NCBI GenBank assembly: GCA_030431455.1
Contig: JAUIJE010000002.1
Location: 193,294 to 257,293 of the forward strand
Source of the DNA: a bacterium
GTDB taxonomy: Bacteria; Myxococcota; UBA727; JAUIJE01
Direction of reading: 5' to 3'
DNA: 64,000 nt
The notes beneath the pieces were generated by a model, which saw only the letters and a list, made by a program, of their open reading frames with translations, ran no database searches and had not been told where the DNA came from. Each line of letters begins with the position of its first letter. Positions within the stretch are counted from its first letter, which is position 1. Of this stretch, positions 1 through 64,000 are shown piece by piece. The translations under genes were made by a program, and so were the position numbers.

Positions 1-120
1 GCGCGTCACCGGCGGGAGTCGAACCCGCGCCACCAATCAAATGTAGTCTTCCCCCGCATTCGTCGAACCTGCCAAACGGCCCATCACTCCCTTCGTTCGA
101 TTTCGCTCCTGAACAATCTC
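1..120 (-). ncRNA. Candidate tRNA-like non-coding RNA element, possibly a YrlA-type Y RNA. It is partial and runs off the window start.
   Basis: The minus strand carries a near-perfect tRNA T-arm, GCGGG-TTCGACT-CCCGC (rc of 12..28), followed by a 7-nt acceptor-like 3' strand. Two more GGTTCGA/ATCGAAC T-loop-like motifs lie at rc 61..73 and 94..106. It sits immediately 3' of rsr on the same strand. No 5' acceptor partner is present, so it is not a canonical tRNA. Confidence 0.3.
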
Positions 121-245
121 TGCCCGACCTGCTGGTCAAACCTGATTCTGGTCTCGGCCGCACACCGTCTCCGGTGGCCCGGGGGGACGGCCCCATTGCC
201 GCCCCCCCCCCGCCGCGTACTGGCCCCAAAACGGGCCAAACTCAC

Positions 246-1820
246 TCACAACGTCACGCGCTCGATGCGGCGCACCCACCCGTCTGTGTCGTCGTCACCT
301 TGCGCAAACCGCGCCACCACGTTGAACACCTCGTCGGAAAAGCCGCCGACGTTCAAAATGTCCTGCGCGTTCTGCGCTTGCACCGTGCCGTAGGGCTGAA
401 TGTCAATGCAGACAAGCTTCGCCCCGGGATTGCGCGCACTCAAGATGCGCCAGGCCTCCATGGTGCGGGTGCCGCGGCCGATGCCCGCGTCCACCCACGA
501 TTCGCAATCCGACACCATCACCACCAAGTCCACCCGCGCCTGGTCGCGCACGAGCTTTTCGAGGGGCGCGGCACAGTTGGTGCCGCCCGACGGAATCTTG
601 GTGAGCCCGTCGGCGATGGTGAGCACGGTGTCCCGCGGGTTGAACGCGTGCTCGACCACCCGATCGTGGAACGGGATGAGCCGCGCCCGGTTGTTCTTCC
701 GCACCATCGCCGCCCCGAAGAGCGCGGCCACGTCGAGACAGCGCACCGCGGTGGTCGACCCGCGCCGGTACCCGGTCACCGGGCTCTGCATCGACCCCGA
801 CACGTCGATGCACACCGCCACGTCGCCGTCGATGCGGGGCACTTTTTGGAGCGCGACCTCCATCGCGTCCTGCAGCGCATCGGTGATGGGCCGCGGCATA
901 CCCCACGCGTTTTTGTACGCGGTCATCAACTGGTACGGGAACACCCGCGCCTTTTTGATCTCCTCCTTGTCCGCCAGGCGCTTGGCGATGGTCCGCACGA
1001 GGCGGGCATCGGTGAGCACGCCGTGGCGCGCAAACGTGTTCAAGTTCATGCGCGTCATCTGCCAACCGGCATCGCGCGCCACCTGCTTCCAGTCCTCGCG
1101 GTCGAGCCCGAGGCTCTGCACCATTTGGAACGGCACCTTCGGGGGCACCGCCCGACGAGAACCCGCCTGACGCAAGGCCTTGTAGGCCTCGTACTGCTGG
1201 ACCAGGTCCGGCAATGCCTCTGCGTCCACGTCCTTGCCGAGCAAGTACCCGTAGAACGCCGCGCGCTTCTCGGTCGCGGGCTTGGGGTGCACCATCTTGA
1301 TGATGTCCGCCATGCTCGGCGACTGGCCCACCGACTGGCGGAACAGCCACTCTTCGTCCCGCCCCGCCAACCACTCGCGCACCATGCGCTTGGGCCGGGT
1401 CCCGAGGGATTTACGGGGCACCGCCCCCGAGCGCATGATCTGCACAAAGTTGCGCAGCATCTTGCCGTTGTCGATCACGCGGCCGAAGATGTGCTCGGCG
1501 AGCTCGCCATGCTCGACGGTGAGCAGCGCCAAGAGCAGCGCGGGCACGTCCTTCATATACATTTTTTCGCGCATGTAGACCGCGCACTGGGCCACGAAGG
1601 CAGGATCGTCGCCGGCCACGTCGATGGCCGCCATCAACACCTCTTGCAGCTGGGTCTCGGCCCCCGCGTAAAAGGTGCGGTTGAGGCACCCGGTGGCGGT
1701 GTATTGGGCCAACGCCTGCTTGGCGGTGAGCTGGTAGGCCTTGCCTCCAGCTTCATTGCGCACGGTCGCGCGCGGAATGAGTTTGCCCACCACAGATTGA
1801 AACAAAGTTTTGTTGGCCAT
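246..1820 (-). CDS. rsr: Ro60-like ribonucleoprotein Rsr, with a TROVE domain and a C-terminal vWA domain
   Basis: 525 aa. It has a TROVE-like N-terminal region and a vWA domain with the MIDAS motif D-V-S-G-S-M (CIDVSGSM). The RBS GGGAGG lies 6 nt upstream of the ATG at 1820. The ORF-track start at 2006 is rejected because the terminator hairpin lies upstream of it. Confidence 0.88.
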   Translation of the reverse strand: MANKTLFQSVVGKLIPRATVRNEAGGKAYQLTAKQALAQYTATGCLNRTFYAGAETQLQEVLMAAIDVAGDDPAFVAQCAVYMREKMYMKDVPALLLALLTVEHGELAEHIFGRVIDNGKMLRNFVQIMRSGAVPRKSLGTRPKRMVREWLAGRDEEWLFRQSVGQSPSMADIIKMVHPKPATEKRAAFYGYLLGKDVDAEALPDLVQQYEAYKALRQAGSRRAVPPKVPFQMVQSLGLDREDWKQVARDAGWQMTRMNLNTFARHGVLTDARLVRTIAKRLADKEEIKKARVFPYQLMTAYKNAWGMPRPITDALQDAMEVALQKVPRIDGDVAVCIDVSGSMQSPVTGYRRGSTTAVRCLDVAALFGAAMVRKNNRARLIPFHDRVVEHAFNPRDTVLTIADGLTKIPSGGTNCAAPLEKLVRDQARVDLVVMVSDCESWVDAGIGRGTRTMEAWRILSARNPGAKLVCIDIQPYGTVQAQNAQDILNVGGFSDEVFNVVARFAQGDDDTDGWVRRIERVTL

Positions 1821-2002
1821 CGTGTCCCTCCCGGCAAATGTCCTGGGTTGCGGAAGACACTGCGCGAGGCGGGCCAACTTTCGTCGGTGACGTAAGATGC
1901 TGTTTTTATTGGATATTGTGAATCGTGGGCGGTTCCGGATTGATACAATGCGCTCGTATATTATCCAGCGAGATAGGCGATGCGCACGGTGCGGCCGCGG
2001 CC

Positions 2003-2047
2003 CCAAAAAAGGTGCGGGGGCCCGGCGACAAGCACCGGACCCCCGCT
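2003..2047 (-). terminator. Rho-independent terminator of the fasciclin gene
   Basis: On the minus strand a 12-bp GC stem GCGGGGGTCCGG/CCGGGCCCCCGC with a 9-nt loop is followed by ACCTTTTTTGG. It lies directly 3' of the stop at 2087. Confidence 0.6.
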
Positions 2048-2086
2048 GGTCTGGTCTGGGAAGACCGAGGAAGACCGAAGGAAGGC

Positions 2087-3973
2087 CTAATTGCTGGGCG
2101 GCAGGAGCACGGTGTCGATGACGTGGATGACGCCGTTGCTGGTTTCGATGTCGGTGTACGTCACCGTGGCGGCGCCGTTGAGCACCACGCCATCGGAGGC
2201 ATCGATGGCGATGGTGGGGTTGCCGGTGGCCGCGGTGGCCACGCTGGTCAGGCCCACCACGGTGGCGGCCAAGTTGGTGCCGGGCACGACGTGGTAGAGC
2301 AGCACGTTGGCCAGCTCCGCTTGGCTGAGGCCGCTGATGTCACCGAGGGCGGCGAAGGCTTCGTTGGTCGGCGCCAACACCGTGTAGGTGGTGCCGTCGT
2401 CGACCGCCAAGGTGGTGGCGAGGTCGGCGGTCACCACCGCGTCCACCAGCGACGAGAACCGGGGGTAGGCGGACAGGGCGTCGACCAAGTTCCCGGGGAA
2501 CACCGCCTCTTGGGGCAAGATCACGCCGTCCACGACGTGGATGAGCCCGTTTTGTGCGGGCACGTCGGTGGCGGTGACCTGGGCGGTGCCGTTGAGCACC
2601 ACGGTGCCGTTGTCGATTTGGATCGACAGCTCGGTGCTGTTGAGCATGGTGGCGGAGGAGAGCCCGACCACCGCGCCGCTGTCCACGATTCCATCGGTCA
2701 CGTGGTGCAAAAGAATGGGGGAGAGCGTGGGGGTCCCGGGCTCGCCCACGAGGGTGGCGACCAGGCCCGCGGGCAGAAGGTCGAACGCGTCGTCGGTGGG
2801 GGCGAACACGGTGAACGGCCCATTGGGCGAGCCGACATCGTCCGCGAGTTCGGCCGCGCCGAGGGCGGTGACCAGGGTGGAAAAGCCCGCGTCGGTGGCC
2901 ACGGTGGGGATGTCCCCGGGGGGCAAGAGCACCGCGTCGATGACGTGGATGACGCCGTTGGTGGTCTGGATGTCGGTGAAGGTCACGTTGACGGTGTCGT
3001 TGAGCACCACGCCCCCATCGACCACGTCCACGGTCACCGGCGCGCCCAGGGCGGTCTCGGCGGTGACGAGGCCGACCACGGTCTCGGCGGTCACCGCGCC
3101 GGGGACCACGTGGTAGAGGAGCACGTCGGCGAGTTCGGCTGGGCTGAGGCCGCTGATGTCGCCCAGCGCGGCAAACGCGTTGTTGGTGGGGGCGAACACG
3201 GTGAAGGTGTTGGCCTCATCGCCGAGGGTGGTGGCCAGGTCCGCGGTGACCACCGCGTCGACCAGGTCTGAGAACCGTGGATAGCTGGACAGGGCGTCAA
3301 CCAAGGTGCCCGGGAAGTCGTTGCCGGGGACGAGCACGCCATCGAGCACGTGAATCACGCCGTTGTCGGCCACGATGTCGGTGGCGGTGACCTGGGCGGT
3401 GCCGTTGACGACCACGGTGCCCTGGTCGACCTGGATCGTGATGTCGCCGTTGAGGGTGGTGGCGCTGTCCAAGGTCACCACCGTGTCCTCCCGGACGTCT
3501 CCGCTGATCACGTGGTGCTGCAAGATGCCGGTCAGGGTGGGCACGTCCGCCAACAGGGCGTCGACCAACCCCGCCGGCAACGCCGCGAACGCGTCATCGG
3601 TGGGCGCCAAGACGGTGTACAGATCCTCCCCGTCCAGGGTCTCGACCAAACCCGCCGCGGTCACCGCCGCCACCAGCGTGTCGAAGTTGCCGTCGCTGCT
3701 CGCGATGTCCACGATGCTGTTGTCCCCGTCACCATCACCATCACCATCACCATCCCCATCCCCATCTCCGTCGCCATCCCCATCCCCATCCCCATCACCG
3801 TCGCCGTCGCCATCCCCGTCGCCGTCGCCATCGCCGTCGCCATCGCCGTCCCCGTCACCATCGCCGTCGCCATCACCATCGCCCGCGGTGTCGCTGGGGC
3901 AGGCGGTCAGGCCGAGGGGAAGAGCGGCCATGAGCGCGGCCACCAGTGTCATTGTCCAGGTTTGTTTCAGCAT
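2087..3973 (-). CDS. Secreted lipoprotein with four fasciclin (FAS1) domains and a long (Gly-Asp)n linker
   Basis: There is a signal peptide with a lipobox (LGLTAC). The FAS1 signature TVFAPTNxAF recurs four times. About 33 GD dipeptide repeats follow the lipobox. Confidence 0.9.
   Translation of the reverse strand: MLKQTWTMTLVAALMAALPLGLTACPSDTAGDGDGDGDGDGDGDGDGDGDGDGDGDGDGDGDGDGDGDGDGDGDGDGDGDGDGDNSIVDIASSDGNFDTLVAAVTAAGLVETLDGEDLYTVLAPTDDAFAALPAGLVDALLADVPTLTGILQHHVISGDVREDTVVTLDSATTLNGDITIQVDQGTVVVNGTAQVTATDIVADNGVIHVLDGVLVPGNDFPGTLVDALSSYPRFSDLVDAVVTADLATTLGDEANTFTVFAPTNNAFAALGDISGLSPAELADVLLYHVVPGAVTAETVVGLVTAETALGAPVTVDVVDGGVVLNDTVNVTFTDIQTTNGVIHVIDAVLLPPGDIPTVATDAGFSTLVTALGAAELADDVGSPNGPFTVFAPTDDAFDLLPAGLVATLVGEPGTPTLSPILLHHVTDGIVDSGAVVGLSSATMLNSTELSIQIDNGTVVLNGTAQVTATDVPAQNGLIHVVDGVILPQEAVFPGNLVDALSAYPRFSSLVDAVVTADLATTLAVDDGTTYTVLAPTNEAFAALGDISGLSQAELANVLLYHVVPGTNLAATVVGLTSVATAATGNPTIAIDASDGVVLNGAATVTYTDIETSNGVIHVIDTVLLPPSN
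3700..3890. repeat. Imperfect hexanucleotide tandem repeat (GTCDCC/GGHGAC)n encoding (GD)~33
   Basis: Runs of gtcgccatc/gtcaccatc units inside the fasciclin CDS form a low-complexity coding microsatellite. Confidence 0.8.
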
Positions 3974-4124
3974 CGCTTGTCACTCCATTGTTGTGCCAGC
4001 AGCGGCATTGTGTGACCGATGCCTCTTCGATCGATGTGGTGACAAGAATTGCGTGAACTGTGGATCGGCTTTTTTGTCCAGAAACGCAGTATGGGAGCGC
4101 GATCGGACCGGCTATACGCAGGGC

Positions 4125-5717
4125 ATGGCCACGGTGGCGTACGGCATGTTGGGCACGACCCTCGATCGCATGGGCGCGCGGCGTTGGGATCGCTGGCGCC
4201 CGACGGTGGGGCTGTGCCAACAAGACGACCTGCTCATCGACAAGCTGGTGCTGCTGCACCCCGCCCGGAGCAAACGCCTGGGACATGAGGTGCAGCAGGA
4301 CATCGCCACGGTGTCGCCCGAGACCTCCGTCGAGCTGGTCGAGCTGTCGTTTCGCAACCCCTGGGACTTTGAAGAGGTCTACGGCAAGCTCTACGCGTTC
4401 TTGCAGACCCAGACCTTCCGCCCCAGCCGCGACGACTACCTGGTGCACATCACCACCGGCACCCACGTGGCCCAGATCTGTTGGTTCTTGCTCACCGAGA
4501 GCCGCCACATCCCCGCGCGCTTGGTGCAGACCTCCCCGAGCAACCAAAAGGAGGACGTGGCCGGGCGCGCCGACGTCATCGACCTCGACCTCTCCAAGTA
4601 CGACGCCCTCTGGCGGCGCTTTGCCAAAGAGCGCGAAGATGCACTGACATTCCTCAAGTCCGGCATCGCCACCCGCAACGAAGCGTTCAACGCCCAGATC
4701 GAACAGATCGAGCGCGTGGCGCTCTCCTCCAAAGAGCCCATGCTGCTCATGGGCCCCACCGGGGCGGGCAAGTCGCACCTCGCCTCCCGCATCTACGAGC
4801 TGAAGAACACCCGCCACCAGACCTTCGGGGACTTCGTCGAGGTCAACTGCGCGACCCTGCGCGGGGACGGGGCGATGAGCGCGCTGTTTGGGCACAAAAA
4901 GGGCGCGTTCACCGGGGCGAGCACCGACCGGGCCGGCCTGCTCAAGAAGGCGGACAAGGGCCTGCTCTTCCTCGACGAAATCGGCGAGCTCGGTCTCGAC
5001 GAGCAGGCCATGTTGCTGCGCGCCCTCGAGGACAAACGGTTCTTGCCCCTGGGGGCGGACAAGGAAGTGGACAGCGACTTTCAGCTCATCGCCGGCACCA
5101 ACCGCGACCTGTCCGAGCGCGTGGCCGAGGGCGGCTTTCGCGACGACCTGCTCGCGCGCATCGACGTGTGGACCTTTCGCCTGCCCGGGCTGCGCGACCG
5201 CATCGAGGACCTCGAGCCCAACCTCGTGTTCGAGCTCGACCGGTTCGAGCAGCGCTACCGGGGGCGGGTCACGTTCAACAAGTCGGCCAAGGCGCGTTAC
5301 CTGTCGTTCGCCACGTCCCCGCACGCGACCTGGGCGGGCAACTTCCGCGACCTGAACAAGAGCGTCACCCGCATGGCCACCCTCGCCCAGGGAGGGCGCA
5401 TCGACGACGAGGTGGTGCAGGGCGAGATCGAACGGCTTGCGCAAAGCTGGGCCAAGACCACGCCGCTGTCCGACGCACAGAAGTTCGCCCGGGACCTGCT
5501 CGGGGACGAGGCCTGGGCCGACATCGACCCGTTTGACCAGCCCCAGCTGGCCCACGCGGTGTTCGTGTGCCGGCAGGCCAAGAGCTTGTCCGAGGCGGGG
5601 CGCACCCTGTTCGCGGTGTCGCGGCAAAAGCGGCGCTCGACCAACGACGCGGACCGGCTGCGCAAATACCTCGCCCGGTTCGGCCTCAGCTATTCACAGA
5701 TTCAGGAGGCCTCGTGA
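4125..5717 (+). CDS. rtcR: Sigma54-dependent transcriptional regulator RtcR, with an N-terminal CARF-like sensor, an AAA+ sigma54 activator domain and a C-terminal HTH
   Basis: 531 aa that are colinear with E. coli RtcR from the N-terminus (MATVAYGMLGTTLDRMG...WRPTVGLCQQ...) through the Walker A motif GPTGAGKS and the GAFTGA loop to the C-terminal RLRKYLARFGL. The upstream 254 codons of the ORF-track call are antisense to the fasciclin gene and are rejected. Confidence 0.92.
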   Translation: MATVAYGMLGTTLDRMGARRWDRWRPTVGLCQQDDLLIDKLVLLHPARSKRLGHEVQQDIATVSPETSVELVELSFRNPWDFEEVYGKLYAFLQTQTFRPSRDDYLVHITTGTHVAQICWFLLTESRHIPARLVQTSPSNQKEDVAGRADVIDLDLSKYDALWRRFAKEREDALTFLKSGIATRNEAFNAQIEQIERVALSSKEPMLLMGPTGAGKSHLASRIYELKNTRHQTFGDFVEVNCATLRGDGAMSALFGHKKGAFTGASTDRAGLLKKADKGLLFLDEIGELGLDEQAMLLRALEDKRFLPLGADKEVDSDFQLIAGTNRDLSERVAEGGFRDDLLARIDVWTFRLPGLRDRIEDLEPNLVFELDRFEQRYRGRVTFNKSAKARYLSFATSPHATWAGNFRDLNKSVTRMATLAQGGRIDDEVVQGEIERLAQSWAKTTPLSDAQKFARDLLGDEAWADIDPFDQPQLAHAVFVCRQAKSLSEAGRTLFAVSRQKRRSTNDADRLRKYLARFGLSYSQIQEAS

Positions 5718-6571
5718 GCCCCGCCCCGCTGACGGTACAAGGCGTGGCCCGGTTGCGGGCCTGGGACCACGGGGGCGAGGGCCTGCCCCTGGTGCTTTTC
5801 CTACACGGCTTTTTGGACACCGGGCGCAGCTTCGACGACGTGTGCGCGCCCCTGTTGGGCCGGGCGCGGTGCGTGGCCCTCGATTGGCGCGGGCACGGGC
5901 AGAGCCAGATGGCGGGCCCGGGGGCGAGCTTTCATCTGCTCGACCACGTCAAGGACCTGACCTTGGCCCTCGAAGACCTCGAGGACCGCTTTGGGAAGTT
6001 GGCCCTGCTGGTCGGGCACTCCCTGGGCGGCAACACCGCGCTGCTCTATGCAGGGGCATTGCCAGACCGGGTGCCGCGGCTGTTGCTCCTCGATGCGCTG
6101 GGGCCGCCGGCCGAGGACCCGAGCGAACAGCCCGAACGGTTGGGCCACATGCTCGCCTTGCTGTCCGCCAAAAAACCGTTCGCCGTGGTGGCGGACAAGG
6201 ACGAAGCCATCGCCCGGCTGATGCGCAACAACCGCGGCCTGACCGCGACCGGGGCCGAACGCATGGTGCGCCACGCGTTGGTGCCACGAGAGGACGGCGG
6301 CTGGGCATTCCCGTTCGCGCGGGACCTGCGGGGGCCGAACCCGGTGCGCCACCCCGAGGAGATGTGGCTCACCCTGTGCGCGCGGGTCACCGCACGCACC
6401 GTCGTCGTGCGCGCCACGAATGGGTACGTGCCCGAGGGCGATCCCATTCCCGGCCGCATCGCCGCGTTGGGCGCGACGATGTTGACCTGGGACGCGCCCC
6501 ATCACGTGCACGTCGAGCAGCCGGACAATGTCGCCCAGCTGATCGGTACGATGCTCGACGCCGGCGCGTAA
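5714..6571 (+). CDS. Alpha/beta-hydrolase fold protein
   Basis: It contains the nucleophile-elbow motif GHSLGG and an HGF oxyanion motif. The GTG start overlaps the rtcR stop (GTGA) and follows the RBS AGGAGG, which indicates translational coupling with rtcR. Confidence 0.8.
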   Translation: MSPAPLTVQGVARLRAWDHGGEGLPLVLFLHGFLDTGRSFDDVCAPLLGRARCVALDWRGHGQSQMAGPGASFHLLDHVKDLTLALEDLEDRFGKLALLVGHSLGGNTALLYAGALPDRVPRLLLLDALGPPAEDPSEQPERLGHMLALLSAKKPFAVVADKDEAIARLMRNNRGLTATGAERMVRHALVPREDGGWAFPFARDLRGPNPVRHPEEMWLTLCARVTARTVVVRATNGYVPEGDPIPGRIAALGATMLTWDAPHHVHVEQPDNVAQLIGTMLDAGA

Positions 6572-6908
6572 CAGATCTTCACACGACGTCGTGCACGACG
6601 GTCAAACGACCGACGTGGGCTGCGCCACTGCACTGTGCACACGTTTTTTGTCGCGGGTGTTCGCGGGTGTGCGTTTTTCTGACGATCGGTGAGTGTGCCC
6701 ACCGTCGTCGATCATTCACGCTTCTGGTTCGATTCGTTGTTCGTCACAAATCTGTGCGGCGCACACCCCGCAACCTGGATCAAATCCACCGCACGCGGTC
6801 GGGCAAAACGTCTCAGGTGTGTCCGGGGGGAAACACTTTTGTCTCATGACACATCAAAAATCCGTCGGTCCGGTCTCGATCGCGGATGCGGACGCAGGCC
6901 CGCGGGGC

Positions 6909-6925
6909 TGGCACAGCCCGTGCTT
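6909..6925 (+). promoter_or_regulatory. Sigma54 (RpoN) promoter with -24/-12 elements
   Basis: The sequence is TGGCACAGCCCGTGCTT. GG sits at 6910..6911 and GC at 6922..6923, which gives the canonical 12-nt spacing and matches TGGCAC-N5-TTGCW at the conserved positions. It lies ~45 bp upstream of a small ORF that has a strong RBS. Confidence 0.55.
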
Positions 6926-6968
6926 AATCTGGGGGTGCGAACACAACCCGATCACCGGGAGGCTCATC

Positions 6969-7091
6969 ATGCGCAACTCTGAAAAGGTCAAAAACCTCAA
7001 GCAACCTGAGGACCTTCTCGAGGCGTATCAATGGTTGGCCTCGCACCTCGGGCTCGGCCAGGTCAAAAAGCCCGCCGCGGTCCGCGGCTGA
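6969..7091 (+). CDS. Small 40-aa protein (MRNSEKVKNLKQPEDLLEAYQWLASHLGLGQVKKPAAVRG)
   Basis: The RBS GGGAGG lies 8 nt upstream of the ATG. The gene sits between the sigma54 promoter and the FHA-EBP gene. Its local GC is lower than its surroundings. Confidence 0.4.
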   Translation: MRNSEKVKNLKQPEDLLEAYQWLASHLGLGQVKKPAAVRG

Positions 7092-7141
7092 TTTCCGCCG
7101 CTCGCCCGAGCGTCCGCCCAAAGCCCTGACCCGACTGTGTT

Positions 7142-8554
7142 ATGCCTGTCGCGGTGAGCCGCGGCACCCTCGCCAACCTACGAGGCACCATCGTCACCGA
7201 CCACGCGTCGGGGACCCCGGTGGTGCGCACCTACCGCTTGGTGGTGAGCGACGGCCCGGACCAGGGCAAAGAGCACGTGCTCGAGCTCGGCACCACCTTG
7301 GTGGGCAGCCATCCCTCGACGGACTTTGTGCTCACCGACCCGCGGGTGTCGCGCCGGCACTGCGAGCTGCGGGTGGTCGCCGACGGTGTCCAGGTTCGGG
7401 ACCTGGGCAGCAAAAACGGCATCTTCGTCGGCCGGGTCAAGGTCGAGCAAGCGGTGTTGCTCCCCGGGGCCAAGCTGCGGCTCGGCGACACCAAAATCGC
7501 GGTGCACAACCTCGACGCGTCGGTGGAGGTGGGAGACCTCGCCACCTTCGGCGACCTGCGCACCGAGAGCCCGGCGATGAAATCGGTGTTCGGCCTTCTG
7601 TCCCGGGCCTCGACCTCGGACGCGACCATTCTCCTCGAGGGCGAGACGGGGGTGGGCAAGGACGTGCTCGCGCGCACCATCCACGCGCAGAGCCACCGGG
7701 CCAAAGGGCCGCTGGTGGTGTTCGACTGCAGCGCGGTGTCCGAGTCGCTGATCGCGGGGGAGCTGTTTGGGCACAAAAAGGGCGCGTTCACCGGGGCGAC
7801 CACCGACCGGGCGGGGGTGTTCGAGGAGGCCGCGGGGGGTACGGTGTTCCTCGACGAGGTGGGCGAGCTCAGCCTCGACCTTCAGCCAATGCTGTTGCGT
7901 GCCCTGGAGAACCGCCAGGTGCGCCGGGTGGGCGAAGCCAAGAGCCGGGACATCGACGTGCGGGTGGTGGCGGCCACCAACCGGGACCTGATGGCCGAGG
8001 TCAAAGCCGGGCGGTTTCGCCAGGACCTCTTTTACCGGCTCGCCATCGTCAAGGTCTCGGTCCCGCCCTTGCGGGAGCGCAAGGCGGACCTGCCCTTGTT
8101 GGCCAAGGTGCTGCTCGAGCGGCTCGGCCTGTCCGGCGACGTGCTCACCCGGTCGGACATGCGCGCGCTCACCGCCTACGACTGGCCCGGCAACGTGCGC
8201 GAGCTCAAGAACATGCTCGAACAGTCCATGGCCTTGTCCGACGAGCACGAGTTCGTGCTCCTCGGTCCCCGGGGGGCGAACGAGCCGGGCCCGCCCACCG
8301 CCGTCGACGAGGACGGTGACGACGACGATTTTGGTGAGGGCGAAAACACCATGACCGGGGTGGGCGGCCCCCTCGACGTCAAAAAGCCTTACAAAGAGGC
8401 CCGCGAAGATGTGCTCCGCTCGTTCGAGCAGCGCTACATCGAGTCGTTGCTCAAGGCCCACGACGGCAATGTGTCGGCCGCGGCCCGGGCCGCGGGCATC
8501 GACCGCAATTACGTCTACCGGCTGATGAAGCGGTTCGGCATCGAAAAGCCCTGA
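7142..8554 (+). CDS. Sigma54-dependent transcriptional activator with an N-terminal FHA domain
   Basis: It has an FHA domain (CELRVVADGVQVRDLGSKNGIFVG), an AAA+ domain (GETGVGKD, GAFTGA, the ESELFGH-like ELFGHKKG) and a C-terminal Fis-type HTH. Confidence 0.9.
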   Translation: MPVAVSRGTLANLRGTIVTDHASGTPVVRTYRLVVSDGPDQGKEHVLELGTTLVGSHPSTDFVLTDPRVSRRHCELRVVADGVQVRDLGSKNGIFVGRVKVEQAVLLPGAKLRLGDTKIAVHNLDASVEVGDLATFGDLRTESPAMKSVFGLLSRASTSDATILLEGETGVGKDVLARTIHAQSHRAKGPLVVFDCSAVSESLIAGELFGHKKGAFTGATTDRAGVFEEAAGGTVFLDEVGELSLDLQPMLLRALENRQVRRVGEAKSRDIDVRVVAATNRDLMAEVKAGRFRQDLFYRLAIVKVSVPPLRERKADLPLLAKVLLERLGLSGDVLTRSDMRALTAYDWPGNVRELKNMLEQSMALSDEHEFVLLGPRGANEPGPPTAVDEDGDDDDFGEGENTMTGVGGPLDVKKPYKEAREDVLRSFEQRYIESLLKAHDGNVSAAARAAGIDRNYVYRLMKRFGIEKP

Positions 8555-8650
8555 CCGCCCTCGGGTCGAGTGTGCGCTGAGTCGCCAAACGACAGACCAA
8601 AATCAGGCGCGTTCACAGTCTTTCATGTCGCGGCGCGCTAGGGTCACGTC

Positions 8651-10036
8651 ATGAGTGGGCTCGCCGACTACGCCATCCAACGCCGCCTGGGCCAGGGCGG
8701 CATGGCGGAGATTTTTCTCGCCCACAAGCGCGGCATGCAAGGGTTTCAAAAGCCGGTGGTGCTCAAGCGCATCCTCCCGCACCTCGCCGAGGACCCGGCC
8801 TGGGTCGAGATGTTCCTCGACGAAGCCCGCATCGCCGCCGGCCTCAACCACCCCCACATCCCACAGATCTTCGAGCTCGGCGCCGAGCGCGGCGAGTACT
8901 TCATCGTGATGGAGTACATCGAGGGGCACGACCTCGACACCATCCTCGCGCGCCACGAGACGCGGGGCACCTGGCCCACCATCGGCCAGGCCCTCACCGT
9001 GGTGCTCGGGGTGGCCGAGGCCCTCGAGTACGCCCACGGCCGGCGGGGCCCCGACGGCAAGCGCATCGGCTTGGTGCACCGGGACGTCAGCCCGCACAAC
9101 ATCATGATCAGCGTCGAAGGCGCGGTGAAGCTCATCGATTTCGGCATCGCCAAATCGAAGCAGAAGGTGGTGCAGACCGACGAGGGGTCGTTCAAGGGGA
9201 AGATGGAGTACGCCGCCCCCGAACAGGTGGAGGGCGAGGAGGTCGACCGACGCGCGGACCTGTGGTCGCTGGGCGCGGTCTTGTTCGAGCTGCTGTACCA
9301 GCGCGCTGCCTATCCACAAAAAGGCATCGTGCCGCGCATGACCGCGATGAAGTCCGGGACCTGGCGCGACGAGATCCCCCCCGAGGCCCTGGCCCAGACC
9401 GCGCCCGCCCTGATGAGCGTGCTGGAGCATTGTCTCGCCCCCCGGCGCGAAGACCGCTACCCCCGCGCCCGGGACGTGATCAAGGCCCTGCACCGTCACC
9501 TCGACGACATCCGCGCCCGGGTGCCCGCGATCGAGCTCGGCCGGGCGGTGCGTGAGCTGTTCGTCGACGGCACCGAGGCCCACGTGGCCCCCGAGAGCTA
9601 CGCGACCATGAGCGCCCAAGGCGAACCCGTGGCCGGCTCGTACTCGACGATGGGCCATCCCGTGCGCGCGCCGTTCGAGGATGCGCTGGGCACCCAAAAG
9701 CTGCGCCCGCCGGGCCGGACCCAAGTGGACGCGGACCCCATTCACTCGATGGCCACCGAGCTCGCCGAGGACGAGAGCGACCTCACCACCGGGCCGAGCC
9801 GGGGCGCGATCCCCGCCCTCTATGGCTTGCACAGTTTTCCCGACGAACAGACCGACCCGCGCAACCTGACGCCCTGGGATGAGCAGACCGGCTTTTTGCC
9901 CGAACCCAATCCGGTTGCAGACGCGGACGCGATGCGCACGCGGGCCCTTCCCGTCCGCCCCCGCCGTGCCCCACCCCAACCGGAAAAAGAGGCGGACCAC
10001 GACGGGGACGAAGGAAAAGACCCCAAAAGCGAATAG
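8651..10036 (+). CDS. Hanks-type serine/threonine protein kinase
   Basis: It has the kinase motifs GQGGMAEIF, VLK, HRDVSPHN and DFGIAK, an APE motif, and a disordered acidic C-terminal tail. Confidence 0.9.
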   Translation: MSGLADYAIQRRLGQGGMAEIFLAHKRGMQGFQKPVVLKRILPHLAEDPAWVEMFLDEARIAAGLNHPHIPQIFELGAERGEYFIVMEYIEGHDLDTILARHETRGTWPTIGQALTVVLGVAEALEYAHGRRGPDGKRIGLVHRDVSPHNIMISVEGAVKLIDFGIAKSKQKVVQTDEGSFKGKMEYAAPEQVEGEEVDRRADLWSLGAVLFELLYQRAAYPQKGIVPRMTAMKSGTWRDEIPPEALAQTAPALMSVLEHCLAPRREDRYPRARDVIKALHRHLDDIRARVPAIELGRAVRELFVDGTEAHVAPESYATMSAQGEPVAGSYSTMGHPVRAPFEDALGTQKLRPPGRTQVDADPIHSMATELAEDESDLTTGPSRGAIPALYGLHSFPDEQTDPRNLTPWDEQTGFLPEPNPVADADAMRTRALPVRPRRAPPQPEKEADHDGDEGKDPKSE

Positions 10037-10067
10037 CGTCAGACGGTCGGCTCAGACATGCCCTTCG

Positions 10068-10481
10068 TCACCGGGCGCCGGACGACGCGCTTTCAGGATT
10101 GTCCACATTGTTCACGGGTGGCTGGGGACGCGGCCGCCGCGCGGCCATGGTGCCCGCCCCGGCGAGGCCGGCGAGAACTTGTCCCATGAGATCGTCGGGC
10201 ACCGTGCTCCGGAGGTCCCGCTCCGGGGCCCCCGCCTGCGCGCGCATGCTCGTGTGGCGCGGGTCGCGGGCCCCGGTGATGTCCCGCGCACGTTGGGCCG
10301 CGGCCCGGTCGACGCCGTTTTTGTCAAACCCGTCGACAAACTCCATGCCCCGGTTGGTTCCCGTGCCCACCGCGCCGAGCGGTTCTTTGGGGCCGGTGGG
10401 GGCTTCGGGCTTGCGGCCTTGGTGGCGGCGGTTGAGCCCGGGGTGGTGGCGAAGGGCGGCGGCGGATGTCTTGGCGTGCAT
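10068..10481 (-). CDS. Hypothetical basic, disordered protein
   Basis: It is a 137-aa ORF in the same orientation as the upstream trigger-factor-like gene and 76 bp downstream of it. The RBS is weak and the start codon is uncertain. Confidence 0.35.
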   Translation of the reverse strand: MHAKTSAAALRHHPGLNRRHQGRKPEAPTGPKEPLGAVGTGTNRGMEFVDGFDKNGVDRAAAQRARDITGARDPRHTSMRAQAGAPERDLRSTVPDDLMGQVLAGLAGAGTMAARRPRPQPPVNNVDNPESASSGAR

Positions 10482-10557
10482 GGGAAAACCTGTGTGTGCG
10501 GGGTGGTGTGTGCTGCGGCGTGTGTGGCGCCGTTTTCGATATTGTGAACAGCGGTGG

Positions 10558-11670
10558 CTAGACGAACTGCACCGCGACGCGTTCGAGCACGGCTTCGAGC
10601 GCACGCTGCCGGGTGGCGGCGGTGAGCAGCGTCCTCTTTTGGCTCTCGAGGTGCTGCAGGGCCTGGTCTTGCGCGGTGGGGGCGAGGTCGGTGACCGCCA
10701 ACGCCTTGCGCAGGTTGTCGAACATGTCGTGGGTGGTGACCTGGAGGGACAAGCTCCCCGCCACCGCGTCGAGGAACCGACCGCAGAACGCGCGGTAGGT
10801 GGCCTCTTGCCGCATGTGGGGGTCGGCGAAGAACTGGTCGCGCAGGCGGGCGATCTGGTCGTCGGGCGCGCCGGCGCAGACCCATTCCGCGGCGTGCGCT
10901 TGCCACATATCGCGTAGGCTCTCGCGCACCGCGGTCTCGGGCACGGGGATGACCCGGCGCTGCTGCAACTTGCGCAGGACCTTCTCCTCGGCCTCGCGGA
11001 CCATGGCTTGGCCCATGCCGAGCTTGAGCTCTTCGGCGATGGCGGCGTCGACCTCGTCCGCGGTGTGGCCGTAGCCGAGCGCGGCGAACAGCCCCGCGGG
11101 GTCGCGGGCGATGACTTCCTTGGCCGCGTGCACGCAGACCACGAACACCGCGGTCTTGCCCGCCAGGCGCAGCGAGGGGTGAGAGGTGCCGAAGGTCACG
11201 GGCACGGACAGCTGCTGGCCGATCTTGCTGCCGGCGATGCCTTCGAACAGGCCGGGGAGCTCTTCGTGGGGCGTGGCCGTGAGCCACACGCCCCGGCGGG
11301 CGGAGACGAGCTCGCCGGATTCGTAGCCCACGCAGTCGACGAGGATTTCGTCACCCAACGCCACGGTCTCTTCTTCGGTGCGGGTGCGGGTCTCCGCGTA
11401 GGCGCTGAGCAGCTCGCGCTTTCTGCGTTCGACCTCGGCGGGCCCGATGGCTCCCCGGGCCCGGACCCGCACAGCGACATTGTCGAGCAGGCGGAGGTCG
11501 AGGGCGGGGGCAGCACCGGCGGCCGACCCTGGCGTGGCCAGGGCGAGGTCCCGGGCGCGGGGGGTCGTCGAGGTGGGCCGCGGGGTGTGGGCGGTGCGTT
11601 GCGCGATGCGGCGGGGACGGGGGGCGCCGGCTTTTTTCGACGCGCGGGGGGTGGTGGTGCGGATGCCCAT
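10558..11670 (-). CDS. Trigger-factor-like protein with an FKBP-type PPIase domain and the trigger factor C-terminal domain. It lacks the ribosome-binding N-domain.
   Basis: The segment GDEILVDCVGYESGELV...LPGLFEGIAGSKIGQQLSVPVTF matches the trigger factor PPIase domain. The N-terminus is a basic Pro/Arg-rich segment instead. Confidence 0.7.
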   Translation of the reverse strand: MGIRTTTPRASKKAGAPRPRRIAQRTAHTPRPTSTTPRARDLALATPGSAAGAAPALDLRLLDNVAVRVRARGAIGPAEVERRKRELLSAYAETRTRTEEETVALGDEILVDCVGYESGELVSARRGVWLTATPHEELPGLFEGIAGSKIGQQLSVPVTFGTSHPSLRLAGKTAVFVVCVHAAKEVIARDPAGLFAALGYGHTADEVDAAIAEELKLGMGQAMVREAEEKVLRKLQQRRVIPVPETAVRESLRDMWQAHAAEWVCAGAPDDQIARLRDQFFADPHMRQEATYRAFCGRFLDAVAGSLSLQVTTHDMFDNLRKALAVTDLAPTAQDQALQHLESQKRTLLTAATRQRALEAVLERVAVQFV

Positions 11671-11759
11671 GGCGGACCTCGATGAACGTGTGGACGGGAA
11701 CAGGAGAACGAGCACAGAGGAAAGGGGCGCGCCGCCGGTCCGGCGCGCCCTTTCGCCGG

Positions 11760-12572
11760 CTACTTGATGTTGCGGATGGCGCCCATCGCGCTTTGGTGCA
11801 TGGTCGAGAGCACGTTGGAGAGGGTCTGCATCATCTGGGAGATTTTGTTCATCTCCTGTTTGATCTTCTCGAACTGAAGTTGGCGGCTGTCGGGACCTTC
11901 GCCCCCGGCGGTGGACCCGGTGCCGCCCGCGGCTTGGCCGGTGGTGCCGCCGGTCGACCCAGTGCCATTGCCCCCGGTGGTCGCGCCGGTGCTGCCGCTG
12001 CCGTTGGCGGGCCCGCTCTCCATCTGACGAATGCTCTGCTCGACCTCTTGTTCCATGTTGCTGATCATCTTCATCATGAACGCGGCGAGGATGTCTTCGA
12101 AGAACATGCCGCCCCCCGACTTGCCGCCGAGCAACGAGGGCAGCGAGCCCGCGCCGAACTGACCGGGGTTGGCGCTGCGCATCTGACCGGTCATCGGGCG
12201 CGCCACGTCGAGGGGATCATTGCCGAGCGAACGGTCCGCGCTCGACGACGCCAAGGGCGACATCGGCGCGCTTTGCATCTCGCCGTTCGGAGGTTGCGGT
12301 TTGTTGGCTTGGACCTCGGACAACGCCTGGGCCACCGCGTTCATGGCTTTGGCTTTGGCCCCTTCGATCATGGCTTTGACCGAGTCGCTGGCGCCGCCTT
12401 GGATGTCTTCGAGCTTCTCGATCTTTTGGAAGACGTCTTTGAGCTCTTTGGTGAGGCTCTGCATCACCGACTGGGCTTTGCCGATGTCTTTGGCGTCGGC
12501 CTTGATGTCCTGCAGCGCGTTCTTGAAGAGGTCGAAGTTGAAGTTCTGGGCGGCGGGGCTGGAAACGTTCAT
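11760..12572 (-). CDS. Hypothetical protein rich in Gln, Met, Lys and Gly, with coiled-coil character
   Basis: 270 aa with clearly lower GC and Lys-rich codon use than its neighbours. The amino-acid composition is diverse, unlike the antisense artefact ORF at 11682..12680. Confidence 0.7.
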   Translation of the reverse strand: MNVSSPAAQNFNFDLFKNALQDIKADAKDIGKAQSVMQSLTKELKDVFQKIEKLEDIQGGASDSVKAMIEGAKAKAMNAVAQALSEVQANKPQPPNGEMQSAPMSPLASSSADRSLGNDPLDVARPMTGQMRSANPGQFGAGSLPSLLGGKSGGGMFFEDILAAFMMKMISNMEQEVEQSIRQMESGPANGSGSTGATTGGNGTGSTGGTTGQAAGGTGSTAGGEGPDSRQLQFEKIKQEMNKISQMMQTLSNVLSTMHQSAMGAIRNIK

Positions 12573-12732
12573 CGGAGACTCCGTGTGTGGTGTGAATGTG
12601 TCTGCATGGTGGGCAGTCGCATTCGGTGTTCGCAGTTCTATGAAGCGAGCGGCGTGCCAACCCTGGCGATCGCGCCGTGATGCGCGGTCTGCGCGACCGG
12701 CGCGGACCGGAGTGCGGACCTGGGATCAAAAC

Positions 12733-12785
12733 GCGGACCGGAGGTCCGCACCGCTGTCCGCGCAGGTTGCGGACCCCGGGTCCGC
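12733..12785. promoter_or_regulatory. Two 17-bp inverted repeats GCGGACC-N3-GGTCCGC, forming a candidate enhancer/UAS cluster
   Basis: Perfect palindromes lie at 12733..12749 and 12769..12785. Extra GCGGACC half-sites lie at 12702 and 12714. The centres are 59 and 95 bp upstream of the sigma54 -24 element. Confidence 0.45.
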
Positions 12786-12834
12786 AGGCGGCCGCGCCCC
12801 ATCGTAAGTAGTTGTTTTTATTCAACAAAGCTCC

Positions 12835-12850
12835 TGGCACGAGCCCTGCG
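12835..12850 (+). promoter_or_regulatory. Sigma54 (RpoN) promoter
   Basis: The sequence is TGGCACGAGCCCTGCG, with GG at 12836..12837 and GC at 12848..12849 at the canonical spacing. It is followed by a 23-codon mini-ORF (12888..12959) and then the lipoprotein gene at 12987. Confidence 0.55.
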
Positions 12851-12986
12851 TAAGAAAGGTGCGTCACCACACCGAAAGGCCCCGGCCATGACCACCCAGA
12901 CCCGCACCCGCCGTCAAAAGCCCAAGACCACCGCCGCCTATCTCCCGGTCGTGTTCTGAACCGTCGCGCCCGGAAAGGATCCCCCG

Positions 12987-13823
12987 ATGCCCCGGTCTTT
13001 CTCTCGTTCATTGTTGTCCGCGTTCGTGCCCACGGCTTGTGCATGGGCATTGTCCGCTTGTCCCGTGGCCGGCGACGCCTGCCTCGCAGACGAGAACTGT
13101 CCTTTCGACCAAGTGTGCGTCGACGCCATCTGTGAATGGCCGATGCCGGGACAAGGCCTCGGAGGCCCCGGGGATAAGCCCCCGGTCCGCCGCGACGACG
13201 CGGGCGTGGTTCTCGCCGACGCCGGGTTCGACGGCACCGAGGACGCTGGTCGACCCGCGGACGCAGGGCCCGGCGCGCCCGACGCCCACGTCGCGACCGC
13301 CGACGCGGGGGCGCACACCCTCGACGCGGCCGAGCCCGAGGCCGACGACGCGGGGGCGCCCGATGCGGCCGGGAACGGACTGGACGCCGGCGCGCCCGAT
13401 GCCGTCGTCGTCGAGCCCGAGCCAGAACCAGAGCCAGACCCGGTCCCGGTGTGCGGCGACGTGTGGGAGCCGCCCCCCGCGAACTGTCCCGCGGCGTGCA
13501 CCGGCGGCTGCGCGGACGGGGTCTGCCACGTGGACTGCAGCGGAACCGGCTTGCTGTTCGGCTGCGTCAACGCCGACATCACCTGTCCCGAGGGCATGCC
13601 CTGCGACGTGCAATGCACCGGCTGGGGCGCGTGCAAGAACGTGCACGTCGATTGCGCCGACAGCGCCCCCTGTTCGATCACCTGCGCGGGCCAGTCCTCC
13701 CAATGTGACGACGCCAGGTTCCACTGTGGGGACAACCAATGTCACATCCAAGCCGAGCCCACGCTGTTCGGCCAGGAAGTTGACTGCAACGACTCTTGCG
13801 ACTGCCAGTACGAGGAGCTGTGA
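12987..13823 (+). CDS. Cys-rich secreted lipoprotein
   Basis: It has a signal peptide with a lipobox (LSAC), a Pro/Glu/Ala-rich linker (PEPEPEPDP) and a Cys-rich C-terminal domain. The RBS AAAGGA precedes the start. Confidence 0.75.
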   Translation: MPRSFSRSLLSAFVPTACAWALSACPVAGDACLADENCPFDQVCVDAICEWPMPGQGLGGPGDKPPVRRDDAGVVLADAGFDGTEDAGRPADAGPGAPDAHVATADAGAHTLDAAEPEADDAGAPDAAGNGLDAGAPDAVVVEPEPEPEPDPVPVCGDVWEPPPANCPAACTGGCADGVCHVDCSGTGLLFGCVNADITCPEGMPCDVQCTGWGACKNVHVDCADSAPCSITCAGQSSQCDDARFHCGDNQCHIQAEPTLFGQEVDCNDSCDCQYEEL

Positions 13824-14905
13824 TGCGACACGCCATCGACCGCGCGTGGTCCTATTTGGTGGGCCACCATTTCGACCAGGCCGAGGGCCTGCTCCACAAA
13901 CAGAACGAGCGCGATCCGCTCACCCAATGTCTCTTGGCCCGCCTCGAGATCGCCCGGCGCCAGACGCCGTCCGCCCTCGAGACCCTCAAGATGCTCACCC
14001 AGTCCAACCCGGACAACGTCGAGGTGCACGTCCATCTCGCCGCGGGCTTGTTCGCCATGGGCCACCGCAAGGCCGCCACCGAACAAGCCGAGCACGCCCT
14101 GCACCACGGCGCCCGCCACGCCGACCTCGAGGTCGTGCTCGGGGCCGACGCGCTCCGGCTCGGCGACGTCGACGAGGCCCTGGCCTGCTACGACGCCGCC
14201 CTCGGGCAATGCCCCACCTATGTCGCGGCCTGGCTCGGCAAAGCCCGCGCCCTCACGCACACCGGCGCGGTGGGCGACGCCGAAGCCGCGTACTTCCGCG
14301 TGGTCGAGCTCGCCCCCCAGGACCCCACCGCCTGGCGCGAGCTCATCCGCCTCGAGCTCAACTACGGCGCGCACGACGCCGCGCGCCAGAACTTCGAGGC
14401 CGCGCGCGGCTTTTTGCGCCGTCCAGAGGTGCTCGACGAGTTCGCACCCCATTTCGTGGCCGACGACGAGCCCGCCGAAGACGCATTTTGGGAAGAGCTG
14501 AACGATCTCTTGTCCAGCGCCGAGAAGAGACCCGCCGCGGTCATCGAGCAGGTCTTCGCCCAGCTCTCCACCAAATGGCGCGACGACGAGCGCTTCGCCG
14601 CGGTCCGCGCCGCCACCGCGCTCTTGTTGTCACAACCCGCGCAGATGACGCGTTCGATCCACGCCTTGACCCAGCTGGTCAAAGACAAGCAACACCGCCG
14701 CTGGCAAACGCTCTGGCTGCTCGGGGCCTTGCAGCTCTCGGACACCCCGCTGTTCCACCCGCACCTGGCCGTGACCTACCTCGAGGAGGCGGTGAAGATG
14801 GCGTACGACAACCGGCTGGTGGTCGAGACCCTGCAGGACGGCTATCGCCGCGCCGGCCGCGAGCGACTGGCCGAGGCGTTGACCGAGCGGGTGCGCGCGT
14901 TGTGA
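13823..14905 (+). CDS. TPR-repeat protein
   Basis: It is overlap-coupled to the upstream gene by an ATGA stop/start and contains several TPR-like helical repeats. Confidence 0.8.
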   Translation: MRHAIDRAWSYLVGHHFDQAEGLLHKQNERDPLTQCLLARLEIARRQTPSALETLKMLTQSNPDNVEVHVHLAAGLFAMGHRKAATEQAEHALHHGARHADLEVVLGADALRLGDVDEALACYDAALGQCPTYVAAWLGKARALTHTGAVGDAEAAYFRVVELAPQDPTAWRELIRLELNYGAHDAARQNFEAARGFLRRPEVLDEFAPHFVADDEPAEDAFWEELNDLLSSAEKRPAAVIEQVFAQLSTKWRDDERFAAVRAATALLLSQPAQMTRSIHALTQLVKDKQHRRWQTLWLLGALQLSDTPLFHPHLAVTYLEEAVKMAYDNRLVVETLQDGYRRAGRERLAEALTERVRAL

Positions 14906-15059
14906 TGTGGGTGGTCGTCGTTGAGGGCTCGCGGTTCGAGCTCGATGTGCTCGATGAGGTGCCCACGCTGCTCCCCGTGCGCCGGCCGCGCGAGGAGGAG
15001 GACAGGGGGAAGATGACGAAGTGGATGAGGATGAGGTGGATGGGGAATAGCGGCGGGTG

Positions 15060-15680
15060 TGGGCGGGGACGATAACGAACGCTCGCGTCGGTGAGGTTCG
15101 CGAAGGTTTGCCGCGTCGACGTTGGGCTTGCGTGCTCGTGTGCGGCGGCGCTGACGCTCGGTTGCGGTGGTGTTGCTCGTGCGGTTTTGTGTGCGAGGGA
15201 TGCGACGACGAGGGCGCGCGACGGGTGAGGTGCGAAGGCTCGCTGCCGGGTCTTGGCACGAGGGGGACTCGGTTTGCTCTTCGCGCGCTTCGCGTGCGAA
15301 GAAGCGATCGTGGGCGTTGTGACGGGTGAGTCGACGAGGTTCGCTGCGGGTTTATTGGATCGAGTTGGGGTCGCGTCCCTCGTGCGCTTTTGCGCGCGAG
15401 GAGATGAAGCTAGGCGACGAGGTTCGCTGCGGCTTCGATTGTCGAGATCGGGACCGCATCTCTCGCGCGCTTTTGCGCGCGAGAGATGCGGTCGACGGGG
15501 TTCGCTGCGGATTCGATGTGTCGAGATGGGGCGTCAACCTCGCGCGCATTTGCGCGCGAGGAGATGAAGCTAGGCGGCGAGGTTGGCTGCGGTTTCGATA
15601 GGGCGAGCTCGGGACCGAAACCCTCGCGCGCTTTTGCGCGCGAGGAAAAACGCCACCCGCGCATCGCGCGGGTGACATTT
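15060..15680. repeat. Tandem array of ~85-bp units, each containing a strong GC hairpin with a TTTT loop
   Basis: At least five copies of CTCGCGCGC-TTTT-GCGCGCGAG are present, including a 15-bp perfect stem at 15456..15489. The spacers share the motif GAGGTTCGCTGCGGNTTCGAT. The array sits between convergent genes. Confidence 0.7.
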
Positions 15681-15684
15681 GTGG

Positions 15685-18600
15685 CTAGTCAGCGCCCCAG
15701 CAGGCGACCTCGCCGTTGAATCTGAGTCCGCATGTGTGATGGGCGCCGGCCGCGACGTCCTTGAACGGACCCGGCGGAGAGTCGTTTTCGCCGTACCTCG
15801 CTTCGGCAGAGCCCCAGCATTCAATTTCGTTGTTGACTCTGAGGCCGCAGTGCCGGGATGCCCCGACCGCTCCCACGACTTTTTTGAATGCGCCAGGCGG
15901 GGAGTACGTTGAAGAGGCAGAGGCGCCCTGAAAACACTTCACTGTGTTGTTGGGCAGTGTGCCACAGACCACCAATCCCACGGTCGCTACCTTGACAAAG
16001 GGCCCTTCGGACGCGGGCACGTATGAGGGGACGTACGGCGACACCCCTCCCCAACAGACGATGGCGCCGTCAAACTCGTGCACCGCGCAACCCACGCCCG
16101 AGGCAACGCTGACATCATCGTAGATGAGGTCGGGCGGTCCCCCTCCCGAAGTCCAGCCTTTGCATTCCAACGTGCCGTCGTTTCGCAACGCGCAGGCGCC
16201 GAAATCGGAGGCAGCCAACTTCGTCACTCCGCCGGCGGCGCTGAACGGAGGGAGCGTCTTGCCCCAGCATTCGACCCCGTTTCCACGGTATCCGCAGGTG
16301 CGATTCGCGCTAATCGCCAATTGGTAGTAGCTGAGCCACGGCGCGGGACCTCCGTAGCCGGGGTCGGCCCCCCAACACCGAACGGTTCCGTCCGTTGTGA
16401 TCCCACACGTCCGGCTGCCCGCGGCTTCAATTGAGCGAAACCGGACCGGGGGCGGGCTGGACTGTCCTGCGATCACATCGTTCCAACAGACCAACCGGCC
16501 AGTTGTTCCCGGGGCACGGGCGCACGCGAGCCCTGCCCCCACTCGCGGCCCGTAGAGCCGCTCGTCGGGGACGTTCTTCTCAATGCCCGTTTTCGTACGC
16601 CCCCAACACGTGATCGACCCCTGGTCGTTCGTCGCACATCCCTTCTCTTCACGAAACGCGAAATCGATAAACGTTCCTGCTGGAGCAGACAAACTCGGCG
16701 CCGTGAACGGGCCCCAACAGGCAACGTTTCCGTCCACGGTGAGACCGCACTGGTGCTCATCACTGGTGTCTAGGCTAACGATTGTGGTGTTTGGCCACTC
16801 CCCAGCGAAGTCGGCGGCGCCTGGACCCCAACACTCCCAAAGTCCTTGGGAGAGGCCACAAACGTGGTTCGGGCCCGCGTCCAGATCCATAAACAGTGTT
16901 GTTGGTGCGTAGTCGATAACGCCCCAACAGGTCGTGGTCCCGTCGAGCGCGAGTGAGCAGGTGTACCGGTCGCCCGCTACAAGTCGGCCGTTGAGGTCAG
17001 GTGGCGGCGAGGCCTGACCCTCGTTGTCCGCTCCCCAGCAGTGGACTTCCCCGGCAACGTCGTTTCCACAGAAATGCCCCATGCCCGTCACGATTGATGT
17101 CAGGTAGATCGTGGATAGCTCTGGGAAGTACTGCACATAGGCTGATTCACCCCAATACATGCAAATTGGCTGTCCGTTGACCAGCGTGCAAACTCGCTCG
17201 CCTCTGACATCAAAGCTTGAAAATCCTTCGCACCCGTCGTTGTTTGGACAACACATGGGTCCGTTCGGCCCCTCGATACACAGACCACCATCGGTGCAAG
17301 GGTTTGGAGCGCAGCTTTCGAGTTTACAAGCAGCACTGCACCCATCGCCGTCAACAAGGTTTCCGTCGTCACATTGTTCTAGTCCCGCCTCGACGCCATC
17401 ACCGCAGTTTTCGACGACGCATGTGTCACTGCACCCGTCGCCGGAGGTGGTGTTTCCATCGTCACAGGACTCCAGAACGTTGTTTACAATCCCGTCGCCG
17501 CAGAACTCTATTTTACAGGTGGGGCCGCAACCGTCGTTTGGAAGGTCGTTTCCATCGTCACACTCCTCACCAGGGTTGCCAATCTCGTTGCCACAGAACT
17601 CGACGGTGCAGGTAGAGCTGCACCCGTCCACGGATACGGTGTTTCCGTCATCGCACTCTTCAGACACGTTGTTGGTGATGCCGTCGCCGCAGTATTCAAT
17701 CACACACGAAGCCGAGCACCCGTCTCCGTTCACGAGGTTGCCGTCATCACAACCTTCGGGTGAACTTAGAACGCCGTCGCCGCAGCCTTCGACCAAGCAC
17801 TCCGATGAACACCCATCGCCGTTGGTCGCATTTCCATCGTCGCAAACCTCTGCGCCCCCGTCGTTGAGGAGGCCATCCCCACAAACCTCCGCCTGACAAC
17901 TCGCATCGCAACCGTCACCAGAGATGGTGTTGCCATCGTCACATTCTTCTTCCGTGTTGTTCACGACCTCATCGCCGCAGAACTCAATTTTGCAGACGGC
18001 GCTGCAACCGTACCCACCCCAGAAGGAAGCATCGTCGCATTCTTCGTTGCGGTCGTTCGTGATCCCGTCGCCACAGAACTCGATTACGCAGTCTTCGGCG
18101 CAACCGTCACCAGACAGTGTGTTTCCGTCATCGCATCCTTCGCCGTTGTTCTTGACGCCATCTCCACAGAACTCAACAGCACAGTTGAAGCATCCATCTC
18201 CCGGGGCCGTGTTTCCATCATCGCAAGCCTCTCCGTTTTGGATGACCCCGTCACCACAAACGGCGGTTTCGATGCCGCAGCTGCTGCTGCAACCGTCCCC
18301 ATCCAACGCGTTCCCGTCGTCGCACGCCTCAGTTCCGCCGTTGTTCACAACACCATCGCCACAGAACTCCACAACGCAGGTTGAATCACAACCGTCCCCA
18401 GCAACAACATTGCCGTCATCACAAGCTTCGGTCCCGCCGTTGTTCACAACGCCGTCCCCGCAGTACTCCGTCACGCACAGCTCATCGCAACCATCGCCTG
18501 GGACCGCATTTCCATCATCACAGGTCTCCGTCGCGTTGTTGACTTCACCATCTCCACAGAACTCGATGACACAGATGTCACTGCAGCCGTCGTTGGCGAT

Positions 18601-21600
18601 CGCGTTGCCATCGTCACACTGCTCGCCGACGTTGTTGACCAGACCGTCGCCGCAATACTCCACCACACAAGTGGACGCGCAACCGTCGCCGTCCTGAGCG
18701 TTGCCATCGTCACAGACTTCCCCGTTGTTCACGACGCCGTCGCCACAGAACTCGACCACGCAGGCCGCACTGCACCCGTCACCGTTCATGGCGTTCCCGT
18801 CGTCGCAGCCTTCTCCGTTGTTGACGATCCCGTCGCCACACACTTCGAGTCCGCACGTAGCGGAACAACCATCGCCGCTCACCGTGTTCCCATCATCACA
18901 GGCCTCAGCACCCGAGTTGTTCACCACCCCGTCACCACAGACCTCAACTACGCAAGCAGCCGTACAACCGTCGCCGCTCACCGTGTTCCCGTCGTCACAG
19001 GCCTCAGCACCCGAGTTGTTCACAACCCCGTCGCCGCAAACCTCGACCACGCAGGTCGCAGTACAACCGTCGCCGCTCACCGTGTTCCCGTCGTCACAGC
19101 CTTCGCCGTTGTTCACCGCGCCGTCACCACAGAACTCCACCTCACAAGCGGCGCTGCAACCGTCCCCCGAAACCACGTTGCCGTCGTCACAGCCTTCGCC
19201 GTTATTGACGACGCCGTCGCCACACACTTCAAGCCCACACCCTGCCGAACAGCCGTCACCGCTCACCGTGTTTCCGTCGTCGCAAGCCTCGGCACCAGAG
19301 TTGTTCACAACCCCGTCGCCACAGACCTCGACCGCACAAGCAGCCGTACAACCATCACCGTTGGCGGTGTTCCCGTCGTCACAGGCCTCACCATTGTTGA
19401 CCGTGCCGTCACCGCAGAACTCGACCACACAGGCAGCGCTGCAGCCGTCGCCCGAGACCACGTTTCCGTCATCACAGCCTTCACCGTTGTTCACGATCCC
19501 ATCGCCACACACTTCGAGCACGCAGGCTGCCGAACAACCATCGCCGCTCACCGCGTTCCCGTCATCGCAGGCCTCAGAGCCCGAGTTGTTCACAACCCCG
19601 TCACCACAGACCTCGACCACACATGCCGCGGTACATCCATCACCGTTCGTGCTGTTCCCGTCGTCACAAGCCTCGGTACCGGAGTTGTTCACAACCCCAT
19701 CGCCACAGACCTCGATGACGCACGCGGCAGTACAGCCGTCACCGCCTACCGTGTTGCCGTCATCACAAGCCTCAGCACCGGAGTTATTCACAGCCCCGTC
19801 GCCACAGACCTCGACCACGCACGTAGCCGTACAACCATCGCCGCTCACCGCGTTCCCGTCATCGCAGGCCTCACCATTGTTGACCGTGCCGTCACCGCAG
19901 AACTCAACCACACACGCCGCGCTGCAGCCATCGCCGCTCACCGTGTTCCCGTCGTCGCAGCCTTCGCCATTGTTGACCGTGCCGTCACCACAGAACTCAG
20001 AAACGCAGGAAGCGCTGCAACCGTCACCTGAAACAACGTTGCCGTCGTCACAACCCTCGCCGTTGTTCACGACCCCATCGCCGCACACTTCGAGCGCACA
20101 CGTTGCCGAGCAACCGTCCCCGTTCACCGTGTTCCCGTCGTCACAGCCTTCGCCGTTGTTCACCGCGCCGTCACCACAGAACTCCACCTCACAAGCGGCG
20201 CTGCAACCGTCCCCCGAAACCACGTTGCCGTCGTCGCAACCTTCACCGTTGTTCACGACCCCATCGCCACACACCTCTAGCGCACATGCAGCGGAGCATC
20301 CGTCGCCGTTCGCGACGTTCCCATCGTCGCAAGCCTCATTGCCAGAGTTGTTCACAACCCCATCGCCACAAACCTCGATGACGCACGCGGCAGTACAGCC
20401 GTCGCCGCTCACCGTGTTCCCGTCGTCACAGCCCTCACCGTTGTTCACAACCCCATCGCCACACACCTCGAGCGCACAGGTCGGTGAACAGCCATCGCCG
20501 CTGACCGTGTTTCCGTCGTCACAGGCTTCGGCACCTGCGTTGTTCACAACCCCGTCGCCACACACCTCTAGCGCACATGCAGCGGAGCATCCGTCGCCGT
20601 TCGCGACGTTCCCGTCGTCGCAAGCCTCATTGCCAGAGTTGTTCACAACCCCATCGCCACAAGCCTCGATGACGCACGCGGCAGTACAGCCATCGCCACT
20701 CACCGTGTTCCCGTCGTCGCAGGCCTCGGCACCAGAGTTATTCACAACCCCGTCGCCACAAACCTCGACCACACAAGCAGCCGTACAACCATCGCCGCTC
20801 ACCGTGTTCCCGTCGTCGCAGGCCTCACCATTGTTGACCGTTCCATCACCGCAGAACTCCGAAACGCAGGAAGCGCTGCAGCCGTCACCTGAAACCACGT
20901 TTCCGTCGTCACAGCCCTCACCGTTGTTCACAATCCCATCGCCGCACACTTCAAGCGCGCACGTCGCTGAACAGCCGTCACCGTTCGCGGTATTTCCGTC
21001 GTCGCAAGCCTCAGCACCAGAGTTATTCACAGCCCCGTCGCCGCAAACCTCCAGCACACACGCCGCCGTACAACCATCACCGCTCACCGTGTTCCCGTCA
21101 TCGCAGGCCTCGCCATTGTTGACCGTTCCATCACCGCAGAACTCCGAAACGCAGGAATCGCTGCAACCGTCGCCGGAAACCACATTTCCGTCGTCGCAAC
21201 CCTCACCGTTGTTCACAACCCCGTCGCCACAAACCTCGACCACACACGAAGCGCTGCAACCATCGCCGCTCACCGTGTTCCCGTCATCGCACGCTTCCCC
21301 GTTGTTCACCGCGCCGTCGCCGCAGAACTCGACCAAACACGCCGTGCTGCAACCGTCGCCTGAAACAACGTTCCCATCATCACAGCCTTCGCCGTTGTTC
21401 ACGATGCCATCGCCGCACACTTCGAGCGCACACGTCGCCGAGCAACCGTCCCCGCTCACCGTGTTCCCGTCGTCGCACGCTTCGCCGTTGTTCACCGCGC
21501 CGTCGCCACAAAACTCGACCACACAGGCCGCGCTGCAGCCGTCGCCCGAGACAACGTTCCCGTCGTCACAGCCTTCGCCGTTGTTGACGATCCCATCGCC

Positions 21601-23019
21601 ACACACTTCGAGCACGCAGGCTGCCGAACAACCATCGCCGCTCACCGTGTTGCCATCGTCGCAAGCCTCGGCACCGGAGTTGTTCACCACACCATCGCCG
21701 CAAACCTCGACCACGCACGTCGCCGAGCAACCGTCCCCGTTCAAGGTGTTCCCGTCGTCGCACGCTTCCCCATTGTTCACCGTGCCATCGCCACAGAACT
21801 CGACCACGCAGGCCGCACTGCAACCGTCACCGTTCACGGTGTTCCCGTCGTCACAGCCTTCGCCGTTGTTGACGACGCCGTCGCCACACACCTCGAGCTG
21901 ACAGGCCGTGCTGCAACCGTCGCCGTTGATGGTGTTGCCGTCGTCGCAGGCCTCGGCGCCGTCGTTGTTGACCACGCCGTCGCCGCAGAACTCCAACATG
22001 CAGCCGGCGTTGCAGCCGTCGCCCGCGTCGGTGTTGCCGTCGTCGCAGGCTTCGCCGCTGTCCACCGTTCCGTCGCCGCAGACCGCTTCGACAAGACACG
22101 CGGCCGAGCAGCCGTCGCCGTCGACCACGTTGCCGTCGTCGCACTCTTCGCCGGCGTCGACGTTGCCGTCGCCGCAGGCAGGCTCGATGGTGCAGGTGGC
22201 CGAACAGCCGTCGCCGTCAATGAGGTTGCCGTCGTCGCATTGTTCGCTGGCTTGCACGATGCCGTCGCCGCAGGCGCTGGGCTCGTCGTTGTAGGTGATG
22301 AACAACCGGGGGGTGTAGTAGGTCGAGTCCCACGCGTAGACGCGGGCTTCGCCGCCGAGGGCTTCGTCTTGGAGGCGGATCAGCCAGCCGTGGTGGTTGG
22401 CGGGATCGGCGGCGGCCACGGCGACGTCGGGGGTGACATCGAAGCTGAGCACGCCGTTGGTGCCGTTGGTGAGGTGTACGCTGTCGGTGGGCGCGGCGGC
22501 GTGGGGGTACGGCGGGTTGTTGAGCGACCATTCGTCCTCGGGGGCGCAGTTGAGGCCGCCGTTGTAGACGTTGGTGTCGTTGGCGCAGTTGAAGGTCGCG
22601 TTGTGCTCGACCCACGGCTGCAACATGCGGTGGATCTCGATGGGTTGGCCGCCGGTGGGCAGGTTGCGGGCGTTGCGGCGGAAGATGAAGTCGAGGCGGG
22701 CGGAGACCAGCTGTTTGCCCTGCAGCGACGTGGCCATGTCGTCGGCGTCAAACTTGATCACCGCTTTGTAGCCGCCGCCGTTGCTTTGGATGAAGAGGAT
22801 CTCGTTCCAGCCGAAGTTCTTGTTGGCTTTGTTGCCACCGCGAAGGTGGGTGTCGCCGATGGGCAACAGCTGGATCTCATGGGTCACTGCCGCGCGGTCA
22901 CGTGCCGAGGGCACCGCGTCGACGTCGAGGACCGCGCTGTCCGCGCAGGCGTTGGCCAAAAGAGTGAAGGAGGCCAACACGCTCGCGCGGGCGGCGAGCG
23001 ACAGCTCAAACTTGTGCAT
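15685..23019 (-). CDS. Giant secreted protein (2444 aa). The N-terminal domain is followed by ~60 tandem myxobacterial Cys-rich repeats (CGDGxVNxGExCDDGN...GDGCSxxC) and a C-terminal RCC1-like beta-propeller.
   Basis: It has a signal peptide. The repeat unit is ~28 aa and carries six Cys. The C-terminus has RCC1/BLIP-II-like repeats (CWG...HTCGL). The opposite-strand P/S-rich ORFs such as 18701..21901 are artefacts of the symmetric repeats. Confidence 0.92.
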   Translation of the reverse strand: MHKFELSLAARASVLASFTLLANACADSAVLDVDAVPSARDRAAVTHEIQLLPIGDTHLRGGNKANKNFGWNEILFIQSNGGGYKAVIKFDADDMATSLQGKQLVSARLDFIFRRNARNLPTGGQPIEIHRMLQPWVEHNATFNCANDTNVYNGGLNCAPEDEWSLNNPPYPHAAAPTDSVHLTNGTNGVLSFDVTPDVAVAAADPANHHGWLIRLQDEALGGEARVYAWDSTYYTPRLFITYNDEPSACGDGIVQASEQCDDGNLIDGDGCSATCTIEPACGDGNVDAGEECDDGNVVDGDGCSAACLVEAVCGDGTVDSGEACDDGNTDAGDGCNAGCMLEFCGDGVVNNDGAEACDDGNTINGDGCSTACQLEVCGDGVVNNGEGCDDGNTVNGDGCSAACVVEFCGDGTVNNGEACDDGNTLNGDGCSATCVVEVCGDGVVNNSGAEACDDGNTVSGDGCSAACVLEVCGDGIVNNGEGCDDGNVVSGDGCSAACVVEFCGDGAVNNGEACDDGNTVSGDGCSATCALEVCGDGIVNNGEGCDDGNVVSGDGCSTACLVEFCGDGAVNNGEACDDGNTVSGDGCSASCVVEVCGDGVVNNGEGCDDGNVVSGDGCSDSCVSEFCGDGTVNNGEACDDGNTVSGDGCTAACVLEVCGDGAVNNSGAEACDDGNTANGDGCSATCALEVCGDGIVNNGEGCDDGNVVSGDGCSASCVSEFCGDGTVNNGEACDDGNTVSGDGCTAACVVEVCGDGVVNNSGAEACDDGNTVSGDGCTAACVIEACGDGVVNNSGNEACDDGNVANGDGCSAACALEVCGDGVVNNAGAEACDDGNTVSGDGCSPTCALEVCGDGVVNNGEGCDDGNTVSGDGCTAACVIEVCGDGVVNNSGNEACDDGNVANGDGCSAACALEVCGDGVVNNGEGCDDGNVVSGDGCSAACEVEFCGDGAVNNGEGCDDGNTVNGDGCSATCALEVCGDGVVNNGEGCDDGNVVSGDGCSASCVSEFCGDGTVNNGEGCDDGNTVSGDGCSAACVVEFCGDGTVNNGEACDDGNAVSGDGCTATCVVEVCGDGAVNNSGAEACDDGNTVGGDGCTAACVIEVCGDGVVNNSGTEACDDGNSTNGDGCTAACVVEVCGDGVVNNSGSEACDDGNAVSGDGCSAACVLEVCGDGIVNNGEGCDDGNVVSGDGCSAACVVEFCGDGTVNNGEACDDGNTANGDGCTAACAVEVCGDGVVNNSGAEACDDGNTVSGDGCSAGCGLEVCGDGVVNNGEGCDDGNVVSGDGCSAACEVEFCGDGAVNNGEGCDDGNTVSGDGCTATCVVEVCGDGVVNNSGAEACDDGNTVSGDGCTAACVVEVCGDGVVNNSGAEACDDGNTVSGDGCSATCGLEVCGDGIVNNGEGCDDGNAMNGDGCSAACVVEFCGDGVVNNGEVCDDGNAQDGDGCASTCVVEYCGDGLVNNVGEQCDDGNAIANDGCSDICVIEFCGDGEVNNATETCDDGNAVPGDGCDELCVTEYCGDGVVNNGGTEACDDGNVVAGDGCDSTCVVEFCGDGVVNNGGTEACDDGNALDGDGCSSSCGIETAVCGDGVIQNGEACDDGNTAPGDGCFNCAVEFCGDGVKNNGEGCDDGNTLSGDGCAEDCVIEFCGDGITNDRNEECDDASFWGGYGCSAVCKIEFCGDEVVNNTEEECDDGNTISGDGCDASCQAEVCGDGLLNDGGAEVCDDGNATNGDGCSSECLVEGCGDGVLSSPEGCDDGNLVNGDGCSASCVIEYCGDGITNNVSEECDDGNTVSVDGCSSTCTVEFCGNEIGNPGEECDDGNDLPNDGCGPTCKIEFCGDGIVNNVLESCDDGNTTSGDGCSDTCVVENCGDGVEAGLEQCDDGNLVDGDGCSAACKLESCAPNPCTDGGLCIEGPNGPMCCPNNDGCEGFSSFDVRGERVCTLVNGQPICMYWGESAYVQYFPELSTIYLTSIVTGMGHFCGNDVAGEVHCWGADNEGQASPPPDLNGRLVAGDRYTCSLALDGTTTCWGVIDYAPTTLFMDLDAGPNHVCGLSQGLWECWGPGAADFAGEWPNTTIVSLDTSDEHQCGLTVDGNVACWGPFTAPSLSAPAGTFIDFAFREEKGCATNDQGSITCWGRTKTGIEKNVPDERLYGPRVGAGLACARAPGTTGRLVCWNDVIAGQSSPPPVRFRSIEAAGSRTCGITTDGTVRCWGADPGYGGPAPWLSYYQLAISANRTCGYRGNGVECWGKTLPPFSAAGGVTKLAASDFGACALRNDGTLECKGWTSGGGPPDLIYDDVSVASGVGCAVHEFDGAIVCWGGVSPYVPSYVPASEGPFVKVATVGLVVCGTLPNNTVKCFQGASASSTYSPPGAFKKVVGAVGASRHCGLRVNNEIECWGSAEARYGENDSPPGPFKDVAAGAHHTCGLRFNGEVACWGAD
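17470..22270. repeat. Nucleotide-level tandem repeats (~84 bp) encoding the Cys-rich repeat array within the giant gene
   Basis: There are dozens of near-identical units. Blocks such as gtgttcccgtcgtcacagccttcgccgttgtt recur. Confidence 0.8.
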
Positions 23020-23289
23020 CGAGGATCCTTTTCCGAGCAGACAGCGCCCCGGGGCGCCTGCACGGCGATTACCGGATCAAACTGAATAGCGAAACAACCG
23101 AATCGCGTTTTGTGGACCTTTTTTTCAGGAATCGGGAGGCGGGCGCAGCGCTTTCGAGGTCTCATCCGTAAGCATTGGAGATCGTGGCGGTTTGGGCATC
23201 TGGGCAGGGCCTCCGGCCCAGACCGTGACAGGGTGACGTCACCCCACGCCGCGGGTCCCAATGCTTTGGCTTCGCCGCCCGCGCGTGGG

Positions 23290-23691
23290 TCAGCTGTCGT
23301 CGCCGTAGGATTCGCGGTTGGATCGGGCGTCTTCGCGCAGCTCCTCCTCCCAATCGCGGGGGCGTGGGGGGGCGGTGACGAAGTGTTCGAAGTGCATCGC
23401 GCAGAGCACGCCGAGGTCGACGCCGGGCGGGGACAGCTCGAGATCCAGCCGGGCGGAGGTGAGGTCGAAGTCGAGGTTGACGATGTCGTCGGCCGAGAGC
23501 CGGTAGGCGGCCAGCGCCTCGTGGAGGTCTTCGAGGGCGACGCCGAACCTGCGCGCGACGGTCGGCCCGTTTTGGAACTCGACGGTACCGTCGTCGGTGA
23601 GGCCCAGGTGATACGCGCAAAAGAGCGCGAACGGGTCGAGGTCATGGACGCGGGCGGAGGGATCGCGGTGGGCGCGGAGAGCCGGATGCAT
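23290..23691 (-). CDS. Hypothetical acidic protein (133 aa)
   Basis: It has a non-repetitive composition, an AAGGGGG RBS-like stretch before the ATG, and lies upstream of the giant gene on the same strand. Confidence 0.5.
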   Translation of the reverse strand: MHPALRAHRDPSARVHDLDPFALFCAYHLGLTDDGTVEFQNGPTVARRFGVALEDLHEALAAYRLSADDIVNLDFDLTSARLDLELSPPGVDLGVLCAMHFEHFVTAPPRPRDWEEELREDARSNRESYGDDS

Positions 23692-23736
23692 GCCCCCTTA
23701 TGGCGTGCTAACCGGTCGCCGAACAGGAGGATCGCC

Positions 23737-24015
23737 ATGGCTGAGAATGTGTATCTGCTGAAGGTCTCGAGCGGGGTGTCCGGCGACGTGAAGAGCCGGC
23801 TGGACGTGAAGAAAGACCCGACCCACGTGCGGGTGGCCACGCTCGCGCCGCTGTCCAACTACGGCTACCCGCCGGGGGCGGAGGGTTCGCTGTTGAAGGT
23901 GAGCGGGGACGGCCTGGTGTTCGGCGTGGAGGGCAACGATGCGGTGCCGCGCGCGTTTGTGCCCTGGCAGAACGTCAGCTACGTGGCGGACGGTTCGCAG
24001 GTGACCAAGGGCTGA
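23737..24015 (+). CDS. Hypothetical small protein (92 aa)
   Basis: A perfect AGGAGG RBS lies 7 nt upstream of the ATG. The gene is divergent from the 133-aa gene. Confidence 0.6.
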   Translation: MAENVYLLKVSSGVSGDVKSRLDVKKDPTHVRVATLAPLSNYGYPPGAEGSLLKVSGDGLVFGVEGNDAVPRAFVPWQNVSYVADGSQVTKG

Positions 24016-24127
24016 ACGCTCTTGGGTTGATATGGTGACAAGCGCCGGCCCGAAGGTCGGCGTTTTGTTTTTGTGGCCTGTCGCGTTTGTTCAATCCCTG
24101 TCGGCCGCGGCCTGGTATCCCTTTCGC

Positions 24128-24520
24128 ATGAACGCGACCGGACCCTTCGACGTCAAGATGAACTTCACCCCGCCCTTCGCCGCCCACGAGGGGGTGGAGC
24201 TGTCACGGGCCACCGGAGACAAGCGCTTCACCGGGGTGCTCGAGGCCGAAAGCCAAGTGCACATGCTCGCGGTCAAGACCCCGGTCGAGGGGTCGGCCGC
24301 GTACGTCGCGGTCGAGCAGATCGTGGGCACCCTCGACGGGCGCGCGGGCAGCTTCGCCGTGACCCACGTGGCCTCGATGGGCGCCGCCGGGCCGCAGATG
24401 TCGCTGTCCATCGTGCCCGACTCGGGCACCGGCGAGCTCACCGGCATCACCGGGTCGATGGCCATCCGCATCGTCGACAAGCAACACCACTACGACATCG
24501 ACTGGAACTTGCCGGGCTGA
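24128..24520 (+). CDS. DUF3224-like small protein
   Basis: 130 aa. The N-terminal style MNATGPFDVKMNFTP is typical of DUF3224. The start was chosen by that family architecture rather than by an RBS. Confidence 0.55.
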   Translation: MNATGPFDVKMNFTPPFAAHEGVELSRATGDKRFTGVLEAESQVHMLAVKTPVEGSAAYVAVEQIVGTLDGRAGSFAVTHVASMGAAGPQMSLSIVPDSGTGELTGITGSMAIRIVDKQHHYDIDWNLPG

Positions 24521-24527
24521 GCGCGCG

Positions 24528-25979
24528 CTATTCCCGCACGTCACACCGGAGCAAGAAGCCCGGCCGGCACGGGTCGTACACCCCGACGTAGGTCTGGTCC
24601 GCCCAACAATCGCAGCAGCAATACTTGTCGTAGGTGTACTGCGCGTTCGCGGGGCATTCGGTCTGCGTGCACCCGACGACGTCCGCGTCACAAAAGAACC
24701 CCTCGATGCAGCCTGATTCGCCCCCGCACGGGGTGGGGTCGGCGACGGCGTACGCCGGGCACGGCTCGTCGTCGCATTCGTGCCCGAGCCCGTCGTTGTC
24801 CGAGTCCACCTGGTCGGGGTTGTACACCCCCGGGCAGTTGTCGGTGAGGTCGAACACCCCGTCGCCGTCGATGTCGTCGGCGAACTGGGTGCGGTCCTTT
24901 TCACAGTAGACGAGCACGTGTTCGTAACGTTTTTGCCCTGTGCGCTCCGCCTGCAGGTTGACCGGTTGGCCGAGCACAAACTCGCGCCATATCTCGCCCG
25001 AACGGATGTCGCGCAGGCCGAACTCGTCGTCGATGGCCCCGAGCGGGAGGTCCACGGTGGTGCTGCGCCCGGCCTCTTCCATCGTGGTCAGGACCTGCGG
25101 GGTCGTGACGTAGATTTGGTTGCGGATGACGTAGTCGGCGCCCACCTTGGCGAGGTGCGCGCTGTGCGCAATGTTGTTGCGCTCGCCCACGGGTCCCTCG
25201 GCCCGGTCCGCGAGCAGGAACACCACCTCGTGTCCGCTGTCCACTTTTGCCTTCATCGCGTCCAGGGCGGCCGCGTCCACCGGGGTGCCGGGCGGAAAGT
25301 CGTAACAAGGCTCGAAGTAGATGTTCAAAATCGTCTGCAGCGAGCGCGCGGAGAAGTTGCGGCTCGAGCTTTGGAGCGCGTCGGTGCTGCACACCTCGAG
25401 CTCCTCGAGCCCGATGTCGGTCACCTGCGAGACGTCCTCGAGGCTGCGCCCGCGCACCCCGCGCCAAGACTCGAACAAGCGGTCGCGGGTGCCGGCGTGG
25501 CAGTTTTTGCCCACCACCTTGACGGAAAAGCCCTCGATGGTGCCCACCGCGCCCCCCTCCGCGTCGACCACGAACAGGTGGTGGTCGTCATAGAACGCAT
25601 CGAGGTCGTCGCCCGGCTGCTCGAACAGCTTGAGCTCGGTGCCCTCCAGCAGCCCGGGCACGGGGATGCGCAATGTCACCGGACGGGAAAAGCGCAGGCC
25701 GTGCGGCTCGAGCTTCACCCCCGCGAACACGTCGAGCTCGGCGAGGTCGGGAAAGACCAAGGGCGTGACCGTGACCGCGGTGTCCTCTTCGAGCGCGCCC
25801 GCGGGGATGTCGAGCAACAGGCCAGTGGGCAGTTCGATCACCGCGCCCTCGGCGGCGGTCACCGTCACCGTCTCGGCCGCGTCCTCGTCGAGGGTGATGG
25901 TCGGCCCGAGCCCACACGCGGTCGGGTCACATGCGGCGAAGGCGAAGAGCGGCCAGAGCGTACGCGCGATTTTGCCCAT
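24528..25979 (-). CDS. Lipoprotein with thrombospondin type-3 (Ca-binding) repeats and a conserved Cys-rich C-terminal module
   Basis: It has a lipobox (LFAFAAC) and TSP3 motifs (DIDGDGVFDLTDNCPGVYNPDQVDSDNDGLGHECD). The C-terminal ~90 aa are ~75% identical to the C-terminus of the next gene. Confidence 0.8.
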   Translation of the reverse strand: MGKIARTLWPLFAFAACDPTACGLGPTITLDEDAAETVTVTAAEGAVIELPTGLLLDIPAGALEEDTAVTVTPLVFPDLAELDVFAGVKLEPHGLRFSRPVTLRIPVPGLLEGTELKLFEQPGDDLDAFYDDHHLFVVDAEGGAVGTIEGFSVKVVGKNCHAGTRDRLFESWRGVRGRSLEDVSQVTDIGLEELEVCSTDALQSSSRNFSARSLQTILNIYFEPCYDFPPGTPVDAAALDAMKAKVDSGHEVVFLLADRAEGPVGERNNIAHSAHLAKVGADYVIRNQIYVTTPQVLTTMEEAGRSTTVDLPLGAIDDEFGLRDIRSGEIWREFVLGQPVNLQAERTGQKRYEHVLVYCEKDRTQFADDIDGDGVFDLTDNCPGVYNPDQVDSDNDGLGHECDDEPCPAYAVADPTPCGGESGCIEGFFCDADVVGCTQTECPANAQYTYDKYCCCDCWADQTYVGVYDPCRPGFLLRCDVRE

Positions 25980-27502
25980 CAGCGCACCTCGCAGCGCAGC
26001 AGGAAGCCCGGCCGGCATGGGTCATAGACATTGCGGTAGGTCTGGTCCGCCCAACAATCACAGCAACAATATTTGTCGAAGGTGTACGAGGCGTTGTCGG
26101 GGCACATCTCCTGGGTGCAGCCCGCGACCTGGGGGTCACAGAAGAACCCTTCGATGCAGCCGCTCGGCCCCCCGCACGCGCCGGTCACCTCTTCGTATTC
26201 GGGACAAGCGGTGTCGTCGCACTCGTTGCCGAGGCCGTCCCCGTCGGAGTCGATCTGGTCGGGGTTGGCCACCGCCGGGCAGTTGTCGACGTCGCTGTCG
26301 ATGCCGTCCCCGTCGGGGTCCGACTCTTGGCAGTAGGCGCCGTGCGCGGCCACCGCCGGGTCGGGCCGGGTGCTCGGTGGCCCGCCGGCTTTGTAGCGGT
26401 AGATTTGGCGTGACGCGTAGCGGGCGTCGGGGGCGCCCGGCCACCACGCGCCGAAGTAGTAGGGTGCGTCGATGGCCGCGTCGAACAGCCCGCTGTGGTT
26501 GTCGGCGTTGCGCACGGTGATCGCGCCGCCGTCGTTGTCCAAGACCTCGGCCACGTGACCGGCCGCCCGCACCCCCTCGTCGTCGGGGGCGCTGAAATAG
26601 AACACCAGGTCGCCGGGGCGGGCCGCGCCGTCGTCGGTGACCGGCTCGATGAGGTCGGCGGCGAGCAGCGCGGTGAGCAGGCGCGGGGCCGAGCCGTTCC
26701 AGGGCCGGCCTTGGTTGACCCCGCGGGTCACGTAGCCCGCGCAGTTGAACGCCGATGTGGCTTGCCCCGCGAACACCGCGTCGTCGGTCACGTAGGTGCC
26801 GCCGCCGGCGGCGACCTGCTCGGCCAGCCGGGCGCGTTCGTCCTCGTCCACGGTCTCGATGAACGTCTCGCGCCCCTCGATGAACACCTCTTGTTCGACG
26901 TTGTCCCCGTCCAGCACCGTGACGGGGCTGCCGTCGGGGCGCAGCAACACCTGGCGGCGGGTGCACGACGCGGGACCCCGCGGTGCCTGGTAGGTGGGCG
27001 GGTCCCGGCGGGCGTGTTCGTAGACCTCGACGGTGGTGTAGTGGCCGTCTTTGTCGATGTCCGCGCGCTCGAGCACGAGGATGTGCTCCACCGCCGCGGC
27101 GGGGAACTTGCTGTGCGGGCCGTCGCCATAGGCGAACGCGGCGTCGCGCAAATAGGGGATAGCGGCGTCATCGTCGCGTTCGGCCAGGGCGAAGGCGAGC
27201 ACCATCAGGCTCATTTCGGTGTGCACGGTGTCGTCGGTGACGTCGGCGGACAGGCCGGCGAGGGCTTCACCCAGCGCGGCGGTGGTGCCGTCTGCGCCCT
27301 GGACCAGGGTGTCCAGGTCCTCGATCACCACCGGGATGCGGGCCTGGACCCCCCGCATCGAGCCGCTGGCGGTGAGCAGGGGCTCGACCACCGCCGGGTC
27401 CTGCACGTGTTCGATCGCGGCTTGGACCTCGGCGGGCACCGCGCTGGGGCAGCCCGCGAGCAAGGTCGTCGCAGCAAAGAAAATCACGTGTGTCTTCGGC
27501 AT
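25979..27502 (-). CDS. Lipoprotein with a CHAP/NlpC-P60-like domain, TSP3 repeats and the same Cys-rich C-terminal module
   Basis: It has a lipobox (LLAGC) and a CHAP-like Cys/His pair (AFNCAGYV ... GHVAEV). The TSP3 repeats read DPDGDGIDSDVDNCPAVANPDQIDSDGDG. Its C-terminus is shared with the 24528..25979 gene. Confidence 0.8.
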   Translation of the reverse strand: MPKTHVIFFAATTLLAGCPSAVPAEVQAAIEHVQDPAVVEPLLTASGSMRGVQARIPVVIEDLDTLVQGADGTTAALGEALAGLSADVTDDTVHTEMSLMVLAFALAERDDDAAIPYLRDAAFAYGDGPHSKFPAAAVEHILVLERADIDKDGHYTTVEVYEHARRDPPTYQAPRGPASCTRRQVLLRPDGSPVTVLDGDNVEQEVFIEGRETFIETVDEDERARLAEQVAAGGGTYVTDDAVFAGQATSAFNCAGYVTRGVNQGRPWNGSAPRLLTALLAADLIEPVTDDGAARPGDLVFYFSAPDDEGVRAAGHVAEVLDNDGGAITVRNADNHSGLFDAAIDAPYYFGAWWPGAPDARYASRQIYRYKAGGPPSTRPDPAVAAHGAYCQESDPDGDGIDSDVDNCPAVANPDQIDSDGDGLGNECDDTACPEYEEVTGACGGPSGCIEGFFCDPQVAGCTQEMCPDNASYTFDKYCCCDCWADQTYRNVYDPCRPGFLLRCEVR

Positions 27503-27581
27503 GTTCTGTCCCCCAGAAGGCGCGCGCAGATCTTCTCATCCCCGACTTGCTCTGAAAAACCGCTGCGTCATACTGCGTCAC

Positions 27582-28196
27582 ATGCGCGCGATGGTGCTCG
27601 GTCCGGTCTTGTTGTTCACCGCTTGTGGGTTTGCCCCCGACGACGAACGCGGGCGCGTGTTCCCCGCGCCGGCGGAGCGGCCGGCCACGGTGGGCGGCGC
27701 GTCCGAGGTGGACGCCCGCTTCGTCGGCACCTGGGTCGTCGACCAGCCCGGGCATGCGCTCTACGAGGCCAGTGTGTACGAGTTTCGCGCCGACGGGGCC
27801 CTCGCCCTGCTGGGCAGCTTCTCGTTCGACCAGCCGATGGAGGGCTACCAGACCGGCCAGGTCGCGGTCTCCGACGACAGCTGCGGCGACTGGTACTGCG
27901 AAGACGTCAAGTTTGTGTGCGGCTTTGGCCAGCAATGGGCGGCGCCCGATTCAGACACATTGTTGATTCAGAGCCCCTGCGACGATGGCGTGACCCGCGA
28001 CGTGGAGCTCTCGTTCACCGACGACGCGAGCGCCAACAGCCAAGGCCAGACCACGGTGATCATCGAGCGCGTGGGCGAACACGACGACGCGTTCCACTGG
28101 GGCCCGGACTGGCGGTTCGTCAAGTGCCTCGACGACAACGGCGCGGCGTTGACCGATCATTGGGCCTGCGAGCAGCCCGTGTTCGAGGGCCAATAA
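27582..28196 (+). CDS. Lipoprotein, hypothetical
   Basis: It has a signal peptide with a lipobox (LLFTAC) and is 204 aa. Confidence 0.6.
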   Translation: MRAMVLGPVLLFTACGFAPDDERGRVFPAPAERPATVGGASEVDARFVGTWVVDQPGHALYEASVYEFRADGALALLGSFSFDQPMEGYQTGQVAVSDDSCGDWYCEDVKFVCGFGQQWAAPDSDTLLIQSPCDDGVTRDVELSFTDDASANSQGQTTVIIERVGEHDDAFHWGPDWRFVKCLDDNGAALTDHWACEQPVFEGQ

Positions 28197-28199
28197 CGC

Positions 28200-28712
28200 T
28201 CAGCCTTCGCGAGGACAGGTGCAGGCGTCGCCCTCCGGGGTGAAGCCGCAGCCCTCGTCACAGGTTTGCATCAGGCGGTGCCGCAGGGTGCGGGTGCCGG
28301 ACGCGACCGCCCCGGCGTCGCACGCGCTGAGCACGTCGGTGTGCAGCAACACGGTGAAGTCGCCGCTGCGGTGCTTGACCAGCTCGGCCCGGTCGCGGAC
28401 CACGCAGCCCTGCTCCACCCGGTTGGTGCCCGCCCCGTCGATCTCCAGGGTGCGCCGCTCCCAGTGCGTGACCTCGTAGCGGTGGTCGTGGGTGTGCTCG
28501 ACGTTGGTGCGCATCGGCATCCACAATGTCAATGTATCTTTCGCGGGGTCGACGTCGATTTCGCCCCGCCGCGACCCGCTGACCCGCAGCACGTCCTCGG
28601 CCGGCCCTTGCGCCTGCACGAGCTCGATCTCATACACCCCGCGCGCGACCACCGGCTCCGAGCCGCCACAAGCCACGCCCCACAATGCCAACGACATGAG
28701 TACCCAACGCAT
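28200..28712 (-). CDS. Lipoprotein, hypothetical (170 aa)
   Basis: A signal peptide with a lipobox (LWGVAC) is visible only from the internal Met. The upstream part of the ORF-track call is low complexity and is rejected. Confidence 0.55.
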   Translation of the reverse strand: MRWVLMSLALWGVACGGSEPVVARGVYEIELVQAQGPAEDVLRVSGSRRGEIDVDPAKDTLTLWMPMRTNVEHTHDHRYEVTHWERRTLEIDGAGTNRVEQGCVVRDRAELVKHRSGDFTVLLHTDVLSACDAGAVASGTRTLRHRLMQTCDEGCGFTPEGDACTCPREG

Positions 28713-28812
28713 GCGCGCACCGTATGGCCGGTCCGCCCGGGGGGCGTGTGAAAGCTCCTGAAACCGACCCAACAGCCGCCTCCAGGAACAAAATCGCAGT
28801 GTTTCTAGACGG

Positions 28813-29790
28813 TTAGCGCGCGGGCCGCACCCACTCGGCCACCACCGGGCGGTGGTCTGACAAGGTGCTGTCCACCACCTGGGCCGGCCCGCGGGTCCAC
28901 GATTTGGGGGCCGCGACCCAGTCGATGGCCCGGTCGGGGGCCGTGCTCGGGAACGACAGGCCCGCGCGGGTCTCGAAGCCTTGGTGCGGGCTGAGCACAA
29001 AGCCGCGGCTGCCGACAAGCTCGTCGACCGCGTTGCGCCCCTTGTCGTCGGTGTCGTGCCCGGGCACGCCGCTCGGCGCAGAGTTGAAGTCACCGGCCAG
29101 CACCGCCTCGAGCCCGCGGCCGCGCGCGTGCTCGAGCACGAAGCGCATCGAATCGGTGCGCAGCCGCTCGGACCGGTGCGAGAGGTGCAGCGCATAGAGG
29201 TCGAACCCGTCGTGACCGCCCACGCGGCAGACCAGGCCCCGCTTCTTGCCCGCCACCACCGTCTCCCAGCCGCGCAGGCCAGGCAGCGCGATCACCGCGC
29301 AGTCGTCGAGCGGCACTTTGCTCAAGATCGCATTGCCGAACCGGTAAGGCCCGGTGGGCACGAACCCGGGCACGTCGAGGTTGGTCTGGGTCGCGACGTA
29401 GGGGTAGCCGGCCCGGTCCGCGAGCACGCGGGCTTGGTCGATGCCGTAACTCCAGGCGGAATCAAAATCGACCTCGTTGAGCACCCAGATGTCCGCGTCG
29501 ACGTCGCGCAACAGGGCCGCAATGTCGGTGAGGCGCGCGTCCCGTTCGGCCTGGTCGCCGCCCGCGTGGTTGTCGTCGTGGGGGCCGCGGCCGTGGGCGA
29601 TGTTGTACGTGCCGATGCGCACCCGGCGGGACAGCTCGCGGATGGGGTGTTGGTCGCTCACCGTGAGCGTGGGCCCGGCGCGGTGGGCGCGCCACCGGTA
29701 GAGGCCAAACGCGGTCACGTACCCCGCCGTCAGGGCGAGCAGCATCCAGAACCACCGTCGGGCGAGCAAGAACTTCGTGAGGGTCACCAC
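28813..29790 (-). CDS. Endonuclease/exonuclease/phosphatase (EEP) family protein with an N-terminal TM helix
   Basis: It carries EEP catalytic motifs (GTYNIAHG, VLNEVD, SDHRPV). Confidence 0.85.
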   Translation of the reverse strand: MVTLTKFLLARRWFWMLLALTAGYVTAFGLYRWRAHRAGPTLTVSDQHPIRELSRRVRIGTYNIAHGRGPHDDNHAGGDQAERDARLTDIAALLRDVDADIWVLNEVDFDSAWSYGIDQARVLADRAGYPYVATQTNLDVPGFVPTGPYRFGNAILSKVPLDDCAVIALPGLRGWETVVAGKKRGLVCRVGGHDGFDLYALHLSHRSERLRTDSMRFVLEHARGRGLEAVLAGDFNSAPSGVPGHDTDDKGRNAVDELVGSRGFVLSPHQGFETRAGLSFPSTAPDRAIDWVAAPKSWTRGPAQVVDSTLSDHRPVVAEWVRPAR

Positions 29791-29860
29791 GCGAACACAA
29801 CCGCGCGGTCTGCGCGCTCATGCCCGGCCGGCTGTGAAGCCGGTCACGGCCTCTTTCGGG

Positions 29861-31057
29861 TCACCGAAACGCGCTCTGTCCGGTCAACGCGTGGCCCACC
29901 ACCAGCTGGTGCACGTCGTGGGTGCCTTCGTAGGTATACACAGTTTCAAGATTGCTCATGTGGCGCATGATGCCGTACTCGTCCATGATGCCGTTGCCCC
30001 CCAGAATGTCTCTGCATGTGCGCGCGATGTGCAAAGCGGTCTCGACATTGGCCATCTTCGCCATCGAGGTGCGCGCGCCTTCAATGTCACCGCCCTTTTC
30101 CACGGCCTCGTCCTTGAGCCGGCCAAAACGCCAGGCCAAAAGCTGCGCGTGGGTGAGCCGCGCCGACATCTGGGCGAACTTCTGCTGCACCAACTGAAAC
30201 CCCGCGATGGGCCGCCCGAACGCCATGCGCTCCTTGGCGAAATCGAGCGCGGTGGCAAAACAATCCTCGGCCGCCCCGAGCACCCCCCAACAAATCCCGT
30301 ACCGGCCCTGGTTGAGCACCGCGAGGGCGCTCTTGAGCCCATCGGTGCCGGGCAAGAGCGCCTCGTCGGGCACGAACACGTCGTCGAGCATGAGCTCGGC
30401 GGTGTCCGAGGCTCTGAACGACTGTTTGCCGTCGAGCTTGTGCCGGGAAAATCCGTCCGCGTCGGTGGGCACGACGAAGCCGCGAATGCTGCTGGCGCCT
30501 TGCCCGGTCCGGGCCCAGACGATCGCGATGTCGGCCAAGGTCCCGTTGGTGATCCACCGCTTGGTCCCCGAGATGCGCCAGCCGCCGTCCACCTTCGTGG
30601 CCCGGGTGCTCATGTTGCCGGGGTCGCTGCCCGCGTCGGGTTCGGACAGGCCAAAACAGCCCACCAATGTGCCTGCGGCGAGCTGGGGCAGGAGCTCTTC
30701 TTTGTGCTGGGCGGACCCGAAGGTGAAGATCGGGTACATGCACAAATTGCTCTGTACCCCGACCATGGAGCGCACGCACGAGTCCGCGCGTTCGAGCTCG
30801 CGCATACACAGCCCATAGGCCACGTAGTTGAGCGTGGGCCCGTCCCCGAGGTCCAAGGTCGCGCCGAACAGCCCGAGCTCGGCCAGCTCCCGCATGATCG
30901 GCAATGGGGCTGCATCGCGCCAGGCCTGCGCCACGTGGGGCCGGACCTTGGCCTCGACAAAACGGCGCACGCTGTCGCGCGCGGCGCGCTCCTCTTCGGT
31001 GAGCAGGTCTTCGAAGGCAAAGAAGTCGAGCGGATTGGGCATGCCGCGTTCTAGCAC
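29861..31057 (-). CDS. Acyl-CoA dehydrogenase (glutaryl-CoA dehydrogenase-like)
   Basis: It has ACAD family motifs (GLSEPDAGSD, the RWITNG-like KRWITNG, and a C-terminal YEGTHDV). The start could instead be the internal Met at 31042. Confidence 0.9.
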   Translation of the reverse strand: MLERGMPNPLDFFAFEDLLTEEERAARDSVRRFVEAKVRPHVAQAWRDAAPLPIMRELAELGLFGATLDLGDGPTLNYVAYGLCMRELERADSCVRSMVGVQSNLCMYPIFTFGSAQHKEELLPQLAAGTLVGCFGLSEPDAGSDPGNMSTRATKVDGGWRISGTKRWITNGTLADIAIVWARTGQGASSIRGFVVPTDADGFSRHKLDGKQSFRASDTAELMLDDVFVPDEALLPGTDGLKSALAVLNQGRYGICWGVLGAAEDCFATALDFAKERMAFGRPIAGFQLVQQKFAQMSARLTHAQLLAWRFGRLKDEAVEKGGDIEGARTSMAKMANVETALHIARTCRDILGGNGIMDEYGIMRHMSNLETVYTYEGTHDVHQLVVGHALTGQSAFR

Positions 31058-31078
31058 CGCCGGATGTCCGGTGTGGCC

Positions 31079-32455
31079 TCAGGCCGCGGGCGGCGCGGGC
31101 CAGCGCTCCCAGGTCGGGCCCCACACGACCTTCGAGGCGACAAAGTGCAGGGGGTCGTCCTTCGGCCAGGGGCTCGCGAACGGCTCTTCCACGAGGGCGA
31201 ACTCCCCGTTGTCGAACGGCGCGCCGCTCGCCTTACGTTTTTGGTGCGTGCGCTCGCGCAGGCCGCGGCCCTTTTGGACCAGTGCGCGGTGGTGGCAGTA
31301 AGGGTTATTGCCCCGGCGGTCGAAAAACACGTGGCTGGTCCAGCTGCAGCCCGCGCGGCACAACGATTTGTATTCGCACGTGGCGCAAAAGCCCCAGAGG
31401 TGCTTTTCGCCTTCGGGGGTGCCGCCGCCCATGTTGATGAGCAGCTCTTTGGTTTGCAGAATGTCACTGAGTCGCGTGTCGCGGATGTTGCCCCCGGTGT
31501 ACGCGCTGGTGGGCAGAGACGGGCAGCCTTTGATCGCCCCGTCGGCTTCGATGCCGAGGGCGTGCAGGCCCGCTTGGCAGCCGCGCCAAAAGCCCCACTC
31601 CCCCGCGGTGCGGCCGCGGAACAGCCGTTCGTAGGGGCCGTAATAGCCAATGTTATTGCCGGGAAGGACGGTCACGCCCTCTTGGTTGGCGCGGTTCACC
31701 ACCCGGGCGACCATGGGGTACATGTCGAGCAGCTCGGCGGGTTGCATCAGGATGTCGTGGTTGTCGGCGGCGTTGCCCATGGGCACGGTGAGCTGAATCT
31801 GCCAGGCGGTGGCCCCCGCGCGCTGGATGTATTCGTAGAGCGTGGGGAACTGCGGCGCGCTTTTGCGGTTGAGCTGGGTGTTGACCCCGCAGAGCATGCC
31901 CACGTCGGAGAAGTGGCCCAGCGACCGAAAACACGCGTCCCAGCTGCCGGGCTTGCCGCGCAGCTCGTCGTGCACATCGCGCAGGCCGTCGATGCTCACG
32001 CTCACCCGGGCGATGCCCGCGTCGACCATGCGCCGGGCGGTCTCGCGGCTGATGCCGTAGCCGCCGGTGGTCATGGTCGCGATCATGCCCACGTCGTTGA
32101 TTTTGCGCGCGAGGTCGAGCCAATCCGGCCGCAGGTAGGCTTCGCCCCCGATGAGCGTGACCTCGGTGATGCCGTTTTGCGCCATCTGTTCGATGAGGTC
32201 GAACGCCTCTTCGGTGGTGAGCTCGTCGGTGCGCGCGTCGCCGGCCCGGGACCCGCAGTGGCTACAGGCCAAATTACACTTGAGGGTAATTTCCCAGACC
32301 GCGTAGGACTGGCGCTGGTACTCGACGAGTTTGCCCCGGGCTTCGTCGCGCAACGAGGGCAATAGATCGCGGGCGCGCGACTTGGTGAGCGGCACCGGGC
32401 CCACGGTGGTGTTGGCGACCGCGTCGCCGTTGTTCAGGATTTTGAAGTCGACCAT
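31079..32455 (-). CDS. Radical SAM enzyme with a C-terminal SPASM domain (peptide/protein-modifying type)
   Basis: It has the motif CNLACSHCG (CxxxCxxC) after a ~58-aa N-terminal extension. The SPASM Cys cluster reads GCPS...GFCATCEYKSLCRAGC. A ~70-aa C-terminal tail follows. Confidence 0.9.
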   Translation of the reverse strand: MVDFKILNNGDAVANTTVGPVPLTKSRARDLLPSLRDEARGKLVEYQRQSYAVWEITLKCNLACSHCGSRAGDARTDELTTEEAFDLIEQMAQNGITEVTLIGGEAYLRPDWLDLARKINDVGMIATMTTGGYGISRETARRMVDAGIARVSVSIDGLRDVHDELRGKPGSWDACFRSLGHFSDVGMLCGVNTQLNRKSAPQFPTLYEYIQRAGATAWQIQLTVPMGNAADNHDILMQPAELLDMYPMVARVVNRANQEGVTVLPGNNIGYYGPYERLFRGRTAGEWGFWRGCQAGLHALGIEADGAIKGCPSLPTSAYTGGNIRDTRLSDILQTKELLINMGGGTPEGEKHLWGFCATCEYKSLCRAGCSWTSHVFFDRRGNNPYCHHRALVQKGRGLRERTHQKRKASGAPFDNGEFALVEEPFASPWPKDDPLHFVASKVVWGPTWERWPAPPAA

Positions 32456-32558
32456 CGTCGGTCTCCCACAATGAAACTGGACAATGTTGCCGGTTCAGGC
32501 CCCGAAACGAAAAGAGGGAGGGCGACCCCTCCCTCTTTTGTTCAGCGCGAGGCGTGCA

Positions 32559-33914
32559 TCACGAATCGCCACCCGCGGGGTTGACCCCGGTGAGCGGCGC
32601 GCCGATGGGCATGCCGTACATCGGGCGCACCACCGGGCCGCCGTCGATGGGGCCCACGTCGATGGGATTGGGCATGCCGTACATCGGCATGATGTCGATG
32701 GGCGACGGCCCCGGGGTCGGGGCCGGGCCGGGGCCCACGTCGATGGGGTTGGGCATGCCGTACATCGGCAGGATGTCGATGGGGTCGATGATGTTCAGCC
32801 CGATGTAGGTCTCGAGCTTGGCCTTGGCGTCGGCGTCGATGAACTGCGCGACGTCGTTGAGGATGAGCTGGAGGTCTTCCTTCTCGGTCTTGGACAGCCG
32901 GCCCCCGTCGTTGGCGGCTTTGATCAAGGCCTCGGCGTCGGCTTTGTCGATGCGGAAGTCTTGCAGCATGCCCTCGAACGCTTCGCGCAGGCCCTTGTCC
33001 TTGAGCTGGCGCGAGAGGCTCGGCACCGCCACGCCGTACATCGGGGCGATGGGCGGCTCGGGCGGGTGAATGTTGGGCTCGTCTTTGATCGCGGCCATCA
33101 ACAGCGCCTTGGCCGTCGAGGTCAGGCGCAGGCTGCTCACAATGGTGGATAGGTCGTTCTTCTGCGCGTCGGAGAGCGAACCGAGGCCGTTCTGTTCGTC
33201 GAGGGCGGCCTGCACCAGACCGCTCGCCTCGTTGGCGTCGATTTGGAAGTCGCCCATCATGCCGCGCAGCGCGTCGCGGATGGCGCCGGTCTGGAGGTTG
33301 AGGCCGTCGGGCGAGCTCATGAGCTGGTCGTTGATGATCTGGTGCGCTTGGCCGGTGAGCTCAAACGTGAGGTTGTGGAGGATGCGCTCGAGGTCCTGCC
33401 GCTCGCGGGCGGTCATCACCCCGCCGTCGAGGGCCGCTTCCACCAGCTGCTTGGCTTCGACGTCGGTGATTTTGCTGTCCTGCATCACCTTGTCGAACAC
33501 CTCGCGCAGCTGCACGTCGCTGGGCCGCGCCGCAAACTCGGGGGGCATGGGCATCCCGTACATCGGCAAGAAGATGTTGGGGTCGACGGGCAGGCTCACC
33601 GCCGGGGTGTCGGGCTGGGGCACGCGGAAGTTCACCTCGCCGGACTTTTGCACTTCGGCGTCGAGGGTCGCGCGGGCCTGGGCCACGTTTTGGTTGAGGG
33701 TGGCTTGGTTGGCCCAGCCCGAGCGGGGGAGGGCCTGGCCTTGGGCCGCGGTGGGCGCGCCGGTCGCGGTGCCGGCGGTCTGGTCCATCTTGTCGGCGGG
33801 GCCGGCGGGCTTTTTCGCCTCCACCTGGGCTTTTTGGGCCGCGGGGGCTTGCTCGGCCTGTCCGGTCTGGCCGATGCGGGGAGAAAATCCGGGTCCCTTG
33901 TTGATTTTGGTCAT
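32559..33914 (-). CDS. Cytoplasmic repeat protein. It has three ~63-aa helical repeats interleaved with five P-M-Y-G-(M/V)-P motifs and is a candidate rSAM substrate.
   Basis: The five motifs are PMYGMPMPP, PMYGVAVP, PMYGMPNPIDVGP (twice) and PMYGMPIGAP. The three repeats each read LRExF..M.QDF.ID...A..L..AA.DGG...T..E..DL..IL. There is no signal peptide. The gene is immediately upstream of the rSAM/SPASM gene on the same strand. Confidence 0.8.
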   Translation of the reverse strand: MTKINKGPGFSPRIGQTGQAEQAPAAQKAQVEAKKPAGPADKMDQTAGTATGAPTAAQGQALPRSGWANQATLNQNVAQARATLDAEVQKSGEVNFRVPQPDTPAVSLPVDPNIFLPMYGMPMPPEFAARPSDVQLREVFDKVMQDSKITDVEAKQLVEAALDGGVMTARERQDLERILHNLTFELTGQAHQIINDQLMSSPDGLNLQTGAIRDALRGMMGDFQIDANEASGLVQAALDEQNGLGSLSDAQKNDLSTIVSSLRLTSTAKALLMAAIKDEPNIHPPEPPIAPMYGVAVPSLSRQLKDKGLREAFEGMLQDFRIDKADAEALIKAANDGGRLSKTEKEDLQLILNDVAQFIDADAKAKLETYIGLNIIDPIDILPMYGMPNPIDVGPGPAPTPGPSPIDIMPMYGMPNPIDVGPIDGGPVVRPMYGMPIGAPLTGVNPAGGDS

Positions 33915-34038
33915 GATGGTCCTCGAAAGTCGGGAAAGCGCTTGGGGGTTTTATGCCAGAAGCGGGCTGTTTGGCGATTGATCTCGACGGAAAACCCAAT
34001 GGTATCGGCCGCTTGCCCGACGAGCGGGGCGCGCCCTG

Positions 34039-35190
34039 ATGCGCCTTGGCCTGTTTGTCACCCGGCTCGACCTCGGCGGCGCCCAGCAGGTGGTGCTCGA
34101 CCTCGCCGCGCACGCGGCCGGCCAGGGCGTCGACGTGATCCTGTACGCCGGCGCCGGGGGCGCGCTGGACGACGCCGCGCGGGCCTTGCCCGTCCAGGTG
34201 CGGCTCTTGCCGTGGTTGCCGCACGCGGTAGCACCAGGCGACGCGCTGGCCGTGCCCCGCTTGGCACAGTTGTTTCGCGCGGGCCGGCTCGACGTGCTGC
34301 ACACCCATTCGAGCAAAGCCGGCGCCCTCGGCCGGGTCGCGGCGAAGCTCGCGCGGGTGCCCGCGGTGGTGCACACCGTGCACGGCTGGAGCTTCAACGA
34401 CACACAATCGGCGGCCACCCAGCGCGCGTTCGTCGCCGTCGAGAGAGCCTGCGCCAAGCTCTCCGACGCGCTGGTGTGCGTGAGCGAACACGACCGCGCG
34501 CGCGGCCTGTCCCTGCACATTGGGCAAAAAGACCAGTACCGCATCCTGCGCGCGGGCATCGACGTCGAGCGGTTCTCGGCCCCCACCGGGGGGCCCGCCC
34601 TGCGCCAACGGCTCGGCATCCCCGACGGACACCGCGTGGTCGGGACCGTGGCCAATTTCAAGCCGCAAAAAGGTCCGCTCGACTGGGCCGAGGTCGCGGT
34701 GCGCGTCCTCCGCGCGCGCGATGACGTGCACGTGGTGTACGCCGGGGACGGCCCTTTGCGCAGCCTGGCCGAACAGCGCCTGGTCCACGCCGGCGTGCAC
34801 CAACGCGCGCACCTGCTCGGCTGGTGCGACGACGTGGACGCGGTCTACGCGGCCTCGGATGTGTTCTTGTTGATGTCGCACTTCGAGGGCCTGCCCCGCT
34901 CGGTGTTGCAGGCCATGGCCGGCCGCGTGCCGGTGGTGGCCACCGCCGTCGACGGCACCGCCGAAGTCGTGCGGCACGAGACCGGCTATCCCGTGGCCCG
35001 GGGGGACGTAGCCGGCGCGGCCGAGGCGGTGCTGGCCGCGCTCGAGGGCGACGAAGGCCGGGCCGCGCGCGCCCATGCCCAGTTGCCCGCGTTTTCGCTC
35101 GCCGCGATGCGGGACGGGCACATCGCCTTGTACGAGGAGCTCACGGCACCAGGCGCGCGGCGCGCTCGTCGAGCAGCTCGCGCTCGATGA
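34039..35190 (+). CDS. Glycosyltransferase family 1 (GT4-like)
   Basis: It has the GT-B fold signature including the EGLP motif (FEGLPRSVLQAMAGRVPVV). Confidence 0.85.
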   Translation: MRLGLFVTRLDLGGAQQVVLDLAAHAAGQGVDVILYAGAGGALDDAARALPVQVRLLPWLPHAVAPGDALAVPRLAQLFRAGRLDVLHTHSSKAGALGRVAAKLARVPAVVHTVHGWSFNDTQSAATQRAFVAVERACAKLSDALVCVSEHDRARGLSLHIGQKDQYRILRAGIDVERFSAPTGGPALRQRLGIPDGHRVVGTVANFKPQKGPLDWAEVAVRVLRARDDVHVVYAGDGPLRSLAEQRLVHAGVHQRAHLLGWCDDVDAVYAASDVFLLMSHFEGLPRSVLQAMAGRVPVVATAVDGTAEVVRHETGYPVARGDVAGAAEAVLAALEGDEGRAARAHAQLPAFSLAAMRDGHIALYEELTAPGARRARRAARAR

Positions 35191-36238
35191 GATAAGGCCC
35201 GATCAAACTCATGAACCCTGGGCTGTGCACAAATTGGCGCGCCACCTGCTGCACCGCCAAGGTCACGTCGCCGGTCTCGAGGGCGAGCAGGCGCACGGCG
35301 CAGAGCTCGGCCAGGACCTGCACGGCGAAATCGAACGCCTCGTACCGCGCGGGCACGTGGGTGTAGATGCGCCACGCGGCATATCGTGTATAGGCGCGCT
35401 CCCAGATCGGGTCTTCGCCCGGGCTCGCCGCGGCCAGGCGCGCCTCGATCTCGTCGAGCCCGCGCGCGCTTTTCGGCGGCGGGTCCTGGTCAAAAAAGCC
35501 GCGTACCTCGTCCAGGGTGGGCTGGGTCGCGAACACCAAACGCAACACCGGCTCGGTAAAAAGCGCGGACTGGGCGTGCATCACCCGGGCCACGAGCAGG
35601 TCGCGCCCCACCCGCGCGCGGGTCGCCATGTCATTGCACACGATGCCGGCCGGGGCCCCGTCGGGCCAGAGCATGGCCAAGAGCCGCTCGCGCACCGGGC
35701 GGGTCTCGTCGGTGAGCACGGCCATGACCCGGTCGCGGTGGGCCAATGAGTCTGCACCCACCTTCTTGTCGTGGCGCGCATCGGGCCCGTGCGCGACCTG
35801 CTCGAGGGCGAAGGGCGCGTCCAGGGCCAGCACCAGCCGCGCGATCTCCGGACACCCGAGGGTGGCCCCGACCTCGACGCGCCCGCCCACGTCGTTGGTC
35901 TGGCGCGGGTATTGGCGACAGATTTGCCCCAGGGGGGCTTGGCCGTGCGCGGCGATGACCACGCAGAGATTGTCCTCGCGCAAGAACGCGCAGCGACCGT
36001 TCGGCCGGGTGATGACCGCGGCCTCTTTTTCGGTGGGCTTTTGCACCGGGACCACGAGCTCGTCGAAGGGCGCGTGCAGTGACATGTCTTCGCCCGCCTT
36101 GCGCAGGCGGACCAGCTCGGGCTGGGTCAGGGACACGTCGAGCCCGATGCAGCAGCTGTCCGGGCAGTCGCCGGCGATGCACTCAAACGCCCCGACGTAG
36201 GCCGGGCGCACCGTGGGCAAGGTCGGCCGATCGGTCAT
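35141..36238 (-). CDS. YkgJ/UPF0153-type Cys-cluster (CxxCxxCC) protein
   Basis: The N-terminal motif CIAGDCPDSCC matches the putative Zn/Fe-chelating domain of the YkgJ family. Its 3' end overlaps the convergent GT gene. Confidence 0.7.
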   Translation of the reverse strand: MTDRPTLPTVRPAYVGAFECIAGDCPDSCCIGLDVSLTQPELVRLRKAGEDMSLHAPFDELVVPVQKPTEKEAAVITRPNGRCAFLREDNLCVVIAAHGQAPLGQICRQYPRQTNDVGGRVEVGATLGCPEIARLVLALDAPFALEQVAHGPDARHDKKVGADSLAHRDRVMAVLTDETRPVRERLLAMLWPDGAPAGIVCNDMATRARVGRDLLVARVMHAQSALFTEPVLRLVFATQPTLDEVRGFFDQDPPPKSARGLDEIEARLAAASPGEDPIWERAYTRYAAWRIYTHVPARYEAFDFAVQVLAELCAVRLLALETGDVTLAVQQVARQFVHSPGFMSLIGPYLIERELLDERAARLVP

Positions 36239-36278
36239 GCCCCCACCGTACCGCGAACCGCCGCGCGCGGAAGACCGC

Positions 36279-38741
36279 TCAGGCCAGCGAGGTGGTCGCT
36301 TTTTGTGACCACTCTTTGCGCGCCAAGCGCAACGTCATCGAGAAGGGTTCGAGGCCGATGGCCTTTTCCGCTTCCATCAGCGCCAACGCCCAGCTGCCCT
36401 GGTGCGCGGCCTGCATCGCCTTGGCCTGGTGCAACGCCGCGCGGTCCACCCGGTCGGGGAACACATGGTGCCAAGCCTCGCGCAGCATCTGCACGTCGGG
36501 GCCCTTCTTCTGCGCGGCCAGGCGCAGCCGCTCCTCGGCGCGCACGTGCCCGCAGCGGAAATCGTAGTGCAACCGCGCGCGCGGGTTGAGGAACAGCCGC
36601 TTGAGCTTGACCCCCACCGCCTGGGCCCGCTTGAGCCGTTCGCGCACCGGCGGGGACGCGCCCACCATCGCGGTGGCGACGAGGTCCTCGAGGTCCTGGA
36701 CCGCCCGCTGCACTTTGTCCGCGGGGGCGAGGGGGTCGTCGATGCCGATGGCCTCGTACATGCGCTGGGCGGCCACCGCCTTGAGGAACAGCCGGAGCCG
36801 CTCGGCCACCGAAAGCTGCGGGGTCTGCTCGACGGTCTCGATGTCGAAGTCGAGCTCTTCTTGGTCCTGGGCCTGGTCTTGCACCACCATCGCGGCCAAC
36901 GCCCGCTGGGCGGTGGGGCTGATGGTCAAAAACTTCACCCCGATGCCGCGTTGGCCGTTGGCCCCGACCCCGAGGCGGGTGACCTCGGCCCGGGCCCCGC
37001 CCCAGCCCCCGACGTCGAGCTCCACGTCGAGCTTGGTCCCCACCGGGTAGCTGTAGGGGGTCTCGATGAACAGCCCTTGGGCGGACACGTCGGTGGCCAC
37101 CGCGTCGACAAACTCGGACGCCCCGTGGCGCCGGAAGTGCAATGTCACTTGAGCCGGCGCGCGCCCCGACTGCCGCATCCGGCTCGGGTCCCCGGTGTTG
37201 GCCGTGCCCGGCCGCAGCGCCTTTTGTCCCGGCCCGTGCAGATAAAGGGGCAAGCGGCCGCCCTCGGTGGCCTCGACCTCGGCGGACAGCTCAAACCCCG
37301 CGGACATCGCCGCGTGCAGCTTGAGCCCCCCGGGGTTCTCGTCGAGCCAGTCGCCGGGCACCTCGAGCACCCCGAGCATTTCCCGGTCGATGCTGGTCAC
37401 GTCCACCGACTCGTACAGCGCGATCTTGAGCGGGGTGCCCGCCGCCGGCCGCATGGGCAACTCAATGACATTGGCGGTGGGCAGCCGCGCGTTCTGGGGC
37501 AGGGCGGTGCCGCCGGACAGCCCGGGGGCCATCACCCCGATGGGCAGGCTGAGCACGTCGACCAGCCGGCTCGCCCCCGCGCCGAGCAACGCCGCGCCCT
37601 GGGCCACCGCGCGCACCGCGTCGACCGACTCGGCGCTTTTCACCGCGGGGAACACCTGCTCCAGCCGGCGCCGGACCGCGGGCATCCGGGTCTGGCCCCC
37701 GACGAGAACCACCCCGTGCAACAGGTCAGGGCTGATGCCGGCCTTTTTGGTGGTCTCCTCGGCCAGGCCGATGGAGCGCTCGATGAGCTTGGCCACCGCG
37801 CCTTCGATCTCTTGGCGGCGCAGCACCTCGTCCATGTCGATGAACCGCTCGCCGTCGGTGAACACCACCGGGACCCGGACCCGAAACTCGCTCTCGGTGG
37901 ACAGCGCGATCTTGGCCTTCTCCGCGGCTTGGCGCACGCGCAGGGCGACCACCGGGTCGTCCATGATGTCGACCTGGTGTTTTTGCCGGATGCGCTCAGC
38001 CAGCAACAACGCAATCTCATTGTCGAAGTCGAGCCCCCCGAGGAACGACTCGCCCCCGGTGGCCATCACCCCCACGGTGTTTTCGTGGATGCGCAGCACG
38101 GTGACGTCGAGGGTGCCGCCCCCCAGGTCATAGACCATGACCATCGCGTCCTCGGGCGCGTTCATCGCGAACGAGAGCGCGGCCGCGGTGGGCTCGTTGA
38201 TCATCGCCTTGACGTTGAGCAAGCGCTCGGCCGCTTTGCGCAACAAGCTGCGCTGGCGGTACGAAAAGTGCGCCGGCACCGAGAGCACACACTCTTCGAA
38301 CGGCACCGGGGAGGCGATGTTGGCCAGCTCCACCACCCGGTCGAGCACCGCGAAGGCCACGTCCTCGAGCGCCCTCACTTTGCCATGCACAAACACTGCG
38401 GCGAGGCCGCTGTCGCCCTCACAAATCTCGTACGAAAACTGCCCCTGGTTGCGCCCCACAAACTCAGACAGGAACCGGCGCCCCAAAAACCGCTTCACCC
38501 CGTACACGGTCTCGGTGGGCGCATCGAGCAGGCGCCCCTTCGCCGACTCGCCGACCAGGATGCTCTCGCCCGGCATGTACGAGACGACGGTCGGCATTTC
38601 GTCCGTGGCCTCCCCCATGCGGACCACGTGCAACTCGCCGCGCTCGTCCAGCCACGCGGCCACGGTGTTGGTCGTACCGAAATCGATACCCAGAACGGGG
38701 GTCAATGGGCCTCCTGCAGAGGGTTCGACACGGTTTACCAC
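36279..38741 (-). CDS. Hsp70-family ATPase fused to a PilZ-like domain and a C-terminal helical region
   Basis: It has the Hsp70 NBD motifs GIDFGTTNT and DLGGGTLD. A PilZ-like segment follows: RMRQSGR ... DVSAQGLFI ... GIGVKF. Confidence 0.85.
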   Translation of the reverse strand: MVNRVEPSAGGPLTPVLGIDFGTTNTVAAWLDERGELHVVRMGEATDEMPTVVSYMPGESILVGESAKGRLLDAPTETVYGVKRFLGRRFLSEFVGRNQGQFSYEICEGDSGLAAVFVHGKVRALEDVAFAVLDRVVELANIASPVPFEECVLSVPAHFSYRQRSLLRKAAERLLNVKAMINEPTAAALSFAMNAPEDAMVMVYDLGGGTLDVTVLRIHENTVGVMATGGESFLGGLDFDNEIALLLAERIRQKHQVDIMDDPVVALRVRQAAEKAKIALSTESEFRVRVPVVFTDGERFIDMDEVLRRQEIEGAVAKLIERSIGLAEETTKKAGISPDLLHGVVLVGGQTRMPAVRRRLEQVFPAVKSAESVDAVRAVAQGAALLGAGASRLVDVLSLPIGVMAPGLSGGTALPQNARLPTANVIELPMRPAAGTPLKIALYESVDVTSIDREMLGVLEVPGDWLDENPGGLKLHAAMSAGFELSAEVEATEGGRLPLYLHGPGQKALRPGTANTGDPSRMRQSGRAPAQVTLHFRRHGASEFVDAVATDVSAQGLFIETPYSYPVGTKLDVELDVGGWGGARAEVTRLGVGANGQRGIGVKFLTISPTAQRALAAMVVQDQAQDQEELDFDIETVEQTPQLSVAERLRLFLKAVAAQRMYEAIGIDDPLAPADKVQRAVQDLEDLVATAMVGASPPVRERLKRAQAVGVKLKRLFLNPRARLHYDFRCGHVRAEERLRLAAQKKGPDVQMLREAWHHVFPDRVDRAALHQAKAMQAAHQGSWALALMEAEKAIGLEPFSMTLRLARKEWSQKATTSLA

Positions 38742-38885
38742 CGGGCCAAGCGCGCTGTCGCCCGTGTGCGCCGTTTTGGGGCGATCGGCCGGTGGCGTTC
38801 GCGGGGCGGTTTTCGGTATGCTTGTTTTCTCGGGAATTGAGGTGTCGGCTCGGGTGATCGACCGATGCGCAAGGCCCGCCGCGCG

Positions 38886-38915
38886 TTGTCACGCCCGTTA
38901 TAACCTCGTTATACT
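38886..38915 (+). promoter_or_regulatory. Sigma70-like promoter for the cytochrome gene
   Basis: The -35 element is TTGTCA, the spacer is 18 nt and the -10 element is TATACT. It lies ~20 bp upstream of the RBS GGAGGGA and the ATG at 38934. Confidence 0.35.
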
Positions 38916-38933
38916 GGGCGGAGGGAGAGACAC

Positions 38934-40499
38934 ATGCTGCGCAAACCACTCCTGGCTCTGGTCGTCGCGTCCTTGGCCGCCGCCGCCTGCGGCGAGCTGA
39001 TCACGGTCCCGCCCCAGAAGTTCCCCGCGGCCCCCGAGGCCGCCACCTGCGATGTGCCCGCGCTGGTCACCGCCACCGTCGACGATTTCACCGAAGCGCC
39101 GTTCACCACCGTCACCACGCTCGACGGCAACAGCCAATGCAGCACCTGCCACGCGGTGGGCACGCCCGACGGCGTCGACGCCGCCTGGGGCCCGGGCGAC
39201 GGCACCTGGCACAACGCCGCCGCCGCGCTGCTCGCCCGCCCCAGCAACGCCGAAGGCGGGGCCGACGACAACTCCCTGCTCTCCCACATCAACCAAGACG
39301 GCAGCTACCACGGTCTGCCCGCGGCCGAGCGGGCGGAGGTCGAGGCGTTCATCGCGAGCTTCTTCGACAACGGGGGCGACGGCTGCGCCGATGCCGTCGT
39401 CGTGCCCGACGGCGACCTTGCCGCGAGCCTGGCGTCGTTCCAAGCCAACGGCCTGCCCGCGTTGTACGGCTGCGCGACCTGCCACCAGGCCCCGCCCAAC
39501 GCCAACACCAACGGCAACTGGGGCAACGGCGGCGACAACTCCGACGAGGGCTGGCACAACATCGCGGTCGTGATCATGTCCCGCGATCTCTCCGCCGGGC
39601 TCGCCCCCGAACAGACAAGCATGTACGAGAAGTTCAACGGCTTCGACGGCCTGCACCCCATCGACGAGGACGGCAAGGCCGCGGTGCTGGCCTGGATCCC
39701 CGACTTCGAAGCCGCCGGCCTCGTCGGCAACACCGGCGGCGATGGGGATGGCGACGGGGACGGAGACGGCGACGGCGACGGCGACCCGGACTTCCCGGGG
39801 TGCGCCACCTACTACCCGGCCACCGACAACCAAATCGACGCCGCCTTCACCGACGACTTGGTCGCGGGCTTTTCCAACAACGCGTGTTTCCCCTGCCACA
39901 TCGACCGCGCCGACGGCGGCTTTCAGTTCGTGCGCAACGACAAAGCCAACATGGTCACGCAGTTCTCGACGGTGATCGAGCCCGCCACCTATCCCGACGA
40001 CACCACCCTCGGCTTTTACATGTTCAGCAAACAGGACCACAGCAACTACGCGCTCCAGGCCGGGCTGGTGTTCGACGAGGCGCGCAAGCTCGCCTTCCGC
40101 ACCTTCATCGACACCGTGAGCCGCGGCGCCTGCGAGCCCGACCCGGGCGGGGGCGGCGGCACCGACTGCAACCTCGACTCGGTGATCGAATGGAACAACC
40201 GCGGGCTCAACGACGCCTTCTCGTGCGCGGGGTGCCACCAAGAGGCCGCCGACACCCCCACCGGACAGGGCAACAACTGGGGCAGCCCGTCGGGCGCCAA
40301 CTGGCACGACGCCGCGGTGGGCAGCCTCTCCACCGACGCCAACTACCCCGCGACCCCGACGTCGACGGAGCTTTACTTCGGGGTGAGCGGCCTTCTGTTG
40401 TTGCCCGCGTCGATCACCCACACCAACGCCACCGCCAACGGCCTCGCCCCCGCGCTGCAAGAGTGGATCGAGTGGCGCGCCACCAACGGCTGTCCGTAG
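38934..40499 (+). CDS. Multihaem c-type cytochrome lipoprotein
   Basis: It has a lipobox (LAAAAC) and four CxxCH motifs (CSTCH, CATCH, CFPCH, CAGCH), plus an internal (GD)n linker. Confidence 0.85.
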   Translation: MLRKPLLALVVASLAAAACGELITVPPQKFPAAPEAATCDVPALVTATVDDFTEAPFTTVTTLDGNSQCSTCHAVGTPDGVDAAWGPGDGTWHNAAAALLARPSNAEGGADDNSLLSHINQDGSYHGLPAAERAEVEAFIASFFDNGGDGCADAVVVPDGDLAASLASFQANGLPALYGCATCHQAPPNANTNGNWGNGGDNSDEGWHNIAVVIMSRDLSAGLAPEQTSMYEKFNGFDGLHPIDEDGKAAVLAWIPDFEAAGLVGNTGGDGDGDGDGDGDGDGDPDFPGCATYYPATDNQIDAAFTDDLVAGFSNNACFPCHIDRADGGFQFVRNDKANMVTQFSTVIEPATYPDDTTLGFYMFSKQDHSNYALQAGLVFDEARKLAFRTFIDTVSRGACEPDPGGGGGTDCNLDSVIEWNNRGLNDAFSCAGCHQEAADTPTGQGNNWGSPSGANWHDAAVGSLSTDANYPATPTSTELYFGVSGLLLLPASITHTNATANGLAPALQEWIEWRATNGCP

Positions 40500-40515
40500 C
40501 CACCGCGCATTGTGA

Positions 40516-41247
40516 CTAGCGCGGCGGGGGCGCGCCCTCCCGCGCCGGCAATGTGACATACCGGCCGAGGGACTCTTCGCCCCGGTAGCCAAAGTGCCGG
40601 TGACCCCACGCGTCGAACCACAAAAGCCGGTCGAGCACCTGCCCGCTCGTCAGCTGCGTGACCCCGTAGTGGTGGCTGAGCGCTTCGCAGCTCGGCGCCA
40701 CCTGCTGCATGGCCCGACAGAACGCCTCCACGCACGGCACAAACTGCGCCGGCGGCGCCATCCCGTTGTCCTCGACCTCGGGCTTTTCGACCCCGCGGGT
40801 CAAAAGCCAGACCGCGCCGTCCTCGAGCAGGGGCACGACCTCTGGAAAGAGCAGCGCGAGCACCTTGCTCACCGCGCTCAGGTGGCAGCGTCCGTCGCCG
40901 AGCGCGTCGAACGCGGCCTGGAGCCGCGCCTTCTCCGCCGGGCTGCGCTGCAACACCGCGGTGGGCGAGCCCGACAACAGCTCGAACAGGACCTCCCAAT
41001 GGGGCCGCATCTCCTCGGACAGCCACGTCTTGAACACCGGGGAAGGGGCCTTGCCATTGACCAGCCAACTGCCGGGCAGACACAGCGGCAGCAGGTTGTA
41101 CGCGGTGATGCCGGACTGGCTGAGGCTATGCACTTTTTCCGCCAGGCGGTCGTAGCAATAGGCGCCGGGCAGCTCGGCGCGGCTCACCAGCTTGCGCAGG
41201 GCTTCGGTCACCACCCAGGTCCGGTCGTCGTCGAGCTGAATCTCCAT
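40516..41247 (-). CDS. Hypothetical protein
   Basis: 243 aa counted from the Met of MEIQLDDD. No family was recognised. Confidence 0.55.
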   Translation of the reverse strand: MEIQLDDDRTWVVTEALRKLVSRAELPGAYCYDRLAEKVHSLSQSGITAYNLLPLCLPGSWLVNGKAPSPVFKTWLSEEMRPHWEVLFELLSGSPTAVLQRSPAEKARLQAAFDALGDGRCHLSAVSKVLALLFPEVVPLLEDGAVWLLTRGVEKPEVEDNGMAPPAQFVPCVEAFCRAMQQVAPSCEALSHHYGVTQLTSGQVLDRLLWFDAWGHRHFGYRGEESLGRYVTLPAREGAPPPR

Positions 41248-41368
41248 GCGCGTCCCCCTCCCGCGGCGTCTGAGCCGGTGGGTGTACCCAAGCGCGCACA
41301 AAAAAGCACCGGCCTCGCGACCGGTGCCGCCGACCAAAAGGCCGGCCATCCCCCCAGATGAGTTGTGA

Positions 41369-42163
41369 TCAACCGTCCATGGGGTTCATCTGCAGCGCGG
41401 TGAACGTGCCCTGCGACGGGTCTTGGATGATCGCGAAGGTGCCGACCGAGATTTTCTGCGGCCCCACGTGCACCGTGCCGCCGAGGTCTTTGGCTTTCTT
41501 CATCGTGGCCTCGATGTCCGCCACCGCGAAGTAGGTCTGCCAGTTGGGGGGCACCCCTTCGAACTGCGGACCGATCAGCGCCATGAAGCCCCCGTTGGGG
41601 TTGTCACCATTTTTGATCGTCAGGTACGTGCCCCCGTCGGGCATGGCCATCTCTTCGTAGGTCCAGCCCCACACCTTGGCATAGAAGTCTTTGTTCTTGG
41701 TGATGTCTCGGGTTTGCAGCTCGTTCCAGCACAGGGTGTTGGGCTCGTTGCACAGGCCCGCGCCCTTGTGGTTCTTCGGTTGCCACGCGCCGAACGCGGT
41801 GCCGGTGGGATCGGCGAACAGCGCCATCCGGCCTTCTTCCATCACGTCCATCGGCGGCATCATCACCGTGCCCCCGGCCGCGGTGACCTTTTGGGCCACC
41901 GCGTCGACGTCGTCGGTGCGCACATAGGACATCCACACCGACGGCATGCCCCCGGCCATCATGTCGGGGTCCATTTGGCCGCAGCCAGCCACCGCCTCGC
42001 CATTATACAGAAACATTGTGTAGTGGGCGCCGCCCCCGATGGGTTTGTCCTGCGCCTCCCAGCCGAACAGACCGGTGTAGAACGCCTTGGCCTTTTGTTG
42101 GTCGCGGGAGTTGAGGTCGACCCACGAGAAAGTACCATTGGGAAAATCGTTGAACTTCGCCAT
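41369..42163 (-). CDS. VOC (glyoxalase/bleomycin-resistance) family protein with tandem domains
   Basis: It shows two VOC-like beta-alpha-beta-beta-beta modules (FSWVDL..., ...FAVADIE). Confidence 0.8.
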   Translation of the reverse strand: MAKFNDFPNGTFSWVDLNSRDQQKAKAFYTGLFGWEAQDKPIGGGAHYTMFLYNGEAVAGCGQMDPDMMAGGMPSVWMSYVRTDDVDAVAQKVTAAGGTVMMPPMDVMEEGRMALFADPTGTAFGAWQPKNHKGAGLCNEPNTLCWNELQTRDITKNKDFYAKVWGWTYEEMAMPDGGTYLTIKNGDNPNGGFMALIGPQFEGVPPNWQTYFAVADIEATMKKAKDLGGTVHVGPQKISVGTFAIIQDPSQGTFTALQMNPMDG

Positions 42164-42270
42164 CTCACAGCTCCGATCGGTGGTTGTCGGGCATCAGGCC
42201 CGGCGCAGTCATCGTCGAGCGCCGGATTTTTGTCCAGCCGCCGAATCGAAACCGCGGGGTATTTTGGTTC

Positions 42271-43071
42271 TCAGCGCTCGATCGGACGTTCGGCGCCGAC
42301 GCGGGCGGCCGGGGCTGGCAGAGATGGCCCGGTCGGGGCGAACGGCGCGAGCAGCTGCGCGAAGTAGGTCTCGGGCCCGGGCGTGGCCACCCCGACCGGA
42401 ATGCACGGTTCGGGGTCGGCGTAGGTGCCGAACAAGCGGTCGAGCCACGGAAACAGCCCAGCGAAGTTCACCGCGGGGCCGTCGATGTGGTGGTGTTGGC
42501 GGTGCCAATGGGGAAAAGCGACCAGCTGGCGCAGACCGGGCACCGTGGTCACGATGTCGGCGTGGACAAAAACTGTGTGCAGCTTCTGCAGCGCGACGAC
42601 GGCAACGACGGGGCCAAAGTCAAACCCGAGCAAAATGGCGGGTACGTTGATCGCCGCGAGGAAAAGCACGGTCTCGGCCGGGTGCTGGCGGTGGGCGGCG
42701 AGGAAGTCGAGCGGCGCGGCCGAGTGGTGCACGCGGTGCATGCGCCACAACCAGGGCACGCGGTGGAGCGCACGGTGGAGCCAGTAGGAGTTGGTTTCTC
42801 CGATGACGAACACCAGCGCGGTCTGTGCCCACAATGGCATTGTGGAGAACCAGGCCGGGCCGGGACCGGGGGCGCAGGCCTCGAGCAGCCCAAAGCCGAG
42901 ACCGGCCGCGGGGGCGATGAGCAGCGGGTTGAGCCAGAAGTGCAGAAGGTCGGTGGCGCGATTTTGCACGCGGGGGGCCCGGCGGTGTTCGAGCCACTCC
43001 AGGGGCGCGAACACGACGACCACGACGGCAAAAAAGAACGCGGTGCGGGCCAGGGTCTCGATCAGGTGCAC
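42271..43071 (-). CDS. Fatty acid hydroxylase / sterol desaturase superfamily membrane protein
   Basis: It has His boxes (HRALH, HRVHH, HWHRQHHH) and several TM segments. Confidence 0.85.
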   Translation of the reverse strand: MHLIETLARTAFFFAVVVVVFAPLEWLEHRRAPRVQNRATDLLHFWLNPLLIAPAAGLGFGLLEACAPGPGPAWFSTMPLWAQTALVFVIGETNSYWLHRALHRVPWLWRMHRVHHSAAPLDFLAAHRQHPAETVLFLAAINVPAILLGFDFGPVVAVVALQKLHTVFVHADIVTTVPGLRQLVAFPHWHRQHHHIDGPAVNFAGLFPWLDRLFGTYADPEPCIPVGVATPGPETYFAQLLAPFAPTGPSLPAPAARVGAERPIER

Positions 43072-43398
43072 CTAGTAGCCGCCGGCGAAGTCCGGCTCGT
43101 AGATCGGTTTGCGCCGCTTTTTCACCCCCGCGTGCCGCGTCGGTTTTCGACCGACGCCGCCGATGCTGAGGCCTTTGGGCCGGGCGGTGGCGCGGCGCAC
43201 CTTCTCGGCCCGGGCCCGCTTCTCGGGGGCGGCGATGGGCTTTGTGCTCCGGGCCGCGAAGCGGGGCGTGGTCTCTTGCAGGACCGGCACCGGCGCGGGT
43301 GCGGTGCGCGTGCTCGCGTAGGCTTCCGCCGCGAACAACGCCCCGGACAGGGCAAAGAAGGCACACGCGGCGAGCAGGGTCTTCATCAGGTGGGTCAT
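43072..43398 (-). CDS. Small secreted basic protein ending ...DFAGGY
   Basis: It has a signal peptide. Its stop is adjacent to the start of the hydroxylase gene. Confidence 0.55.
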   Translation of the reverse strand: MTHLMKTLLAACAFFALSGALFAAEAYASTRTAPAPVPVLQETTPRFAARSTKPIAAPEKRARAEKVRRATARPKGLSIGGVGRKPTRHAGVKKRRKPIYEPDFAGGY

Positions 43399-43408
43399 CG
43401 GTCCTCCG

Positions 43409-43522
43409 TCAGTACCCGCCCGCGTCGTCGACGGCCATCATCGCGACCGCCACCGCGGGGAAGGCGACGACAACGCTGGTCACGGCCACGAAGTAGGCGA
43501 GAACAATCATGGTCTTTCGCAT
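43409..43522 (-). CDS. Small hydrophobic peptide (37 aa) ending ...DDAGGY
   Basis: MRKTMIVLAYFVAVTSVVVAFPAVAVAMMAVDDAGGY contains a single TM helix and shares the C-terminal AGGY with the next gene downstream. Confidence 0.4.
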   Translation of the reverse strand: MRKTMIVLAYFVAVTSVVVAFPAVAVAMMAVDDAGGY

Positions 43523-43724
43523 CGACAGCCCCCCTGGTTGTTGGGTTCCAACGGACGAGCCGCGGAAAAGATTCAAGGACCGGCGTGACCCGCACACGCG
43601 CCGGGTGACGTTCGATGCGGCCTGGCAGCACCACCGAGGGGGGCTCGTCGCCGGCGGGAATGGCTTGCGCGAACCGCGCGACCGGTGGGATGCTTTGCCG
43701 CCGCGTCACGGTTGAGACCATCAG

Positions 43725-44375
43725 GTGTTTTTCGCGTTCCTCTCCCTGCCCCTCGAGAAGAAAGACGAGCCGGCGCCGCGGTCGGACGAAGAGCTGATGG
43801 CCGCGTACCGCGACGGCGAGGTCGCCGCGTTTCGGGAGCTGGTGCGTCGTCACGAAAAGCCGGTGTACCGGTTCTGCCTGCGGTCGTTGGGCCGGCCCGA
43901 GGCCGCCGCCGACGCGGCCCAAGAGGTCTTTTTGCGGGTGGTGAAGTACGCCCCCAAGTGGGAACACAAGGCGAAGTTCACGACGTGGATGTACACCATC
44001 GCGCGCAACTACTGCATCGACGCGTCCCGCAAGGCGGTCCACCGGCGCACCGAGTCGCTCAACGAAAAGCTCGGCCGTGACGACGAAGGCGGCGCCGAAC
44101 GGCTCGACCAGGTCAAAGACGAGGGCCCCGACCAAGGGCGCCTCGTCGACAGCCGCCGCATCCGCGAGGTGGTGGACGCGGCCTTGGCCGAGCTCCCCGA
44201 GGAGCAGCGCGAGGTGTTCTGCCTGCGGCAATACAGCGGGCTGTCGTTCAAGGACATTGCCCTGGCGGTGGACGCGGGGGAGAACACCGTGAAGTCGAGG
44301 ATGCGTTACGCCCTCACCAGCTTGAGAAAAGCCTTGCTGCAAGCGGGGTTGGAGCTGCCGGGGGGGTCGTCGTGA
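43725..44375 (+). CDS. ECF-family RNA polymerase sigma factor
   Basis: It has sigma-70 region 2 (FRELVRRHEKPVYRFCLR) and region 4 (LPEEQREVFCLRQYSGLSFKDIA). Confidence 0.88.
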   Translation: MFFAFLSLPLEKKDEPAPRSDEELMAAYRDGEVAAFRELVRRHEKPVYRFCLRSLGRPEAAADAAQEVFLRVVKYAPKWEHKAKFTTWMYTIARNYCIDASRKAVHRRTESLNEKLGRDDEGGAERLDQVKDEGPDQGRLVDSRRIREVVDAALAELPEEQREVFCLRQYSGLSFKDIALAVDAGENTVKSRMRYALTSLRKALLQAGLELPGGSS

Positions 44376-44469
44376 TTCGAGAGATCGCCCGGGCCCATCG
44401 TCCGTTTAGATCTGGTGAGCACGGTGGTGAAAAGCCGTCTCATCGAGGAGAATTGTCACTACAATTGAC

Positions 44470-46161
44470 GTGTCCGCCATGACCACCGCACGTGAAGACC
44501 TGATGCTCGCGTATGTCTACGACGAGCTGTCCGACGAGGACAAAGCATCGTTCGAGACCCTGCTCGACGAGGACGCGGACCTGCGCGCGGAGGTCGATGG
44601 GCTGCTCGCCACCCGGCAGCTGCTCGACGAGGACATGGCGTTCGGCCAGGAGAGCGGGCTCGACCTGCCCCCCGCGCACCTCGCCGACGCGATCCTGCGG
44701 GCCGAAGCGTTGGCCCGGCCGGCCGCGCTGCGCGAAGCGGTGGTGGAGCATGCCCAGGTGCGCCGTGACGGTCCCTCGTCGTCGACCAAGGGCTGGGCCC
44801 CCAAGCTGATGACCTGGCTGCTCGGCGGCTCGGTCGCGCTCGGCGGCGCGGCCGCGGCGGTGTTTTTCCTCGTCGCCGACGCGGAGCACGCGACCGAGGC
44901 GCCCGCGGTGGCGCGCGCGACCCCGGAGATGGCCGACGGGGCGCCCGCGGGGGCCGACCGGTCCGCGCGCGGGGCGGCCCAGGAAAAGGCGTTCGCGTTC
45001 GACGGCGACGACGACGACCGGGCCAACGCCGAGGCCGAGGCCGACCTCGACCAGGTCGCGGCCGTCGAGGAGTCCGTGGACAAAGCGGGCAGCCGCCGCC
45101 CCGCGGACAAAAAGGACGCCAAAGCCGAGGACCCCGGGGACGGCTACGTGCAAGGGCTCGAACAGAACGCCCACGGCCGCGCCTACCCCACCGCCCCGCC
45201 CCCGCCCGCGGACACGCCAAAGGCTGAGCCCGCGCCCGAGCAGAAAAAAGTTCAGGTCACGGCCGCGCCGGCCAAGAGCGGCAACGTCTACCAGCGCGAC
45301 GACCTCGAGCCCCCCGGGGTGATGGTCGGCGAGGACGCGGCCGAGGGGGGATCGACCGGCCGGATCGCGGACATGGACAACGCCATGGGCGCCGGCGGCG
45401 GCTTCGCCCTCGGGCGCGAGCAGCAGCGCACCGACCGGCGCAAGGACGCGGCCCCCGCGCCCGAGCCCATCGCCGAGCGCAAGACCAAGCCCAAGACCAA
45501 GTCGGCCAAGCGCCGCGCCCGTGCGGTGCCGCCCGCGCAATCCTTCGGCAGCACGGTGAGCAAAGGCGACGTGGTGAAAGGCCCGCAGCGGCTGAGCAAA
45601 AAGGAGCGCGAGTTCCTCCAGGGCGCCGGCAAAAAGAAGGCCCAGGACGCCCGGCTCGACGACGAAGCGGAGCTGCGCAAGCTCGAGATGGAGCGGGACA
45701 GCTTCCAAGCCGAGATCACCCTCGCCGGCGCCAACCGCGCGTTCCGGACCAAGCACTACCGCGACGCGGCGCGCATGTACCGCCAGGCCCGCGAGGAAGA
45801 CCGGGCCGCGGGCCGGCTCGGCCTGCTCGCCCACATCGGTGAGGTCCAAGCGCTGCACAAGCTCGGCCGGCACCAGGAAGCGCTCAAGGTGTTCGGCTTG
45901 GTCCAGCGCGGCGGGGCCAATGAGACCTCGGCCGACGCCTACCTCGCCGCGGCCCAGAGCGCCGAGGCCCTGCAAGACTTTGCCCGCGCCGAGATGCTGT
46001 ACCGGGACGTGGCGGCGGTGAAATCCAAAAACCAGGTCGCCAAGCGGGCCCTGGTGCGGGTGCAGCGCCAACGCAAGGCGCGCGCGGAGACGTCCTACGA
46101 GGCCGAGGCCGCTGCCGACGAAGCGCCGGCCGAGGCGCCCGCGGCCGATTCCAAAGAGTAA
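44470..46161 (+). CDS. Anti-sigma factor-like membrane protein with a C-terminal TPR region
   Basis: It sits immediately downstream of the ECF sigma gene. It has an N-terminal anti-sigma-like helix, a TM segment and TPR motifs near the C-terminus. Confidence 0.7.
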   Translation: MSAMTTAREDLMLAYVYDELSDEDKASFETLLDEDADLRAEVDGLLATRQLLDEDMAFGQESGLDLPPAHLADAILRAEALARPAALREAVVEHAQVRRDGPSSSTKGWAPKLMTWLLGGSVALGGAAAAVFFLVADAEHATEAPAVARATPEMADGAPAGADRSARGAAQEKAFAFDGDDDDRANAEAEADLDQVAAVEESVDKAGSRRPADKKDAKAEDPGDGYVQGLEQNAHGRAYPTAPPPPADTPKAEPAPEQKKVQVTAAPAKSGNVYQRDDLEPPGVMVGEDAAEGGSTGRIADMDNAMGAGGGFALGREQQRTDRRKDAAPAPEPIAERKTKPKTKSAKRRARAVPPAQSFGSTVSKGDVVKGPQRLSKKEREFLQGAGKKKAQDARLDDEAELRKLEMERDSFQAEITLAGANRAFRTKHYRDAARMYRQAREEDRAAGRLGLLAHIGEVQALHKLGRHQEALKVFGLVQRGGANETSADAYLAAAQSAEALQDFARAEMLYRDVAAVKSKNQVAKRALVRVQRQRKARAETSYEAEAAADEAPAEAPAADSKE

Positions 46162-46240
46162 GCTTCCGCACCCGGGCCCACGGCCCCACCACGATCACGC
46201 GGTCTCACGCCCCTTTGCCCGCGATGTGGCCGCCCGCAGA

Positions 46241-46260
46241 ATAAACGAACGCTCATTTAT
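46241..46260. promoter_or_regulatory. Near-palindrome ATAAACGAACGCTCATTTAT, copy 1 of a duplicated operator-like element
   Basis: 16 of 20 positions are self-complementary. The same element occurs as a perfect palindrome at 49679..49698. It is AT-rich in a ~70% GC background. Confidence 0.4.
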
Positions 46261-46309
46261 CTTTCACCCCGCGGGTAGTCAGCTTGGCCCCCGCGCCTAC
46301 AACGGACAC

Positions 46310-46597
46310 ATGATGAACGACACGTCCGCATTCCACTCCGCCACCCGGCTGTCCGGGGCGTTGGCTTTCGAGGCGCTGCGCGAGCGTGGCTGGTCGGCCG
46401 AAGACCTGGTGCTGTTCACCACCGCCGTGCGCGGGGTGGAGATCGAGCCCAACGACGACCACACTGGCGTGCACGTCACGCTGCAGTGGGACCAAGAAGC
46501 CGAGGTCGATCGCGACCTGTTCGACAAGATCGGCCAAGACGACCTGCCGCTCTTTTTCTGCGCGTTCACCGGCCGGCGCGAGCCGCCCCAAGCCTGA
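46310..46597 (+). CDS. Hypothetical protein (95 aa)
   Basis: The start MMNDTSAFHS lies 50 bp downstream of the palindrome copy. Confidence 0.45.
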   Translation: MMNDTSAFHSATRLSGALAFEALRERGWSAEDLVLFTTAVRGVEIEPNDDHTGVHVTLQWDQEAEVDRDLFDKIGQDDLPLFFCAFTGRREPPQA

Positions 46598-46651
46598 GAC
46601 CGCCACCCGGCTGAGGCCGCCCTGGGCGCCCCGGCAGGGCCGGGCCGCGGG

Positions 46652-47176
46652 TCATCGACGCCACAAGAGCGAGCTCACCACCCGGCGGCCGGTCACGTCC
46701 ACGTTAGAACCATTTTCTAGAAGGGCGGCGCCCCCCGGGTTCAGGGCCCGGCGGCGCTCGTGGCAAGACAGGCACGCCCCGGTGATGGTCCCGACCAAAA
46801 AGTAATCGGGGGGGTCGCCGGCGGCCGCCACCCGCGCCTCCGCCAAGCGGTCGCGCAGCTGGTCGAGGTACCGGTCGAACAGCGGGTGGTTGGACACCGC
46901 CTCGCCCCGCAACGCGAGCTCCGCGGCGGCCTCCTCCATCTTTTTGAGGGTGCTGAGCACCGTGGCCTGGGTCGTGGCGTCGCGCGGCCCGGCCAAGGTC
47001 TCGTCGAGCACCTGGACCCCATCGGCCAGCCGGTCCATGGTGTCTAGAATTTCATTCTGGTCGTAGTAGCGAAACTGCGGGCCGTAAAAGGTCGCCCGGG
47101 CCGCGCCCTCGGTGGCGCAGCCCGACAAAAGCGCACCGCCCACCAACACCCCCACCATCGACAGCCGAATCCACAT
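46652..47176 (-). CDS. Cytochrome c'-like (class II) haem lipoprotein
   Basis: It has a lipobox (LLSGC) and a single C-terminal CxxCH (CLSCH) in a helical protein, which is the typical cytochrome c' architecture. Confidence 0.7.
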   Translation of the reverse strand: MWIRLSMVGVLVGGALLSGCATEGAARATFYGPQFRYYDQNEILDTMDRLADGVQVLDETLAGPRDATTQATVLSTLKKMEEAAAELALRGEAVSNHPLFDRYLDQLRDRLAEARVAAAGDPPDYFLVGTITGACLSCHERRRALNPGGAALLENGSNVDVTGRRVVSSLLWRR

Positions 47177-47190
47177 GGTCTGGTCCTTTC

Positions 47191-47649
47191 CTAGGCCGCG
47201 GCCACCTGCCCGGTCTGGTCGACCATCCGCAGCAAGAACCGAAACGGCAGGGTCTTTTTTTCGCGGTTGTCATCGATGAGCAAGGTCAAAAGGTCGGTCG
47301 ACGTCACCAGGCCGACCAAGCGGTCGCTGGGCCCCAGGATCGGAATCGCGTCGATCTTGTGTTCGACCATGGTCGCGGCCAACGACGACACGCTCGTGTC
47401 CGGCGTCGCGGTCAGGGGGCACAGGCTCATGGCATCGGCCACGAACACATCCGCGACCGCCCGCCCGTCGTCGTCGATGTCGGTGCGCAACAGGATGTCG
47501 CGGTCGGACACGATGCCGACCAGGCGGTCGCCTTGCAGCACCGGCAGGTGGCGCACGTTCTCCCGGCGCATCAACGCATCCGCCACCCGCAGCGAAAGCG
47601 CAGGGGGCACGGTCAGCACGTGTCGGGTCATGGTCGCGTCGGCTCGCAT
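47191..47649 (-). CDS. CBS-domain protein
   Basis: It has tandem CBS motifs (HLPVL..LVGIVSDRDI; IPIL...LVGLVTSTDL). Confidence 0.8.
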   Translation of the reverse strand: MRADATMTRHVLTVPPALSLRVADALMRRENVRHLPVLQGDRLVGIVSDRDILLRTDIDDDGRAVADVFVADAMSLCPLTATPDTSVSSLAATMVEHKIDAIPILGPSDRLVGLVTSTDLLTLLIDDNREKKTLPFRFLLRMVDQTGQVAAA

Positions 47650-47775
47650 CGGCACCTCCGCCCCTCCCCATGGCAAGTATTGCGCCCGCGCCGGGTCGCG
47701 TCCTGGCCGCGATCGCCGCGACCCGGTGGGCGGCCTCGCCCGGTTCTTGGCCCCCCGCTGGGCCGGTTGGCCCGG

Positions 47776-49680
47776 CTAGGGGCGCAGGGTCGAAAAGCCC
47801 GCCGCCTCCCGCACAAACTCGCTCCCCCGCGCGGCTTTGGACAGGTACAGCCGGTGGTGTTCGATTTTGCGGTGGTCGGACGCGCGCAGGTACAGGTCGA
47901 GCGCGTCGTCCCCGTCGAGGTCACCGGCCCAGACCAGGACCGCCTCGGCCCCGTCGCCCTCGGGCGCGTAAAAGAGCGTCTGGCGGGTGCGGTCGATCTT
48001 GAGCGTGACCCGCAGCCCCCCGCCGTCGTGGGGCACGGCCTTGAGCTCGGCGGTGCTGTCCCCGAACGCGAGCGTGACCGGCGCCCCCGCGGACAGCGGC
48101 TGACCGAGCGCGGCCGCAGGCCGGACCTCGGCCGCGCGCACCGGCCCCGGCGCGAACTGCAGCGCCCCGGTGAACAACAACGTGGCCGGACAAGGCGCCT
48201 CGATGCGGACCGCGGGGCCGCGGTCGCCGGCGACCTCGGTCTGGTCGACGTGCACGCGGCGCAGGCCGCCGTCGCAGAGCGCGAGCGCGGAGTCGACCGC
48301 GGGGAGCGCTTCGGTCTCGGCGCGCACGAACGTCCCGGGGACAAACACCGCGCCCGGGTTGGTCACCCGGCGCGCCCGAAACAGCGCCTGGTCCGCGGCG
48401 CGGGCTTGTTGCTGCGCGTCGGTGAGGCCCGTTTTTGTCAGCTGTTGTTCGTGGGCCAGGCAACGGCCGGCGGCCAGCGTGCGCACCAACCGGCGGGCCG
48501 GGTCCTGGTCCATGCCGGGCCAGAGGTGGAGGCCACGCCGCGCGCCGCCAGGCTGGGACAAGGCCTGGCGTGCGCCGCCGCCGGGCACCCACGCGGCGAA
48601 CACCCGGTCCGGGCCGCAGCGGAGCCGAAACCGCCGCAGGGCGAGCATCCGCGTGTCGCTGACCGCGTCGAGGGTGCAGGCGGCGGGGGCGCCGCGATTT
48701 TTCGGCAGCTTGGCCCAGGTCTCCGCCACCGCTTGGGCAAAGGGACTGTCCGCGGGGCTCACCTCGAGCCGCGCGGGCAAGGCATCGCGGCAGGTGCGCG
48801 GCAACGAAAAGGCATGGGGGCCGAGGCCGGCGGCCTCCGCCCCGGTGAGTTCGCGCGTGTTCTGCAGGGCGCGCGCCCCGTCGTACAAGATGCGCGCGTC
48901 GCCGCCGGGCTGGCGCACGATGTCGGTGACCGGCCGGGTGTCGCCGGCGGTGCCCTGGCCCGAGAGCGCGGCGAGCGCGGCCTCGACGTTGTTTTCGCCC
49001 GCGGCCAGGGCGGTGATGGTGCGGCCCGAGCGGACCTCGACCGCCCGGGCCACGGTGGCCGCGCCTTGTTCGTGGTGAAAGACCGTCCAGTCCTTGTTCA
49101 GCTCGGTCCAGCGGTGGTTGTGCACATAGAGCACGACCTCGACCCCGGCCTCGCGCATCATGTCGGCGAAGACCGCGTCGACCACCTGCCCGCGGCACAG
49201 CCACCGCTCCTCGTCGCGCAGGCCCGCTTGCCAGTCCGCGCCTTGCGCGCCGAACCCCGACCAGTCGTCGCACGCGGCCTCGCCCTCGCGCCAGATGGCC
49301 CGCTGCCGGTCGGTGAAATCCTCGGGCAACGTCGCGAGCACGTCGGGGAGCGCGCGCAGCCGGCGCAGGCCCTCCCGGCGGCGCGACAGGTCCTGCACGC
49401 TCACCCCCCGGTCGACAAGACCGCGGAAGATGCCGGTGGCCGGGTAGGTGCCCTCCTGCCAGGCGGGCTCGTTGCTGAGGGCGGTGCGCGACTGCGACCG
49501 CTGGGTCTCGGCGTGCTCCTGCACCACCAAGGCGATGCGACCAGAACGATTTTCTAGTCCACGGGACGCGGCCCGCTGTGGGCCCAGACAGCCGGCCACG
49601 GCGACCCAGACCGCCAGGCACGCGGACAAGGCCCCCCAGGACGCGGGGCGGGGGGCGGGGGAATGGAAAGAGTCATTCAT
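47776..49680 (-). CDS. Large lipoprotein, hypothetical
   Basis: It has a lipobox (VAVAGC). The start ATG overlaps the end of the perfect 20-bp palindrome. Confidence 0.75.
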   Translation of the reverse strand: MNDSFHSPAPRPASWGALSACLAVWVAVAGCLGPQRAASRGLENRSGRIALVVQEHAETQRSQSRTALSNEPAWQEGTYPATGIFRGLVDRGVSVQDLSRRREGLRRLRALPDVLATLPEDFTDRQRAIWREGEAACDDWSGFGAQGADWQAGLRDEERWLCRGQVVDAVFADMMREAGVEVVLYVHNHRWTELNKDWTVFHHEQGAATVARAVEVRSGRTITALAAGENNVEAALAALSGQGTAGDTRPVTDIVRQPGGDARILYDGARALQNTRELTGAEAAGLGPHAFSLPRTCRDALPARLEVSPADSPFAQAVAETWAKLPKNRGAPAACTLDAVSDTRMLALRRFRLRCGPDRVFAAWVPGGGARQALSQPGGARRGLHLWPGMDQDPARRLVRTLAAGRCLAHEQQLTKTGLTDAQQQARAADQALFRARRVTNPGAVFVPGTFVRAETEALPAVDSALALCDGGLRRVHVDQTEVAGDRGPAVRIEAPCPATLLFTGALQFAPGPVRAAEVRPAAALGQPLSAGAPVTLAFGDSTAELKAVPHDGGGLRVTLKIDRTRQTLFYAPEGDGAEAVLVWAGDLDGDDALDLYLRASDHRKIEHHRLYLSKAARGSEFVREAAGFSTLRP

Positions 49681-49698
49681 AAACGAGCGCTCGTTTAT
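49679..49698. promoter_or_regulatory. Perfect 20-bp palindrome ATAAACGAGCGCTCGTTTAT, copy 2
   Basis: It is perfectly self-complementary. Its last two bases form the AT of the start codon of the 634-aa lipoprotein gene. Confidence 0.45.
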
Positions 49699-49765
49699 TC
49701 AGGGAAACAAGGGGCGGGGCCACAGGGCCGGCGGCACGCGGGCAACACGCCGGTGCAACGGCTGG

Positions 49766-50776
49766 TCAGCTGCTTTTGGCCAGGGCGGCGCGGGCCGCGG
49801 ACGGGCTTTGGCCGGTCCAGCGCTTGTACGCCCGGGAAAAGGCGGTGGCGTCGCTGTAGCCGAGCAAAAACGCGATGTCGGTGAAGCTGAGCGTGGGCTC
49901 TTGCAGGTACCCCGCGGAGAGCTCCTGGCGCACCGCCTCGACAAGCTCTTGGTGGACCAGACCCTCGGCCTTGAGCCGGCGCTGCAACGTGCGGGGGCTG
50001 AGCTGCAGCCGGGTCGCGACCGCGTCCAGACCGGGGTCGTCGGCCAGCAGCTGAATGATCGCGGACTTGGCCCGGGTCCCGAAGTCGTCCTGGGGCAGGG
50101 CCGCGATCATCTTTTGCGCGGTCTGATCGAGCCGCTCGGACAGCGCCGCGTCGGGGGGATGGACCTGCACCCGCATGACCTCGGGGCTGACCACCAGCGC
50201 GCTCTCCACCGCGCCGGTGCGCACGGTGACCCCGTCGAACACGTCGGGCACCGGCTTGCCCTCGACCGCCGGCTCGGTGAGCCAGACCGTGCTCAGGGTG
50301 AACTGCTGGTCGGTCATCGCTTGGGCCGCCCGGTACACCGCCGCGAGGAGGAAGTGCACCGACACCGCGTGGGGCTCTGCCCCCGGGCGTTTGCGCACCC
50401 CGGCGAGATAACTGCCCTCGGGGGTCTCGGCGGTGAAGAACACCCCGGTCTGGTTGACCAGCTGCAGATACCGGCCGAACCGCTTGAGCCCGTCGCGCAC
50501 GTTGGCGCTCGCCCCGCACGCGTAGCGCACCACCCCCACCGCCCCCTGGTCGAGGGCGGCCGCGGCCCCGAGGCGCAGGCCGATCCAAGGATCGCCCGAG
50601 TCGCGCTCGAGGGCGTTGCACACCGTGCGCAACACCCCGGTGTCGAAGCGCTGGTTGACGAGCTCGGCCGACATCGCCAGGCCGGCCTCGTCGAGGATCT
50701 TGGCCCCGTCGAGCCCGAGGGCCCCCGCGGTCACACCGAGCTGCAGCAAATACGAACCGTCGACGGTTGAGGTCAC
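49766..50776 (-). CDS. AraC-family transcriptional regulator
   Basis: It has a C-terminal AraC-type HTH (FTDIAFLLGYSDATAFSRAYKRWTGQSP). Confidence 0.88.
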   Translation of the reverse strand: MTSTVDGSYLLQLGVTAGALGLDGAKILDEAGLAMSAELVNQRFDTGVLRTVCNALERDSGDPWIGLRLGAAAALDQGAVGVVRYACGASANVRDGLKRFGRYLQLVNQTGVFFTAETPEGSYLAGVRKRPGAEPHAVSVHFLLAAVYRAAQAMTDQQFTLSTVWLTEPAVEGKPVPDVFDGVTVRTGAVESALVVSPEVMRVQVHPPDAALSERLDQTAQKMIAALPQDDFGTRAKSAIIQLLADDPGLDAVATRLQLSPRTLQRRLKAEGLVHQELVEAVRQELSAGYLQEPTLSFTDIAFLLGYSDATAFSRAYKRWTGQSPSAARAALAKSS

Positions 50777-50900
50777 GCCCCACCACCCCCCAACTGACCG
50801 GCAAGGTCGGGGGAAAAATGTCGCGTTTTGCCGCGGCGTGCAACGTCGGACAGCGGCGCGGCTGGTTGCGCGGGGGCAGCAGATTTTTCATACCCCTCCT

Positions 50901-51563
50901 GTGCGGTGGTTGTTTGTTCTGGTGGTGCTGAGCGTGGCCGGCGGGGGCTGCCGCGAACACGTCAACCGTTTGCCCGAAAACGCCCACTTGCTCGCCCGCC
51001 TGGCCCTGGTCGAAGGCGACGCCCCGTTCCCGGTGGCGTCGTTGGGCTCGACCATGAACGACAACAGCTCGCCCTTCGCCGACCCCTACAACCCGCCCGA
51101 CACCTCGGTGTCGATGAGCGAAGCGGTGATGCTCGACGTGCTCGAGCGGGCCACGCCGCCCCGGCAGGTGCAGCGGTGGTTCGCGGATGCCTTCTCGCAG
51201 GCATTGTTGGACAATTTCAGAGATATCAAACTGGTGGGCGAGGACGCCTGCGACGCCCGGCTGCTCGTCGAGATCACCAGCTACGGGGTGTTCGCCGCCA
51301 CCAGCCAATCGACCCCCGAGCTGCAGATCACGGTCACCGGGCGCATGGTGAGCTGTGAAGGCGAAAACGGGCTCTGGCAGTTCACCTTCACCAAAGCCGA
51401 GGCCCTGCCCCGCTCGGTCGCGCGCCTCGGGTTTGCCCTGCCCCAGAGCAACGCGGGCCCGAGCCTGGTCGACGAGGACGTGGCCTACATCGTCGAGCGG
51501 TTGGCCACCGGGGCCGCGGTCAAGCTCGCGCAACAGATGCGCGACGACGCGGCCGGGCTCTGA
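50901..51563 (+). CDS. Lipoprotein, hypothetical
   Basis: It has a GTG start and a lipobox (LSVAGGGC). The start assignment is uncertain. Confidence 0.5.
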   Translation: MRWLFVLVVLSVAGGGCREHVNRLPENAHLLARLALVEGDAPFPVASLGSTMNDNSSPFADPYNPPDTSVSMSEAVMLDVLERATPPRQVQRWFADAFSQALLDNFRDIKLVGEDACDARLLVEITSYGVFAATSQSTPELQITVTGRMVSCEGENGLWQFTFTKAEALPRSVARLGFALPQSNAGPSLVDEDVAYIVERLATGAAVKLAQQMRDDAAGL

Positions 51564-51648
51564 GCCGCACAATCCATCTTGGGCCCGGCGCGCGCTTGGG
51601 CTAGAGCGGCCCGGTCGGCGCATCGCCGCCCCTCACGACGAGACCCAC

Positions 51649-52392
51649 ATGTCCAGCCTTCTCCAAGCCATCTCCCAAGAACTCGGCGGCGACTCGCTGA
51701 AAAGCATCGCCCAGGCCATCGGCGCCCCCGAGGACAAGACCCAAAGCGCGATCAGCGCGGCCCTGCCCGCCCTCGTCGGGGGCTTGGCCCAAAACGCCAA
51801 GACCGACGACGGGGCGCAAGGCCTGGCCCAGGCCCTGGAGCGCGACCACCAACAGCCGTTCGGCGATGTGCTCGGCAGCGCAGCTTCATTGCTGGGCGGC
51901 GGCGGTGGCGGCGGCATGCTCGGCGCGGCCCTGGGCGCGCTCGGCGGTGGCGGTCAGGAATCGAGCGGGGGGGGCGGCGGGCTCGGCTCGTTGCTCGGCG
52001 CGGCCGCGGGCCTGATGGGCGACGGCCCCGGCCAGCCGCCCAAGGCCCTCGACGGCCTCGGCATCCTGGGCCACATCTTTGGCGGCCAACAAAGCGGCGT
52101 CGAACAAGGCGTGGCCAAAGCGTCCGGCCTCGACGTGGGCGTCATCAAAAAGTTGCTGCCGCTGCTCGCGCCGTTGGTGATGAGCGCGCTCGGGTCGCTC
52201 AAAAAGGACCGCAACCTCGACGCCCAGGGCGTGAGCGGCCTGCTCCAAGAAGAGCAGCAACAGCTCAGCGACCAGTCGCCGGGGGGCGGCATCCTCGACG
52301 CGCTGGACAAAGACGGGGACGGCCTCGGCGACGACCTCTTGCGCATCGGGGGCGGCCTCGCCCAAAGCGGCCTGCTCAAGAGCCTGTTCTGA
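51649..52392 (+). CDS. Gly-rich protein, DUF937-like
   Basis: It has repeated LGG/GGGG low-complexity blocks between helical segments. The upstream part of the ORF-track call was rejected on composition. Confidence 0.6.
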   Translation: MSSLLQAISQELGGDSLKSIAQAIGAPEDKTQSAISAALPALVGGLAQNAKTDDGAQGLAQALERDHQQPFGDVLGSAASLLGGGGGGGMLGAALGALGGGGQESSGGGGGLGSLLGAAAGLMGDGPGQPPKALDGLGILGHIFGGQQSGVEQGVAKASGLDVGVIKKLLPLLAPLVMSALGSLKKDRNLDAQGVSGLLQEEQQQLSDQSPGGGILDALDKDGDGLGDDLLRIGGGLAQSGLLKSLF

Positions 52393-52416
52393 CCTCCCCG
52401 CAAGGGGTGCCACACA

Positions 52417-52755
52417 TCAAATGCAGCTGCATTGGCCCTGGGCCGCTTTGGCCCGCAGCTTGGTCACCGCCCGGGCCATCTGCAATGACCACAGGCCAAA
52501 GCCGCTCGCGGCGATCGCCACCTGAACGAGGCTGCGCGGCTGGAGCTCGCCGACGAGCACCAACAGGGCATAGCCGGCGGCGAGGTTCAGCAGGGCGTAC
52601 AGGGTGTTCACCACCGGGGACGAGAGCCCGCGAAACGGCGGGCGCGCAAACGGCGTGGGAAACCGCGTGCCCGACCCGCCGGCCACCGCGTGGGGCAGGA
52701 AGTTGGCCAAGAACAGCCCGCCGAAAAAGAGCGCCACCCCGTGGGCAAAGTCCAT
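52417..52755 (-). CDS. Small integral membrane protein, hypothetical
   Basis: It has three predicted TM helices, counted from MDFAHGV. Confidence 0.45.
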   Translation of the reverse strand: MDFAHGVALFFGGLFLANFLPHAVAGGSGTRFPTPFARPPFRGLSSPVVNTLYALLNLAAGYALLVLVGELQPRSLVQVAIAASGFGLWSLQMARAVTKLRAKAAQGQCSCI

Positions 52756-52770
52756 GGTTCGCCTTTCGTT

Positions 52771-52789
52771 TGGCAACCGTGAGTTGCCA
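52771..52789. promoter_or_regulatory. Inverted repeat TGGCAAC-N5-GTTGCCA, a candidate TetR operator
   Basis: It has perfect 7-bp arms and lies between a divergent membrane-protein gene and the TetR gene. Confidence 0.4.
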
Positions 52790-52870
52790 TCTGTGGTGAG
52801 CATAATGGCGTGGCGGACAAGAAGGCAACTCCCCGTCGCCATCTTGCCGCGGGCCTGCTAGCCTCGACCG

Positions 52871-53479
52871 ATGGCGGGCACGCGACGCACCCAAGGCATC
52901 CTCGGCGGCCGCAGCGACGACGTGGTCGAACGCGTGCTCGAGGCCGCGCTCGCGGAGGTCGCCCGCGCGGGCTACGCGGGGTTTCGAATCGCGGACGTGG
53001 CCACCCAGGCGAACGTGCACAAGACCACGATTTACCGGCGTTGGCCGGACCGCGCGGCGTTGGTCGGGGCCGTCGTGGACCGCATGCGCCAGCCGATCGA
53101 ACAGACCCCGCTGCCCGACACCGGCGCGCTCGAGACCGACCTTTTGGAAGCCTTTTCGCGGCGGGCGACCTTTGGGCGCAAACGCGAAGGCCAAGCCTGG
53201 GCCATGCTGCTCGCCGAGCGGCACAGCGAAGAGGTCAGCGCACTCATCGGCCACACCGTGTTTGCTCGCCGCGACGCGTGGCACGCGATGATCGAGCGCG
53301 CCGCCGACCGGGGCGAGATACCGCGCGACACCGACGGGCCGCGGGTGCTGCATCTCATCCGGGCGCTGGTCGATGCCCAGCCCGGCGATGCCGCGTGGTT
53401 GGGCGTCGCGGTGCGCACGGTGCTCGCCGGCGTGCGCGCGGGCACGGTGCTGCGCGAGACCGGACCCGCCGCGCGCTAG
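52871..53479 (+). CDS. TetR-family transcriptional regulator
   Basis: It has an N-terminal TetR HTH (FRIADVATQANVHKTTIYRRWPDR). Confidence 0.88.
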   Translation: MAGTRRTQGILGGRSDDVVERVLEAALAEVARAGYAGFRIADVATQANVHKTTIYRRWPDRAALVGAVVDRMRQPIEQTPLPDTGALETDLLEAFSRRATFGRKREGQAWAMLLAERHSEEVSALIGHTVFARRDAWHAMIERAADRGEIPRDTDGPRVLHLIRALVDAQPGDAAWLGVAVRTVLAGVRAGTVLRETGPAAR

Positions 53480-54045
53480 CCCGGGTCGGTGAGCACGCCC
53501 TCGAGCAACAGCGTCGCGAGCCTGCGCGCGCGCGCGGGGCCGACCTTGGCCACCGCCCCCTTGAGCGTGATGAAGTCCTCTTCGGTGAAGTCGGGACGCA
53601 ATGTTCCTGCTTCGATGCCCGCGCGTACGAGGGGGCCCACCGCCTCTTGCACGAGGGCGTTGCTGCGCGAGATCGAGGCCGGGCCCTCCGCGTCCACCAT
53701 CGCGCGCAACGCGCTCGACAGGCCGGTGTTGGTCGTGACCTCCTCGACGAACAGGTCCAAAAACCGGCGCAACGCGACGTCGGGTGCATGCGCGCGCAGC
53801 AACCCGTCCGCCTGCTCACAGATGCGGGTCATGCGGTCGCGGTGCGCGGCCTCGAGCAGATGGGCGCGGGTGGGGAAGTGCCGGTAGAGCGTGCCGATCC
53901 CGACCCCGGCGTCTTTGGCGATGCCCTCGAGCGATGCCTGCGGGTCCTGGCCAAACGCCGCGTGGGCCGCGGCGAGGATTTTGCCGCGATTGCGCTGGGC
54001 GTCGCGACGCTTTGGTTTGTCCGCGGGACGGGTCATGCTTGACAA
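53476..54045 (-). CDS. TetR-family transcriptional regulator
   Basis: It has a TetR HTH (LEGIAKDAGVGIGTLYRHFPTR). Confidence 0.88.
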   Translation of the reverse strand: MSSMTRPADKPKRRDAQRNRGKILAAAHAAFGQDPQASLEGIAKDAGVGIGTLYRHFPTRAHLLEAAHRDRMTRICEQADGLLRAHAPDVALRRFLDLFVEEVTTNTGLSSALRAMVDAEGPASISRSNALVQEAVGPLVRAGIEAGTLRPDFTEEDFITLKGAVAKVGPARARRLATLLLEGVLTDPG

Positions 54046-54046
54046 C

Positions 54047-54089
54047 CGGAGGGCCCTCCGTTTATTTCAGAAAAGCGGAGGTGCCTCCG
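54047..54089. promoter_or_regulatory. Two palindromic operator candidates, CGGAGGGCCCTCCG and CGGAGG-TG-CCTCCG
   Basis: The first is a perfect 14-bp palindrome at 54047..54060. The second has 6-bp perfect arms at 54076..54089. Both sit in the 63-bp divergent region between the TetR and aldo/keto reductase genes. Confidence 0.45.
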
Positions 54090-54108
54090 TTCAGGAAGGA
54101 TAGCAGAC

Positions 54109-54957
54109 ATGCCCGATACGTTTCGCCTGGGCCAAGACTTGGTGGTGCGCCGTTTGGGATTTGGCGCCATGCGGCTTCCGACCGCAGGCTGGTTTGGACC
54201 GGCCCGCGATCCCGAGACCGGCCGCGCCGTGTTGCGCCGGGCCATCGCCCGCGGGGTGAACCACATCGACACCGCCGCGTTTTACCAGAGCGGCGACGGC
54301 AGCGTGCGCGCCAACGACCTCATCCGGGAGGCCCTTGCCCCCTATCCGGGGTTGGTCATCGCGACCAAGGTCGGTCCCACCCTCGGGCCGGACGGCCTCG
54401 CCCCGGGAGGGCCCGAGGACCTGCGGCCCGCGGTCGAGGAGAACCTCGCGATGTTGGGCCTCGACCGATTGGACCTCGTCTACCTGCGCATCGGGCACAT
54501 GGGCGTGCCCCACGGTGAGTCCCTGGGCAAACGCTTCGAAGTGTTGGCCCGGCTGCGCGACGAGGGTCTCATCCGCCACCTGGGGGTGAGCAACATCGAC
54601 ACGGGGCAGCTCGCGGAGGCGCGTTCGATCGCGCCCGTGGTCGCGGTGCAGAACCATTTTCACCCTGGTCACCAGGACGACCGCGCCCTGCTCGACACCT
54701 GCGCGGCCGCGGGCATCGCGTTTGTGCCGTACTTCCCGCTCGGGGGTGGCCGGGGTGACCCGCCCGCGCGGCTCGCGGAGGTCGCCGCCCGCCACGAGGC
54801 ATCCCCCGCCCAGGTCGCGCTCGCCTGGCTTCTGGCCCTCGCGCCGGTGACCCTGGCGATCCCGGGCACGGGGTCTTTGGCCCACCTCGACGAGAATCTC
54901 GACGCGGATGCGCTCACCCTCACCGCCCAGGACCTGGCGGACCTCGGCGACGGGTGA
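54109..54957 (+). CDS. Aldo/keto reductase
   Basis: It has AKR family motifs (GAMRL, NHIDTA, the LVYLRIGH-like, HLGVSN). Confidence 0.9.
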   Translation: MPDTFRLGQDLVVRRLGFGAMRLPTAGWFGPARDPETGRAVLRRAIARGVNHIDTAAFYQSGDGSVRANDLIREALAPYPGLVIATKVGPTLGPDGLAPGGPEDLRPAVEENLAMLGLDRLDLVYLRIGHMGVPHGESLGKRFEVLARLRDEGLIRHLGVSNIDTGQLAEARSIAPVVAVQNHFHPGHQDDRALLDTCAAAGIAFVPYFPLGGGRGDPPARLAEVAARHEASPAQVALAWLLALAPVTLAIPGTGSLAHLDENLDADALTLTAQDLADLGDG

Positions 54958-54978
54958 GCGGGGCCGTCCTGCCCAATG

Positions 54979-56367
54979 TTACTGACAGGGCGCCTCGGGG
55001 GTGCCGGCGTTGATCCAGGCCTCGACCAACTGGAGGTCGGTGTCGTCGAGACCGATCGAGCCTGGGGGCATCGATTGGTCGAGCATGCGCTGGTACGAGG
55101 CCTCCCAATTGGTGAGCGGCGCGTAGAACGGGTGTTGGGTCGCGACCGTGCCCGCCGCGTAGTTGTCGAGCGGGAGGTAGCCCGCGGGGCCCACGCTGGT
55201 GTGACAGCCGACGCAGTTGAACGCGAGGATGGGCTCGACGTCGGCGTAGCTCGGCGTGCCGCAGGTCGATTTCTCGACCGGGGTGAGGGGCCAGGCCGGG
55301 GCCGTCGGGGTGCACGCGGTCTCCGGCCCGCCTTCGTCGATCCACGCGTGCAGGAACGTGCGCTCGTCGCCGGTGAGCTGGGACGCGGCCAACGGCGGCA
55401 TGTGCAGCGCGCTGTTCTGCGGCAGGTCCATCACCTCCGCGAACACCTCGACCAGCGGCCGCCCCGGGGCGAACGGGGTGTCGTAGCGGGTCTCTTCGTA
55501 GTCGAGGAAGTGTTCGGCCGCACCTTCGCGGCCCTCTTGGGTGTGGCAGCCCGAGCAACGGGGCCCGAGCACCTGCCAGGCCTCGTCCCAGCCGCCGGCC
55601 TCGCCGCACACCGTGGGCGGGTCAAAATAGGTGGGCTCGAAGGTGGGCTCGGGCTCGGGCTCGGGCCCGTCGCTTTCGCCGGGCACGAGCACGAGGTTGA
55701 GCATGAGGTCGACGTCGGGGTTGATGCAACCGGTGAGGCCCGCCCCGCTGGGGAAGCTGTGGTTGGCCCCGGACAACACCCCGCGTCCGGTGATCACAAG
55801 CTCGTCATCGGCGTAGCTCCCGTCGAAGGTGACGGTGGTGTTGCTCTTGCCGCCGTTGAACTCGATCTCGGCTTGGGCGGTCAGCCCCTCGCCGATGACC
55901 TGCGAGAGCGAGGACAGCTTGAACACCATGTCGGTGCCGTCGCCGCCGAGCTCGCCCTTCATGGTCTCGGTGATCTGGCCGCGCTCGAGATCGCTCATGA
56001 TGTATTCGCGGGTCTCGTCGAACCGTTCGCGCAGGGCGGGGCGGTCGGGGGACACGCCGTTGACCGGCACGGTGAGGTCGAAGGTGGAGCGGGCGTTCTC
56101 GTCGAGGTCGATGGAGAAGTCCCAGCTGTATCCCGCGGCCTCGGCCACGTGGTTGTGGCACACGCTGCCCGACACGGTGACGAGCACCACCAACTCGGAG
56201 CGCTCGGTGTCGATGGTGAAGGCCCGGGCCTCGCCCCCTTCGATGAGCTGGCCGCTGCCTTCGGTGGTGGTGTTGCCCGTGGGGGTCGGGCAGCCCACGC
56301 CGAACAAGACAGGCAAGGCAAAGGTGGACAGCACCGGGGCGAGACGGTTGATTGGTTTGGTCATCAT
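54979..56367 (-). CDS. Lipoprotein fusing a YceI-like domain to a di-haem cytochrome c domain
   Basis: It has a lipobox (LFGVGC), a YceI-like N-terminal half and two C-terminal CxxCH motifs (CSGCH, CVGCH). Confidence 0.75.
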   Translation of the reverse strand: MMTKPINRLAPVLSTFALPVLFGVGCPTPTGNTTTEGSGQLIEGGEARAFTIDTERSELVVLVTVSGSVCHNHVAEAAGYSWDFSIDLDENARSTFDLTVPVNGVSPDRPALRERFDETREYIMSDLERGQITETMKGELGGDGTDMVFKLSSLSQVIGEGLTAQAEIEFNGGKSNTTVTFDGSYADDELVITGRGVLSGANHSFPSGAGLTGCINPDVDLMLNLVLVPGESDGPEPEPEPTFEPTYFDPPTVCGEAGGWDEAWQVLGPRCSGCHTQEGREGAAEHFLDYEETRYDTPFAPGRPLVEVFAEVMDLPQNSALHMPPLAASQLTGDERTFLHAWIDEGGPETACTPTAPAWPLTPVEKSTCGTPSYADVEPILAFNCVGCHTSVGPAGYLPLDNYAAGTVATQHPFYAPLTNWEASYQRMLDQSMPPGSIGLDDTDLQLVEAWINAGTPEAPCQ

Positions 56368-56557
56368 GCACACAAAGTACACAGCGCCCGTCGGGGCGGT
56401 CTGTGCGAGGGGGTACTTAATACGCTTAAAGCGTACGTGTCGTGGTCACAACTTGTTACGCGTGACCACGACTCTTTGTGTGCCATGTGTCGTCGAATTT
56501 GCCGTGGGCGATTTCACCCACGCGCCAAAAGCGTGCGCGGATCGCCGCGCGCCGAGC

Positions 56558-57079
56558 TCAGAGCGCCCGCGCGCCGATCTTGGCCAGGGTGATCACCACC
56601 CGCCGGGTCTGGGGATCGTCGCCGCCCAGCAGGTTGTGGGTCTCGGCGTGCAAGCCGCGCTCGTCGTCGAGCAGACGACAGGCGTTGTACAGCTCACGTT
56701 GGCGGGTCTCGAGGCGCTCCATCGCGTGGGTGTCGACAAGCGAGAACGACACAAACGATGCCAAGCTGTCGAGCGCGATGCCCGCGTTGGTGTCGCGCAT
56801 CGGGTCCCAGCTGAGCTCGTCAAGGTAGCGGCCGTACACCTCCGGGGCGACCCCGTCGTAGCAGCCCTCGTCATAGCTGAGCTGTCCGCGCAGGTTGTCG
56901 ACGGAGATGTCGAACGCCACCCGCGTCACCGTGAGCGTGGTGAGCAGCGCCAGGGCGACCGTGACCGTGACCCGCACCAGCGTGCGCCGCTTGTGCGTGC
57001 GCAACGGCGCCACCACCTCGCGCACGAGCTGGCGAAGAGACGGGCCTTGGACTGATTGGGCTGGGTCGCGTTCGGACAT
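56558..57079 (-). CDS. Hypothetical membrane-anchored protein
   Basis: It has a single N-terminal TM helix and is 173 aa. Confidence 0.55.
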   Translation of the reverse strand: MSERDPAQSVQGPSLRQLVREVVAPLRTHKRRTLVRVTVTVALALLTTLTVTRVAFDISVDNLRGQLSYDEGCYDGVAPEVYGRYLDELSWDPMRDTNAGIALDSLASFVSFSLVDTHAMERLETRQRELYNACRLLDDERGLHAETHNLLGGDDPQTRRVVITLAKIGARAL

Positions 57080-57193
57080 GGACTACCCCCGCTGGTGTTG
57101 GTCTCAGTGTAACCATCGACACGCGGGGGTTTGTTCCGTTGACTCACATTGGTGCGCCACCGTGCACCATGAGATCTTGTCGCCGGGGACGGG

Positions 57194-58525
57194 CTAAGGC
57201 CGGCCGAGGGTGCCGTCTTGCCCGATGACCACCCCGGTCTTCGGAAAGTCCGCGCGGGTCAGCTTGTGCACCAACTTGATCACGCCCCCGTCGGGGTCTG
57301 GCACCGCGATGCCTTTGCCCACTTGTTTGGTGGCGATGATCTTGCCGCCCACAAACCGGCCGTCTTTGTCCAGGTTGGTCTCGAGCACCATGCCCTGGCC
57401 GAGCGCGCCCTTGAGGGTGAAGCGGCCGTAGGTCGCGAAGTTGCCCAGGGAGTAGGCGATGAGCCGGTCGTTGTAGACCTCCATGCCGCGGGCCACGTGG
57501 GGGCCGTGGCCGAGCACGAGGTCGGCGCCGGCGTCGATCACCGCGCGGGCGAACTTGCGCAGGTGGCCGCGCTTTTCCCCGTAAAAAATCTCCATCTCGT
57601 CGGGCACGTGCAGGGCCTTGCTGCCCTCGGCCCCGCCGTGGAAGGACACGATCACAATGTGATTGCTTTTCGCCTCCCGGGCCACGAGCTTCTGCGCGGT
57701 CTCGTGATCGTTGACGTAGTTGACCCCGTCCCCGGTGTGAAAACCGATCATCGCGATCTTGAGCCCGTTCTTTTCGACGTGGGCCACGGTCCCGAGCCGG
57801 CCGGACCAGGCGATGCCGGCTTTGTCCAAGGTCTGCTCGGTCTCGGTGCGGCATTCGTCGCCAAAGTCCCCGCTGTGGTTGTTCGCGGTGGAGGCCAAGT
57901 CGACGCCCGCGGTCACAAGGTGCTCGACGTATTTTGTCGGCGACCGAAACGCGTAGCAGTTCTGTCCGGGTTTACATTTTTTGGTCTCGCCCGAATCGCA
58001 CAACGGCCCTTCGAGGTTGACGAAGGTCAGGTCGGCGTCTTTCAGGACCGGGGCGACCGCGGCCATGACCCCCGCGGGGTCTTTCGGCAGGTACCCGTCG
58101 GGAAAGTCGGTCCCGATCATCACGTCCCCGGCCGCGCGGATGCGCAGCGTCGCCCCGTCGGGCGCGGGCTGGGCCACGGTGGCGGGGGCACCGGCCGCGC
58201 TTTTGTCGACCTCGCGCATGAACGCGAGCTGTTGCTCCGCTTGGGGGAGGTGCGCGCCGACCTCGGGGTGGGCGGGGTCGAGGCGTTGGACCGCGCGCCA
58301 GTGCTCGACCACCTTTTGCCAGTCGCGGTTGAGGTAATGGGCCCAGCCGAGCTCCCAGTGGCAGTCCACGCGGTCGGGCGCCTTTTGCAGACACGCGGTG
58401 AGCGCGCGGGCCGCGCCTTGTCCGTCTTTGTCGCGCAACAGGGCGCGGCCGCGGTCGAGGTCTTGGTCACCCGGCGCGGCGGTGAGCGCCAGGGTCAACA
58501 ACAGGGGCAAGCTTTGCATCATCAT
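57194..58525 (-). CDS. CapA-family metallophosphatase-like protein with an N-terminal TPR
   Basis: It has the CapA/PGA_cap signature (VNLEGP ... NNHSGDFG ... LGHGPHV) and a signal peptide. Confidence 0.85.
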   Translation of the reverse strand: MMMQSLPLLLTLALTAAPGDQDLDRGRALLRDKDGQGAARALTACLQKAPDRVDCHWELGWAHYLNRDWQKVVEHWRAVQRLDPAHPEVGAHLPQAEQQLAFMREVDKSAAGAPATVAQPAPDGATLRIRAAGDVMIGTDFPDGYLPKDPAGVMAAVAPVLKDADLTFVNLEGPLCDSGETKKCKPGQNCYAFRSPTKYVEHLVTAGVDLASTANNHSGDFGDECRTETEQTLDKAGIAWSGRLGTVAHVEKNGLKIAMIGFHTGDGVNYVNDHETAQKLVAREAKSNHIVIVSFHGGAEGSKALHVPDEMEIFYGEKRGHLRKFARAVIDAGADLVLGHGPHVARGMEVYNDRLIAYSLGNFATYGRFTLKGALGQGMVLETNLDKDGRFVGGKIIATKQVGKGIAVPDPDGGVIKLVHKLTRADFPKTGVVIGQDGTLGRP

Positions 58526-60035
58526 CGGCAGTCTTTGCGCCGAGCGAACTCAGCTCGGCGGTCTTGTCAGGGTGGACGAGCCATTCGAGAAAACGATTCT
58601 GGGCCTCGACCAGGTCATTGACGCTCTTGCCCTCCATCAGGGCGGCGAACGCGACCGGGGTGCCGCCGGGCCGCTGGGCGTAGCCGCACATCGCGGCTTG
58701 GCCCTGCACCACGTCGACGTGCACGCGCACGATGTCGAGCACGTCGTCGGACAGGCCCCGGGCCACCAGTTGGCGGTGGGTGCGGGCGGGACCGAGCGCG
58801 CGGGCGAACTCATTTTTGACCTCGAACCGGCCGTACAAGGCATCAAGCACGTCGACGAGCTGGCCCGCCGACAGCCGCGTCTCGCCCAACGCGGGGTCGA
58901 GGGTGTAGCTGCCGCGCGGCACCTTGTACCGCGACTCGAGCAAGTCCACGACGCGCGCGGCCCCGTATTCGACCGTCCCGGTGCCGAGGCCCTCGTCGTG
59001 GTCGTGGCCGATGCGGCGCAACAGCGCCCGGGTGAACACGTCCTCGCGCACGCCGTCGCCGTGCAGGTACTCGGACACGAGGTCGGTCAGCTCGGGGCTG
59101 ACGTCGGTCATGATCCACCGGTAGGTGTCGGTCTTTTTTTCGATGTCGATGCGGTAGGGGATGCGCACCCCTTGGCCGCGCAGTTCGGTGTAGAGCGCGT
59201 GGCCGAACAAATACGTCGAGTCGTCGACCTGCACCCGGGTCTCGGTCCGGTCCTGCACCGCCCCGGACACAAACAGTGACGGGGCCCCGTCGGCCTGCTC
59301 GAACACCACCGCGCGCACCCGCTGGCCGAAGGTCTGCGAGCGCACGTCGTCGAGGATGGGCACCCCGATCATCGGGGGGACCAGCGCGACCTCGGCCCGG
59401 TTGCCGCGGTGGTAGGCGGCCACGTCGAGGGTGTTTTCCCGAAACACGAGCGCCTTGCTCGGCGACCAGTCGCCGGTGATCTCTTTGTCCGGCCGCTCGA
59501 CCTCCACCGGCGTGCCCCCGTCGGGGGTCGGCGGCGCGGGGGGCAGGGGGGGCGCGGGCAGAAAGTACAGGTCGTTCAGCCGGATGCCGTGGGTGATGCG
59601 CTCGATGCCCATCTGGCGCAGGCGCGAAGCGATCCAGGCCACGCGCACGTCGTCGACGGTGGGGTCACCGTGGCCCTCGACCACCAAGTGCCCCCACAAG
59701 ATGCCGTCTTTGACCCGGCCCCGGGCCCAAAAGACCGTGCCGAACCGGAACTCCGGCCCGAGCAGCTCGAGCGCGGCCCCGGCGTACAGCACCTTTTGGG
59801 TCCCCAGCGCGGCCCCGGGCGCGTAGGGCTCGTGCGCGTCGGTGAGCTTGTCGGTCTGGAGATTTTTCACCGCGAAGCGGGTGCTCACGCCCGGCACCGC
59901 AAACGGCAGCGGCTTTTGCGCGGGCCTTTCCTGGGCCGCGCCCTGCACCGGCATGGTGAAGCCGGCGGTCAGGCCGATGGCCGCCCCGAGGACGACCATG
60001 AGCGCGATGGGCAGGGTGCGCATCTGGCGGAACAT
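58467..60035 (-). CDS. D-alanyl-D-alanine carboxypeptidase/endopeptidase (PBP4/DacB-like, S13 family)
   Basis: It has PBP4-like architecture with a signal/TM segment. The start was chosen at MFRQ. Its 3' end overlaps the capA-like start. Confidence 0.75.
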   Translation of the reverse strand: MFRQMRTLPIALMVVLGAAIGLTAGFTMPVQGAAQERPAQKPLPFAVPGVSTRFAVKNLQTDKLTDAHEPYAPGAALGTQKVLYAGAALELLGPEFRFGTVFWARGRVKDGILWGHLVVEGHGDPTVDDVRVAWIASRLRQMGIERITHGIRLNDLYFLPAPPLPPAPPTPDGGTPVEVERPDKEITGDWSPSKALVFRENTLDVAAYHRGNRAEVALVPPMIGVPILDDVRSQTFGQRVRAVVFEQADGAPSLFVSGAVQDRTETRVQVDDSTYLFGHALYTELRGQGVRIPYRIDIEKKTDTYRWIMTDVSPELTDLVSEYLHGDGVREDVFTRALLRRIGHDHDEGLGTGTVEYGAARVVDLLESRYKVPRGSYTLDPALGETRLSAGQLVDVLDALYGRFEVKNEFARALGPARTHRQLVARGLSDDVLDIVRVHVDVVQGQAAMCGYAQRPGGTPVAFAALMEGKSVNDLVEAQNRFLEWLVHPDKTAELSSLGAKTADDDAKLAPVVDPGAHRRAG

Positions 60036-60133
60036 GGCGACGCCATGGTGACACCGGACACAGGCCATTGCCAACTTCTGCCCGGGGGAGCGGCACGCTT
60101 TTTTTGCGCGGTTGTTCGACGTATACGCGGGGC

Positions 60134-61327
60134 ATGTCCCACGCTCTCAAGCCGCGCTTCGATGCTGTCCGACGCGAACTCGAACAGCGCTTTTTGGCCA
60201 AAGAAGAAATCATCCGCTTGATGATGGTCGCGGCCATCGCCGGCGAGCACATGGTGCTCATCGGCCCGCCCGGGACCGCCAAGTCGGCGGTCATCCGCGC
60301 CTTCGCCCGCCTGGTCGACGCCAAGTACTTCGAGTACCTGCTCACGCGTTTTTCGGAGCCCAACGAGCTGTTCGGCCCCGTCGACATCCAGAGCTTCCGG
60401 GCCGGGACCTACCAACGCGTGACCACGGGCATGCTCCCCGAGGCCGAGATCGTGTTTTTGGACGAGGCCTTCAAAGCCAACTCCGCGATCCTCAACTCGC
60501 TGCTCACCCTGCTCAACGAGCGCCGGTTCAACAACGGCGCGCGGGTGCTCAACGTGCCCCTCATCTCGCTGTTCGCCGCGTCCAACGAGGTGCCCAGCTC
60601 CGACGAGCTCAACGCGATCTTCGACCGCTTTTTGCTCCGGGTGCACTCCGACAACCTCGACAGCTACCACTTCCACGAACTGATGCGCATGGGCCTCGCC
60701 CTCGAGCGCGAAGCGATGGCCCGCGAGTCGACAAGCTCGCCCGCCCCGGTCCAGACCTCGATGCTGTCCGCGGCCGACCTGCACGACACCCGCCGCAACC
60801 TGCTCGACCGGGTGCAGTTCCCCGAAGACTTCCTCGCCACCTACAAGGGCCTGTGTTTCCAGCTGCGCGGCGAAGGCATCTCGCTGTCCGACCGGCGGGT
60901 GGTGCGGCTGCTCAAGCTGTTCGCGGCCAGCGCGTTCCTCGACGGGCGCACCCACGCGCACGAAGGCGATCTCTTCATCCTGCGACATTGCTGGAACAAC
61001 CTCGACCAGCGCGAGATCCTCGACGACGTGGTCGAGCCGGTGGTCGCGCACTACTACGCCGAACACCCCGAGGACCGGCCCCACCAAGCCACCGCCGACA
61101 TCAACCGCCTGGTCGCCGAGCTCAAGCTTGTGCACAAGACCCTCACCCAAGGCGGCGAGCTCAGTGACATTCAGCTGTTCACCCAGCTGCGCAACCTCAA
61201 CGACCTGCGCACCGCGTTCGCCGGGCACGGCGGCGACACCGCCGACCGCATGATCAAACAGGTCGATCTTTTGCTCGAGCAGATCTTCGAAGGCGGCCGC
61301 TTCGGGGCCGGCGGCGCCCCCGGCTGA
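60134..61327 (+). CDS. MoxR-like AAA+ ATPase
   Basis: It has Walker A (GPPGTAKS) and Walker B (IVFLDE) motifs and a RavA/MoxR-type C-terminal region. Confidence 0.9.
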   Translation: MSHALKPRFDAVRRELEQRFLAKEEIIRLMMVAAIAGEHMVLIGPPGTAKSAVIRAFARLVDAKYFEYLLTRFSEPNELFGPVDIQSFRAGTYQRVTTGMLPEAEIVFLDEAFKANSAILNSLLTLLNERRFNNGARVLNVPLISLFAASNEVPSSDELNAIFDRFLLRVHSDNLDSYHFHELMRMGLALEREAMARESTSSPAPVQTSMLSAADLHDTRRNLLDRVQFPEDFLATYKGLCFQLRGEGISLSDRRVVRLLKLFAASAFLDGRTHAHEGDLFILRHCWNNLDQREILDDVVEPVVAHYYAEHPEDRPHQATADINRLVAELKLVHKTLTQGGELSDIQLFTQLRNLNDLRTAFAGHGGDTADRMIKQVDLLLEQIFEGGRFGAGGAPG

Positions 61328-61363
61328 TCGCGGCCCCGGCGCGCCTTTGCGGACGCGCCGCCG

Positions 61364-61978
61364 GTGTCGATGGATGTGCGCATGTCGCGCCCCGCGTTCC
61401 CCCCTGAATACCCCGCGCCGGATGAGCGCACGCCCCTCGACCTCGACGCCCACCGCGCGTTGATCCCGGACGAGGCGGTGCTCAAGGGGATGTATTTCAA
61501 CGACCTGCGCAAAGTGATGCGGGAGGCCGGCCACCCGTCGCGCAACACCCAGCACTACACGCTGTTCAAAGACTACCCGCAGCGCGACTATTTCGAGCTG
61601 CTCGTCGAGGCCGCCCAGACCGTGTACCCGGACTTGCCCCTGGCCCGCGCGCTGCGCGAGGTGGGCCGTTCGGCCTACCCGACCTTGGCCAGCTCGACGA
61701 TCGGCCGGGTGGTGTTCGGCGTGCTCGGCGGCAACCTGCAAGCGATCTTCCGCGTCGCCAAAAAGGGCTACGACGTCTCGATGAACCTCACCGAGGTCAA
61801 GACCCTCGAGACCTCACCCCACCACGCGGTGGTGCAGCTCGATCGTTGCTTCGTGTTCCCCCACCAGTACCAGGTCGGGGTGTTCGAAGGCGCGCTGGCC
61901 ACCGCCGGCCGCGACGGCGAGGTGCGCCCCCTCCCCTTGAGCCCCACGTCGGTGCGCCTGTACATCGTCTGGGACTGA
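61364..61978 (+). CDS. Hypothetical protein, possibly from a myxobacterial paralogous family
   Basis: 204 aa. No catalytic motifs were recognised. It follows the MoxR gene. Confidence 0.55.
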   Translation: MSMDVRMSRPAFPPEYPAPDERTPLDLDAHRALIPDEAVLKGMYFNDLRKVMREAGHPSRNTQHYTLFKDYPQRDYFELLVEAAQTVYPDLPLARALREVGRSAYPTLASSTIGRVVFGVLGGNLQAIFRVAKKGYDVSMNLTEVKTLETSPHHAVVQLDRCFVFPHQYQVGVFEGALATAGRDGEVRPLPLSPTSVRLYIVWD

Positions 61979-62016
61979 CCCCCGAAAGCCGGCCCGGGTC
62001 GCGCTCGAGACGTGCG

Positions 62017-62685
62017 CTACCCGGGGGGGCGCAAGCCTTCCAGCAGGATTGTGATGACGTTGGCCCCAAGGGAGAGCACGTCCCCGACGTCCCCGCCCGA
62101 CAGCACCATGAACGACAGGTGTTCGATGGTGCCGAGCAACAGGTTGGCGGAGGTCTCGGGGGGCACGTCGTCGCGGATGAGCCCCGCCTCCCGGGCCACG
62201 AGGGTCAGGCGCACCGCGGCCGCGGTGGTCTCGTCGACGAAGGCCTGCACCACCGGGTGGCCGAGCCGGCGTTCGCGCAGGTAGACCAACGTGGCTTGGT
62301 CGTGCTCGAGCACCGCCCCGGTCAATGACCCGGCGAGGTCCTCGTAGGCCGCGAGCATGTCCGCGTCGGTCTTGGCGTGGTGCAAGCCCGCCTCCGCCGC
62401 GGTCAGCGCCGCCCGCAACGCGGCGAAAAAGGGCGCGAACAGCACCGCGAGCAGCTCGTCGCGGTTTTTGAAGTACTGGTAGAAGCTGCCCTTGGCGATG
62501 CCGGCCGCTTTGGTGATCTGGTCGATGGTCACCGCCCGGACCCCGTGCTCCAAAAACAGCGAGGCCCCCGCCTCCACGATCCGGGCGATCTTTTCTTCTC
62601 GGTTTTTCGCGCGTTTGCCCCCGGCCGGGCCAGGCCGGTGGGCGCGTTCGGCCGTCTTGGGCAAAAACGAGGGCTTGTCAGACAT
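62017..62685 (-). CDS. TetR-family transcriptional regulator
   Basis: It has a TetR HTH (IDQITKAAGIAKGSFYQYFKNRDEL). Confidence 0.85.
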   Translation of the reverse strand: MSDKPSFLPKTAERAHRPGPAGGKRAKNREEKIARIVEAGASLFLEHGVRAVTIDQITKAAGIAKGSFYQYFKNRDELLAVLFAPFFAALRAALTAAEAGLHHAKTDADMLAAYEDLAGSLTGAVLEHDQATLVYLRERRLGHPVVQAFVDETTAAAVRLTLVAREAGLIRDDVPPETSANLLLGTIEHLSFMVLSGGDVGDVLSLGANVITILLEGLRPPG

Positions 62686-62729
62686 GGGTCCTTTATAATA
62701 TGACTGTATGGTCACTATTTGGAGGCGAC

Positions 62730-63287
62730 ATGATCGGGATTCCGCTGGGGCTGCTCTATTCCAATGCGTCTGAATGGCTCATTCACAAGCATCTCCTGCA
62801 CGGCCGCGGGAAGAACAAGAAGAGCTTCTGGTCCTTTCACTTCCACGAGCACCACAAAGCATCCCGCCAAGCGGACATGCTCGACGACGATTACCACCGT
62901 CCGCTCTTTTCCGCGTGGGATGCGCAGACCAAAGAGGTCGTGACCCTCACCGCCGCGGCGGTGGCCCACGCCCCCCTGCTCCCGGTGGCGCCCTTTTTTA
63001 CCCTCACCGTGTGGTGGTCGGCCTACAACTACTACCGGGTGCACAAGCGCTCGCACCTCGACCCCGCCTGGGCCAAAGAGAACCTCGCGCACCATTGGGA
63101 CCACCACATGGGCCCCGACCAAGACAAGAACTGGTGCGTGACCCACCCCTTCTTCGACTACCTCATGGGCACCCGCGAGGAGTACCTCGGCACCGACGAG
63201 GAGCGCGCGACCCGCGACAAGCGCGCGCGGTTTTTTGCCCAGAAGGCGGCCGAAAAGGGCGGCCCGACCACCCGCGCCGCGGCCTGA
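62730..63287 (+). CDS. Small fatty-acid hydroxylase / carotene-hydroxylase-like membrane protein
   Basis: It has His boxes (HKHLLHG, HFHEHH, HHWDHH). The RBS GGAGG lies 4 nt upstream of the ATG. It is divergent from the TetR gene. Confidence 0.75.
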   Translation: MIGIPLGLLYSNASEWLIHKHLLHGRGKNKKSFWSFHFHEHHKASRQADMLDDDYHRPLFSAWDAQTKEVVTLTAAAVAHAPLLPVAPFFTLTVWWSAYNYYRVHKRSHLDPAWAKENLAHHWDHHMGPDQDKNWCVTHPFFDYLMGTREEYLGTDEERATRDKRARFFAQKAAEKGGPTTRAAA

Positions 63288-63419
63288 GCCACCGCGAAAT
63301 CCACGCGATCGCGCCGGTTTTCTGAGACCGGGCCCGGGGGCCGGGCGCTTGGCGCCGGGCGCGAGCGGCTGGCACCGGGCTTGCGTTCGGACCGGGACAA
63401 ACAACCAGGAGTTTGTCCA

Positions 63420-64000
63420 TGACCCGCCGCCTCCCCCGAATCGCGCTCGCCCTCGGTCTTGTCACCGCGACCGCCGCCGCCTGCCCGATGCCGACCCGCG
63501 CCGGCGACGTCACCGTCCGCCCCTTGCCCACCCACGAGACCGGGGCCTGGGTCGGCGTGACCGAAGACCCGGCCGGCCAACGCTTCGCGCTTCACAGCCA
63601 GGGCGGCCTGTACCAGCTCGACGACGACGGGGACGCCACCTTGTTGGCCAGCCCCGCGCTCATGTTGGCCGACGCCGACGCGCAGCCCACCAGCGACTTT
63701 CACGACGTGGCCGCGATGGGCGGGGGCCGCTTTGTCCTGATCGCCGACAACGACGGGTTTTTGTACGACCACAACTTCGCGCTGCTCACGCGCCACTTTT
63801 GTTACGAGCCGAACATGAACGGCGAGCCCTGGAGCCCGGGCCCCGATCCCGTGCCCACCGCCGCCAGCGCGCGCCAACGCGCCTTGAGCCTCGACTACGA
63901 CGCGGCCAACCACCGCATCATCGCGCAACCGCGCACCTTCGACGAAGACACCGGCGAGACCGTGGCCGCCCACGTGGCCAGCTTCGACGGCGCCACCGGG
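63420..64000 (+). CDS. Lipoprotein, hypothetical. It is partial and continues past the window end.
   Basis: The RBS AGGAG lies 9 nt upstream of the ATG. It has a lipobox (ATAAAC). The frame is open to the end of the window. Confidence 0.55.

Follow-up and report, generated by a model that had tools for sequence, protein, structure and literature searches.

The closest described counterpart of the element reported here is YrlA of Salmonella Typhimurium (RF02553; tRNA-like domain in PDB 6CU1), which likewise lies 3' of rsr on the same strand (PMC4201824; 10.1101/312249), in the operon rsr-yrlBA-rtcBA (PMC7790460). YrlA is a stable small transcript bound by Rsr, the bacterial Ro60, with T and D loops that are modified by TruB and DusA (PMC4201824; 10.1101/312249). 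The acceptor-like stems of most YrlA RNAs are predicted to be poor substrates of RNase P (10.1101/312249), and the seven-base-pair stem of Mycobacterium smegmatis YrlA makes that RNA an RNase P substrate, to which CCA is then added (PMC4201824). The Y RNAs of metazoa and Yrn1 of Deinococcus radiodurans follow the same logic, namely a basal stem that binds Ro60 and a second module that recruits or gates an effector, which in Deinococcus is PNPase in the RYPER complex (10.1101/312249). Yrn1 differs in being encoded upstream of rsr, orders its T- and D-like arms differently and is thought to have evolved independently (PMC4201824), whereas the metazoan Y RNAs are devoid of a tRNA-like module.

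We describe an element of this kind at the very start of a 64-kb stretch of bacterial DNA (the window, by which we mean this whole stretch), where it runs along positions 68..1 of the minus strand, the strand of rsr, 177 nt downstream of the rsr stop codon. Read 5' to 3' from 68 to 1, its letters are GUUCGACGAAUGCGGGGGAAGACUACAUUUGAUUGGUGGCGCGGGUUCGACUCCCGCCGGUGACGCGC. We consider it probable, at roughly 0.88, that a gene for a YrlA-type Y RNA begins here and that these positions cover its first half, the back half of which would lie beyond the window edge. The finding adds one rsr-linked YrlA to a family that has been known since its description in 2014 and has a curated Rfam entry.

Anatomy of the element at the window start

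The published criteria for locating Y RNAs of this type concern strand, distance and motif (PMC4201824), and the element lies on the strand of rsr, less than 4 kb from the Ro60 orthologue, and displays the motif GNCGAAN0-1G near its 5' end. With Salmonella YrlA it shares the order of this motif, a stem, a V region, a tRNA-type T arm and an acceptor-like stem (Table 1). The T arm (28..12) is placed 5' of the acceptor-like strand CGGUGAC (11..5), which is the permuted order. The original prediction, drawn from the letters and their reading frames, had proposed a tRNA-like element and candidate YrlA-type Y RNA at this place, with a textbook T arm and an acceptor-like 3' strand. Both parts are borne out: the former is GCGGG-UUCGACU-CCCGC with five perfect pairs closing a loop of 7 nt, and the latter aligns with positions 62-68 of the covariance model R1 described below.

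Two other particulars of that prediction held in part. The element had been assigned to positions 1-200; its site at the start of the window stands, and the span that it occupies narrows to 1-68. Two further T-loop-like motifs had been noted close by, and their letters are indeed present (GGUUCGA, 69..63; AUCGAAC, 101..95). As T arms, we reject both, for neither has a flanking stem and neither was picked up by any model. The first of them, GGUUCGA, makes up the 5' side of the basal, Ro60-binding stem (GUUCGACGA, 68..60) and overlaps the GNCGAAN0-1G instance GACGAAUG (64..57); its likeness to the T arm amounts to a 10/11 direct repeat, in a strand that varies freely among the relatives.

The relatives described below further allow the missing half to be sketched. 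The partner of the basal-stem strand is expected to read UCGUCGAAC, beyond coordinate 1, and that of CGGUGAC is expected to read GUCACCG, outside the window. Roughly, the 3' half may run ...GUCACCG - UAGCUCA..GGUAGAGC - GUCUUCCCCC - CYYG - UCGUCGAAC, in which GUCUUCCCCC would be the approximate partner of GGGGGAAGAC and UAGCUCA..GGUAGAGC the D arm. The closure of the acceptor hairpin, the D arm and both return strands would fall beyond coordinate 1, and the run-off at the window start that had been pointed out earlier is seen again in the matches of both R1 and RF02553, each of which is flagged as cut at its 3' end.

Table 1. Positions of the candidate Y RNA, its parts and the features around rsr (window coordinates)
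Feature	Position	Strand	Remarks
YrlA-type Y RNA, 5' half (candidate)	1..68	-	~68 of an expected 130-140 nt; window edge cuts the 3' end
GCGC, loop start of the acceptor-like hairpin	1..4	-	R1 alignment; window end
CGGUGAC, first strand of the acceptor-like stem, comparable to the tRNA 3' acceptor strand	5..11	-	model positions 62-68
T arm GCGGG / UUCGACU / CCCGC	12..28	-	5 perfect pairs, 7-nt tRNA-type loop; model positions 45-61
Variable linker (V region), from stem module to T arm	29..40	-	unpaired, length-variable model columns
Second stem, 5' strand GGGGGAAGA, running into ACUACAU	41..55	-	R1 alignment
GACGAAUG, instance of GNCGAAN0-1G, proposed Ro60 contact	57..64	-	direct reading; motif definition from PMC4201824
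Basal stem, 5' strand GUUCGACGA, Ro60/Rsr-binding module	60..68	-	paired model positions 1-9 (R1)
G+C-rich spacer, rsr stop to Y RNA	69..245	-	177 nt; G10 run; hairpin 180-212 (inverted repeat)
rsr, Ro60 orthologue (TROVE + Ro60-type vWA)	246-1820	-	524 aa; Pfam
Sigma-54-like site TGGCCCGCCTCGCGCA (GG-N10-GC)	1861..1876	-	40 nt before the rsr ATG; 3 mismatches to consensus
Intrinsic-terminator-like hairpin and U tract, after the fasciclin gene	2014..2046	-	14-pair stem, then ACCTTTTTTG
rtcR, sigma-54 enhancer-binding activator of RNA-repair operons	4125-5717	+	divergent from the fasciclin-rsr-YrlA strand

Covariance models and the rsr loci of other bacteria

A search with the Rfam covariance models, which had been suggested along with the original prediction, was run permissively on window positions 1-2100 and returned a single match, to YrlA (RF02553). 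It covers 66..1(-) and model positions 1-58 of 114 at 17.1 bits (E 3.4), a score that is not significant alone, and the gathering score of 69 bits is out of reach for a half-molecule. As this fragment score proves nothing by itself, we collected rsr loci for comparison, 59 from species-representative genomes and 51 from metagenomes, in which Rsr is at most 58% identical to that of the window. In a search of 5.8 billion proteins the closest Rsr, the protein itself aside, reached 61% identity at most, and the closest proteins (58-61%) come from Acidobacteriota and Myxococcota. An exact 32-mer scan of metagenome contigs gave no match.

In the collected loci, the succession of GAAUGC, ACUAC and a T loop occurs 73 times within 900 nt after rsr, and the copy in the window is the 74th. 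The units have a fixed layout, which begins with a 5' stem strand, GAAUGC, a stem, ACUACAU, a linker and the T arm, and continues with a 7-bp hairpin, the D arm (UAGCUCA..GGUAGAGC), a return strand, CYYG, and UCG with a second return strand. We built the model R1 from a MAFFT sequence alignment of 40 full-length rsr-adjacent units. RNAalifold predicts five helices for this alignment, with 32 pairs in total, and compensatory changes occur at 25 of these pairs. An explicit count of pairing gave 98.8% of cells paired, with double changes again in 25/32 pairs; sliding the partners by 1-3 columns lowers pairing to 41-48%, and the covariation score of 0.689 stands against 0.197 in shuffles, none of 500 of which reaches it. 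Compensatory changes affect 7/9 pairs of the basal helix (helix 1), which was partly selected since the extraction rule demanded its pairing, whereas helices 2-5 are unselected; they affect 6/7 pairs of helix 2 and all 7 pairs of the acceptor-like stem. GAAUGC is invariant in 40/40 of these relatives, as are ACUACA and, in the T arm, GGUUCGA..CC. RF02553 scores the complete rsr-linked relatives at 43-86 bits, and five of them attain or surpass its gathering score (69); hence, the family modelled in R1 is YrlA.

Applied to the 64 kb, R1 returns a single significant match, the element at 68..1(-), with 30.9 bits and an E value of 2.2e-7, covering model positions 1-72 of 133. Together with the YrlA identity of the relatives, this upholds the earlier assignment of the element as a YrlA-type candidate. 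The T arm alone yields 13.0 bits with R1, which leaves about 18 bits to the Y-specific 5' part. In the part of the 40-relative alignment that it covers, the window agrees with 22/22 invariant columns and with 27/27 columns conserved at 90% or more, and its GACGAAUG aligns to the invariant CGAAUGC of the relatives.

These figures also bear on the idea that the element is a decayed or truncated remnant of a YrlA gene, a pseudogene consisting of the 5' half only that gives no functional Y RNA. Its 3' half is indeed outside the visible sequence, and turnover of such units is suggested by the arrays of the relatives, which mix unit scores from 23 to 125 bits. In addition, four loci from Myxococcales/Nannocystaceae (L023, L025, L029 and L040) have 55-75 nt ahead of their first unit, which is shorter than the 177-nt spacer here. 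Nevertheless, the intactness of all 27 conserved positions and a perfect T arm are not expected of a decaying copy, and the element is the sole Y RNA candidate beside an intact rsr in the window. We therefore regard a remnant as improbable and favor the 5' half of an intact YrlA-type gene.

Over 112 loci, comprising the 110 rsr loci and the Logan contigs L001 and L002, R1 gives 311 matches at E<=1e-3, all but one of which are on the strand of rsr; a match of at least 70 bits is present in 43/59 genome loci and 22/51 metagenome loci. Eight rsr loci have no YrlA at the Rfam gathering score, and most of these hold R1 matches of 74-118 bits. In nine others, 5/12 YrlA matches reach 69 bits and the remaining 7 score 43-69 bits. 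The Rfam gathering score for YrlA misses most homologues in this Acidobacteriota/Myxococcota-type clade (L023, L040, L046, L016 and other loci), and a clade-specific covariance model recovers many more of them. Compared with YrlA as described, the relatives in the clade of the window combine a 7-bp acceptor-like stem with the invariant ACUACAU and mostly fall below the gathering score.

In several relatives, large arrays of Y RNAs encoded on the same strand flank rsr, with up to about seven units per locus (e.g. L049:11628-12934, L023:11600-12419, L027:8421-9893, L020:2046-2897 and L015:9215-9911). In loci of the Pyrinomonadaceae type these arrays are mostly upstream of rsr, not downstream. 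Between rsr and the YrlA-type units of relatives we also observed many YrlB-like units of 60-70 nt, which consist of the stem with GAAUGC..ACUAC and lack the tRNA module (e.g. L047:11564-11629, 11654-11720 and 11753-11819; L059:11565-11631 and 11649-11715); such stem-only units score 30-47 bits with the tRNA module deleted. The window element has in common with YrlB and the stem-only Y RNAs the basal Ro60-binding stem with the GAAUGC and ACUAC motifs. Unlike YrlB, it belongs to the tRNA-like (A) type, since its T arm is complete and leads into an acceptor-like stem. We found no second Y RNA, YrlB-like or stem-only, in positions 69-245, where R1 with its filters off gave only a 7-bit hairpin; the locus differs in this respect from that of Salmonella, as no YrlB-type unit separates rsr from the window YrlA.

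tRNAs, tRNA-like topology and the permuted form

A T arm on its own is indistinguishable from that of a tRNA, and tRNAs arranged in tandem are known to produce spurious YrlA matches (PMC4201824). It could accordingly be argued that the element is a fragment of a tRNA or tmRNA, such as the remnant of an integration site, or a chance hairpin resembling a T loop, with the adjacency to rsr being a coincidence. ARAGORN, however, calls neither a tRNA nor a tmRNA in the 64 kb, the Rfam tRNA model finds nothing at E<=10 in window positions 1-2100, and the minus strand of positions 1-400 has no D-arm-like UAGCUCA at up to one mismatch. Within the same 400 positions, this upstream minus strand offers neither an exact complement of CGGUGAC nor a partner for GGGGGAAGAC; the one near-complement that could act as a 5' acceptor strand, GCCACCG at 178..172, has a mismatch and is not followed by a D arm. 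A canonical tRNA with a cloverleaf was thus looked for and rejected, and the earlier statement that a 5' acceptor strand is lacking holds. The absence of the 3' return strands upstream of the element is as expected for the permuted topology. Moreover, the Y-specific GACGAAUG and ACUACAU precede the T arm at the correct spacing, and the position on the rsr strand, 177 nt after rsr, is as in dozens of rsr loci. A tRNA fragment or chance hairpin is hence a very improbable source of the element, and we retain the reading as the 5' half of a YrlA-type Y RNA.

A different kind of Y RNA was encountered just after rsr in two Myxococcales metagenome-assembled genomes (L008:11811-11927 and 11963-12088; L014:11809-11930). 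These units have an open acceptor stem of 6-7 bp, a D arm and a T arm, and in the place of the anticodon arm they carry an arm of 56-64 nt with the Y RNA motifs (CCUCGUCGG-GNRA-CCGAAUGC..GGGACUACAU), so that the Ro60-binding stem is capped by GAAA, GCGA or GCAA tetraloops. With the Rfam tRNA model the two L008 units obtain 45 and 52 bits, none of the units is called by ARAGORN, and the minimum-free-energy folds of L008 unit 2 and of L014 are cloverleaves. This form accounts for only three units among 110 loci. The units are the un-permuted counterpart of YrlA, of which we found no description in the Y RNA literature consulted, and this rare variant may bear on the origin of YrlA from tRNA.

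The existence of such units beside rsr in two Myxococcales genomes raises the question of whether the window element is one of them, i.e. a non-permuted Y RNA with an open acceptor stem and a Ro60 stem closed by a tetraloop, complete in the window and ending at about position 3. The UCGAAC at 100..95 could in principle pair with the GUUCGA at 68..63; however, such a pairing would not keep the register of the conserved CGA/UCG pairs, and window positions 1-250 hold neither a closed hairpin of the form UCG..loop..CGAAUGC nor an upstream D arm. The upstream minus strand described above likewise lacks the D arm (UAGCUCA at up to one mismatch) and the GGGGGAAGAC partner that this form calls for, its only 5'-acceptor candidate is mismatched, and the Rfam tRNA model, which recognises the units of L008 with 45-52 bits, has no match in window positions 1-2100 at E<=10. 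We consider this form as remote a prospect for the window as a tRNA fragment, and the permuted YrlA, cut by the window edge, remains the preferred reading.

The seven-base-pair acceptor-like stem of M. smegmatis YrlA invites comparison with the 7-nt strand in the window and the 7 covarying pairs of the relatives, although the organisms are unrelated and the window has a G+C content of 67.7%. As the full 7-bp stem is the determinant for cutting by RNase P and addition of CCA in M. smegmatis YrlA, one may speculate that the RNA of the 7-bp-stem clade normally works as a processed, two-piece Y RNA with tRNA-like ends and not as a closed permuted mimic. The fully un-permuted form is fixed in L008 and L014, and tRNA and YrlA would thereby be connected by a natural series of circular permutations. 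We regard this proposal as unlikely, if conceivable.

Genomic setting and a proposed mode of action

The protein encoded by rsr matches both domains of the family above their Pfam cut-offs (vWA_Ro60 PF25045 at 66.2 bits and TROVE PF05731 at 32.2 bits). With the NCBIfam Rsr equivalog it scores 91.7 bits against a cut-off of 900 bits, which marks it as a divergent Rsr. The rtcR gene lies some 2.3 kb away from the start codon of rsr, with an unrelated fasciclin gene and its own terminator between the two; its product scores 798.8 bits with the NCBIfam equivalog for RtcR (NF038308; cut-off 650 bits) and matches the Pfam domains RtcR and Sigma54_activat. As the terminator-like hairpin separates the fasciclin gene from rsr, the latter probably has its own promoter. 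The sigma-54-like site TGGCCCGCCTCGCGCA upstream of rsr is a candidate for an RtcR-dependent promoter, one that is only suggestive because it has three mismatches to the consensus and because 64 equally good sites occur on both strands of the G+C-rich window.

By tblastn, no rtcB was found in the 64-kb window, and rtcA is also absent from it. Among the relatives, rtcB follows directly after the Y RNA array in the Polyangia loci L037 and L039, and unrelated genes occupy this place in other loci. It is plausible that rtcB and rtcA lie beyond coordinate 1, and the target operon of RtcR is presumably rsr-YrlA with whatever follows there. The result supports annotating the locus as an RtcR-associated Ro60/Y RNA module.

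Drawing on studies of Salmonella, Mycobacterium and Deinococcus (PMC4201824, 10.1101/312249, PMC7790460), we posit that the element functions along the following lines. The RNA would share a transcript with rsr, probably one that starts at a promoter under the control of RtcR and sigma-54, and would then be trimmed to about 135 nt. In the full RNA, of some 130-140 nt, the two ends would pair as a basal stem; with its GNCGAAN0-1G motif, GACGAAUG in this case, the stem might dock on the ring of Rsr. The middle would fold as a circularly permuted tRNA, in which the T arm is followed by an acceptor-like hairpin, closed and 7 bp long, and then by a D arm. The elbow of this tRNA-like module could act either as a gate on Rsr or as a tether between Rsr and an effector, for example PNPase, under stress involving RNA damage or repair.

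The spacer between rsr and the element folds with a minimum free energy of -80 kcal/mol (z -2.57). It includes a G/C-rich hairpin at 179-213 (CGGGGGGACGGC / GCCCCCCCCCCG), with a C10 run on the plus strand. Two Logan contigs that encode the exact Rsr protein are identical to the window over 2137..180 and 2128..180, and a third, from a cluster-mate of Rsr (clustering at 90% identity), ends at about window position 179. Three independent short-read assemblies of the locus thereby stop at 179-180, right after the G10/C-rich hairpin. One of them (L113) has a run of 7 bases in the place of 10, which points to either a polymorphism in homopolymer length or a trouble spot in sequencing.

Upstream of rsr, from the terminator to the sigma-54-like site, we observed an A+T-rich island at 1895-1980 (52% G+C over 1901-2000 against 67.7% for the window), which may serve rsr as an enhancer or other regulatory region. 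The fasciclin gene between rtcR and rsr (2087-3973, minus strand) codes for a protein of 628 aa with four FAS1 domains, the N-terminus of which bears a lipoprotein-like signal followed by about 29 Gly-Asp (GD) dipeptide repeats. Between its stop codon (2087) and the terminator hairpin (2046..2014) there is a perfect tandem duplication, GGAAGACCGA x2, at 2059-2078.

Follow-up and report, generated by a model that had tools for sequence, protein, structure and literature searches.

A predicted RtcR enhancer and a predicted sigma-54-type promoter lie directly before rsr in a Myxococcota locus split by a fasciclin lipoprotein gene

How is rsr controlled when rtcR does not lie next to it? In Salmonella enterica, the rsr-yrlBA-rtcBA operon has a divergent rtcR gene (Hughes et al. 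2020, PMC7790460; Kurasz et al. 2023, PMC9879122). Sigma-54 control of the E. coli rtcR/rtcBA system is credited to Genschik et al. 1998, as cited in PMC7790460, and the rtcBA control region of this species comprises a UAS, an IHF site and a -24/-12 element (PMC9650030). The window analyzed here, meaning the whole 64-kb stretch of DNA, differs from the arrangement of Salmonella in that a 1.9-kb lipoprotein gene and a terminator separate rtcR from the rsr control region, which leaves 2.3 kb between the two genes. We found the gene map of the original prediction to be correct: the order is rsr, a terminator hairpin (2046-2014, - strand), a lipoprotein gene with four FAS1 domains, rtcR and an alpha/beta-hydrolase gene, and the fasciclin gene with its own terminator indeed sits between rtcR and rsr. 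The features discussed below are as follows.

1-66, - strand: YrlA-like RNA gene, 5' half, cut by the window edge (Rfam YrlA, RF02553)
100-245, - strand: G+C-rich structured spacer between the rsr stop codon and the YrlA-like gene (folding)
246-1820, - strand: rsr, Ro60-like RNA-binding protein of 524 aa (PF25045 vWA_Ro60, PF05731 TROVE)
1861-1876, - strand: sigma-54-type -24/-12 element, TGGCCCG-CCTC-GCGCA (spacing and alignment with relatives)
1877-1961, - strand: AT-rich spacer from enhancer to promoter, possibly a bending or IHF region (A+T content)
1962-1975: predicted RtcR enhancer (UAS), dyad TATC-N6-GATA, cCTATCTCGCTGGATAAt on the rsr strand (rarity and conservation)
2005-2046, - strand: intrinsic-terminator-like hairpin and T6, 40 nt 3' of the fasciclin stop codon (folding)
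2087-3973, - strand: fasciclin lipoprotein of 628 aa, four FAS1 domains and a (DG)n linker (PF02469)
3974-4124: divergent fasciclin/rtcR intergenic region, with neither sigma-54 element nor dyad
4125-5717, + strand: rtcR, 530 aa, with a CARF-type RtcR N-domain, a sigma-54 AAA+ domain with GAFTGA and a C-terminal HTH (NF038308, PF06956, PF00158)
5714-6571, + strand: alpha/beta-hydrolase gene (domain search), whose GTG overlaps the rtcR TGA

The regulator and its presumed target are both recognizable. The rtcR product scores 798.8 bits against the NCBIfam RtcR equivalog, above the cut-off of 650, and matches PF06956 (3.3e-78) and PF00158 (1.1e-48). Its translation contains GAFTGA and its C-terminal HTH segment (SLSEAGRTLFAVSRQKRRSTNDADRLRKYLARFGL) is conserved with relatives. 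Judged from its translation, the protein has the three parts of an RtcR, i.e., the RtcR/CARF domain, an AAA+ domain with GAFTGA and a C-terminal HTH. The proposed coupling of the alpha/beta-hydrolase gene to rtcR was confirmed at the level of the start-stop overlap, since the GTG start (5714-5716) and the TGA stop (5715-5717) share the sequence GTGA behind an AGGAGG Shine-Dalgarno at 5703-5708. A homologue of this hydrolase was found at none of the related loci.

The domain search assigns to Rsr a vWA_Ro60 domain (PF25045, 4.5e-18) and a TROVE domain (PF05731, 8.7e-08). The NCBIfam Rsr equivalog gives it 91.7 bits for a cut-off of 900, which places it far from the enterobacterial protein, and by its domains it is a member of the Ro60 family (TROVE and vWA) rather than the enterobacterial equivalog. 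Its identity to the Rsr of 59 genome loci is 49-58%, and no relative above 58% occurs in the genome and metagenome collections scanned. An exact look-up returned only two 2-kb contigs, both identical to the window and from two independent read sets. On the 3' side of rsr, the match to RF02553 at 66-1 (- strand) is half-length (model positions 1-58 of 114, 17.1 bits, E=3.4), with the window edge at its 3' end. Its tRNA-like T-arm (GCGGGTTCGACTCCCGC) is convincing by eye, and two relatives (L045 and L050) have a full YrlA above the gathering score directly 3' of rsr. The spacer at 100-245 (- strand) has a minimum free energy of -71.3 kcal/mol (z = -3.39, 0/200 shuffles as stable) and no Rfam match; candidates for it are a second Y RNA and a processing structure. 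We found no rtcB or rtcA elsewhere within the 64-kb window, and the place where these two genes would be expected, downstream of rsr in the same operon, falls beyond window position 1. In several Myxococcales genomes, the unit consists of rsr and Y RNA only.

If RtcR still controls rsr, a sigma-54 promoter should precede it. The original prediction saw no correctly spaced -24/-12 element there, and held that finding one on re-inspection would refute its reading. This claim turned out to be wrong: in TGGCCCGCCTCGCGCA, at 1876-1861 (- strand), GG and GC are exactly 10 nt apart (GG-N10-GC), and 56 nt separate the element from the rsr ATG; the sigma-54 elements of related rsr genes lie 45-86 nt before theirs. 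Myxococcota relatives have promoters of the form TGGCCCG-N4-(C/G)TGCT, to which the element can be aligned, and its unusual -24 box, TGGCCCG, is also theirs. Given a frequency of 0.24 per strand-kb in the window for elements of at least this score, about 0.06 are expected by chance in this intergenic strand. From this spacing, rarity and conservation we infer promoter activity; transcription is predicted to start near 1850, with a leader of about 30 nt. The window contains two other sigma-54 activator-like genes, which implies that this genome has rpoN.

The element is not flawless. The -12 box, GCGCA, has a C at -14 where the consensus has a T, and the whole scores 13/16 versus 14-16 in most relatives; CGC at this position also occurs in L032, L036 and L044. 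The window lacks the 5'-UTR hairpin (CATCGGCCGCC...GGCGGCATG) that is conserved among its Myxococcota relatives. The degenerate box and the missing hairpin would both fit a control region in decay, in which the sigma-54 element and the dyad described below are remnants and rsr has been silent, or expressed constitutively at a low level, since the rearrangement. We hold such decay to be quite improbable: the rsr and rtcR frames are intact, full length and carry their conserved motifs, the dyad is perfect, with consensus-like flanks (CTATC...GATAA), a putative YrlA-like gene follows rsr, and two independent read sets gave the same sequence.

The second element is the dyad TATC-N6-GATA at 1962-1975, its only match in the 64-kb window (shuffles expect 0.01). 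Even with one mismatch allowed, no other occurs within 1800-4300. It lies 99 nt upstream of the -24 element, within the range (about 70-150 nt upstream) in which the UAS of an RtcR-dependent promoter is placed. In 1.42 Mb of related loci, we counted 33 dyads, and some 26, spread over about two dozen loci, are 66-136 nt upstream of a sigma-54-like element preceding rsr or rtcB. The loci with this pairing span several phyla, and some have no rtcR nearby. The exact dyad is found in 20/86 rsr upstream regions (background 0.002 per 280 nt) and, with at most one mismatch, in 37/86 (background 0.063). E. coli has a one-mismatch form, TATAaaagacGATA, 122 nt upstream of the -24 box of TGGCACGacggTTGCA at rtcBA. 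At the same time, many related loci lack an exact dyad, and in L115, the locus with the closest RtcR, reading the intergenic region by eye revealed no dyad and no clear -24/-12 element. Because a literature search found no published RtcR-binding sequence to compare it with, the dyad is assigned to RtcR by co-occurrence only. We regard TATC-N6-GATA at 1962-1975 as a predicted RtcR enhancer. As to its generality, we lean, with some reserve, towards (Y)TATC-N6-GATA(R), 14 bp, being an RtcR enhancer across phyla, in Myxococcota, Acidobacteriota, Planctomycetota, Verrucomicrobiota and Pseudomonadota, E. coli having it with one mismatch.

The dyad falls within an AT-rich island that the original prediction had taken for the likely rsr promoter and a possible hiding place for a small RNA. 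The AT-rich stretch itself is real (53% A+T at 1895-1990 and 56.6% at 1877-1975 versus 32% in the whole window), and a comparable enrichment is seen in 11/14 G+C-rich relatives (44-56% versus 27-39%). The roles given to it did not stand. The small RNA was rejected, with fold z-scores of 0.15 and 1.18 on the two strands and no Rfam match. A housekeeping-type promoter in the island would mean that the locus is split functionally, with rsr free of RtcR and sigma-54. AT-rich DNA in a G+C-rich genome is often a promoter site, the -12 box is weak at -14, and rtcR is 2.3 kb distant. Yet the window's sole dyad is inside the island at a spacing typical of relatives, a correctly spaced -24/-12 element occupies the position it has in relatives, and relatives without an rtcR in the vicinity keep both. 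A scan of 1-7200 also found no sigma-70-like site, which is weak evidence as the scan used the E. coli consensus. Release of rsr from RtcR control is therefore unlikely in our view, and the island is best read, from its sequence elements, as enhancer plus spacer rather than as a sigma-70 promoter or a small RNA gene. We saw by eye no match to the IHF consensus (WATCARNNNNTTR) between dyad and promoter, and for this reason call the stretch only an AT-rich spacer.

What, then, of the gene in between? The domain search identified four Fasciclin domains (PF02469, 3.5e-119). In the translation, the N-terminus (MLKQTWTMTLVAALMAALPLGLTAC) has a lipobox, L-T-A-C, at residues 22-25 after a hydrophobic stretch, followed by the (DG)n linker; Fasciclin domains together with a signal peptide carrying a lipobox cysteine, the latter read from the translation, make the product a FAS1 lipoprotein. 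At 2046-2005 (- strand), a 14-bp stem with 12 G-C pairs and a 5-nt loop is followed by ACC and T6, so that the T-run begins 3 nt past the stem. The fold (-38.9 kcal/mol, z = -4.45, 0/200 shuffles as stable) and the U-run make this a predicted intrinsic (Rho-independent) terminator.

Could the fasciclin gene have been recruited to the RtcR response, by read-through with rsr or through the shared divergent region? It lies directly upstream of rsr on the same strand and is divergent from rtcR, the usual position of an RtcR target. Against this, the claim that no sigma-54 element precedes the fasciclin gene holds: 3960-4140 contains no GG-N10-GC on either strand, nor a dyad at one mismatch. The strong hairpin and T6 are 3' of the gene, no relative ties a fasciclin gene to rtc or rsr genes, and the product is an exported adhesion-type protein without an evident role in RNA repair. 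Recruitment appears very improbable. A TGGCAC at 3998 (- strand), ahead of the fasciclin start, was rejected as a promoter, because there is no GC where the -12 should be and because the motif runs into the ribosome-binding site.

Comparison with relatives shows that the fasciclin gene at this place is lineage-specific. No fasciclin gene turned up in the 110 related rsr loci, of which 14 are from Myxococcota, and rtcR is directly divergent from rsr in 35 of the 110. The closest other RtcR (65% identical), in the Polyangia locus L115, is also directly divergent from rsr with no fasciclin gene, and the Rsr encoded there is only 51% identical to that of the window. An exact-sequence look-up of the fasciclin and RtcR proteins returned no record, and the best fasciclin homologue (58% identical) is at a contig end, where its context is uninformative. 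Insertion of the fasciclin gene by a mobile element was rejected: there are no flanking repeats, the only repeats being the internal FAS1 and (DG)n ones, and there is no shift in composition, the G+C content (0.66-0.70) being like that of the neighbours. Since no relative exceeds 58% identity for Rsr or 65% for RtcR, the history of the rearrangement cannot be traced.

Among the closest known systems are orphan or rearranged rsr loci of Myxococcota genomes from metagenomes (L008, L014, L016, L023, L040; L046, L047, L059; L053, L098). There rsr likewise has the dyad and/or the sigma-54 element, although these loci have no rtcR or have it on the same strand or at a distance of 2-3 kb. The genes that intervene in L053 and L098 also encode secreted or lipoprotein-like products. 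In contrast to the window, these loci have no fasciclin gene, and their Rsr identity is at most 58%. Moreover, in Myxococcales loci with no rtcR within 10 kb and with unrelated upstream neighbours, dyad and promoter still precede rsr, which suggests that the unit works without adjacency.

Taken together, these observations make it likely that rsr and the downstream Y RNA gene(s) carry a complete enhancer-dependent unit, that the fasciclin gene is an unrelated transcription unit and that RtcR works in trans. The unit would begin about 30 nt downstream of the fasciclin terminator and consist of the enhancer (1962-1975), about 85 nt of AT-rich spacer and the sigma-54 element (1876-1861). By analogy with Salmonella and E. 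coli, RtcR made from 4125-5717 would be activated by damaged-RNA ligands through its CARF domain and bind the dyad in trans with its C-terminal HTH; DNA looping would then allow it to open the sigma-54 holoenzyme complex, with transcription from near 1850. The fasciclin gene would have its promoter within 3974-4124, and its terminator would shield the rsr control region from read-through. An old rearrangement, rather than a recent mobile-element insertion, may have placed the gene between rtcR and the enhancer.

The locus shares with Salmonella a CARF/AAA+/HTH regulator, an rsr gene that comes first after a sigma-54 promoter, predicted here, and, downstream of rsr, a candidate YrlA-like RNA gene. 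It shares with E. coli the three-part architecture and differs in the distance of the dyad (99 nt versus 122 nt), in the target (rsr, not rtcB), in the boxes (TGGCCCG and GCGCA) and in having no recognizable IHF consensus. RtcR most likely acts on rsr in trans, and the locus is probably split physically, not functionally. As rsr keeps its own predicted RtcR site and sigma-54 promoter, it looks like an ordinary variant of gene order rather than a broken circuit. The rtcR ATG of canonical loci is preceded by the dyad at about 20-220 nt, in most cases 40-60 nt; if our reading of the dyad as the RtcR enhancer is true, the rearrangement took the enhancer away from the rtcR promoter region, so that any autoregulation of rtcR would be lost and control of rsr kept.

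The RtcR/sigma-54 control unit of rsr would then be modular, with enhancer, spacer and promoter travelling with the target gene. Because the control parts travel in this way, the genes do not have to be neighbours, and a locus that is 'split' is not necessarily broken. The candidate recognition dyad, supported by its position and enrichment across about two dozen loci of several phyla, may prove of greater use than the result at this locus. If it holds, RtcR targets would be predictable from sequence alone, including 'orphan' rsr genes far from any rtcR, and in genomes with dispersed rsr, rtcBA and rtcR genes the dyad could serve to trace RtcR regulons.

The ORF listing and family scans bore out the gene map of the original prediction, in which a four-FAS1 lipoprotein (fasciclin) gene separates rsr, encoding a Ro60-like protein, from rtcR, encoding the sigma-54 activator of RNA repair, followed by an alpha/beta-hydrolase gene. 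The features, in window positions, are:

246-1820, minus strand: rsr, with TROVE and vWA_Ro60 domains (family scan)
1876-1861, minus strand: predicted sigma-54 element of rsr, TGGCCCG-CCTC-GCGCA, 56 nt before the ATG
2046-2005, minus strand: terminator-like hairpin, then ACC and T6 (-38.9 kcal/mol, z = -4.45)
2087-3973, minus strand: fasciclin gene, 628 aa, four Fasciclin domains (3.5e-119)
4125-5717, plus strand: rtcR, NCBIfam RtcR equivalog at 798.8 bits (cut-off 650), RtcR and Sigma54_activat domains
from 5714-5716 (GTG, best start), plus strand: hydrolase gene, AGGAGG at 5703-5708

The rsr product scores far under the cut-off of the enterobacterial Rsr equivalog (NCBIfam). The translated N-terminus of the fasciclin protein, MLKQTWTMTLVAALMAALPLGLTAC, contains an L-T-A-C lipobox and is followed by a (DG)n linker. 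The database copy of RtcR (P0121, 547 aa) begins at a TTG 51 nt upstream of ATG 4125 (window 4074-4124); the ATG fits better when the protein is aligned to the RtcR family model. The proposed coupling of rtcR to the hydrolase gene is reflected in an overlap of GTG 5714-5716 with the rtcR stop (TGA 5715-5717). This GTGA overlap is the most likely arrangement, since the hydrolase domain begins 24 residues past GTG 5714 and its first beta-strand (LTVQGVARL) precedes the next possible starts.

The original prediction saw no correctly spaced sigma-54 element before rsr. For each rsr we took the preceding 450 nt and scored every GG-N10-GC 16-mer against TGGCACG-N4-TTGCW. The related loci fetched were 59 genome and 51 metagenome loci that encode relatives of the window Rsr (best identity 58%). 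A high-scoring element precedes the rsr ATG by 45-86 nt in most relatives that have rtcR nearby and in many that do not. An unusual -24 box is common to the Myxococcota relatives (TGGCCCG-N4-(C/G)TGCT, 63-68 nt before the ATG), and a MAFFT alignment places the window element at 1876-1861(-) in register with theirs. Elements of equal or better score occur at 0.24 per strand-kb in the window, and about 0.06 are expected by chance in the 266-nt rsr intergenic strand (about 0.01 in the 45-nt zone of the relatives). The -12 box is sub-consensus, with C rather than T at -14, as in L032, L036, and L044. If C1862 is -12, the start site would be near 1850, leaving a 30-nt leader with a GGGAGGGA Shine-Dalgarno sequence.

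Some relatives differ in this region. A leader hairpin, CATCGGCCGCC-N3-5-GGCGGCATG, is conserved in Myxococcota relatives (L016, L023, L025, L029, L040, L046, L047, L059), where it immediately precedes the CAAGGAG ribosome-binding site, and is absent from the window. In L024 the leader, about 20-160 nt before rsr and downstream of the sigma-54 element, contains a long inverted repeat that is nearly perfect (GGCGCGCCCCGTTGTACGGCAAGCTGTCAGCTTGCCGG ... CCGGCAAGCTGACAGCTTGCCGTACAACCGGGCGCGCC) and resembles a small palindromic insertion. In Pyrinomonadaceae and other Acidobacteriota (L003, L004, L007, L015, L019, L027, L031), tRNA-like T-arm sequences of the GGTTCGAATCC type lie upstream of rsr without a sigma-54 element, which suggests a different Y RNA/tRNA gene order and different control.

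The AT-rich island at 1895-1990 had been proposed as the likely rsr promoter and as a possible site of a second small RNA. Neither proposal found support: a scan of 1-7200 with the E. coli consensus found no sigma-70-like site, and the island has no Rfam match and no excess folding on either strand. The island holds a dyad, TATC-N6-GATA, and a spacer. These palindromes were first spotted in the rtcR-rsr intergenic regions of relatives. The only exact copy in the 64-kb window (0.01 expected) is at 1962-1975, 99 nt upstream of the sigma-54 element. Among the 33 dyads in 1.42 Mb of related loci, about 26, from about two dozen loci, are followed 66-136 nt downstream by a sigma-54-like element before rsr or rtcB, which places the window distance in mid-range; rtcB, the divergent gene there, is the one preceded by the element in L046, L047, L059, L098, and L101. 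Exact dyads occur in 20 of the 86 rsr upstream regions (background 0.002 per 280 nt), and dyads with at most one mismatch in 37 of them (background 0.063), in loci spread over several phyla. The stretch from dyad to -24 is AT-rich in 11 of 14 G+C-rich relatives (44-56% vs 27-39%). In E. coli K-12, TGGCACGacggTTGCA at rtcBA is preceded at 122 nt by a one-mismatch dyad, TATAaaagacGATA; the E. coli rtcBA control region is described as comprising a UAS, an IHF site, and -24/-12 (PMC9650030). Given the rarity, spacing, and conservation of the dyad, its AT-rich spacer, and the E. coli architecture, we read 1975-1861 as a predicted enhancer, spacer, and promoter. The dyad is thus a candidate RtcR enhancer, an assignment based on co-occurrence. 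In its C-terminal HTH segment (LSEAGRxLFxxSRxxxxxxNDADRLRKYLARFGL), RtcR barely varies among related loci and the window, consistent with a shared recognition site.

We placed RtcR, E. coli-type RtcB and RtcA, the fasciclin protein, and the hydrolase in the related loci by tblastn. In 35 loci rtcR is directly divergent from rsr (intergenic region roughly 130-600 nt), usually with rtcB and rtcA past rsr, separated from it by a gap. Other orders are rtcBA(-) | rtcR(+) rsr(+) in L046, L047, L059, and L086, and rsr followed by rtcR(-) | rtcBA in L075 and L101, while in L053 and L098 genes for secreted or lipoprotein-like products occupy the 2-3 kb between rtcR and rsr. In many loci rtcR was not found within 10 kb of rsr, including Myxococcales L008, L014, L016, L023, L025, L029, and L040. 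The closest RtcR (65% identity) is in the Polyangia locus L115, where rtcR is directly divergent from rsr and the intergenic region, read by eye, has no dyad and no clear promoter. By tblastn, none of the related rsr loci encodes a homologue of the fasciclin protein or of the hydrolase, and L115 has no fasciclin gene. The position of the fasciclin gene is therefore, by this comparison, lineage-specific; the genome and metagenome collections searched hold no close relative.

The "inserted" fasciclin gene of the original prediction thus stands as regards its position, but a recent or mobile origin seems unlikely, since the gene's G+C (0.66-0.70) is that of its neighbours and the only repeats found are gene-internal (FAS1 units and (DG)n codons). 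Its own predicted terminator was confirmed as a sequence feature: 40 nt past the stop codon, the hairpin has a perfect 14-bp stem, 12 of whose pairs are G-C, and a loop of 5 nt. As predicted, no GG-N10-GC element occurs on either strand of 3960-4140, its upstream region. Allowing one mismatch, 1800-4300 has no dyad besides that at 1962. Together with the terminator, these absences indicate that the fasciclin gene is a unit of its own, outside the RtcR circuit. A TGGCAC at 3998(-) was rejected as its promoter, lacking the -12 GC and overlapping the ribosome-binding site. The (DG)n linker is encoded at 3693-3906 by imperfect 6/12-nt tandem repeats (11 overlapping copies by the repeat finder), a kind of tract that slippage could lengthen or shorten. 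The 3' end of the fasciclin gene (2156-2170, GTACGTCACCGTGGC) and the first rtcR codons (4128-4142, GCCACGGTGGCGTAC) carry the two arms of a 15-nt inverted repeat (93% complementary) that brackets the segment between; it is probably due to chance.

Past rsr, 66-1(-) matches the 5' half of the Rfam YrlA model, a putative YrlA-like RNA gene that starts near 66 and is cut by the window edge; relatives have full YrlA genes past rsr. Between the rsr stop and the YrlA-like gene, 100-245(-) forms a very stable G+C-rich structure (z = -3.4) containing TTGACCAGC/AGGTCGGGC, which could be a second, YrlB-like Y RNA. At the other end, the AT-richer gap past the hydrolase gene contains a good sigma-54-like element at 6909-6924(+) (TGGCACAGCCCGTGCT, score 14.5 of 16), followed by a possible 40-codon ORF (about 6972-7091) and a second gene with a sigma-54-activator-like domain (7142-8554), whose AAA+ part is 45% identical to that of RtcR.

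In Salmonella and E. coli, from which we take the domain functions, RtcR is activated via its CARF domain by ligands such as tRNA fragments with a 2',3'-cyclic phosphate end (PMC7790460, PMC9650030, PMC9879122). Activated RtcR would bind the dyad at 1962-1975, loop to the sigma-54 holoenzyme at 1876-1861, and switch on rsr, the Y RNA, and possibly rtcBA. Since RtcR is diffusible, a distance of 2.3 kb from its gene to the enhancer would not matter. The same independence from adjacency is seen in Myxococcales L008, L014, L016, L023, and L040, which keep dyad and sigma-54 element about 155-275 nt before an orphan rsr, with no rtcR, rtcB, or rtcA within 10 kb and unrelated upstream neighbours (LarA-like, sulfatase, FadL-type, and WYL-domain proteins). 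The rtcR ATG of canonical loci is preceded by the dyad at a distance of about 20-220 nt, mostly 40-60 nt, whereas the rtcR upstream region in the window has none; autoregulation through the dyad, if any, would, speculatively, have been lost.

The observation behind the original prediction was largely correct and its interpretation only partly, since the promoter at 1876-1861(-) is the very finding it had named as contradicting it. Within the known RtcR/sigma-54/rsr system the locus is an ordinary, rearranged member, with the candidate RtcR enhancer dyad as a modest, testable by-product.

Follow-up and report, generated by a model that had tools for sequence, protein, structure and literature searches.

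What drives expression of an FHA-type sigma-54 activator encoded beside a Hanks-type Ser/Thr kinase, and what is the role of a 40-codon open reading frame (ORF) that precedes it? We addressed this for a locus within a 64-kb stretch of myxobacterial DNA (the window), for which the original prediction had proposed an autoregulated sigma-54 module whose activator is controlled through phospho-Thr recognition by its FHA domain. The locus comprises the following features.

6581–6650, forward strand: terminator-like compound stem-loop followed by U6 (fold and sequence)
6868–6904, forward strand: degenerate YGCGGAC-type half-sites directly upstream of the promoter (motif scan)
6909–6925, forward strand: probable sigma-54-type promoter, TGGCAC-AGCCC-GTGCTT (TGGCACAGCCCGTGCTT), intergenic and oriented toward a start codon (motif)
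6957–6962, forward strand: Shine–Dalgarno sequence GGGAGG, with a 6-nt spacer to the ATG at 6969
6969–7091, forward strand: 40-codon ORF encoding MRNSEKVKNLKQPEDLLEAYQWLASHLGLGQVKKPAAVRG, stop codon TGA at 7089–7091 (Shine–Dalgarno sequence, ATG, codon score)
7074–7088, forward strand: GC hairpin GCCGCG-GTC-CGCGGC abutting the stop codon (sequence, fold)
7142–8554, forward strand: sigma-54 enhancer-binding protein, 470 aa (domain profiles, motifs)
8651–10036, forward strand: Hanks-type Ser/Thr kinase, 461 aa (Pkinase, PF00069, E 5e-37)

The predicted elements, namely the promoter, the GGGAGG ribosome-binding site, the 40-codon ORF, the activator and the kinase, all lie where they had been placed. 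The promoter falls within an intergenic gap of 570 nt (6572–7141), in a window of which ~8.5% is non-coding. The stem-loop with its U6 stretch at 6581–6650 is the likely terminator of an upstream rtcR–hydrolase operon, and the unit behind the promoter at 6909 would thus be transcribed on its own. A search for sigma-70-like sites in 6400–8800 detected none. It is credible that the 6909 promoter heads a unit consisting of the small ORF, the FHA-type activator and the kinase, in what is overall a fairly ordinary regulatory arrangement. RtcR is encoded in the same direction at about 4113–5717, 1.2 kb upstream of the promoter.

Relative to the sigma-54 consensus TGGCAC-N5-TTGCW (PMC12316311), the 6909 promoter departs once in its −12 element (GTGC for TTGC); the GG of the −24 element (6910–6911) and the GC of the −12 element (6922–6923) show a spacing of exactly 10 nt. 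Transcription would start near 6934–6936, and the ATG at 6969 stands 60 nt from the promoter. The pattern TGGCAC-N6-TGCW matches once in the window against 0.28 expected, a count that is weak by itself. The looser TGGCAC-N7-GC matches four times in 64 kb, against 6.5 expected; all four sites are intergenic, none lies within a gene, and each points toward a Shine–Dalgarno sequence and an ATG 50–90 nt downstream. The chance that four random matches would all fall in non-coding DNA is roughly 0.085^4. The succession of promoter, short untranslated region, Shine–Dalgarno sequence and ATG recurs at 12659, 12835 and 63370. Because all four sites are intergenic and face a ribosome-binding site and start codon, the promoter call is credible, and the claim of a sigma-54 promoter is borne out by the exact TGGCAC, the GC spacing, the intergenic placement and the orientation.

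Could the promoter-like motif and the ORF nevertheless have arisen by chance in a long intergenic region rich in GC, with the activator transcribed from another type of promoter? Chance alone would produce the strict motif 0.28 times per window, the −12 element reads GTGC rather than TTGC, and most relatives lack an equivalent promoter. We consider this very improbable, given that the looser sites are without exception intergenic and properly oriented, that the same layout is found at the three other positions, and that the codon score of the ORF ranks in the top 1% of decoys. Upstream of orthologous activator operons, a sigma-54 promoter is strong in locus L163, moderate in L170 and L171 and absent in L164–L169, while in L172 it lies on the divergent strand; the notion that it is kept ahead of all orthologues was rejected, as it is present in some relatives only.

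Is the 40-codon ORF a gene? Based on codon usage, the strong Shine–Dalgarno sequence and the ATG, it looks translated. Several real genes in the window begin with GGAGG ahead of their start codon, and records from NCBI and Logan already list the ORF as a gene. With a codon log-likelihood of +0.32 bits per codon, attained in frame only, it exceeds 99% of 193 decoy ORFs and all 5000 shuffles and falls at the 18th percentile among 40-codon chunks of real genes. GC content by codon position is 0.66/0.37/0.76, against a flat 0.57/0.59/0.65 in the in-frame stretch upstream. The lower GC content attributed to the ORF was confirmed (59.3% versus 68.2% for the activator gene; GC3 0.76 versus comparison values of 0.89–0.91), and it matches the value for the non-coding DNA around it (59.7%).

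The product may be a lineage-specific small, basic, helical peptide, with a pI of 9.7, neither Thr nor Cys, and one predicted helix at residues 13–27. A word-indexed search returned nothing besides the peptide itself, Pfam and NCBIfam gave no match, and an exhaustive phmmer search of 1.84 billion representatives yielded no homologue and two marginal matches, both of which were rejected as chance: P0005 is a low-complexity repeat protein, and P0006 (61% identity over 25 aa) is an apparent antisense ORF within a tandem repeat. By eye, the opposite strand of P0006 looks Cys-rich and Sushi-like, and its plus frame is broken by stop codons in every repeat. DNA comparable to the small-ORF region is retained in no related genome. 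In relatives, a lipoprotein gene or an unknown gene comes before the activator; the ORF shows no similarity to it, and the idea that the ORF is a leftover of that gene was dismissed. The missing conservation says little, since the neighbouring 270-aa gene is equally orphan and the lineage is poorly sampled.

The region from ~6935 to 7141 could instead be a 5′ leader or specify a short RNA that depends on sigma-54 and ends at the hairpin at 7074–7088, with the ORF non-functional as a protein. The lack of protein homologues and of family matches, a GC content equal to that of the surrounding non-coding DNA and a hairpin abutting the stop codon would all fit such an RNA, as would the somewhat better folding of the whole leader than of its shuffles (z −2.15). 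We nonetheless regard it as unlikely, if worth keeping in mind. The codon usage is gene-like in the ORF frame only, the Shine–Dalgarno sequence is strong and ideally spaced, and the orphan status is uninformative in view of the orphan 270-aa neighbour. Searches of Rfam were negative both at the gathering threshold and at E<=1. The hairpin lacks a U-tract, only UGAUUU following it, and does not fold better than shuffled sequences, suggesting at most a weak or partial terminator. Neither an RNA family match nor a stable terminated structure, the marks of a GlmY-like small RNA (sRNA) that we looked for, was thus found. The RNA folds are unremarkable throughout (z −0.8 to −2.15) and, like the 50-nt gap between the small ORF and the activator gene, lend no positive support to translational coupling.

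A published precedent for the RNA reading comes from enterobacteria, in which the sigma-54-dependent sRNA gene glmY lies directly ahead of the genes for the kinase GlrK/QseE and the activator GlrR/QseF, with which it shares an operon (PMC3045617, PMC8745638). As in the arrangement glmY–glrK(qseE)–qseG–glrR(qseF), a sigma-54 promoter and a very short first gene stand here upstream of kinase and activator genes. In the glmY locus, however, the first gene specifies a non-coding sRNA and the partners are a histidine kinase and a response regulator, whereas here the first gene is a coding-like ORF, the kinase is of Hanks type and the input domain is FHA-like. Furthermore, GlrR binds three upstream sites, while the 6909 promoter shows no strong activator sites.

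Returning to the reading in which the ORF is translated, what can be said of the proteins encoded behind it? That the activator joins FHA and sigma-54 domains, as predicted, follows from profile and motif evidence: an FHA-like domain (aa 37–121) precedes an AAA+ domain (aa 141–305; Sigma54_activat, PF00158, E 1.3e-64) and a C-terminal HTH_8 (aa 425–465; PF02954). Walker A (GETGVGKD), Walker B (DEVGE) and GAFTGA (aa 214–219; nt 7781–7798) are intact, and the AAA+ domain with GAFTGA together with the Fis-type helix–turn–helix (HTH) marks the protein as a bacterial enhancer-binding protein. Its gene has no Shine–Dalgarno sequence.

The proposal that the FHA domain recognizes phospho-Thr fared less evenly. 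In FHA domains such as those of Rad53 and GarA, phospho-Thr is contacted by a set of residues comprising G-R, S-x-x-H and N-G. The FHA fold is detected in the activator (PF00498, E 1.4e-15), with a better score for the YscD-type profile (PF16697, Yop-YscD_cpl, E 8.3e-19); the conserved kinase neighbour speaks only indirectly for phospho-Thr binding. The contact set is incomplete: SRRH and SKNG are present, but the "GR" position reads GS, so that the canonical phosphate-binding Arg is replaced by Ser. All 120 family members have Thr, Ser or Gly at this position, and none has Arg.

FHA-domain sigma-54 enhancer-binding proteins were reportedly described in Myxococcus xanthus by Jelsbak, Givskov and Kaiser in 2005 (PNAS 102:3010, cited in PMC12288465), with a proposed link to Hanks Ser/Thr kinases. 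The activator described here resembles them in its order of N-terminal FHA, sigma-54 AAA+ and HTH domains, and in its proposed link to a Hanks rather than a histidine kinase. It differs in that its subfamily carries Ser, Thr or Gly for the Arg of "GR", in that the partner kinase is adjacent by conserved synteny, and in the orphan 40-codon ORF before the activator gene.

The presence of a Hanks kinase beside the activator is upheld by its Pkinase profile and by its catalytic motifs, HRD (HRDVSPHN), DFG and APE. The kinase is predicted to be soluble, with no transmembrane segment and a disordered, acidic tail. A kinase adjoins the activator in the related loci L163–L171 (nine loci in seven distinct contexts, activator identity 54–60%), and the window kinase is orthologous to these activator-adjacent kinases, at 42–47% identity. 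The retention of this adjacency in nine loci of relatives supports a functional pair of activator and kinase. Scans for closer relatives of the locus gave a best match of 48% identity in GTDB, where the generic AAA+ motif swamped the results, and matches at 49% identity or less in metagenomes searched with the FHA region.

Where, then, might the activator bind? The strongest candidate sites in the window are flanked by two further, divergent sigma-54 promoters.

12645–12659, reverse strand: second putative sigma-54 promoter, TGGCAC-GCCGC-TCGC (TGGCAC-N7-GC motif)
12701–12786, no strand assigned: candidate enhancer with seven exact YGCGGAC half-sites (half-site and palindrome counts)
12835–12849, forward strand: third putative sigma-54 promoter, TGGCAC-GAGCC-CTGC, divergent from that at 12659 (TGGCAC-N7-GC motif)

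The array holds its seven half-sites within 100 nt, five of them at 12-nt spacing, and includes CGCGGAC-N5-GTCCGCA (12732–12750) and the perfect palindrome TGCGGAC-CCCGG-GTCCGCA (12768–12786). Allowing up to one mismatch, the palindrome occurs twice in the window against 0.03 expected. In the 1.31 Mb compared, the exact form TGCGGAC-N5-GTCCGCA has two copies, at window position 12768 and at position 2635 of L163, and both adjoin sigma-54 promoters. In L163, the identical palindrome and a sigma-54 promoter lie directly upstream of the orthologous operon containing the activator, and the HTH of the window activator is nearly identical to that of the L163 protein P0007. The array is linked to the activator by co-occurrence in these two genomes, and 12701–12786 is the best candidate enhancer for this activator family. 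As with multi-site enhancers of the NtrC family, the palindromic array is positioned about 40–130 nt upstream of the −24 elements, here in common to two divergent promoters. The GlrR enhancer consists of three sites of the form TGTC-N10-GACA (PMC3045617); the array in the window differs in its half-site (YGCGGAC), its N5 spacer and its 12-nt periodicity.

Is the 6909 promoter itself a target? Upstream of it, TGCGGAC at 6887–6893 is exact, CGCGGAT at 6881 and GCCCGCG at 6898 have one mismatch each, and GTCCGGT at 6868, read directly from the sequence, is a weaker match. A similar density of half-sites occurs elsewhere in the window, and we rejected the cluster as evidence of self-binding for want of a distinctive density. 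The half-site at about −40 is too close for classical DNA looping; activator binding at 6868–6904 is only a possibility. For this promoter, the label "autoregulated" drew no firm support from the sequence: the sole statistically solid array is 5.8 kb away, between two other sigma-54 promoters, and only one of the half-sites at 6909 is exact. The encoded activator might feed back through the degenerate, promoter-proximal half-sites. In the Nla28 network of M. xanthus, activator genes that carry sigma-54 promoters are subject to self- and cross-regulation, with direct binding documented (PMC9765219). The present locus shares with it an activator gene behind a sigma-54 promoter, whereas self-regulation here is suggested by the L163 layout and one half-site only.

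The 6909 promoter may alternatively be real but fired by RtcR or by an unlinked activator, making the FHA-type activator a downstream tier of a cascade. We hold this to be a tentative but serious possibility, somewhat short of even. RtcR is encoded just upstream in the same direction, the strong half-site array lies elsewhere, with ordinary half-site density at 6909, and regulation of activator genes by other activators is documented in M. xanthus (PMC9765219). Against this, a terminator-like structure stands between the rtcR operon and the promoter, and there is no known RtcR binding motif to compare. Moreover, the palindrome and sigma-54 promoter ahead of the activator operon in L163 suggest that self-control exists in this activator family.

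We favor, with a little better than even confidence, a model that combines a real promoter, a translated ORF, an activator–kinase pair and an enhancer at 12701–12786; the sequence features, domain content, synteny, and codon and enhancer statistics are shown directly, whereas from the sequence we infer transcription, read-through, the identity of the enhancer-binding protein, kinase–FHA coupling and peptide function. The sigma-54 promoter at 6909–6925 would start a transcript near 6935, with the translated 40-codon ORF as its first cistron. This transcript would read through the weak hairpin into the activator gene and probably also into the kinase gene. Most economically, the ORF may serve as a leader cistron that, by being translated, aids expression of the activator gene, which lacks its own Shine–Dalgarno sequence. 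Activator and kinase would form a conserved signaling pair, in which the FHA-like domain at the N-terminus of the activator senses the state of the kinase, and this state controls whether the AAA+ ring assembles. Once active, the protein would bind arrays of YGCGGAC half-sites, the main enhancer in the window being 12701–12786, and from there fire the promoters at 12659 (reverse) and 12835 (forward), driving secreted or unknown proteins.

The reverse promoter leads to the orphan 270-aa gene (11760–12572) and then to a trigger-factor-like gene (10558–11715); assigning a function to the 270-aa protein (p270) was abandoned, with weak WXG100 and FlgM-like hints only. The forward promoter leads to a 23-aa ORF (12888–12959), a Cys-rich secreted 278-aa protein (12987–13823) and a TPR protein (13796–14905). 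The 23-aa peptide is Thr-rich and basic. One may speculate that the short ORFs behind sigma-54 promoters are micro-protein parts of the kinase/FHA-activator circuit, the 40-aa helical peptide modulating activator or kinase and the Thr-rich peptide serving as kinase substrate or FHA ligand; lacking Thr, the 40-aa peptide itself would not be a phospho-Thr ligand. This would amount to an undescribed small-protein layer of control over enhancer-binding proteins, but we think it improbable.

If the favored model is right, the window offers a compact sigma-54 circuit that can be tested, from a lineage of myxobacteria that is poorly sampled. Its parts would be a Hanks kinase and an FHA-like activator paired by conserved synteny, a 19-bp palindrome predicted as a binding site and common to different genera, three target promoters nearby, and two ORFs of unannotated size behind sigma-54 promoters. 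Most useful beyond the locus may be the subfamily of 120 activator sequences that lack the canonical FHA Arg yet keep their kinase neighbours, and which poses a concrete question: how do such domains read kinase output? The small ORF adds little unless its translation and function are demonstrated. Logan contigs of the locus are 99.3–100% identical to the window and, as near-identical strains, uninformative; none of their four variants within 6572–7141 falls in the ORF or in the promoter core.

The unit headed by the promoter at 6909 contains every element that the original prediction listed:

6909-6925, plus strand, sigma-54 promoter motif TGGCACAGCCCGTGCTT
6957-6962, plus strand, Shine-Dalgarno sequence GGGAGG, six bases ahead of the ATG
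6969-7091, plus strand, 40-codon ORF (ATG at 6969, TGA at 7089-7091)
7142-8554, plus strand, activator (470 aa), starting after a 50-nt gap behind the small ORF
7295-7300, plus strand, 'G-R' position of the activator's FHA domain, Ser instead of Arg
8651-10036, plus strand, Hanks-type kinase (461 aa), 96 nt after the activator; Pkinase E 5e-37 (Pfam)

In Pfam the activator matches FHA / Yop-YscD_cpl over residues 37-121, Sigma54_activat (E 1.3e-64) and HTH_8, and Walker A (GETGVGKD), GAFTGA and Walker B (DEVGE) can all be read in its translation, as can an HTH of Fis type. The kinase is free of membrane segments and carries the motifs HRD, DFG and APE. Protein searches returned a well-populated family of full-length activator relatives with 47-60% identity, and eleven of their loci (L163-L173) were examined. 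In all nine of the closest (L163-L171, 54-60% identity) a Hanks kinase lies downstream, directly after the activator or beyond one small secreted TPR-like gene, and these kinases are orthologous to that of the window, with 42-47% identity over the catalytic domain. Most have one membrane segment, absent from two of them as from the window kinase. On these grounds the pairing of activator and kinase is conserved, and it is very probably functional. Of the two more distant loci, one (L172) carries a different kinase, which is convergent, and the other (L173) lacks a kinase.

Does the activator read phosphothreonine through its FHA domain, as originally proposed? Such control is plausible but not secured: S-R-x-H and N-G are retained in the family, but the canonical arginine of the 'G-R' position is replaced in 120/120 family members (including P0007-P0125, the first of these from L163) by Thr (105), Ser (14) or Gly (1), and a YscD-type FHA-like model outscores the FHA model. 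The loss of this arginine is family-wide.

The pattern TGGCAC-N6-TGCW occurs once in the window against 0.28 expected, a count that taken alone is weak support for the 6909 promoter, whose -12 element reads GTGC, not TTGC. TGGCAC-N7-GC gives four matches against 6.5 expected, at 6909(+), 12659(-), 12835(+) and 63370(+). All four fall within the ~8.5% of the window outside gene-like ORFs, and each points towards an ATG with a Shine-Dalgarno sequence, 50-90 nt further downstream. Because all four matches are perfectly placed, with none inside a gene, and the window encodes two sigma-54 activators, we argue that they are working sigma-54 promoters. At 63370-63421 (plus strand) lies the near-consensus promoter TGGCACCGGGCTTGCG, with AGGAG and then an ATG (63419) behind it and no YGCGGAC site upstream. 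The gene beginning at this ATG looks lipoprotein-like, its N-terminus being signal-peptide-like and containing a Cys, and it extends past the window end. Several of these sigma-54 promoters also have a TGCGAACAC / GGTGCG motif 10-13 nt downstream of the -12 GC, near the expected transcription start:

6936-6944, behind the 6909 promoter
12626-12634, minus strand, behind the 12659 promoter
12857-12866, behind the 12835 promoter
near 7850 of L172, minus strand

The lower GC content noted for the small ORF was borne out (59.3% versus 68% in its neighbours) and equals that of the surrounding non-coding DNA. A codon model was trained on 30 long ORFs of the window with high GC3. In it the small ORF reaches +0.32 bits per codon and its remaining five frames are negative; it outscores all 5000 shuffles and 99% of the 193 decoys, ORFs 30-60 aa long, and among 40-codon segments cut from real genes it ranks at the 18th percentile. 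Its GC by codon position (0.66/0.37/0.76) follows the coding pattern, and the in-frame stretch 5' of the ATG is flat by position and scores -0.46. Among intergenic ORFs of at least 15 aa, the sole higher scorer is a missed 170-aa gene (28200-28712, minus strand; signal-peptide and Cys N-terminus; +0.40 bits per codon), counted as intergenic by the GC3-based gene list.

The 40-aa peptide matches itself alone in an index of 5.8 billion proteins, and no family in Pfam or NCBIfam. Exhaustive phmmer gave two marginal matches, both rejected: a low-complexity protein, and what looks like an antisense ORF within a repeat array. Five public contigs carry the ORF at 99.3-100% identity to the window, and the four variants among them in 6572-7141 all lie outside the ORF and promoter core. 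Since a nearby 270-aa gene with excellent GC3 is equally orphan, missing homologues carry little weight in this lineage. We regard the 40-codon first cistron as an orphan that is probably translated. The peptide (4.5 kDa, pI 9.7, one predicted amphipathic helix at residues 13-27) contains no Cys and no Thr, and therefore cannot itself be the phospho-Thr ligand of the FHA domain.

The nearest architectural precedent is glmY-qseE-qseG-qseF, where the gene behind the sigma-54 promoter encodes a short RNA and is followed by the genes for its own kinase and activator (PMC3045617, PMC8745638). There the short first element is an RNA gene, whereas that behind the 6909 promoter has coding-like statistics. 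The leader has no Rfam match; its fold as a whole is modestly better than those of shuffles (z -2.15), its sub-regions show no such gain, and a hairpin at the ORF's stop codon lacks a U-tract. Since no Shine-Dalgarno sequence precedes the activator gene, a translated upstream cistron could aid its expression. For the short first element behind the 6909 promoter, the coding statistics favour a peptide, and a dual role is also possible.

Candidate binding sites for the activator family came from L163, whose activator is 58% identical to that of the window with a nearly identical HTH. There a perfect sigma-54 promoter, TGGCACGCGGATTGCG, precedes an operon of lipoprotein, activator, TPR and kinase genes. 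The palindrome TGCGGAC-CCGGG-GTCCGCA (2635-2653) is found 30 bases ahead of this promoter, with a degenerate second copy alongside. By eye, a divergent TGGAAC-N5-TTGCT was seen in the opposite orientation. The same 19-mer recurs between two promoters of the window:

12701-12786, candidate enhancer array, seven exact YGCGGAC half-sites, five at 12-nt spacing
12768-12786, 19-bp palindrome identical to that of L163
11760-12572, minus strand, the orphan 270-aa protein, on the arm from 12659
10558-11715, minus strand, trigger-factor-like protein, on the same arm
12888-12959, plus strand, 23-aa ORF MTTQTRTRRQKPKTTAAYLPVVF, first cistron behind the 12835 promoter, followed by genes for a 278-aa secreted protein rich in Cys and for a TPR protein

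Exact copies of the 19-mer number two in 1.31 Mb of compared sequence, one in the window and one in L163; with one mismatch allowed, the window has 2 copies against 0.03 expected. The array sits midway between the divergent promoters (region 12645-12849), whose -24 elements are 42-134 nt away. Its geometry is that of a textbook enhancer and can be compared with the three sites that GlrR has ahead of glmY (PMC3045617). From this arrangement we infer that the array would comprise binding sites of this activator family, with the 12659 and 12835 promoters as direct targets. The 270-aa protein has helical ends, a Gly/Ser/Thr-rich middle and weak WXG100 and FlgM-like hints; the trigger-factor-like paralogue matches TIGR00115 at E 1e-21, under the family cutoff. 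The 23-aa ORF (6 Thr, pI 11.7) has gene-like codon usage (+0.29 bits per codon, top 2% of decoys). A short first-cistron ORF behind a sigma-54 promoter is thus seen twice in the window (6969-7091 and 12888-12959). In L172, a relative with 52% identity, a perfect sigma-54 promoter, TGGCACCGGCCTTGCG (minus strand, 7875), points away from the activator gene and drives four small genes without known function; the intergenic region that they share (within 7800-8000) contains a direct repeat, TGGTGCCTG-N-GGCCCCACC.

FHA-type sigma-54 activators of Myxococcus are reportedly tied to Hanks kinases, a connection attributed to Jelsbak in 2005 (cited in PMC12288465). Multi-site enhancers, and sigma-54 promoters ahead of activator genes, are also established themes there (PMC9765219). 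The present locus falls within these themes. Noteworthy in it are the orphan, probably translated first cistron, the family-wide loss of the FHA arginine and a cross-genus candidate enhancer palindrome that would define a small local regulon.

The original prediction of an autoregulated module is supported in part: the activator-kinase pair stands, phospho-Thr reading is less secure, and self-activation at the 6909 promoter is a possibility. L163, with its activator gene behind its family's own enhancer-promoter, shows that the family is capable of such a layout. The half-sites near the 6909 promoter, an exact TGCGGAC (6887-6893) with two neighbours that each have one mismatch, end five bases ahead of TGGCAC, but this density is unremarkable; it is also found elsewhere in the window, because the half-site is common (60 copies versus about 44 expected). 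The RtcR-type protein or an unlinked activator could equally fire this promoter, and a half-site as near as -40 could even be repressive.

The surroundings include the following:

246-2006, minus strand, Ro60/TROVE-vWA gene, upstream
2087-3973, minus strand, four-fasciclin gene, upstream
about 4113-5717, plus strand, RtcR-type sigma-54 activator, divergent from these two
5714-6571, plus strand, alpha/beta hydrolase, after the RtcR-type activator
6581-6650, plus strand, compound hairpin then U6, which looks like the RtcR-hydrolase operon terminator
15685-23019, minus strand, 2444-aa protein with 41 DUF4215 repeats and an RCC1-like repeat
36279-38741, minus strand, Hsp70-like protein fused to a PilZ domain
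60068-61327, plus strand, bpMoxR ATPase (MoxR-vWA-beta-propeller ternary systems)

No RtcB or RtcA domain was detected among the ORFs scanned in the window, and no Y-RNA by Rfam; a TGGCAC at about 3990(-) lacks the -12 GC. The GC3 of the 2444-aa protein (0.72) is below that of its neighbours. Best protein matches are labelled Myxococcales, Polyangiaceae and Kofleriaceae; these labels, the base composition and the 41 DUF4215 repeats assign the window to Myxococcota. Right behind the putative terminator, three tandem 10-mers (CGGGTGTKCG) occupy 6651-6680, and arms at 6655-6673 pair with 6759-6768.

Follow-up and report, generated by a model that had tools for sequence, protein, structure and literature searches.

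Dyad enhancers upstream of sigma54 promoters are a textbook arrangement, in which NtrC recognizes the site TGCACCA-N3-TGGTGCA. FHA-domain activators are a recognized class in myxobacteria (Jelsbak et al. 2005, in the reference list of PMC12288465). In E. coli and Salmonella, a single activator, ZraR, controls the divergent sigma54-dependent promoters of zraP and zraSR from a shared intergenic region (PMC4987338). In Myxococcus xanthus, Nla28 is associated with 2–5 short half-sites per sigma54 promoter, and the operon of this activator is autoregulated (PMC9765219). The region described here occupies the 414-bp intergenic gap between two divergent genes (12572 and 12987) in a window of 64 kb, the whole stretch of DNA that was analyzed. 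Its architecture, being that of the textbook scheme, is not new, and the region is a clean but ordinary case of a well-known bacterial gene switch.

Two outward-facing -24/-12 promoters, here called P+ and P-, surround one array of eight GCGGACC/GGTCCGC half-sites (Table 1). Based on comparison with related loci, we consider with moderate confidence that the gap acts as a bidirectional sigma54 control region driven by the FHA activator encoded at 7142–8554, and that the lipoprotein/TPR and activator/kinase genes stem from a split operon.

Table 1 Features of the control region, the genes on either side of it and the activator locus (positions in the window).
Feature	Position	Strand	Remarks
One-mismatch half-sites 5' of the 6909 promoter	6867, 6888, 6897		Beside its -24 element
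Sigma54 promoter of the activator gene, TGGCACAGCCCGTGCT	6909–6924	+	
40-aa ORF	6969–7091		After the 6909 promoter
FHA-domain sigma54 activator	7142–8554	+	Proposed array binder; recognition helix IDRNYVYRLMKR
Soluble Ser/Thr protein kinase	8651–10036	+	Proposed controller of the FHA activator
P- operon	10068–12572	-	Encodes the three proteins below
137-aa protein	10068–10481	-	
Trigger-factor-like chaperone	10558–11670	-	
270-aa helical protein	11760–12572	-	Gly/Ser/Thr-rich region
P-, sigma54 -24/-12, TGGCACGCCGCTCGCT	12644–12659	-	Predicted start ~12633; serves 270-aa gene, ATG 12572
Candidate enhancer (UAS) array, 8 half-sites	12686–12785		Strandless; ~11x background density
Array half-sites	12686, 12702, 12714, 12733, 12743, 12755, 12769, 12779	-, +, +, +, -, -, +, -	One mismatch each at 12686 and 12755
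Palindrome 1, perfect, 17 bp, GCGGACCggaGGTCCGC	12733–12749		Centre -120 (P+ start), -108 (P- start)
Palindrome 2, perfect, 19 bp, TGCGGACCccgGGTCCGCA	12768–12786		Centre -84 (P+ start), -144 (P- start)
Block CAGGCGGCCGCGC	12785–12797		Common with L083 (pairwise alignment)
AT-rich spacer	12800–12832		27% GC; absent from L083
P+, sigma54 -24/-12, TGGCACGAGCCCTGCG	12835–12850	+	Predicted start ~12861; serves lipoprotein / TPR / 56-aa operon
23-codon ORF, MTTQTRTRRQKPKTTAAYLPVVF and stop	12888–12959	+	Within the 126-nt leader
Cys-rich lipoprotein	12987–13823	+	Lipobox LSAC; gene 1 of the P+ operon
TPR protein	13823–14905	+	Start overlaps lipoprotein stop (TGATG)
56-aa ORF	14905–15075		After the TPR gene

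As in the ZraR system, divergent sigma54 promoters share an intergenic region and one arm encodes an envelope protein. The likeness goes further in a related locus, L083, where activator and kinase are both encoded on the second arm, which would lead to autoregulation; in the window neither arm encodes the activator, as the operon is split. Outward promoters thus flank the sites in both the window and L083, but the activator's own operon is driven from them in L083 only, and the window activator has a separate promoter at 6909 with weak half-sites only. ZraR differs in that it is a response regulator working with a histidine kinase, whereas an FHA sensory domain and a Ser/Thr kinase are found here, and in that its DNA motif is unrelated. 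Two strong dyads with weaker sites at ~80–150 bp upstream, together with a Fis-type (HTH_8) DNA-binding domain, recall NtrC at glnAp2, and the outermost TGC...GCA bases of the window site resemble those of the NtrC site. However, the half-site sequences differ, the distance from outer T to outer A is 19 bp here and 17 bp for NtrC, the centres are spaced by 36 bp as compared with about 32 bp, and the regulatory domain and signal are different. Clusters of short half-sites at myxobacterial sigma54 promoters are shared with Nla28, although the motif of the latter is CT(C/G)CG(C/G)AG in tandem and that of the window is GCGGACC in dyad.

The only perfect copies of GCGGACC-N3-GGTCCGC in the 64-kb window are GCGGACCGGAGGTCCGC at 12733–12749 and GCGGACCCCGGGTCCGC at 12769–12785. 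In full the site reads (T)GCGGACC-N3-GGTCCGC(A), and the 36-bp spacing places the two strong sites ~0.4 helical turn out of phase. Their centres are 58 and 94 bp 5' of the TGGCAC of P+, the -24/-12 element of which lies 50 bp 3' of the palindromes. The preliminary description had reported two perfect 17-bp inverted repeats and two extra half-sites at ~60–95 bp from the promoter, and these coordinates were borne out: exact GCGGACC half-sites outside the palindromes are present at 12702 and 12714, and one-mismatch half-sites were also found (GGTCTGC at 12686, TGTCCGC at 12755). Relative to both predicted starts, the palindrome centres fall within the ~80–150 bp characteristic of dyad upstream activator sites (-84/-120 for P+, -108/-144 for P-), which supports the earlier proposal, made for P+, that they occupy the position expected for an enhancer-binding protein.

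The density of half-sites was 8 per 100 bp in the array vs 0.74 per 100 bp window-wide. GCGGAC hexamers occurred seven times in 100 bp, as compared with a maximum of 2–4 in 100 first-order Markov simulations, none of which contained a perfect palindrome. The window total of half-sites showed no overall enrichment (36 observed vs 34.5 expected). Palindrome matches with at most two mismatches numbered five in the whole window, the two perfect ones included, vs 2.55 expected, and the three non-perfect matches (1–2 mismatches) correspond to the chance rate in 64 kb. The signal of the array is therefore local clustering, far beyond chance. A larger, imperfect dyad of 37 nt relates 12685–12721 to 12742–12778. 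Each palindrome, if transcribed, could form a 7-bp GC-rich hairpin, as would be the case for a dispersed REP- or MITE-like repeat or a chance cluster of GC-rich hairpins with no regulatory role. Such an origin is extremely improbable, given that the many copies of a dispersed repeat were not seen within 64 kb, that the simulations did not reproduce the palindrome, and that L083 has an identical palindrome in the corresponding regulatory place. Moreover, the flanking genes both diverge, so no termination is needed at the array.

Sigma54 promoters were searched for on both strands as matches to TGGCACG-N4-TTGCW in at least 10 of 12 positions, with GG and GC fixed. Only six such matches were present in both strands of the 64 kb (128 kb of sequence), and two of these six best matches flank the array, each facing outwards with a ribosome-binding site and then an ATG downstream. 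P+ (core match TGGCACGAGCCCTGC at 12835–12849) scored 10/12, a good match that confirms the previously described canonical promoter with exact GG/GC spacing. P- had the best score of the window, 11/12, with TCGC instead of TTGC as its -12 element. In both promoters GG and GC are 10 bp apart, and both are intergenic and face a gene at a plausible distance: the predicted start of P+ lies 126 nt before ATG 12987, and that of P- ~61 nt before ATG 12572, where a GGAG ribosome-binding site is located 7 nt 5' of the start codon. No sigma70-like promoter was detected in 12400–13100. No rpoN gene was found among the annotated ORFs of the window; the presence of sigma54 in the genome is implied by two genes for activators of the GAFTGA or sigma54-interaction type. 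Since P- is on the opposite strand, the array would constitute a shared, bidirectional enhancer of two divergent sigma54 promoters. An IHF site or an intrinsic bend is common, though not required, between an enhancer and its promoter, and the AT-rich segment at 12800–12832 may represent such a bend on the P+ side of the array. It contains an IHF-like sequence (AAACAACTACTTA, 12805–12817, minus strand) with one mismatch to WATCAANNNNTTR, which is one of nine such matches in the window. P-, the AT-rich IHF-like spacer and the split-operon relationship were all absent from the preliminary description.

Sequence comparisons indicate that the likely binder of the array is the FHA activator, whose gene is located 4.3 kb from the control region, and not RtcR. 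Both proteins had been put forward earlier; the comparative evidence favors the former, and none was found for the latter. The FHA activator has the composition of an FHA-subclass enhancer-binding protein, with an N-terminal FHA domain (1.4e-15), an AAA+ domain (Sigma54_activat, 1.3e-64) and a C-terminal helix-turn-helix (HTH_8, 3.6e-07). Walker A and B are present, with GETGVGK at residue 167, GAFTGA at 214 and DEVG at 238, and the kinase gene lies directly 3' of the activator gene. In the mechanism that we propose, dimers of the activator would bind the palindromes via the C-terminal Fis-type helix-turn-helix, and the weaker half-sites would aid the assembly of these dimers into an active AAA+ ring. 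The ring could reach sigma54-RNA polymerase at either promoter through DNA looping, assisted on the P+ side by the AT-rich segment, and would open the promoter in an ATP-driven step. The adjacent Ser/Thr kinase may set the activity of the activator, with the FHA domain recognizing phospho-threonine.

It is unlikely that the binder is instead another sigma54 activator, either RtcR (about 4125–5717) or the product of a gene beyond the 64 kb. The RtcR gene is 7 kb away and encodes a sigma54-interaction domain, and for Salmonella the DNA site of RtcR is given as not known (PMC4987338). In addition, one locus (L089) has the recognition helix of the FHA activator yet no motif, and the 64 kb are the only part of the genome seen, so that an activator of the same specificity may be encoded elsewhere. 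However, the gap upstream of the RtcR gene (3974–4124) contains no GCGGACC palindrome, inspection of the window's large ORFs gave no further activator, and the motif or close variants of it adjoin the FHA activator gene in L083, L084 and L091. In these three loci, tblastn matches to RtcR fell only on the AAA+ domain of the FHA activator, hence there is no RtcR gene within 10 kb. With no motif near rtcR and no rtcR in the motif-bearing relatives, RtcR was rejected as the binder.

The closest relatives of the FHA activator (54–60% identity) have the same recognition helix and are encoded in lipoprotein / FHA-activator / TPR / Ser-Thr-kinase operons. When the 120 best homologues were compared, the helix, IDRNY[VLI]YRLM[KR][KR], was shared by just six. 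In each of the six other loci of the clade (L083, L084, L086, L087, L089 and L091), a co-oriented kinase gene lies 3' of the activator gene, either immediately or with one gene intervening. The window's lipoprotein/TPR pair and its activator/kinase pair are probably the halves of an ancestral lipoprotein / activator / TPR / kinase operon, which relatives have in one piece. L083 (58% identity) has a perfect palindrome, TGCGGACCcggGGTCCGCA, which palindrome 2 matches in 16/16 specified bases, and a degenerate copy 21 bp off. These palindromes are situated between the sigma54 promoters TGGAACGAAGGTTGCT (minus) and TGGCACGCGGATTGC (plus), in the same layout as in the window, and the latter promoter stands at the head of an operon for a lipoprotein, the activator, a 226-aa protein and a kinase. 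With this palindrome and the divergent sigma54 promoters in front of it, the L083 operon would be self-activating. The block CAGGCGGCCGCGC directly abuts the -24 element in L083.

In the other relatives the motif was less complete. L091–L094 (55% identity) have two exact TGCGGAC sites, which are spaced by 36 bp and enclose a TGCTGAC, within the 225-bp gap 5' of the activator gene (background 0.17 per kb); the L091 sites are direct repeats near the start codon and not palindromes 5' of a recognizable -24/-12 element. L084 (57% identity) has a perfect variant palindrome, TGTAGACttcggGTCTACA, with AT-rich DNA and a divergent sigma54 promoter 3' of it; TGCGGACctccaGTGTGCA occurs at 958. In L089, which has the same helix and the same operon order, neither a TGCGGAC-type site nor a good sigma54 promoter was found 5' of the operon, and in L087 the promoter is off the contig. 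Co-occurrence of motif and activator accordingly ranges from an identical palindrome (L083) through half-sites or a variant (L091–94, L084) to none (L089). Two loci with other recognition helices, L096 and L007, have divergent sigma54 promoters beside the activator gene, with different repeats. The divergent genes of four loci showed no mutual homology. In a collection of one genome per species, where the best FHA-activator identity was 48%, the recognition helix and the perfect palindrome were present in 0/80 loci found with the FHA activator. The sole metagenome match for palindrome plus promoter, L090, was rejected as unrelated, since it concerns an rpoN gene and the sequence around it differs; the metagenome collection scanned was a different subset, and the scan did not return L083.

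Perfect 7-N3-7 palindromes in divergent intergenic regions likewise characterize many helix-turn-helix repressors, and the L091 and L084 sites, at 50–90 bp from the start codon, have a more operator-like position. The palindromes could then be operators of a conventional dimeric, non-AAA+ repressor or activator, the -24/-12 matches being incidental or separately regulated. We regard this as very unlikely, since the window and L083 both have a high-scoring sigma54 promoter pair at enhancer distance, no sigma70-like promoter is near the array, and eight half-sites that match to varying degrees are what oligomer assembly would call for. The motif also follows the recognition helix of the activator across loci, and no other regulator gene is common to them.

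In the preferred reading, with the FHA activator as binder, a more general proposal can be made tentatively, and we hold it as somewhat less than an even prospect: TGCGGACC-N3-GGTCCGCA may be the site of the activator clade with the helix IDRNY[VLI]YRLM. Together with the Ser/Thr kinase, the Cys-rich lipoprotein and the TPR protein, the activator would then form a self-activating envelope-signalling module of Myxococcota, the operon of which is split here so that the enhancer fires two divergent promoters. One inferred module would thereby join the lipoprotein, TPR protein, activator and kinase genes, four genes of unknown function that lie together in relatives and apart here. If true, a DNA site could be assigned to an FHA-domain enhancer-binding protein, and the locus would be a compact model of Ser/Thr phosphorylation feeding into sigma54 transcription. 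It is in this activator class that the two, Ser/Thr-kinase signalling and sigma54 transcription, meet in myxobacteria. The motif is sharply defined and testable for an uncharacterised FHA-activator clade; a literature search for it returned unrelated primer and construct sequences only and no published DNA site matching it. The compact bidirectional target, which combines two strong sites with six weak ones, is suited to footprinting and to studies of oligomer assembly.

The preliminary description had further suggested that half-sites flank the second sigma54 promoter, with 6867–6893 as the position given, and that one activator controls both promoters. The hexamers are indeed present, but the promoter is at 6909–6924, and both are upstream of it and therefore do not flank it. 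GGTCCG (6867) and GCGGAC (6888) are everted, each has one mismatch as a 7-mer, and they are at the edge of chance. Control by one activator was not sustained, as it relies on three one-mismatch half-sites; because the half-sites at 6867–6903 are imperfect, they only weakly suggest that the array and the 6909 promoter may be under common control.

The 23-codon ORF that had been noted in the leader of the lipoprotein gene is present, but a regulatory role of the leader was not upheld. For a 126-nt leader of 67% GC, our own arithmetic gives ~1 ATG by chance and p ~0.6 for 22 stop-free codons; chance alone would be expected to yield an ATG-initiated ORF as long as the one present. The predicted fold of the leader was -28.9 kcal/mol, while shuffled sequences averaged -32.7 (z = +1.16), with 180/200 shuffles folding at least as well. 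No plus-strand terminator was found 3' of the ORF, and no Rfam family of structured RNA was found in the window. The alternative or terminator structures and conserved short ORF of an attenuator were thus not seen, and the L083 operon has essentially no leader. Translation of the ORF might nevertheless regulate the lipoprotein operon by coupling to its expression: GAAAGG, located 8 nt 5' of the ORF, resembles a Shine-Dalgarno site and is nearly the same as the one preceding the lipoprotein ATG, and third-position GC, by our count, is 19/22 codons, compared with 0.83–0.93 in real genes of the window. Set against the chance-level size, the unstructured leader and the situation in L083, such coupling is quite unlikely.

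As for the genes on either side, target-gene orthologues were present in 0/80 genome-collection loci, and the 270-aa protein gave sub-threshold matches only, to WXG100 and FlgM. The target proteins are near-orphans, and the TPR protein has one 98% homologue among 5.8 billion proteins; the contig of this relative (L097) ends before the promoter. Two Logan contigs (L001 and L002) were identical to the window. The C-terminal domain of the lipoprotein showed weak similarity to proteins encoded 5' of the L087 activator gene (E = 4e-8).

Both strands of the window were scanned against the sigma54 consensus TGGCACG-N4-TTGCW with GG and GC fixed, and only six sites matched at 10/12 or better. The sigma54 promoter reported in the preliminary description was recovered as TGGCACGAGCCCTGC at 12835-12849 (P+). 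The top match of the window (11/12), which that description had overlooked, was the minus-strand element TGGCACGCCGCTCGCT (12659-12644; P-). P- is directed at the divergent 270-aa gene, whose ATG at 12572 is preceded 7 nt upstream by a GGAG ribosome-binding site, and shares its intergenic region with the cluster of GCGGACC/GGTCCGC half-sites (the array), so that the array sits between two outward-facing sigma54 promoters. The features of the region, based on third-position GC and Pfam for the genes, are listed in the table.

Table. Features in and around the control region (window positions).
Feature	Position	Strand	Remark
Ro60/TROVE	246-2006	-	
Fasciclin protein	2087-3973	-	four-domain
RtcR	~4125-5717	+	
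Hydrolase	5567-6571	+	
Sigma54 promoter	6909-6924	+	activator's own
40-aa ORF, MRNSEKVKNLKQPEDLLEAYQWLASHLGLGQVKKPAAVRG	6969-7091	+	between 6909 sigma54 promoter and FHA activator gene
FHA-domain sigma54 activator	7142-8554	+	
Ser/Thr kinase	8651-10036	+	
137-aa protein	10068-10481	-	
Trigger-factor-like protein	10558-11670	-	
270-aa helical protein	11760-12572	-	
Control region	12573-12986		
Cys-rich lipoprotein	12987-13823	+	lipobox LSAC
TPR protein	13823-14905	+	TGATG overlap with lipoprotein stop
56-aa ORF	14905-15075	+	

As previously described for positions 12690-12990, the array contains two perfect palindromes, GCGGACCGGAGGTCCGC (12733-12749) and GCGGACCCCGGGTCCGC (12769-12785), the sole perfect copies in 64 kb, together with further exact GCGGACC half-sites at 12702 and 12714 and the one-mismatch half-sites GGTCTGC (12686) and TGTCCGC (12755). 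In the window, with a GC content of 67.7%, half-sites showed no overall enrichment (36 observed vs 34.5 expected); the signal is their local cluster, with 8 half-sites per 100 bp in the array vs 0.74 per 100 bp window-wide. Seven GCGGAC hexamers fell within a single 100-bp stretch, compared with a simulated maximum of 2-4 in 100 Markov simulations, all of which lacked the perfect palindrome. The array also holds a larger imperfect dyad (12685-12721 vs 12742-12778). The palindrome centres lie at -84/-120 relative to the predicted P+ start (~12861) and at -108/-144 relative to the predicted P- start (~12633). Between the array and P+, GC drops to 27% (12800-12829), and an IHF-like sequence with one mismatch is present at 12805-12817. 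No sigma70-like promoter was detectable in 12400-13100. The stretch 12573-12986 is a genuine, well-formed, bidirectional sigma54 control region, in which the array is a strong candidate enhancer.

The FHA activator carries GAFTGA, Walker A and Walker B motifs and a Fis-type HTH, and the large window ORFs tested included no further sigma54 activator. The TPR protein had one homologue (98% identity) among 5.8 billion proteins, and other copies of the target locus were identical to the window or too short. Since the target operon thus offered no usable diverged relatives, the comparison was made through the activator instead. In a one-genome-per-species collection, the best activator matches (38-48% identity, Myxococcota and Polyangiaceae MAGs) lacked the motif; nearer relatives, with 54-60% identity, were present in a large protein collection. 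The recognition helix IDRNY[VLI]YRLM[KR][KR] occurred in only six of the best 120 matches, namely the window protein, P0006, P0007, P0008, P0010 and P0011. Locus L083 (58% identity to the window activator) contains a perfect copy, TGCGGACCcggGGTCCGCA (8635-8653), and 21 bp upstream of it a second, degenerate one. This pair is flanked by TGGAACGAAGGTTGCT on the minus strand (8585) and by TGGCACGCGGATTGC on the plus strand (8683); the latter heads an operon of lipoprotein, activator, 226-aa protein and kinase. L091-L094 (55%) have two TGCGGAC copies, at 9911 and 9947 (spacing 36 bp), and a TGCTGAC between them at 9926, all inside the 225-bp gap preceding the activator gene; the TGCGGAC background is 0.17 per kb in high-GC loci. 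L084 (57%) has TGTAGACttcggGTCTACA, a variant palindrome that is perfect and shares this geometry, followed by an AT-rich stretch and a divergent sigma54 promoter, with TGCGGACctccaGTGTGCA at 958. No site was found in L089 (56%), and the L087 contig (59%) begins within the operon, its promoter lying outside the covered sequence. RtcR was not encoded at the activator-relative loci compared. The motif or a close variant of it co-occurs with the activator at several loci of this clade, and assignment of the array to the neighbouring FHA activator as its putative binder is credible but unproven.

In L096 and L007, whose activators have other recognition helices, a divergent sigma54 promoter also adjoins the activator gene and the repeats differ, which suggests that helix and DNA site co-vary across the FHA activator family. 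These repeats are TGGTGCCTG..GGCCCCACC, twice, in L096 (9812-10000) and TGAGGGC-N4-GCCCTCA in L007 (9668-9750). The start-to-start spacing of the two strongest sites is 36 bp in the window (12733/12769) and likewise in L091 (9911/9947), in unrelated surroundings, vs 21 bp in L083. The window and L083 regulatory regions have a CAGGCGGCCGCGC block in common, and the AT-rich segment of the window appears as an insertion relative to L083. On metagenome contig Ga0316577_10072580 (L090, 1-330), an rpoN gene has a sigma54-type promoter, TGGCACGAATATTGCA, ahead of it, and further upstream three tandem GGGCGGACC-N3-GGTCCGCCC palindromes lie in ~47-bp direct repeats in an AT-rich context. Their 14-base core is identical to that of the window, flanks and gene context differ, and the half-site may have been recruited convergently.

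The gene order in L083, L084, L087 and L089 is lipoprotein, FHA activator, TPR-like protein and kinase, with the lipoproteins mutually homologous and the TPR-like proteins likewise. The Cys-rich C-terminus of the window lipoprotein is weakly similar to proteins encoded upstream of the L087 activator (E = 4e-8). Based on this contiguous order and weak similarity, the window appears to carry a split operon, with activator and kinase under their own sigma54 promoter, lipoprotein and TPR protein under the putatively enhancer-equipped one, and the unrelated P- operon in between. This apparent history supports a functional link, although the window TPR protein itself has no detectable similarity to the TPR-like proteins of the relatives.

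In a mechanism built on the observed architecture of the control region and the observed domain content of the activator, activator dimers would bind the two palindromes and the weaker half-sites would aid assembly of the AAA+ ring. DNA looping would then bring the ring to sigma54-RNA polymerase at either promoter, helped by a bend on the P+ side, and the kinase would act on the activator via its FHA domain. The multi-site logic of the array is akin to that of NtrC at glnAp2. It is also akin to that of Nla28 of Myxococcus xanthus, whose target promoters have 2-5 half-sites each and whose own operon is autoregulated (PMC9765219). The closest known analogue is ZraR, the activator of zraP and zraSR at their divergent sigma54 promoters (PMC4987338). 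We consider the region useful as a defined experimental handle, not surprising.

Half-sites had also been noted at the activator's own promoter. The half-sites there, GGTCCGG (6867), GCGGACG (6888) and GGCCCGC (6897), lie immediately next to the -24 element (6909). Each has one mismatch, and three in a 130-bp search space vs about one expected is a weak signal. If real, their position would, speculatively, point to occlusion or negative autoregulation and not to a role as enhancer. Further upstream, a tandem direct repeat, TCGCGGGTGT twice, and a palindrome, TGTCTCATGACACA (6651-6670 and 6840-6853), could be sites for another regulator. The 40-aa ORF downstream has a strong GGGAGG ribosome-binding site and no family match.

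The 23-codon ORF proposed as a leader element exists at 12888-12959 and is probably not regulatory. Compared with shuffled sequences, the leader has less structure (z = +1.16); the ORF is not followed by a terminator, and L083 has almost no leader. By our arithmetic, chance would give such a leader about one ATG, and 22 codons would be free of stops with a probability of 0.6. In its favour, a Shine-Dalgarno-like GAAAGG matches the one preceding the lipoprotein gene, and third-position GC is 19/22 codons by our count.

The Ro60/TROVE (Rsr) and RtcR genes lie 2 kb apart, with the fasciclin gene in between. In Salmonella, rsr-yrlBA-rtcBA is driven by RtcR (PMC4987338). Neither rtcB nor rtcA was identified in the window, no Y RNA passed the Rfam gathering threshold, and the gap upstream of rtcR held no sigma54 site of at least 10/12. 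A fourth good sigma54 match, TGGCACCGGGCTTGCG (10/12, 63370-63385, plus strand), lies 28 bp ahead of an ORF that starts at 63413 and whose N-terminus resembles a signal peptide; the GCGGACC motif is absent from its vicinity, implying a different activator. Convergent with the lipoprotein/TPR operon, a 2444-aa protein (15685-23019, minus strand) combines 41 Cys-rich DUF4215 repeats with an RCC1 repeat. The 270-aa protein of the P- operon is helical at its ends and has a centre rich in Gly, Ser and Thr; its WXG100 and FlgM-like matches were all below threshold. The match of its neighbour, the trigger-factor paralogue, to the trigger-factor model begins at model position 103, leaving the N-terminal part uncovered; together the two resemble a secreted substrate and its chaperone.
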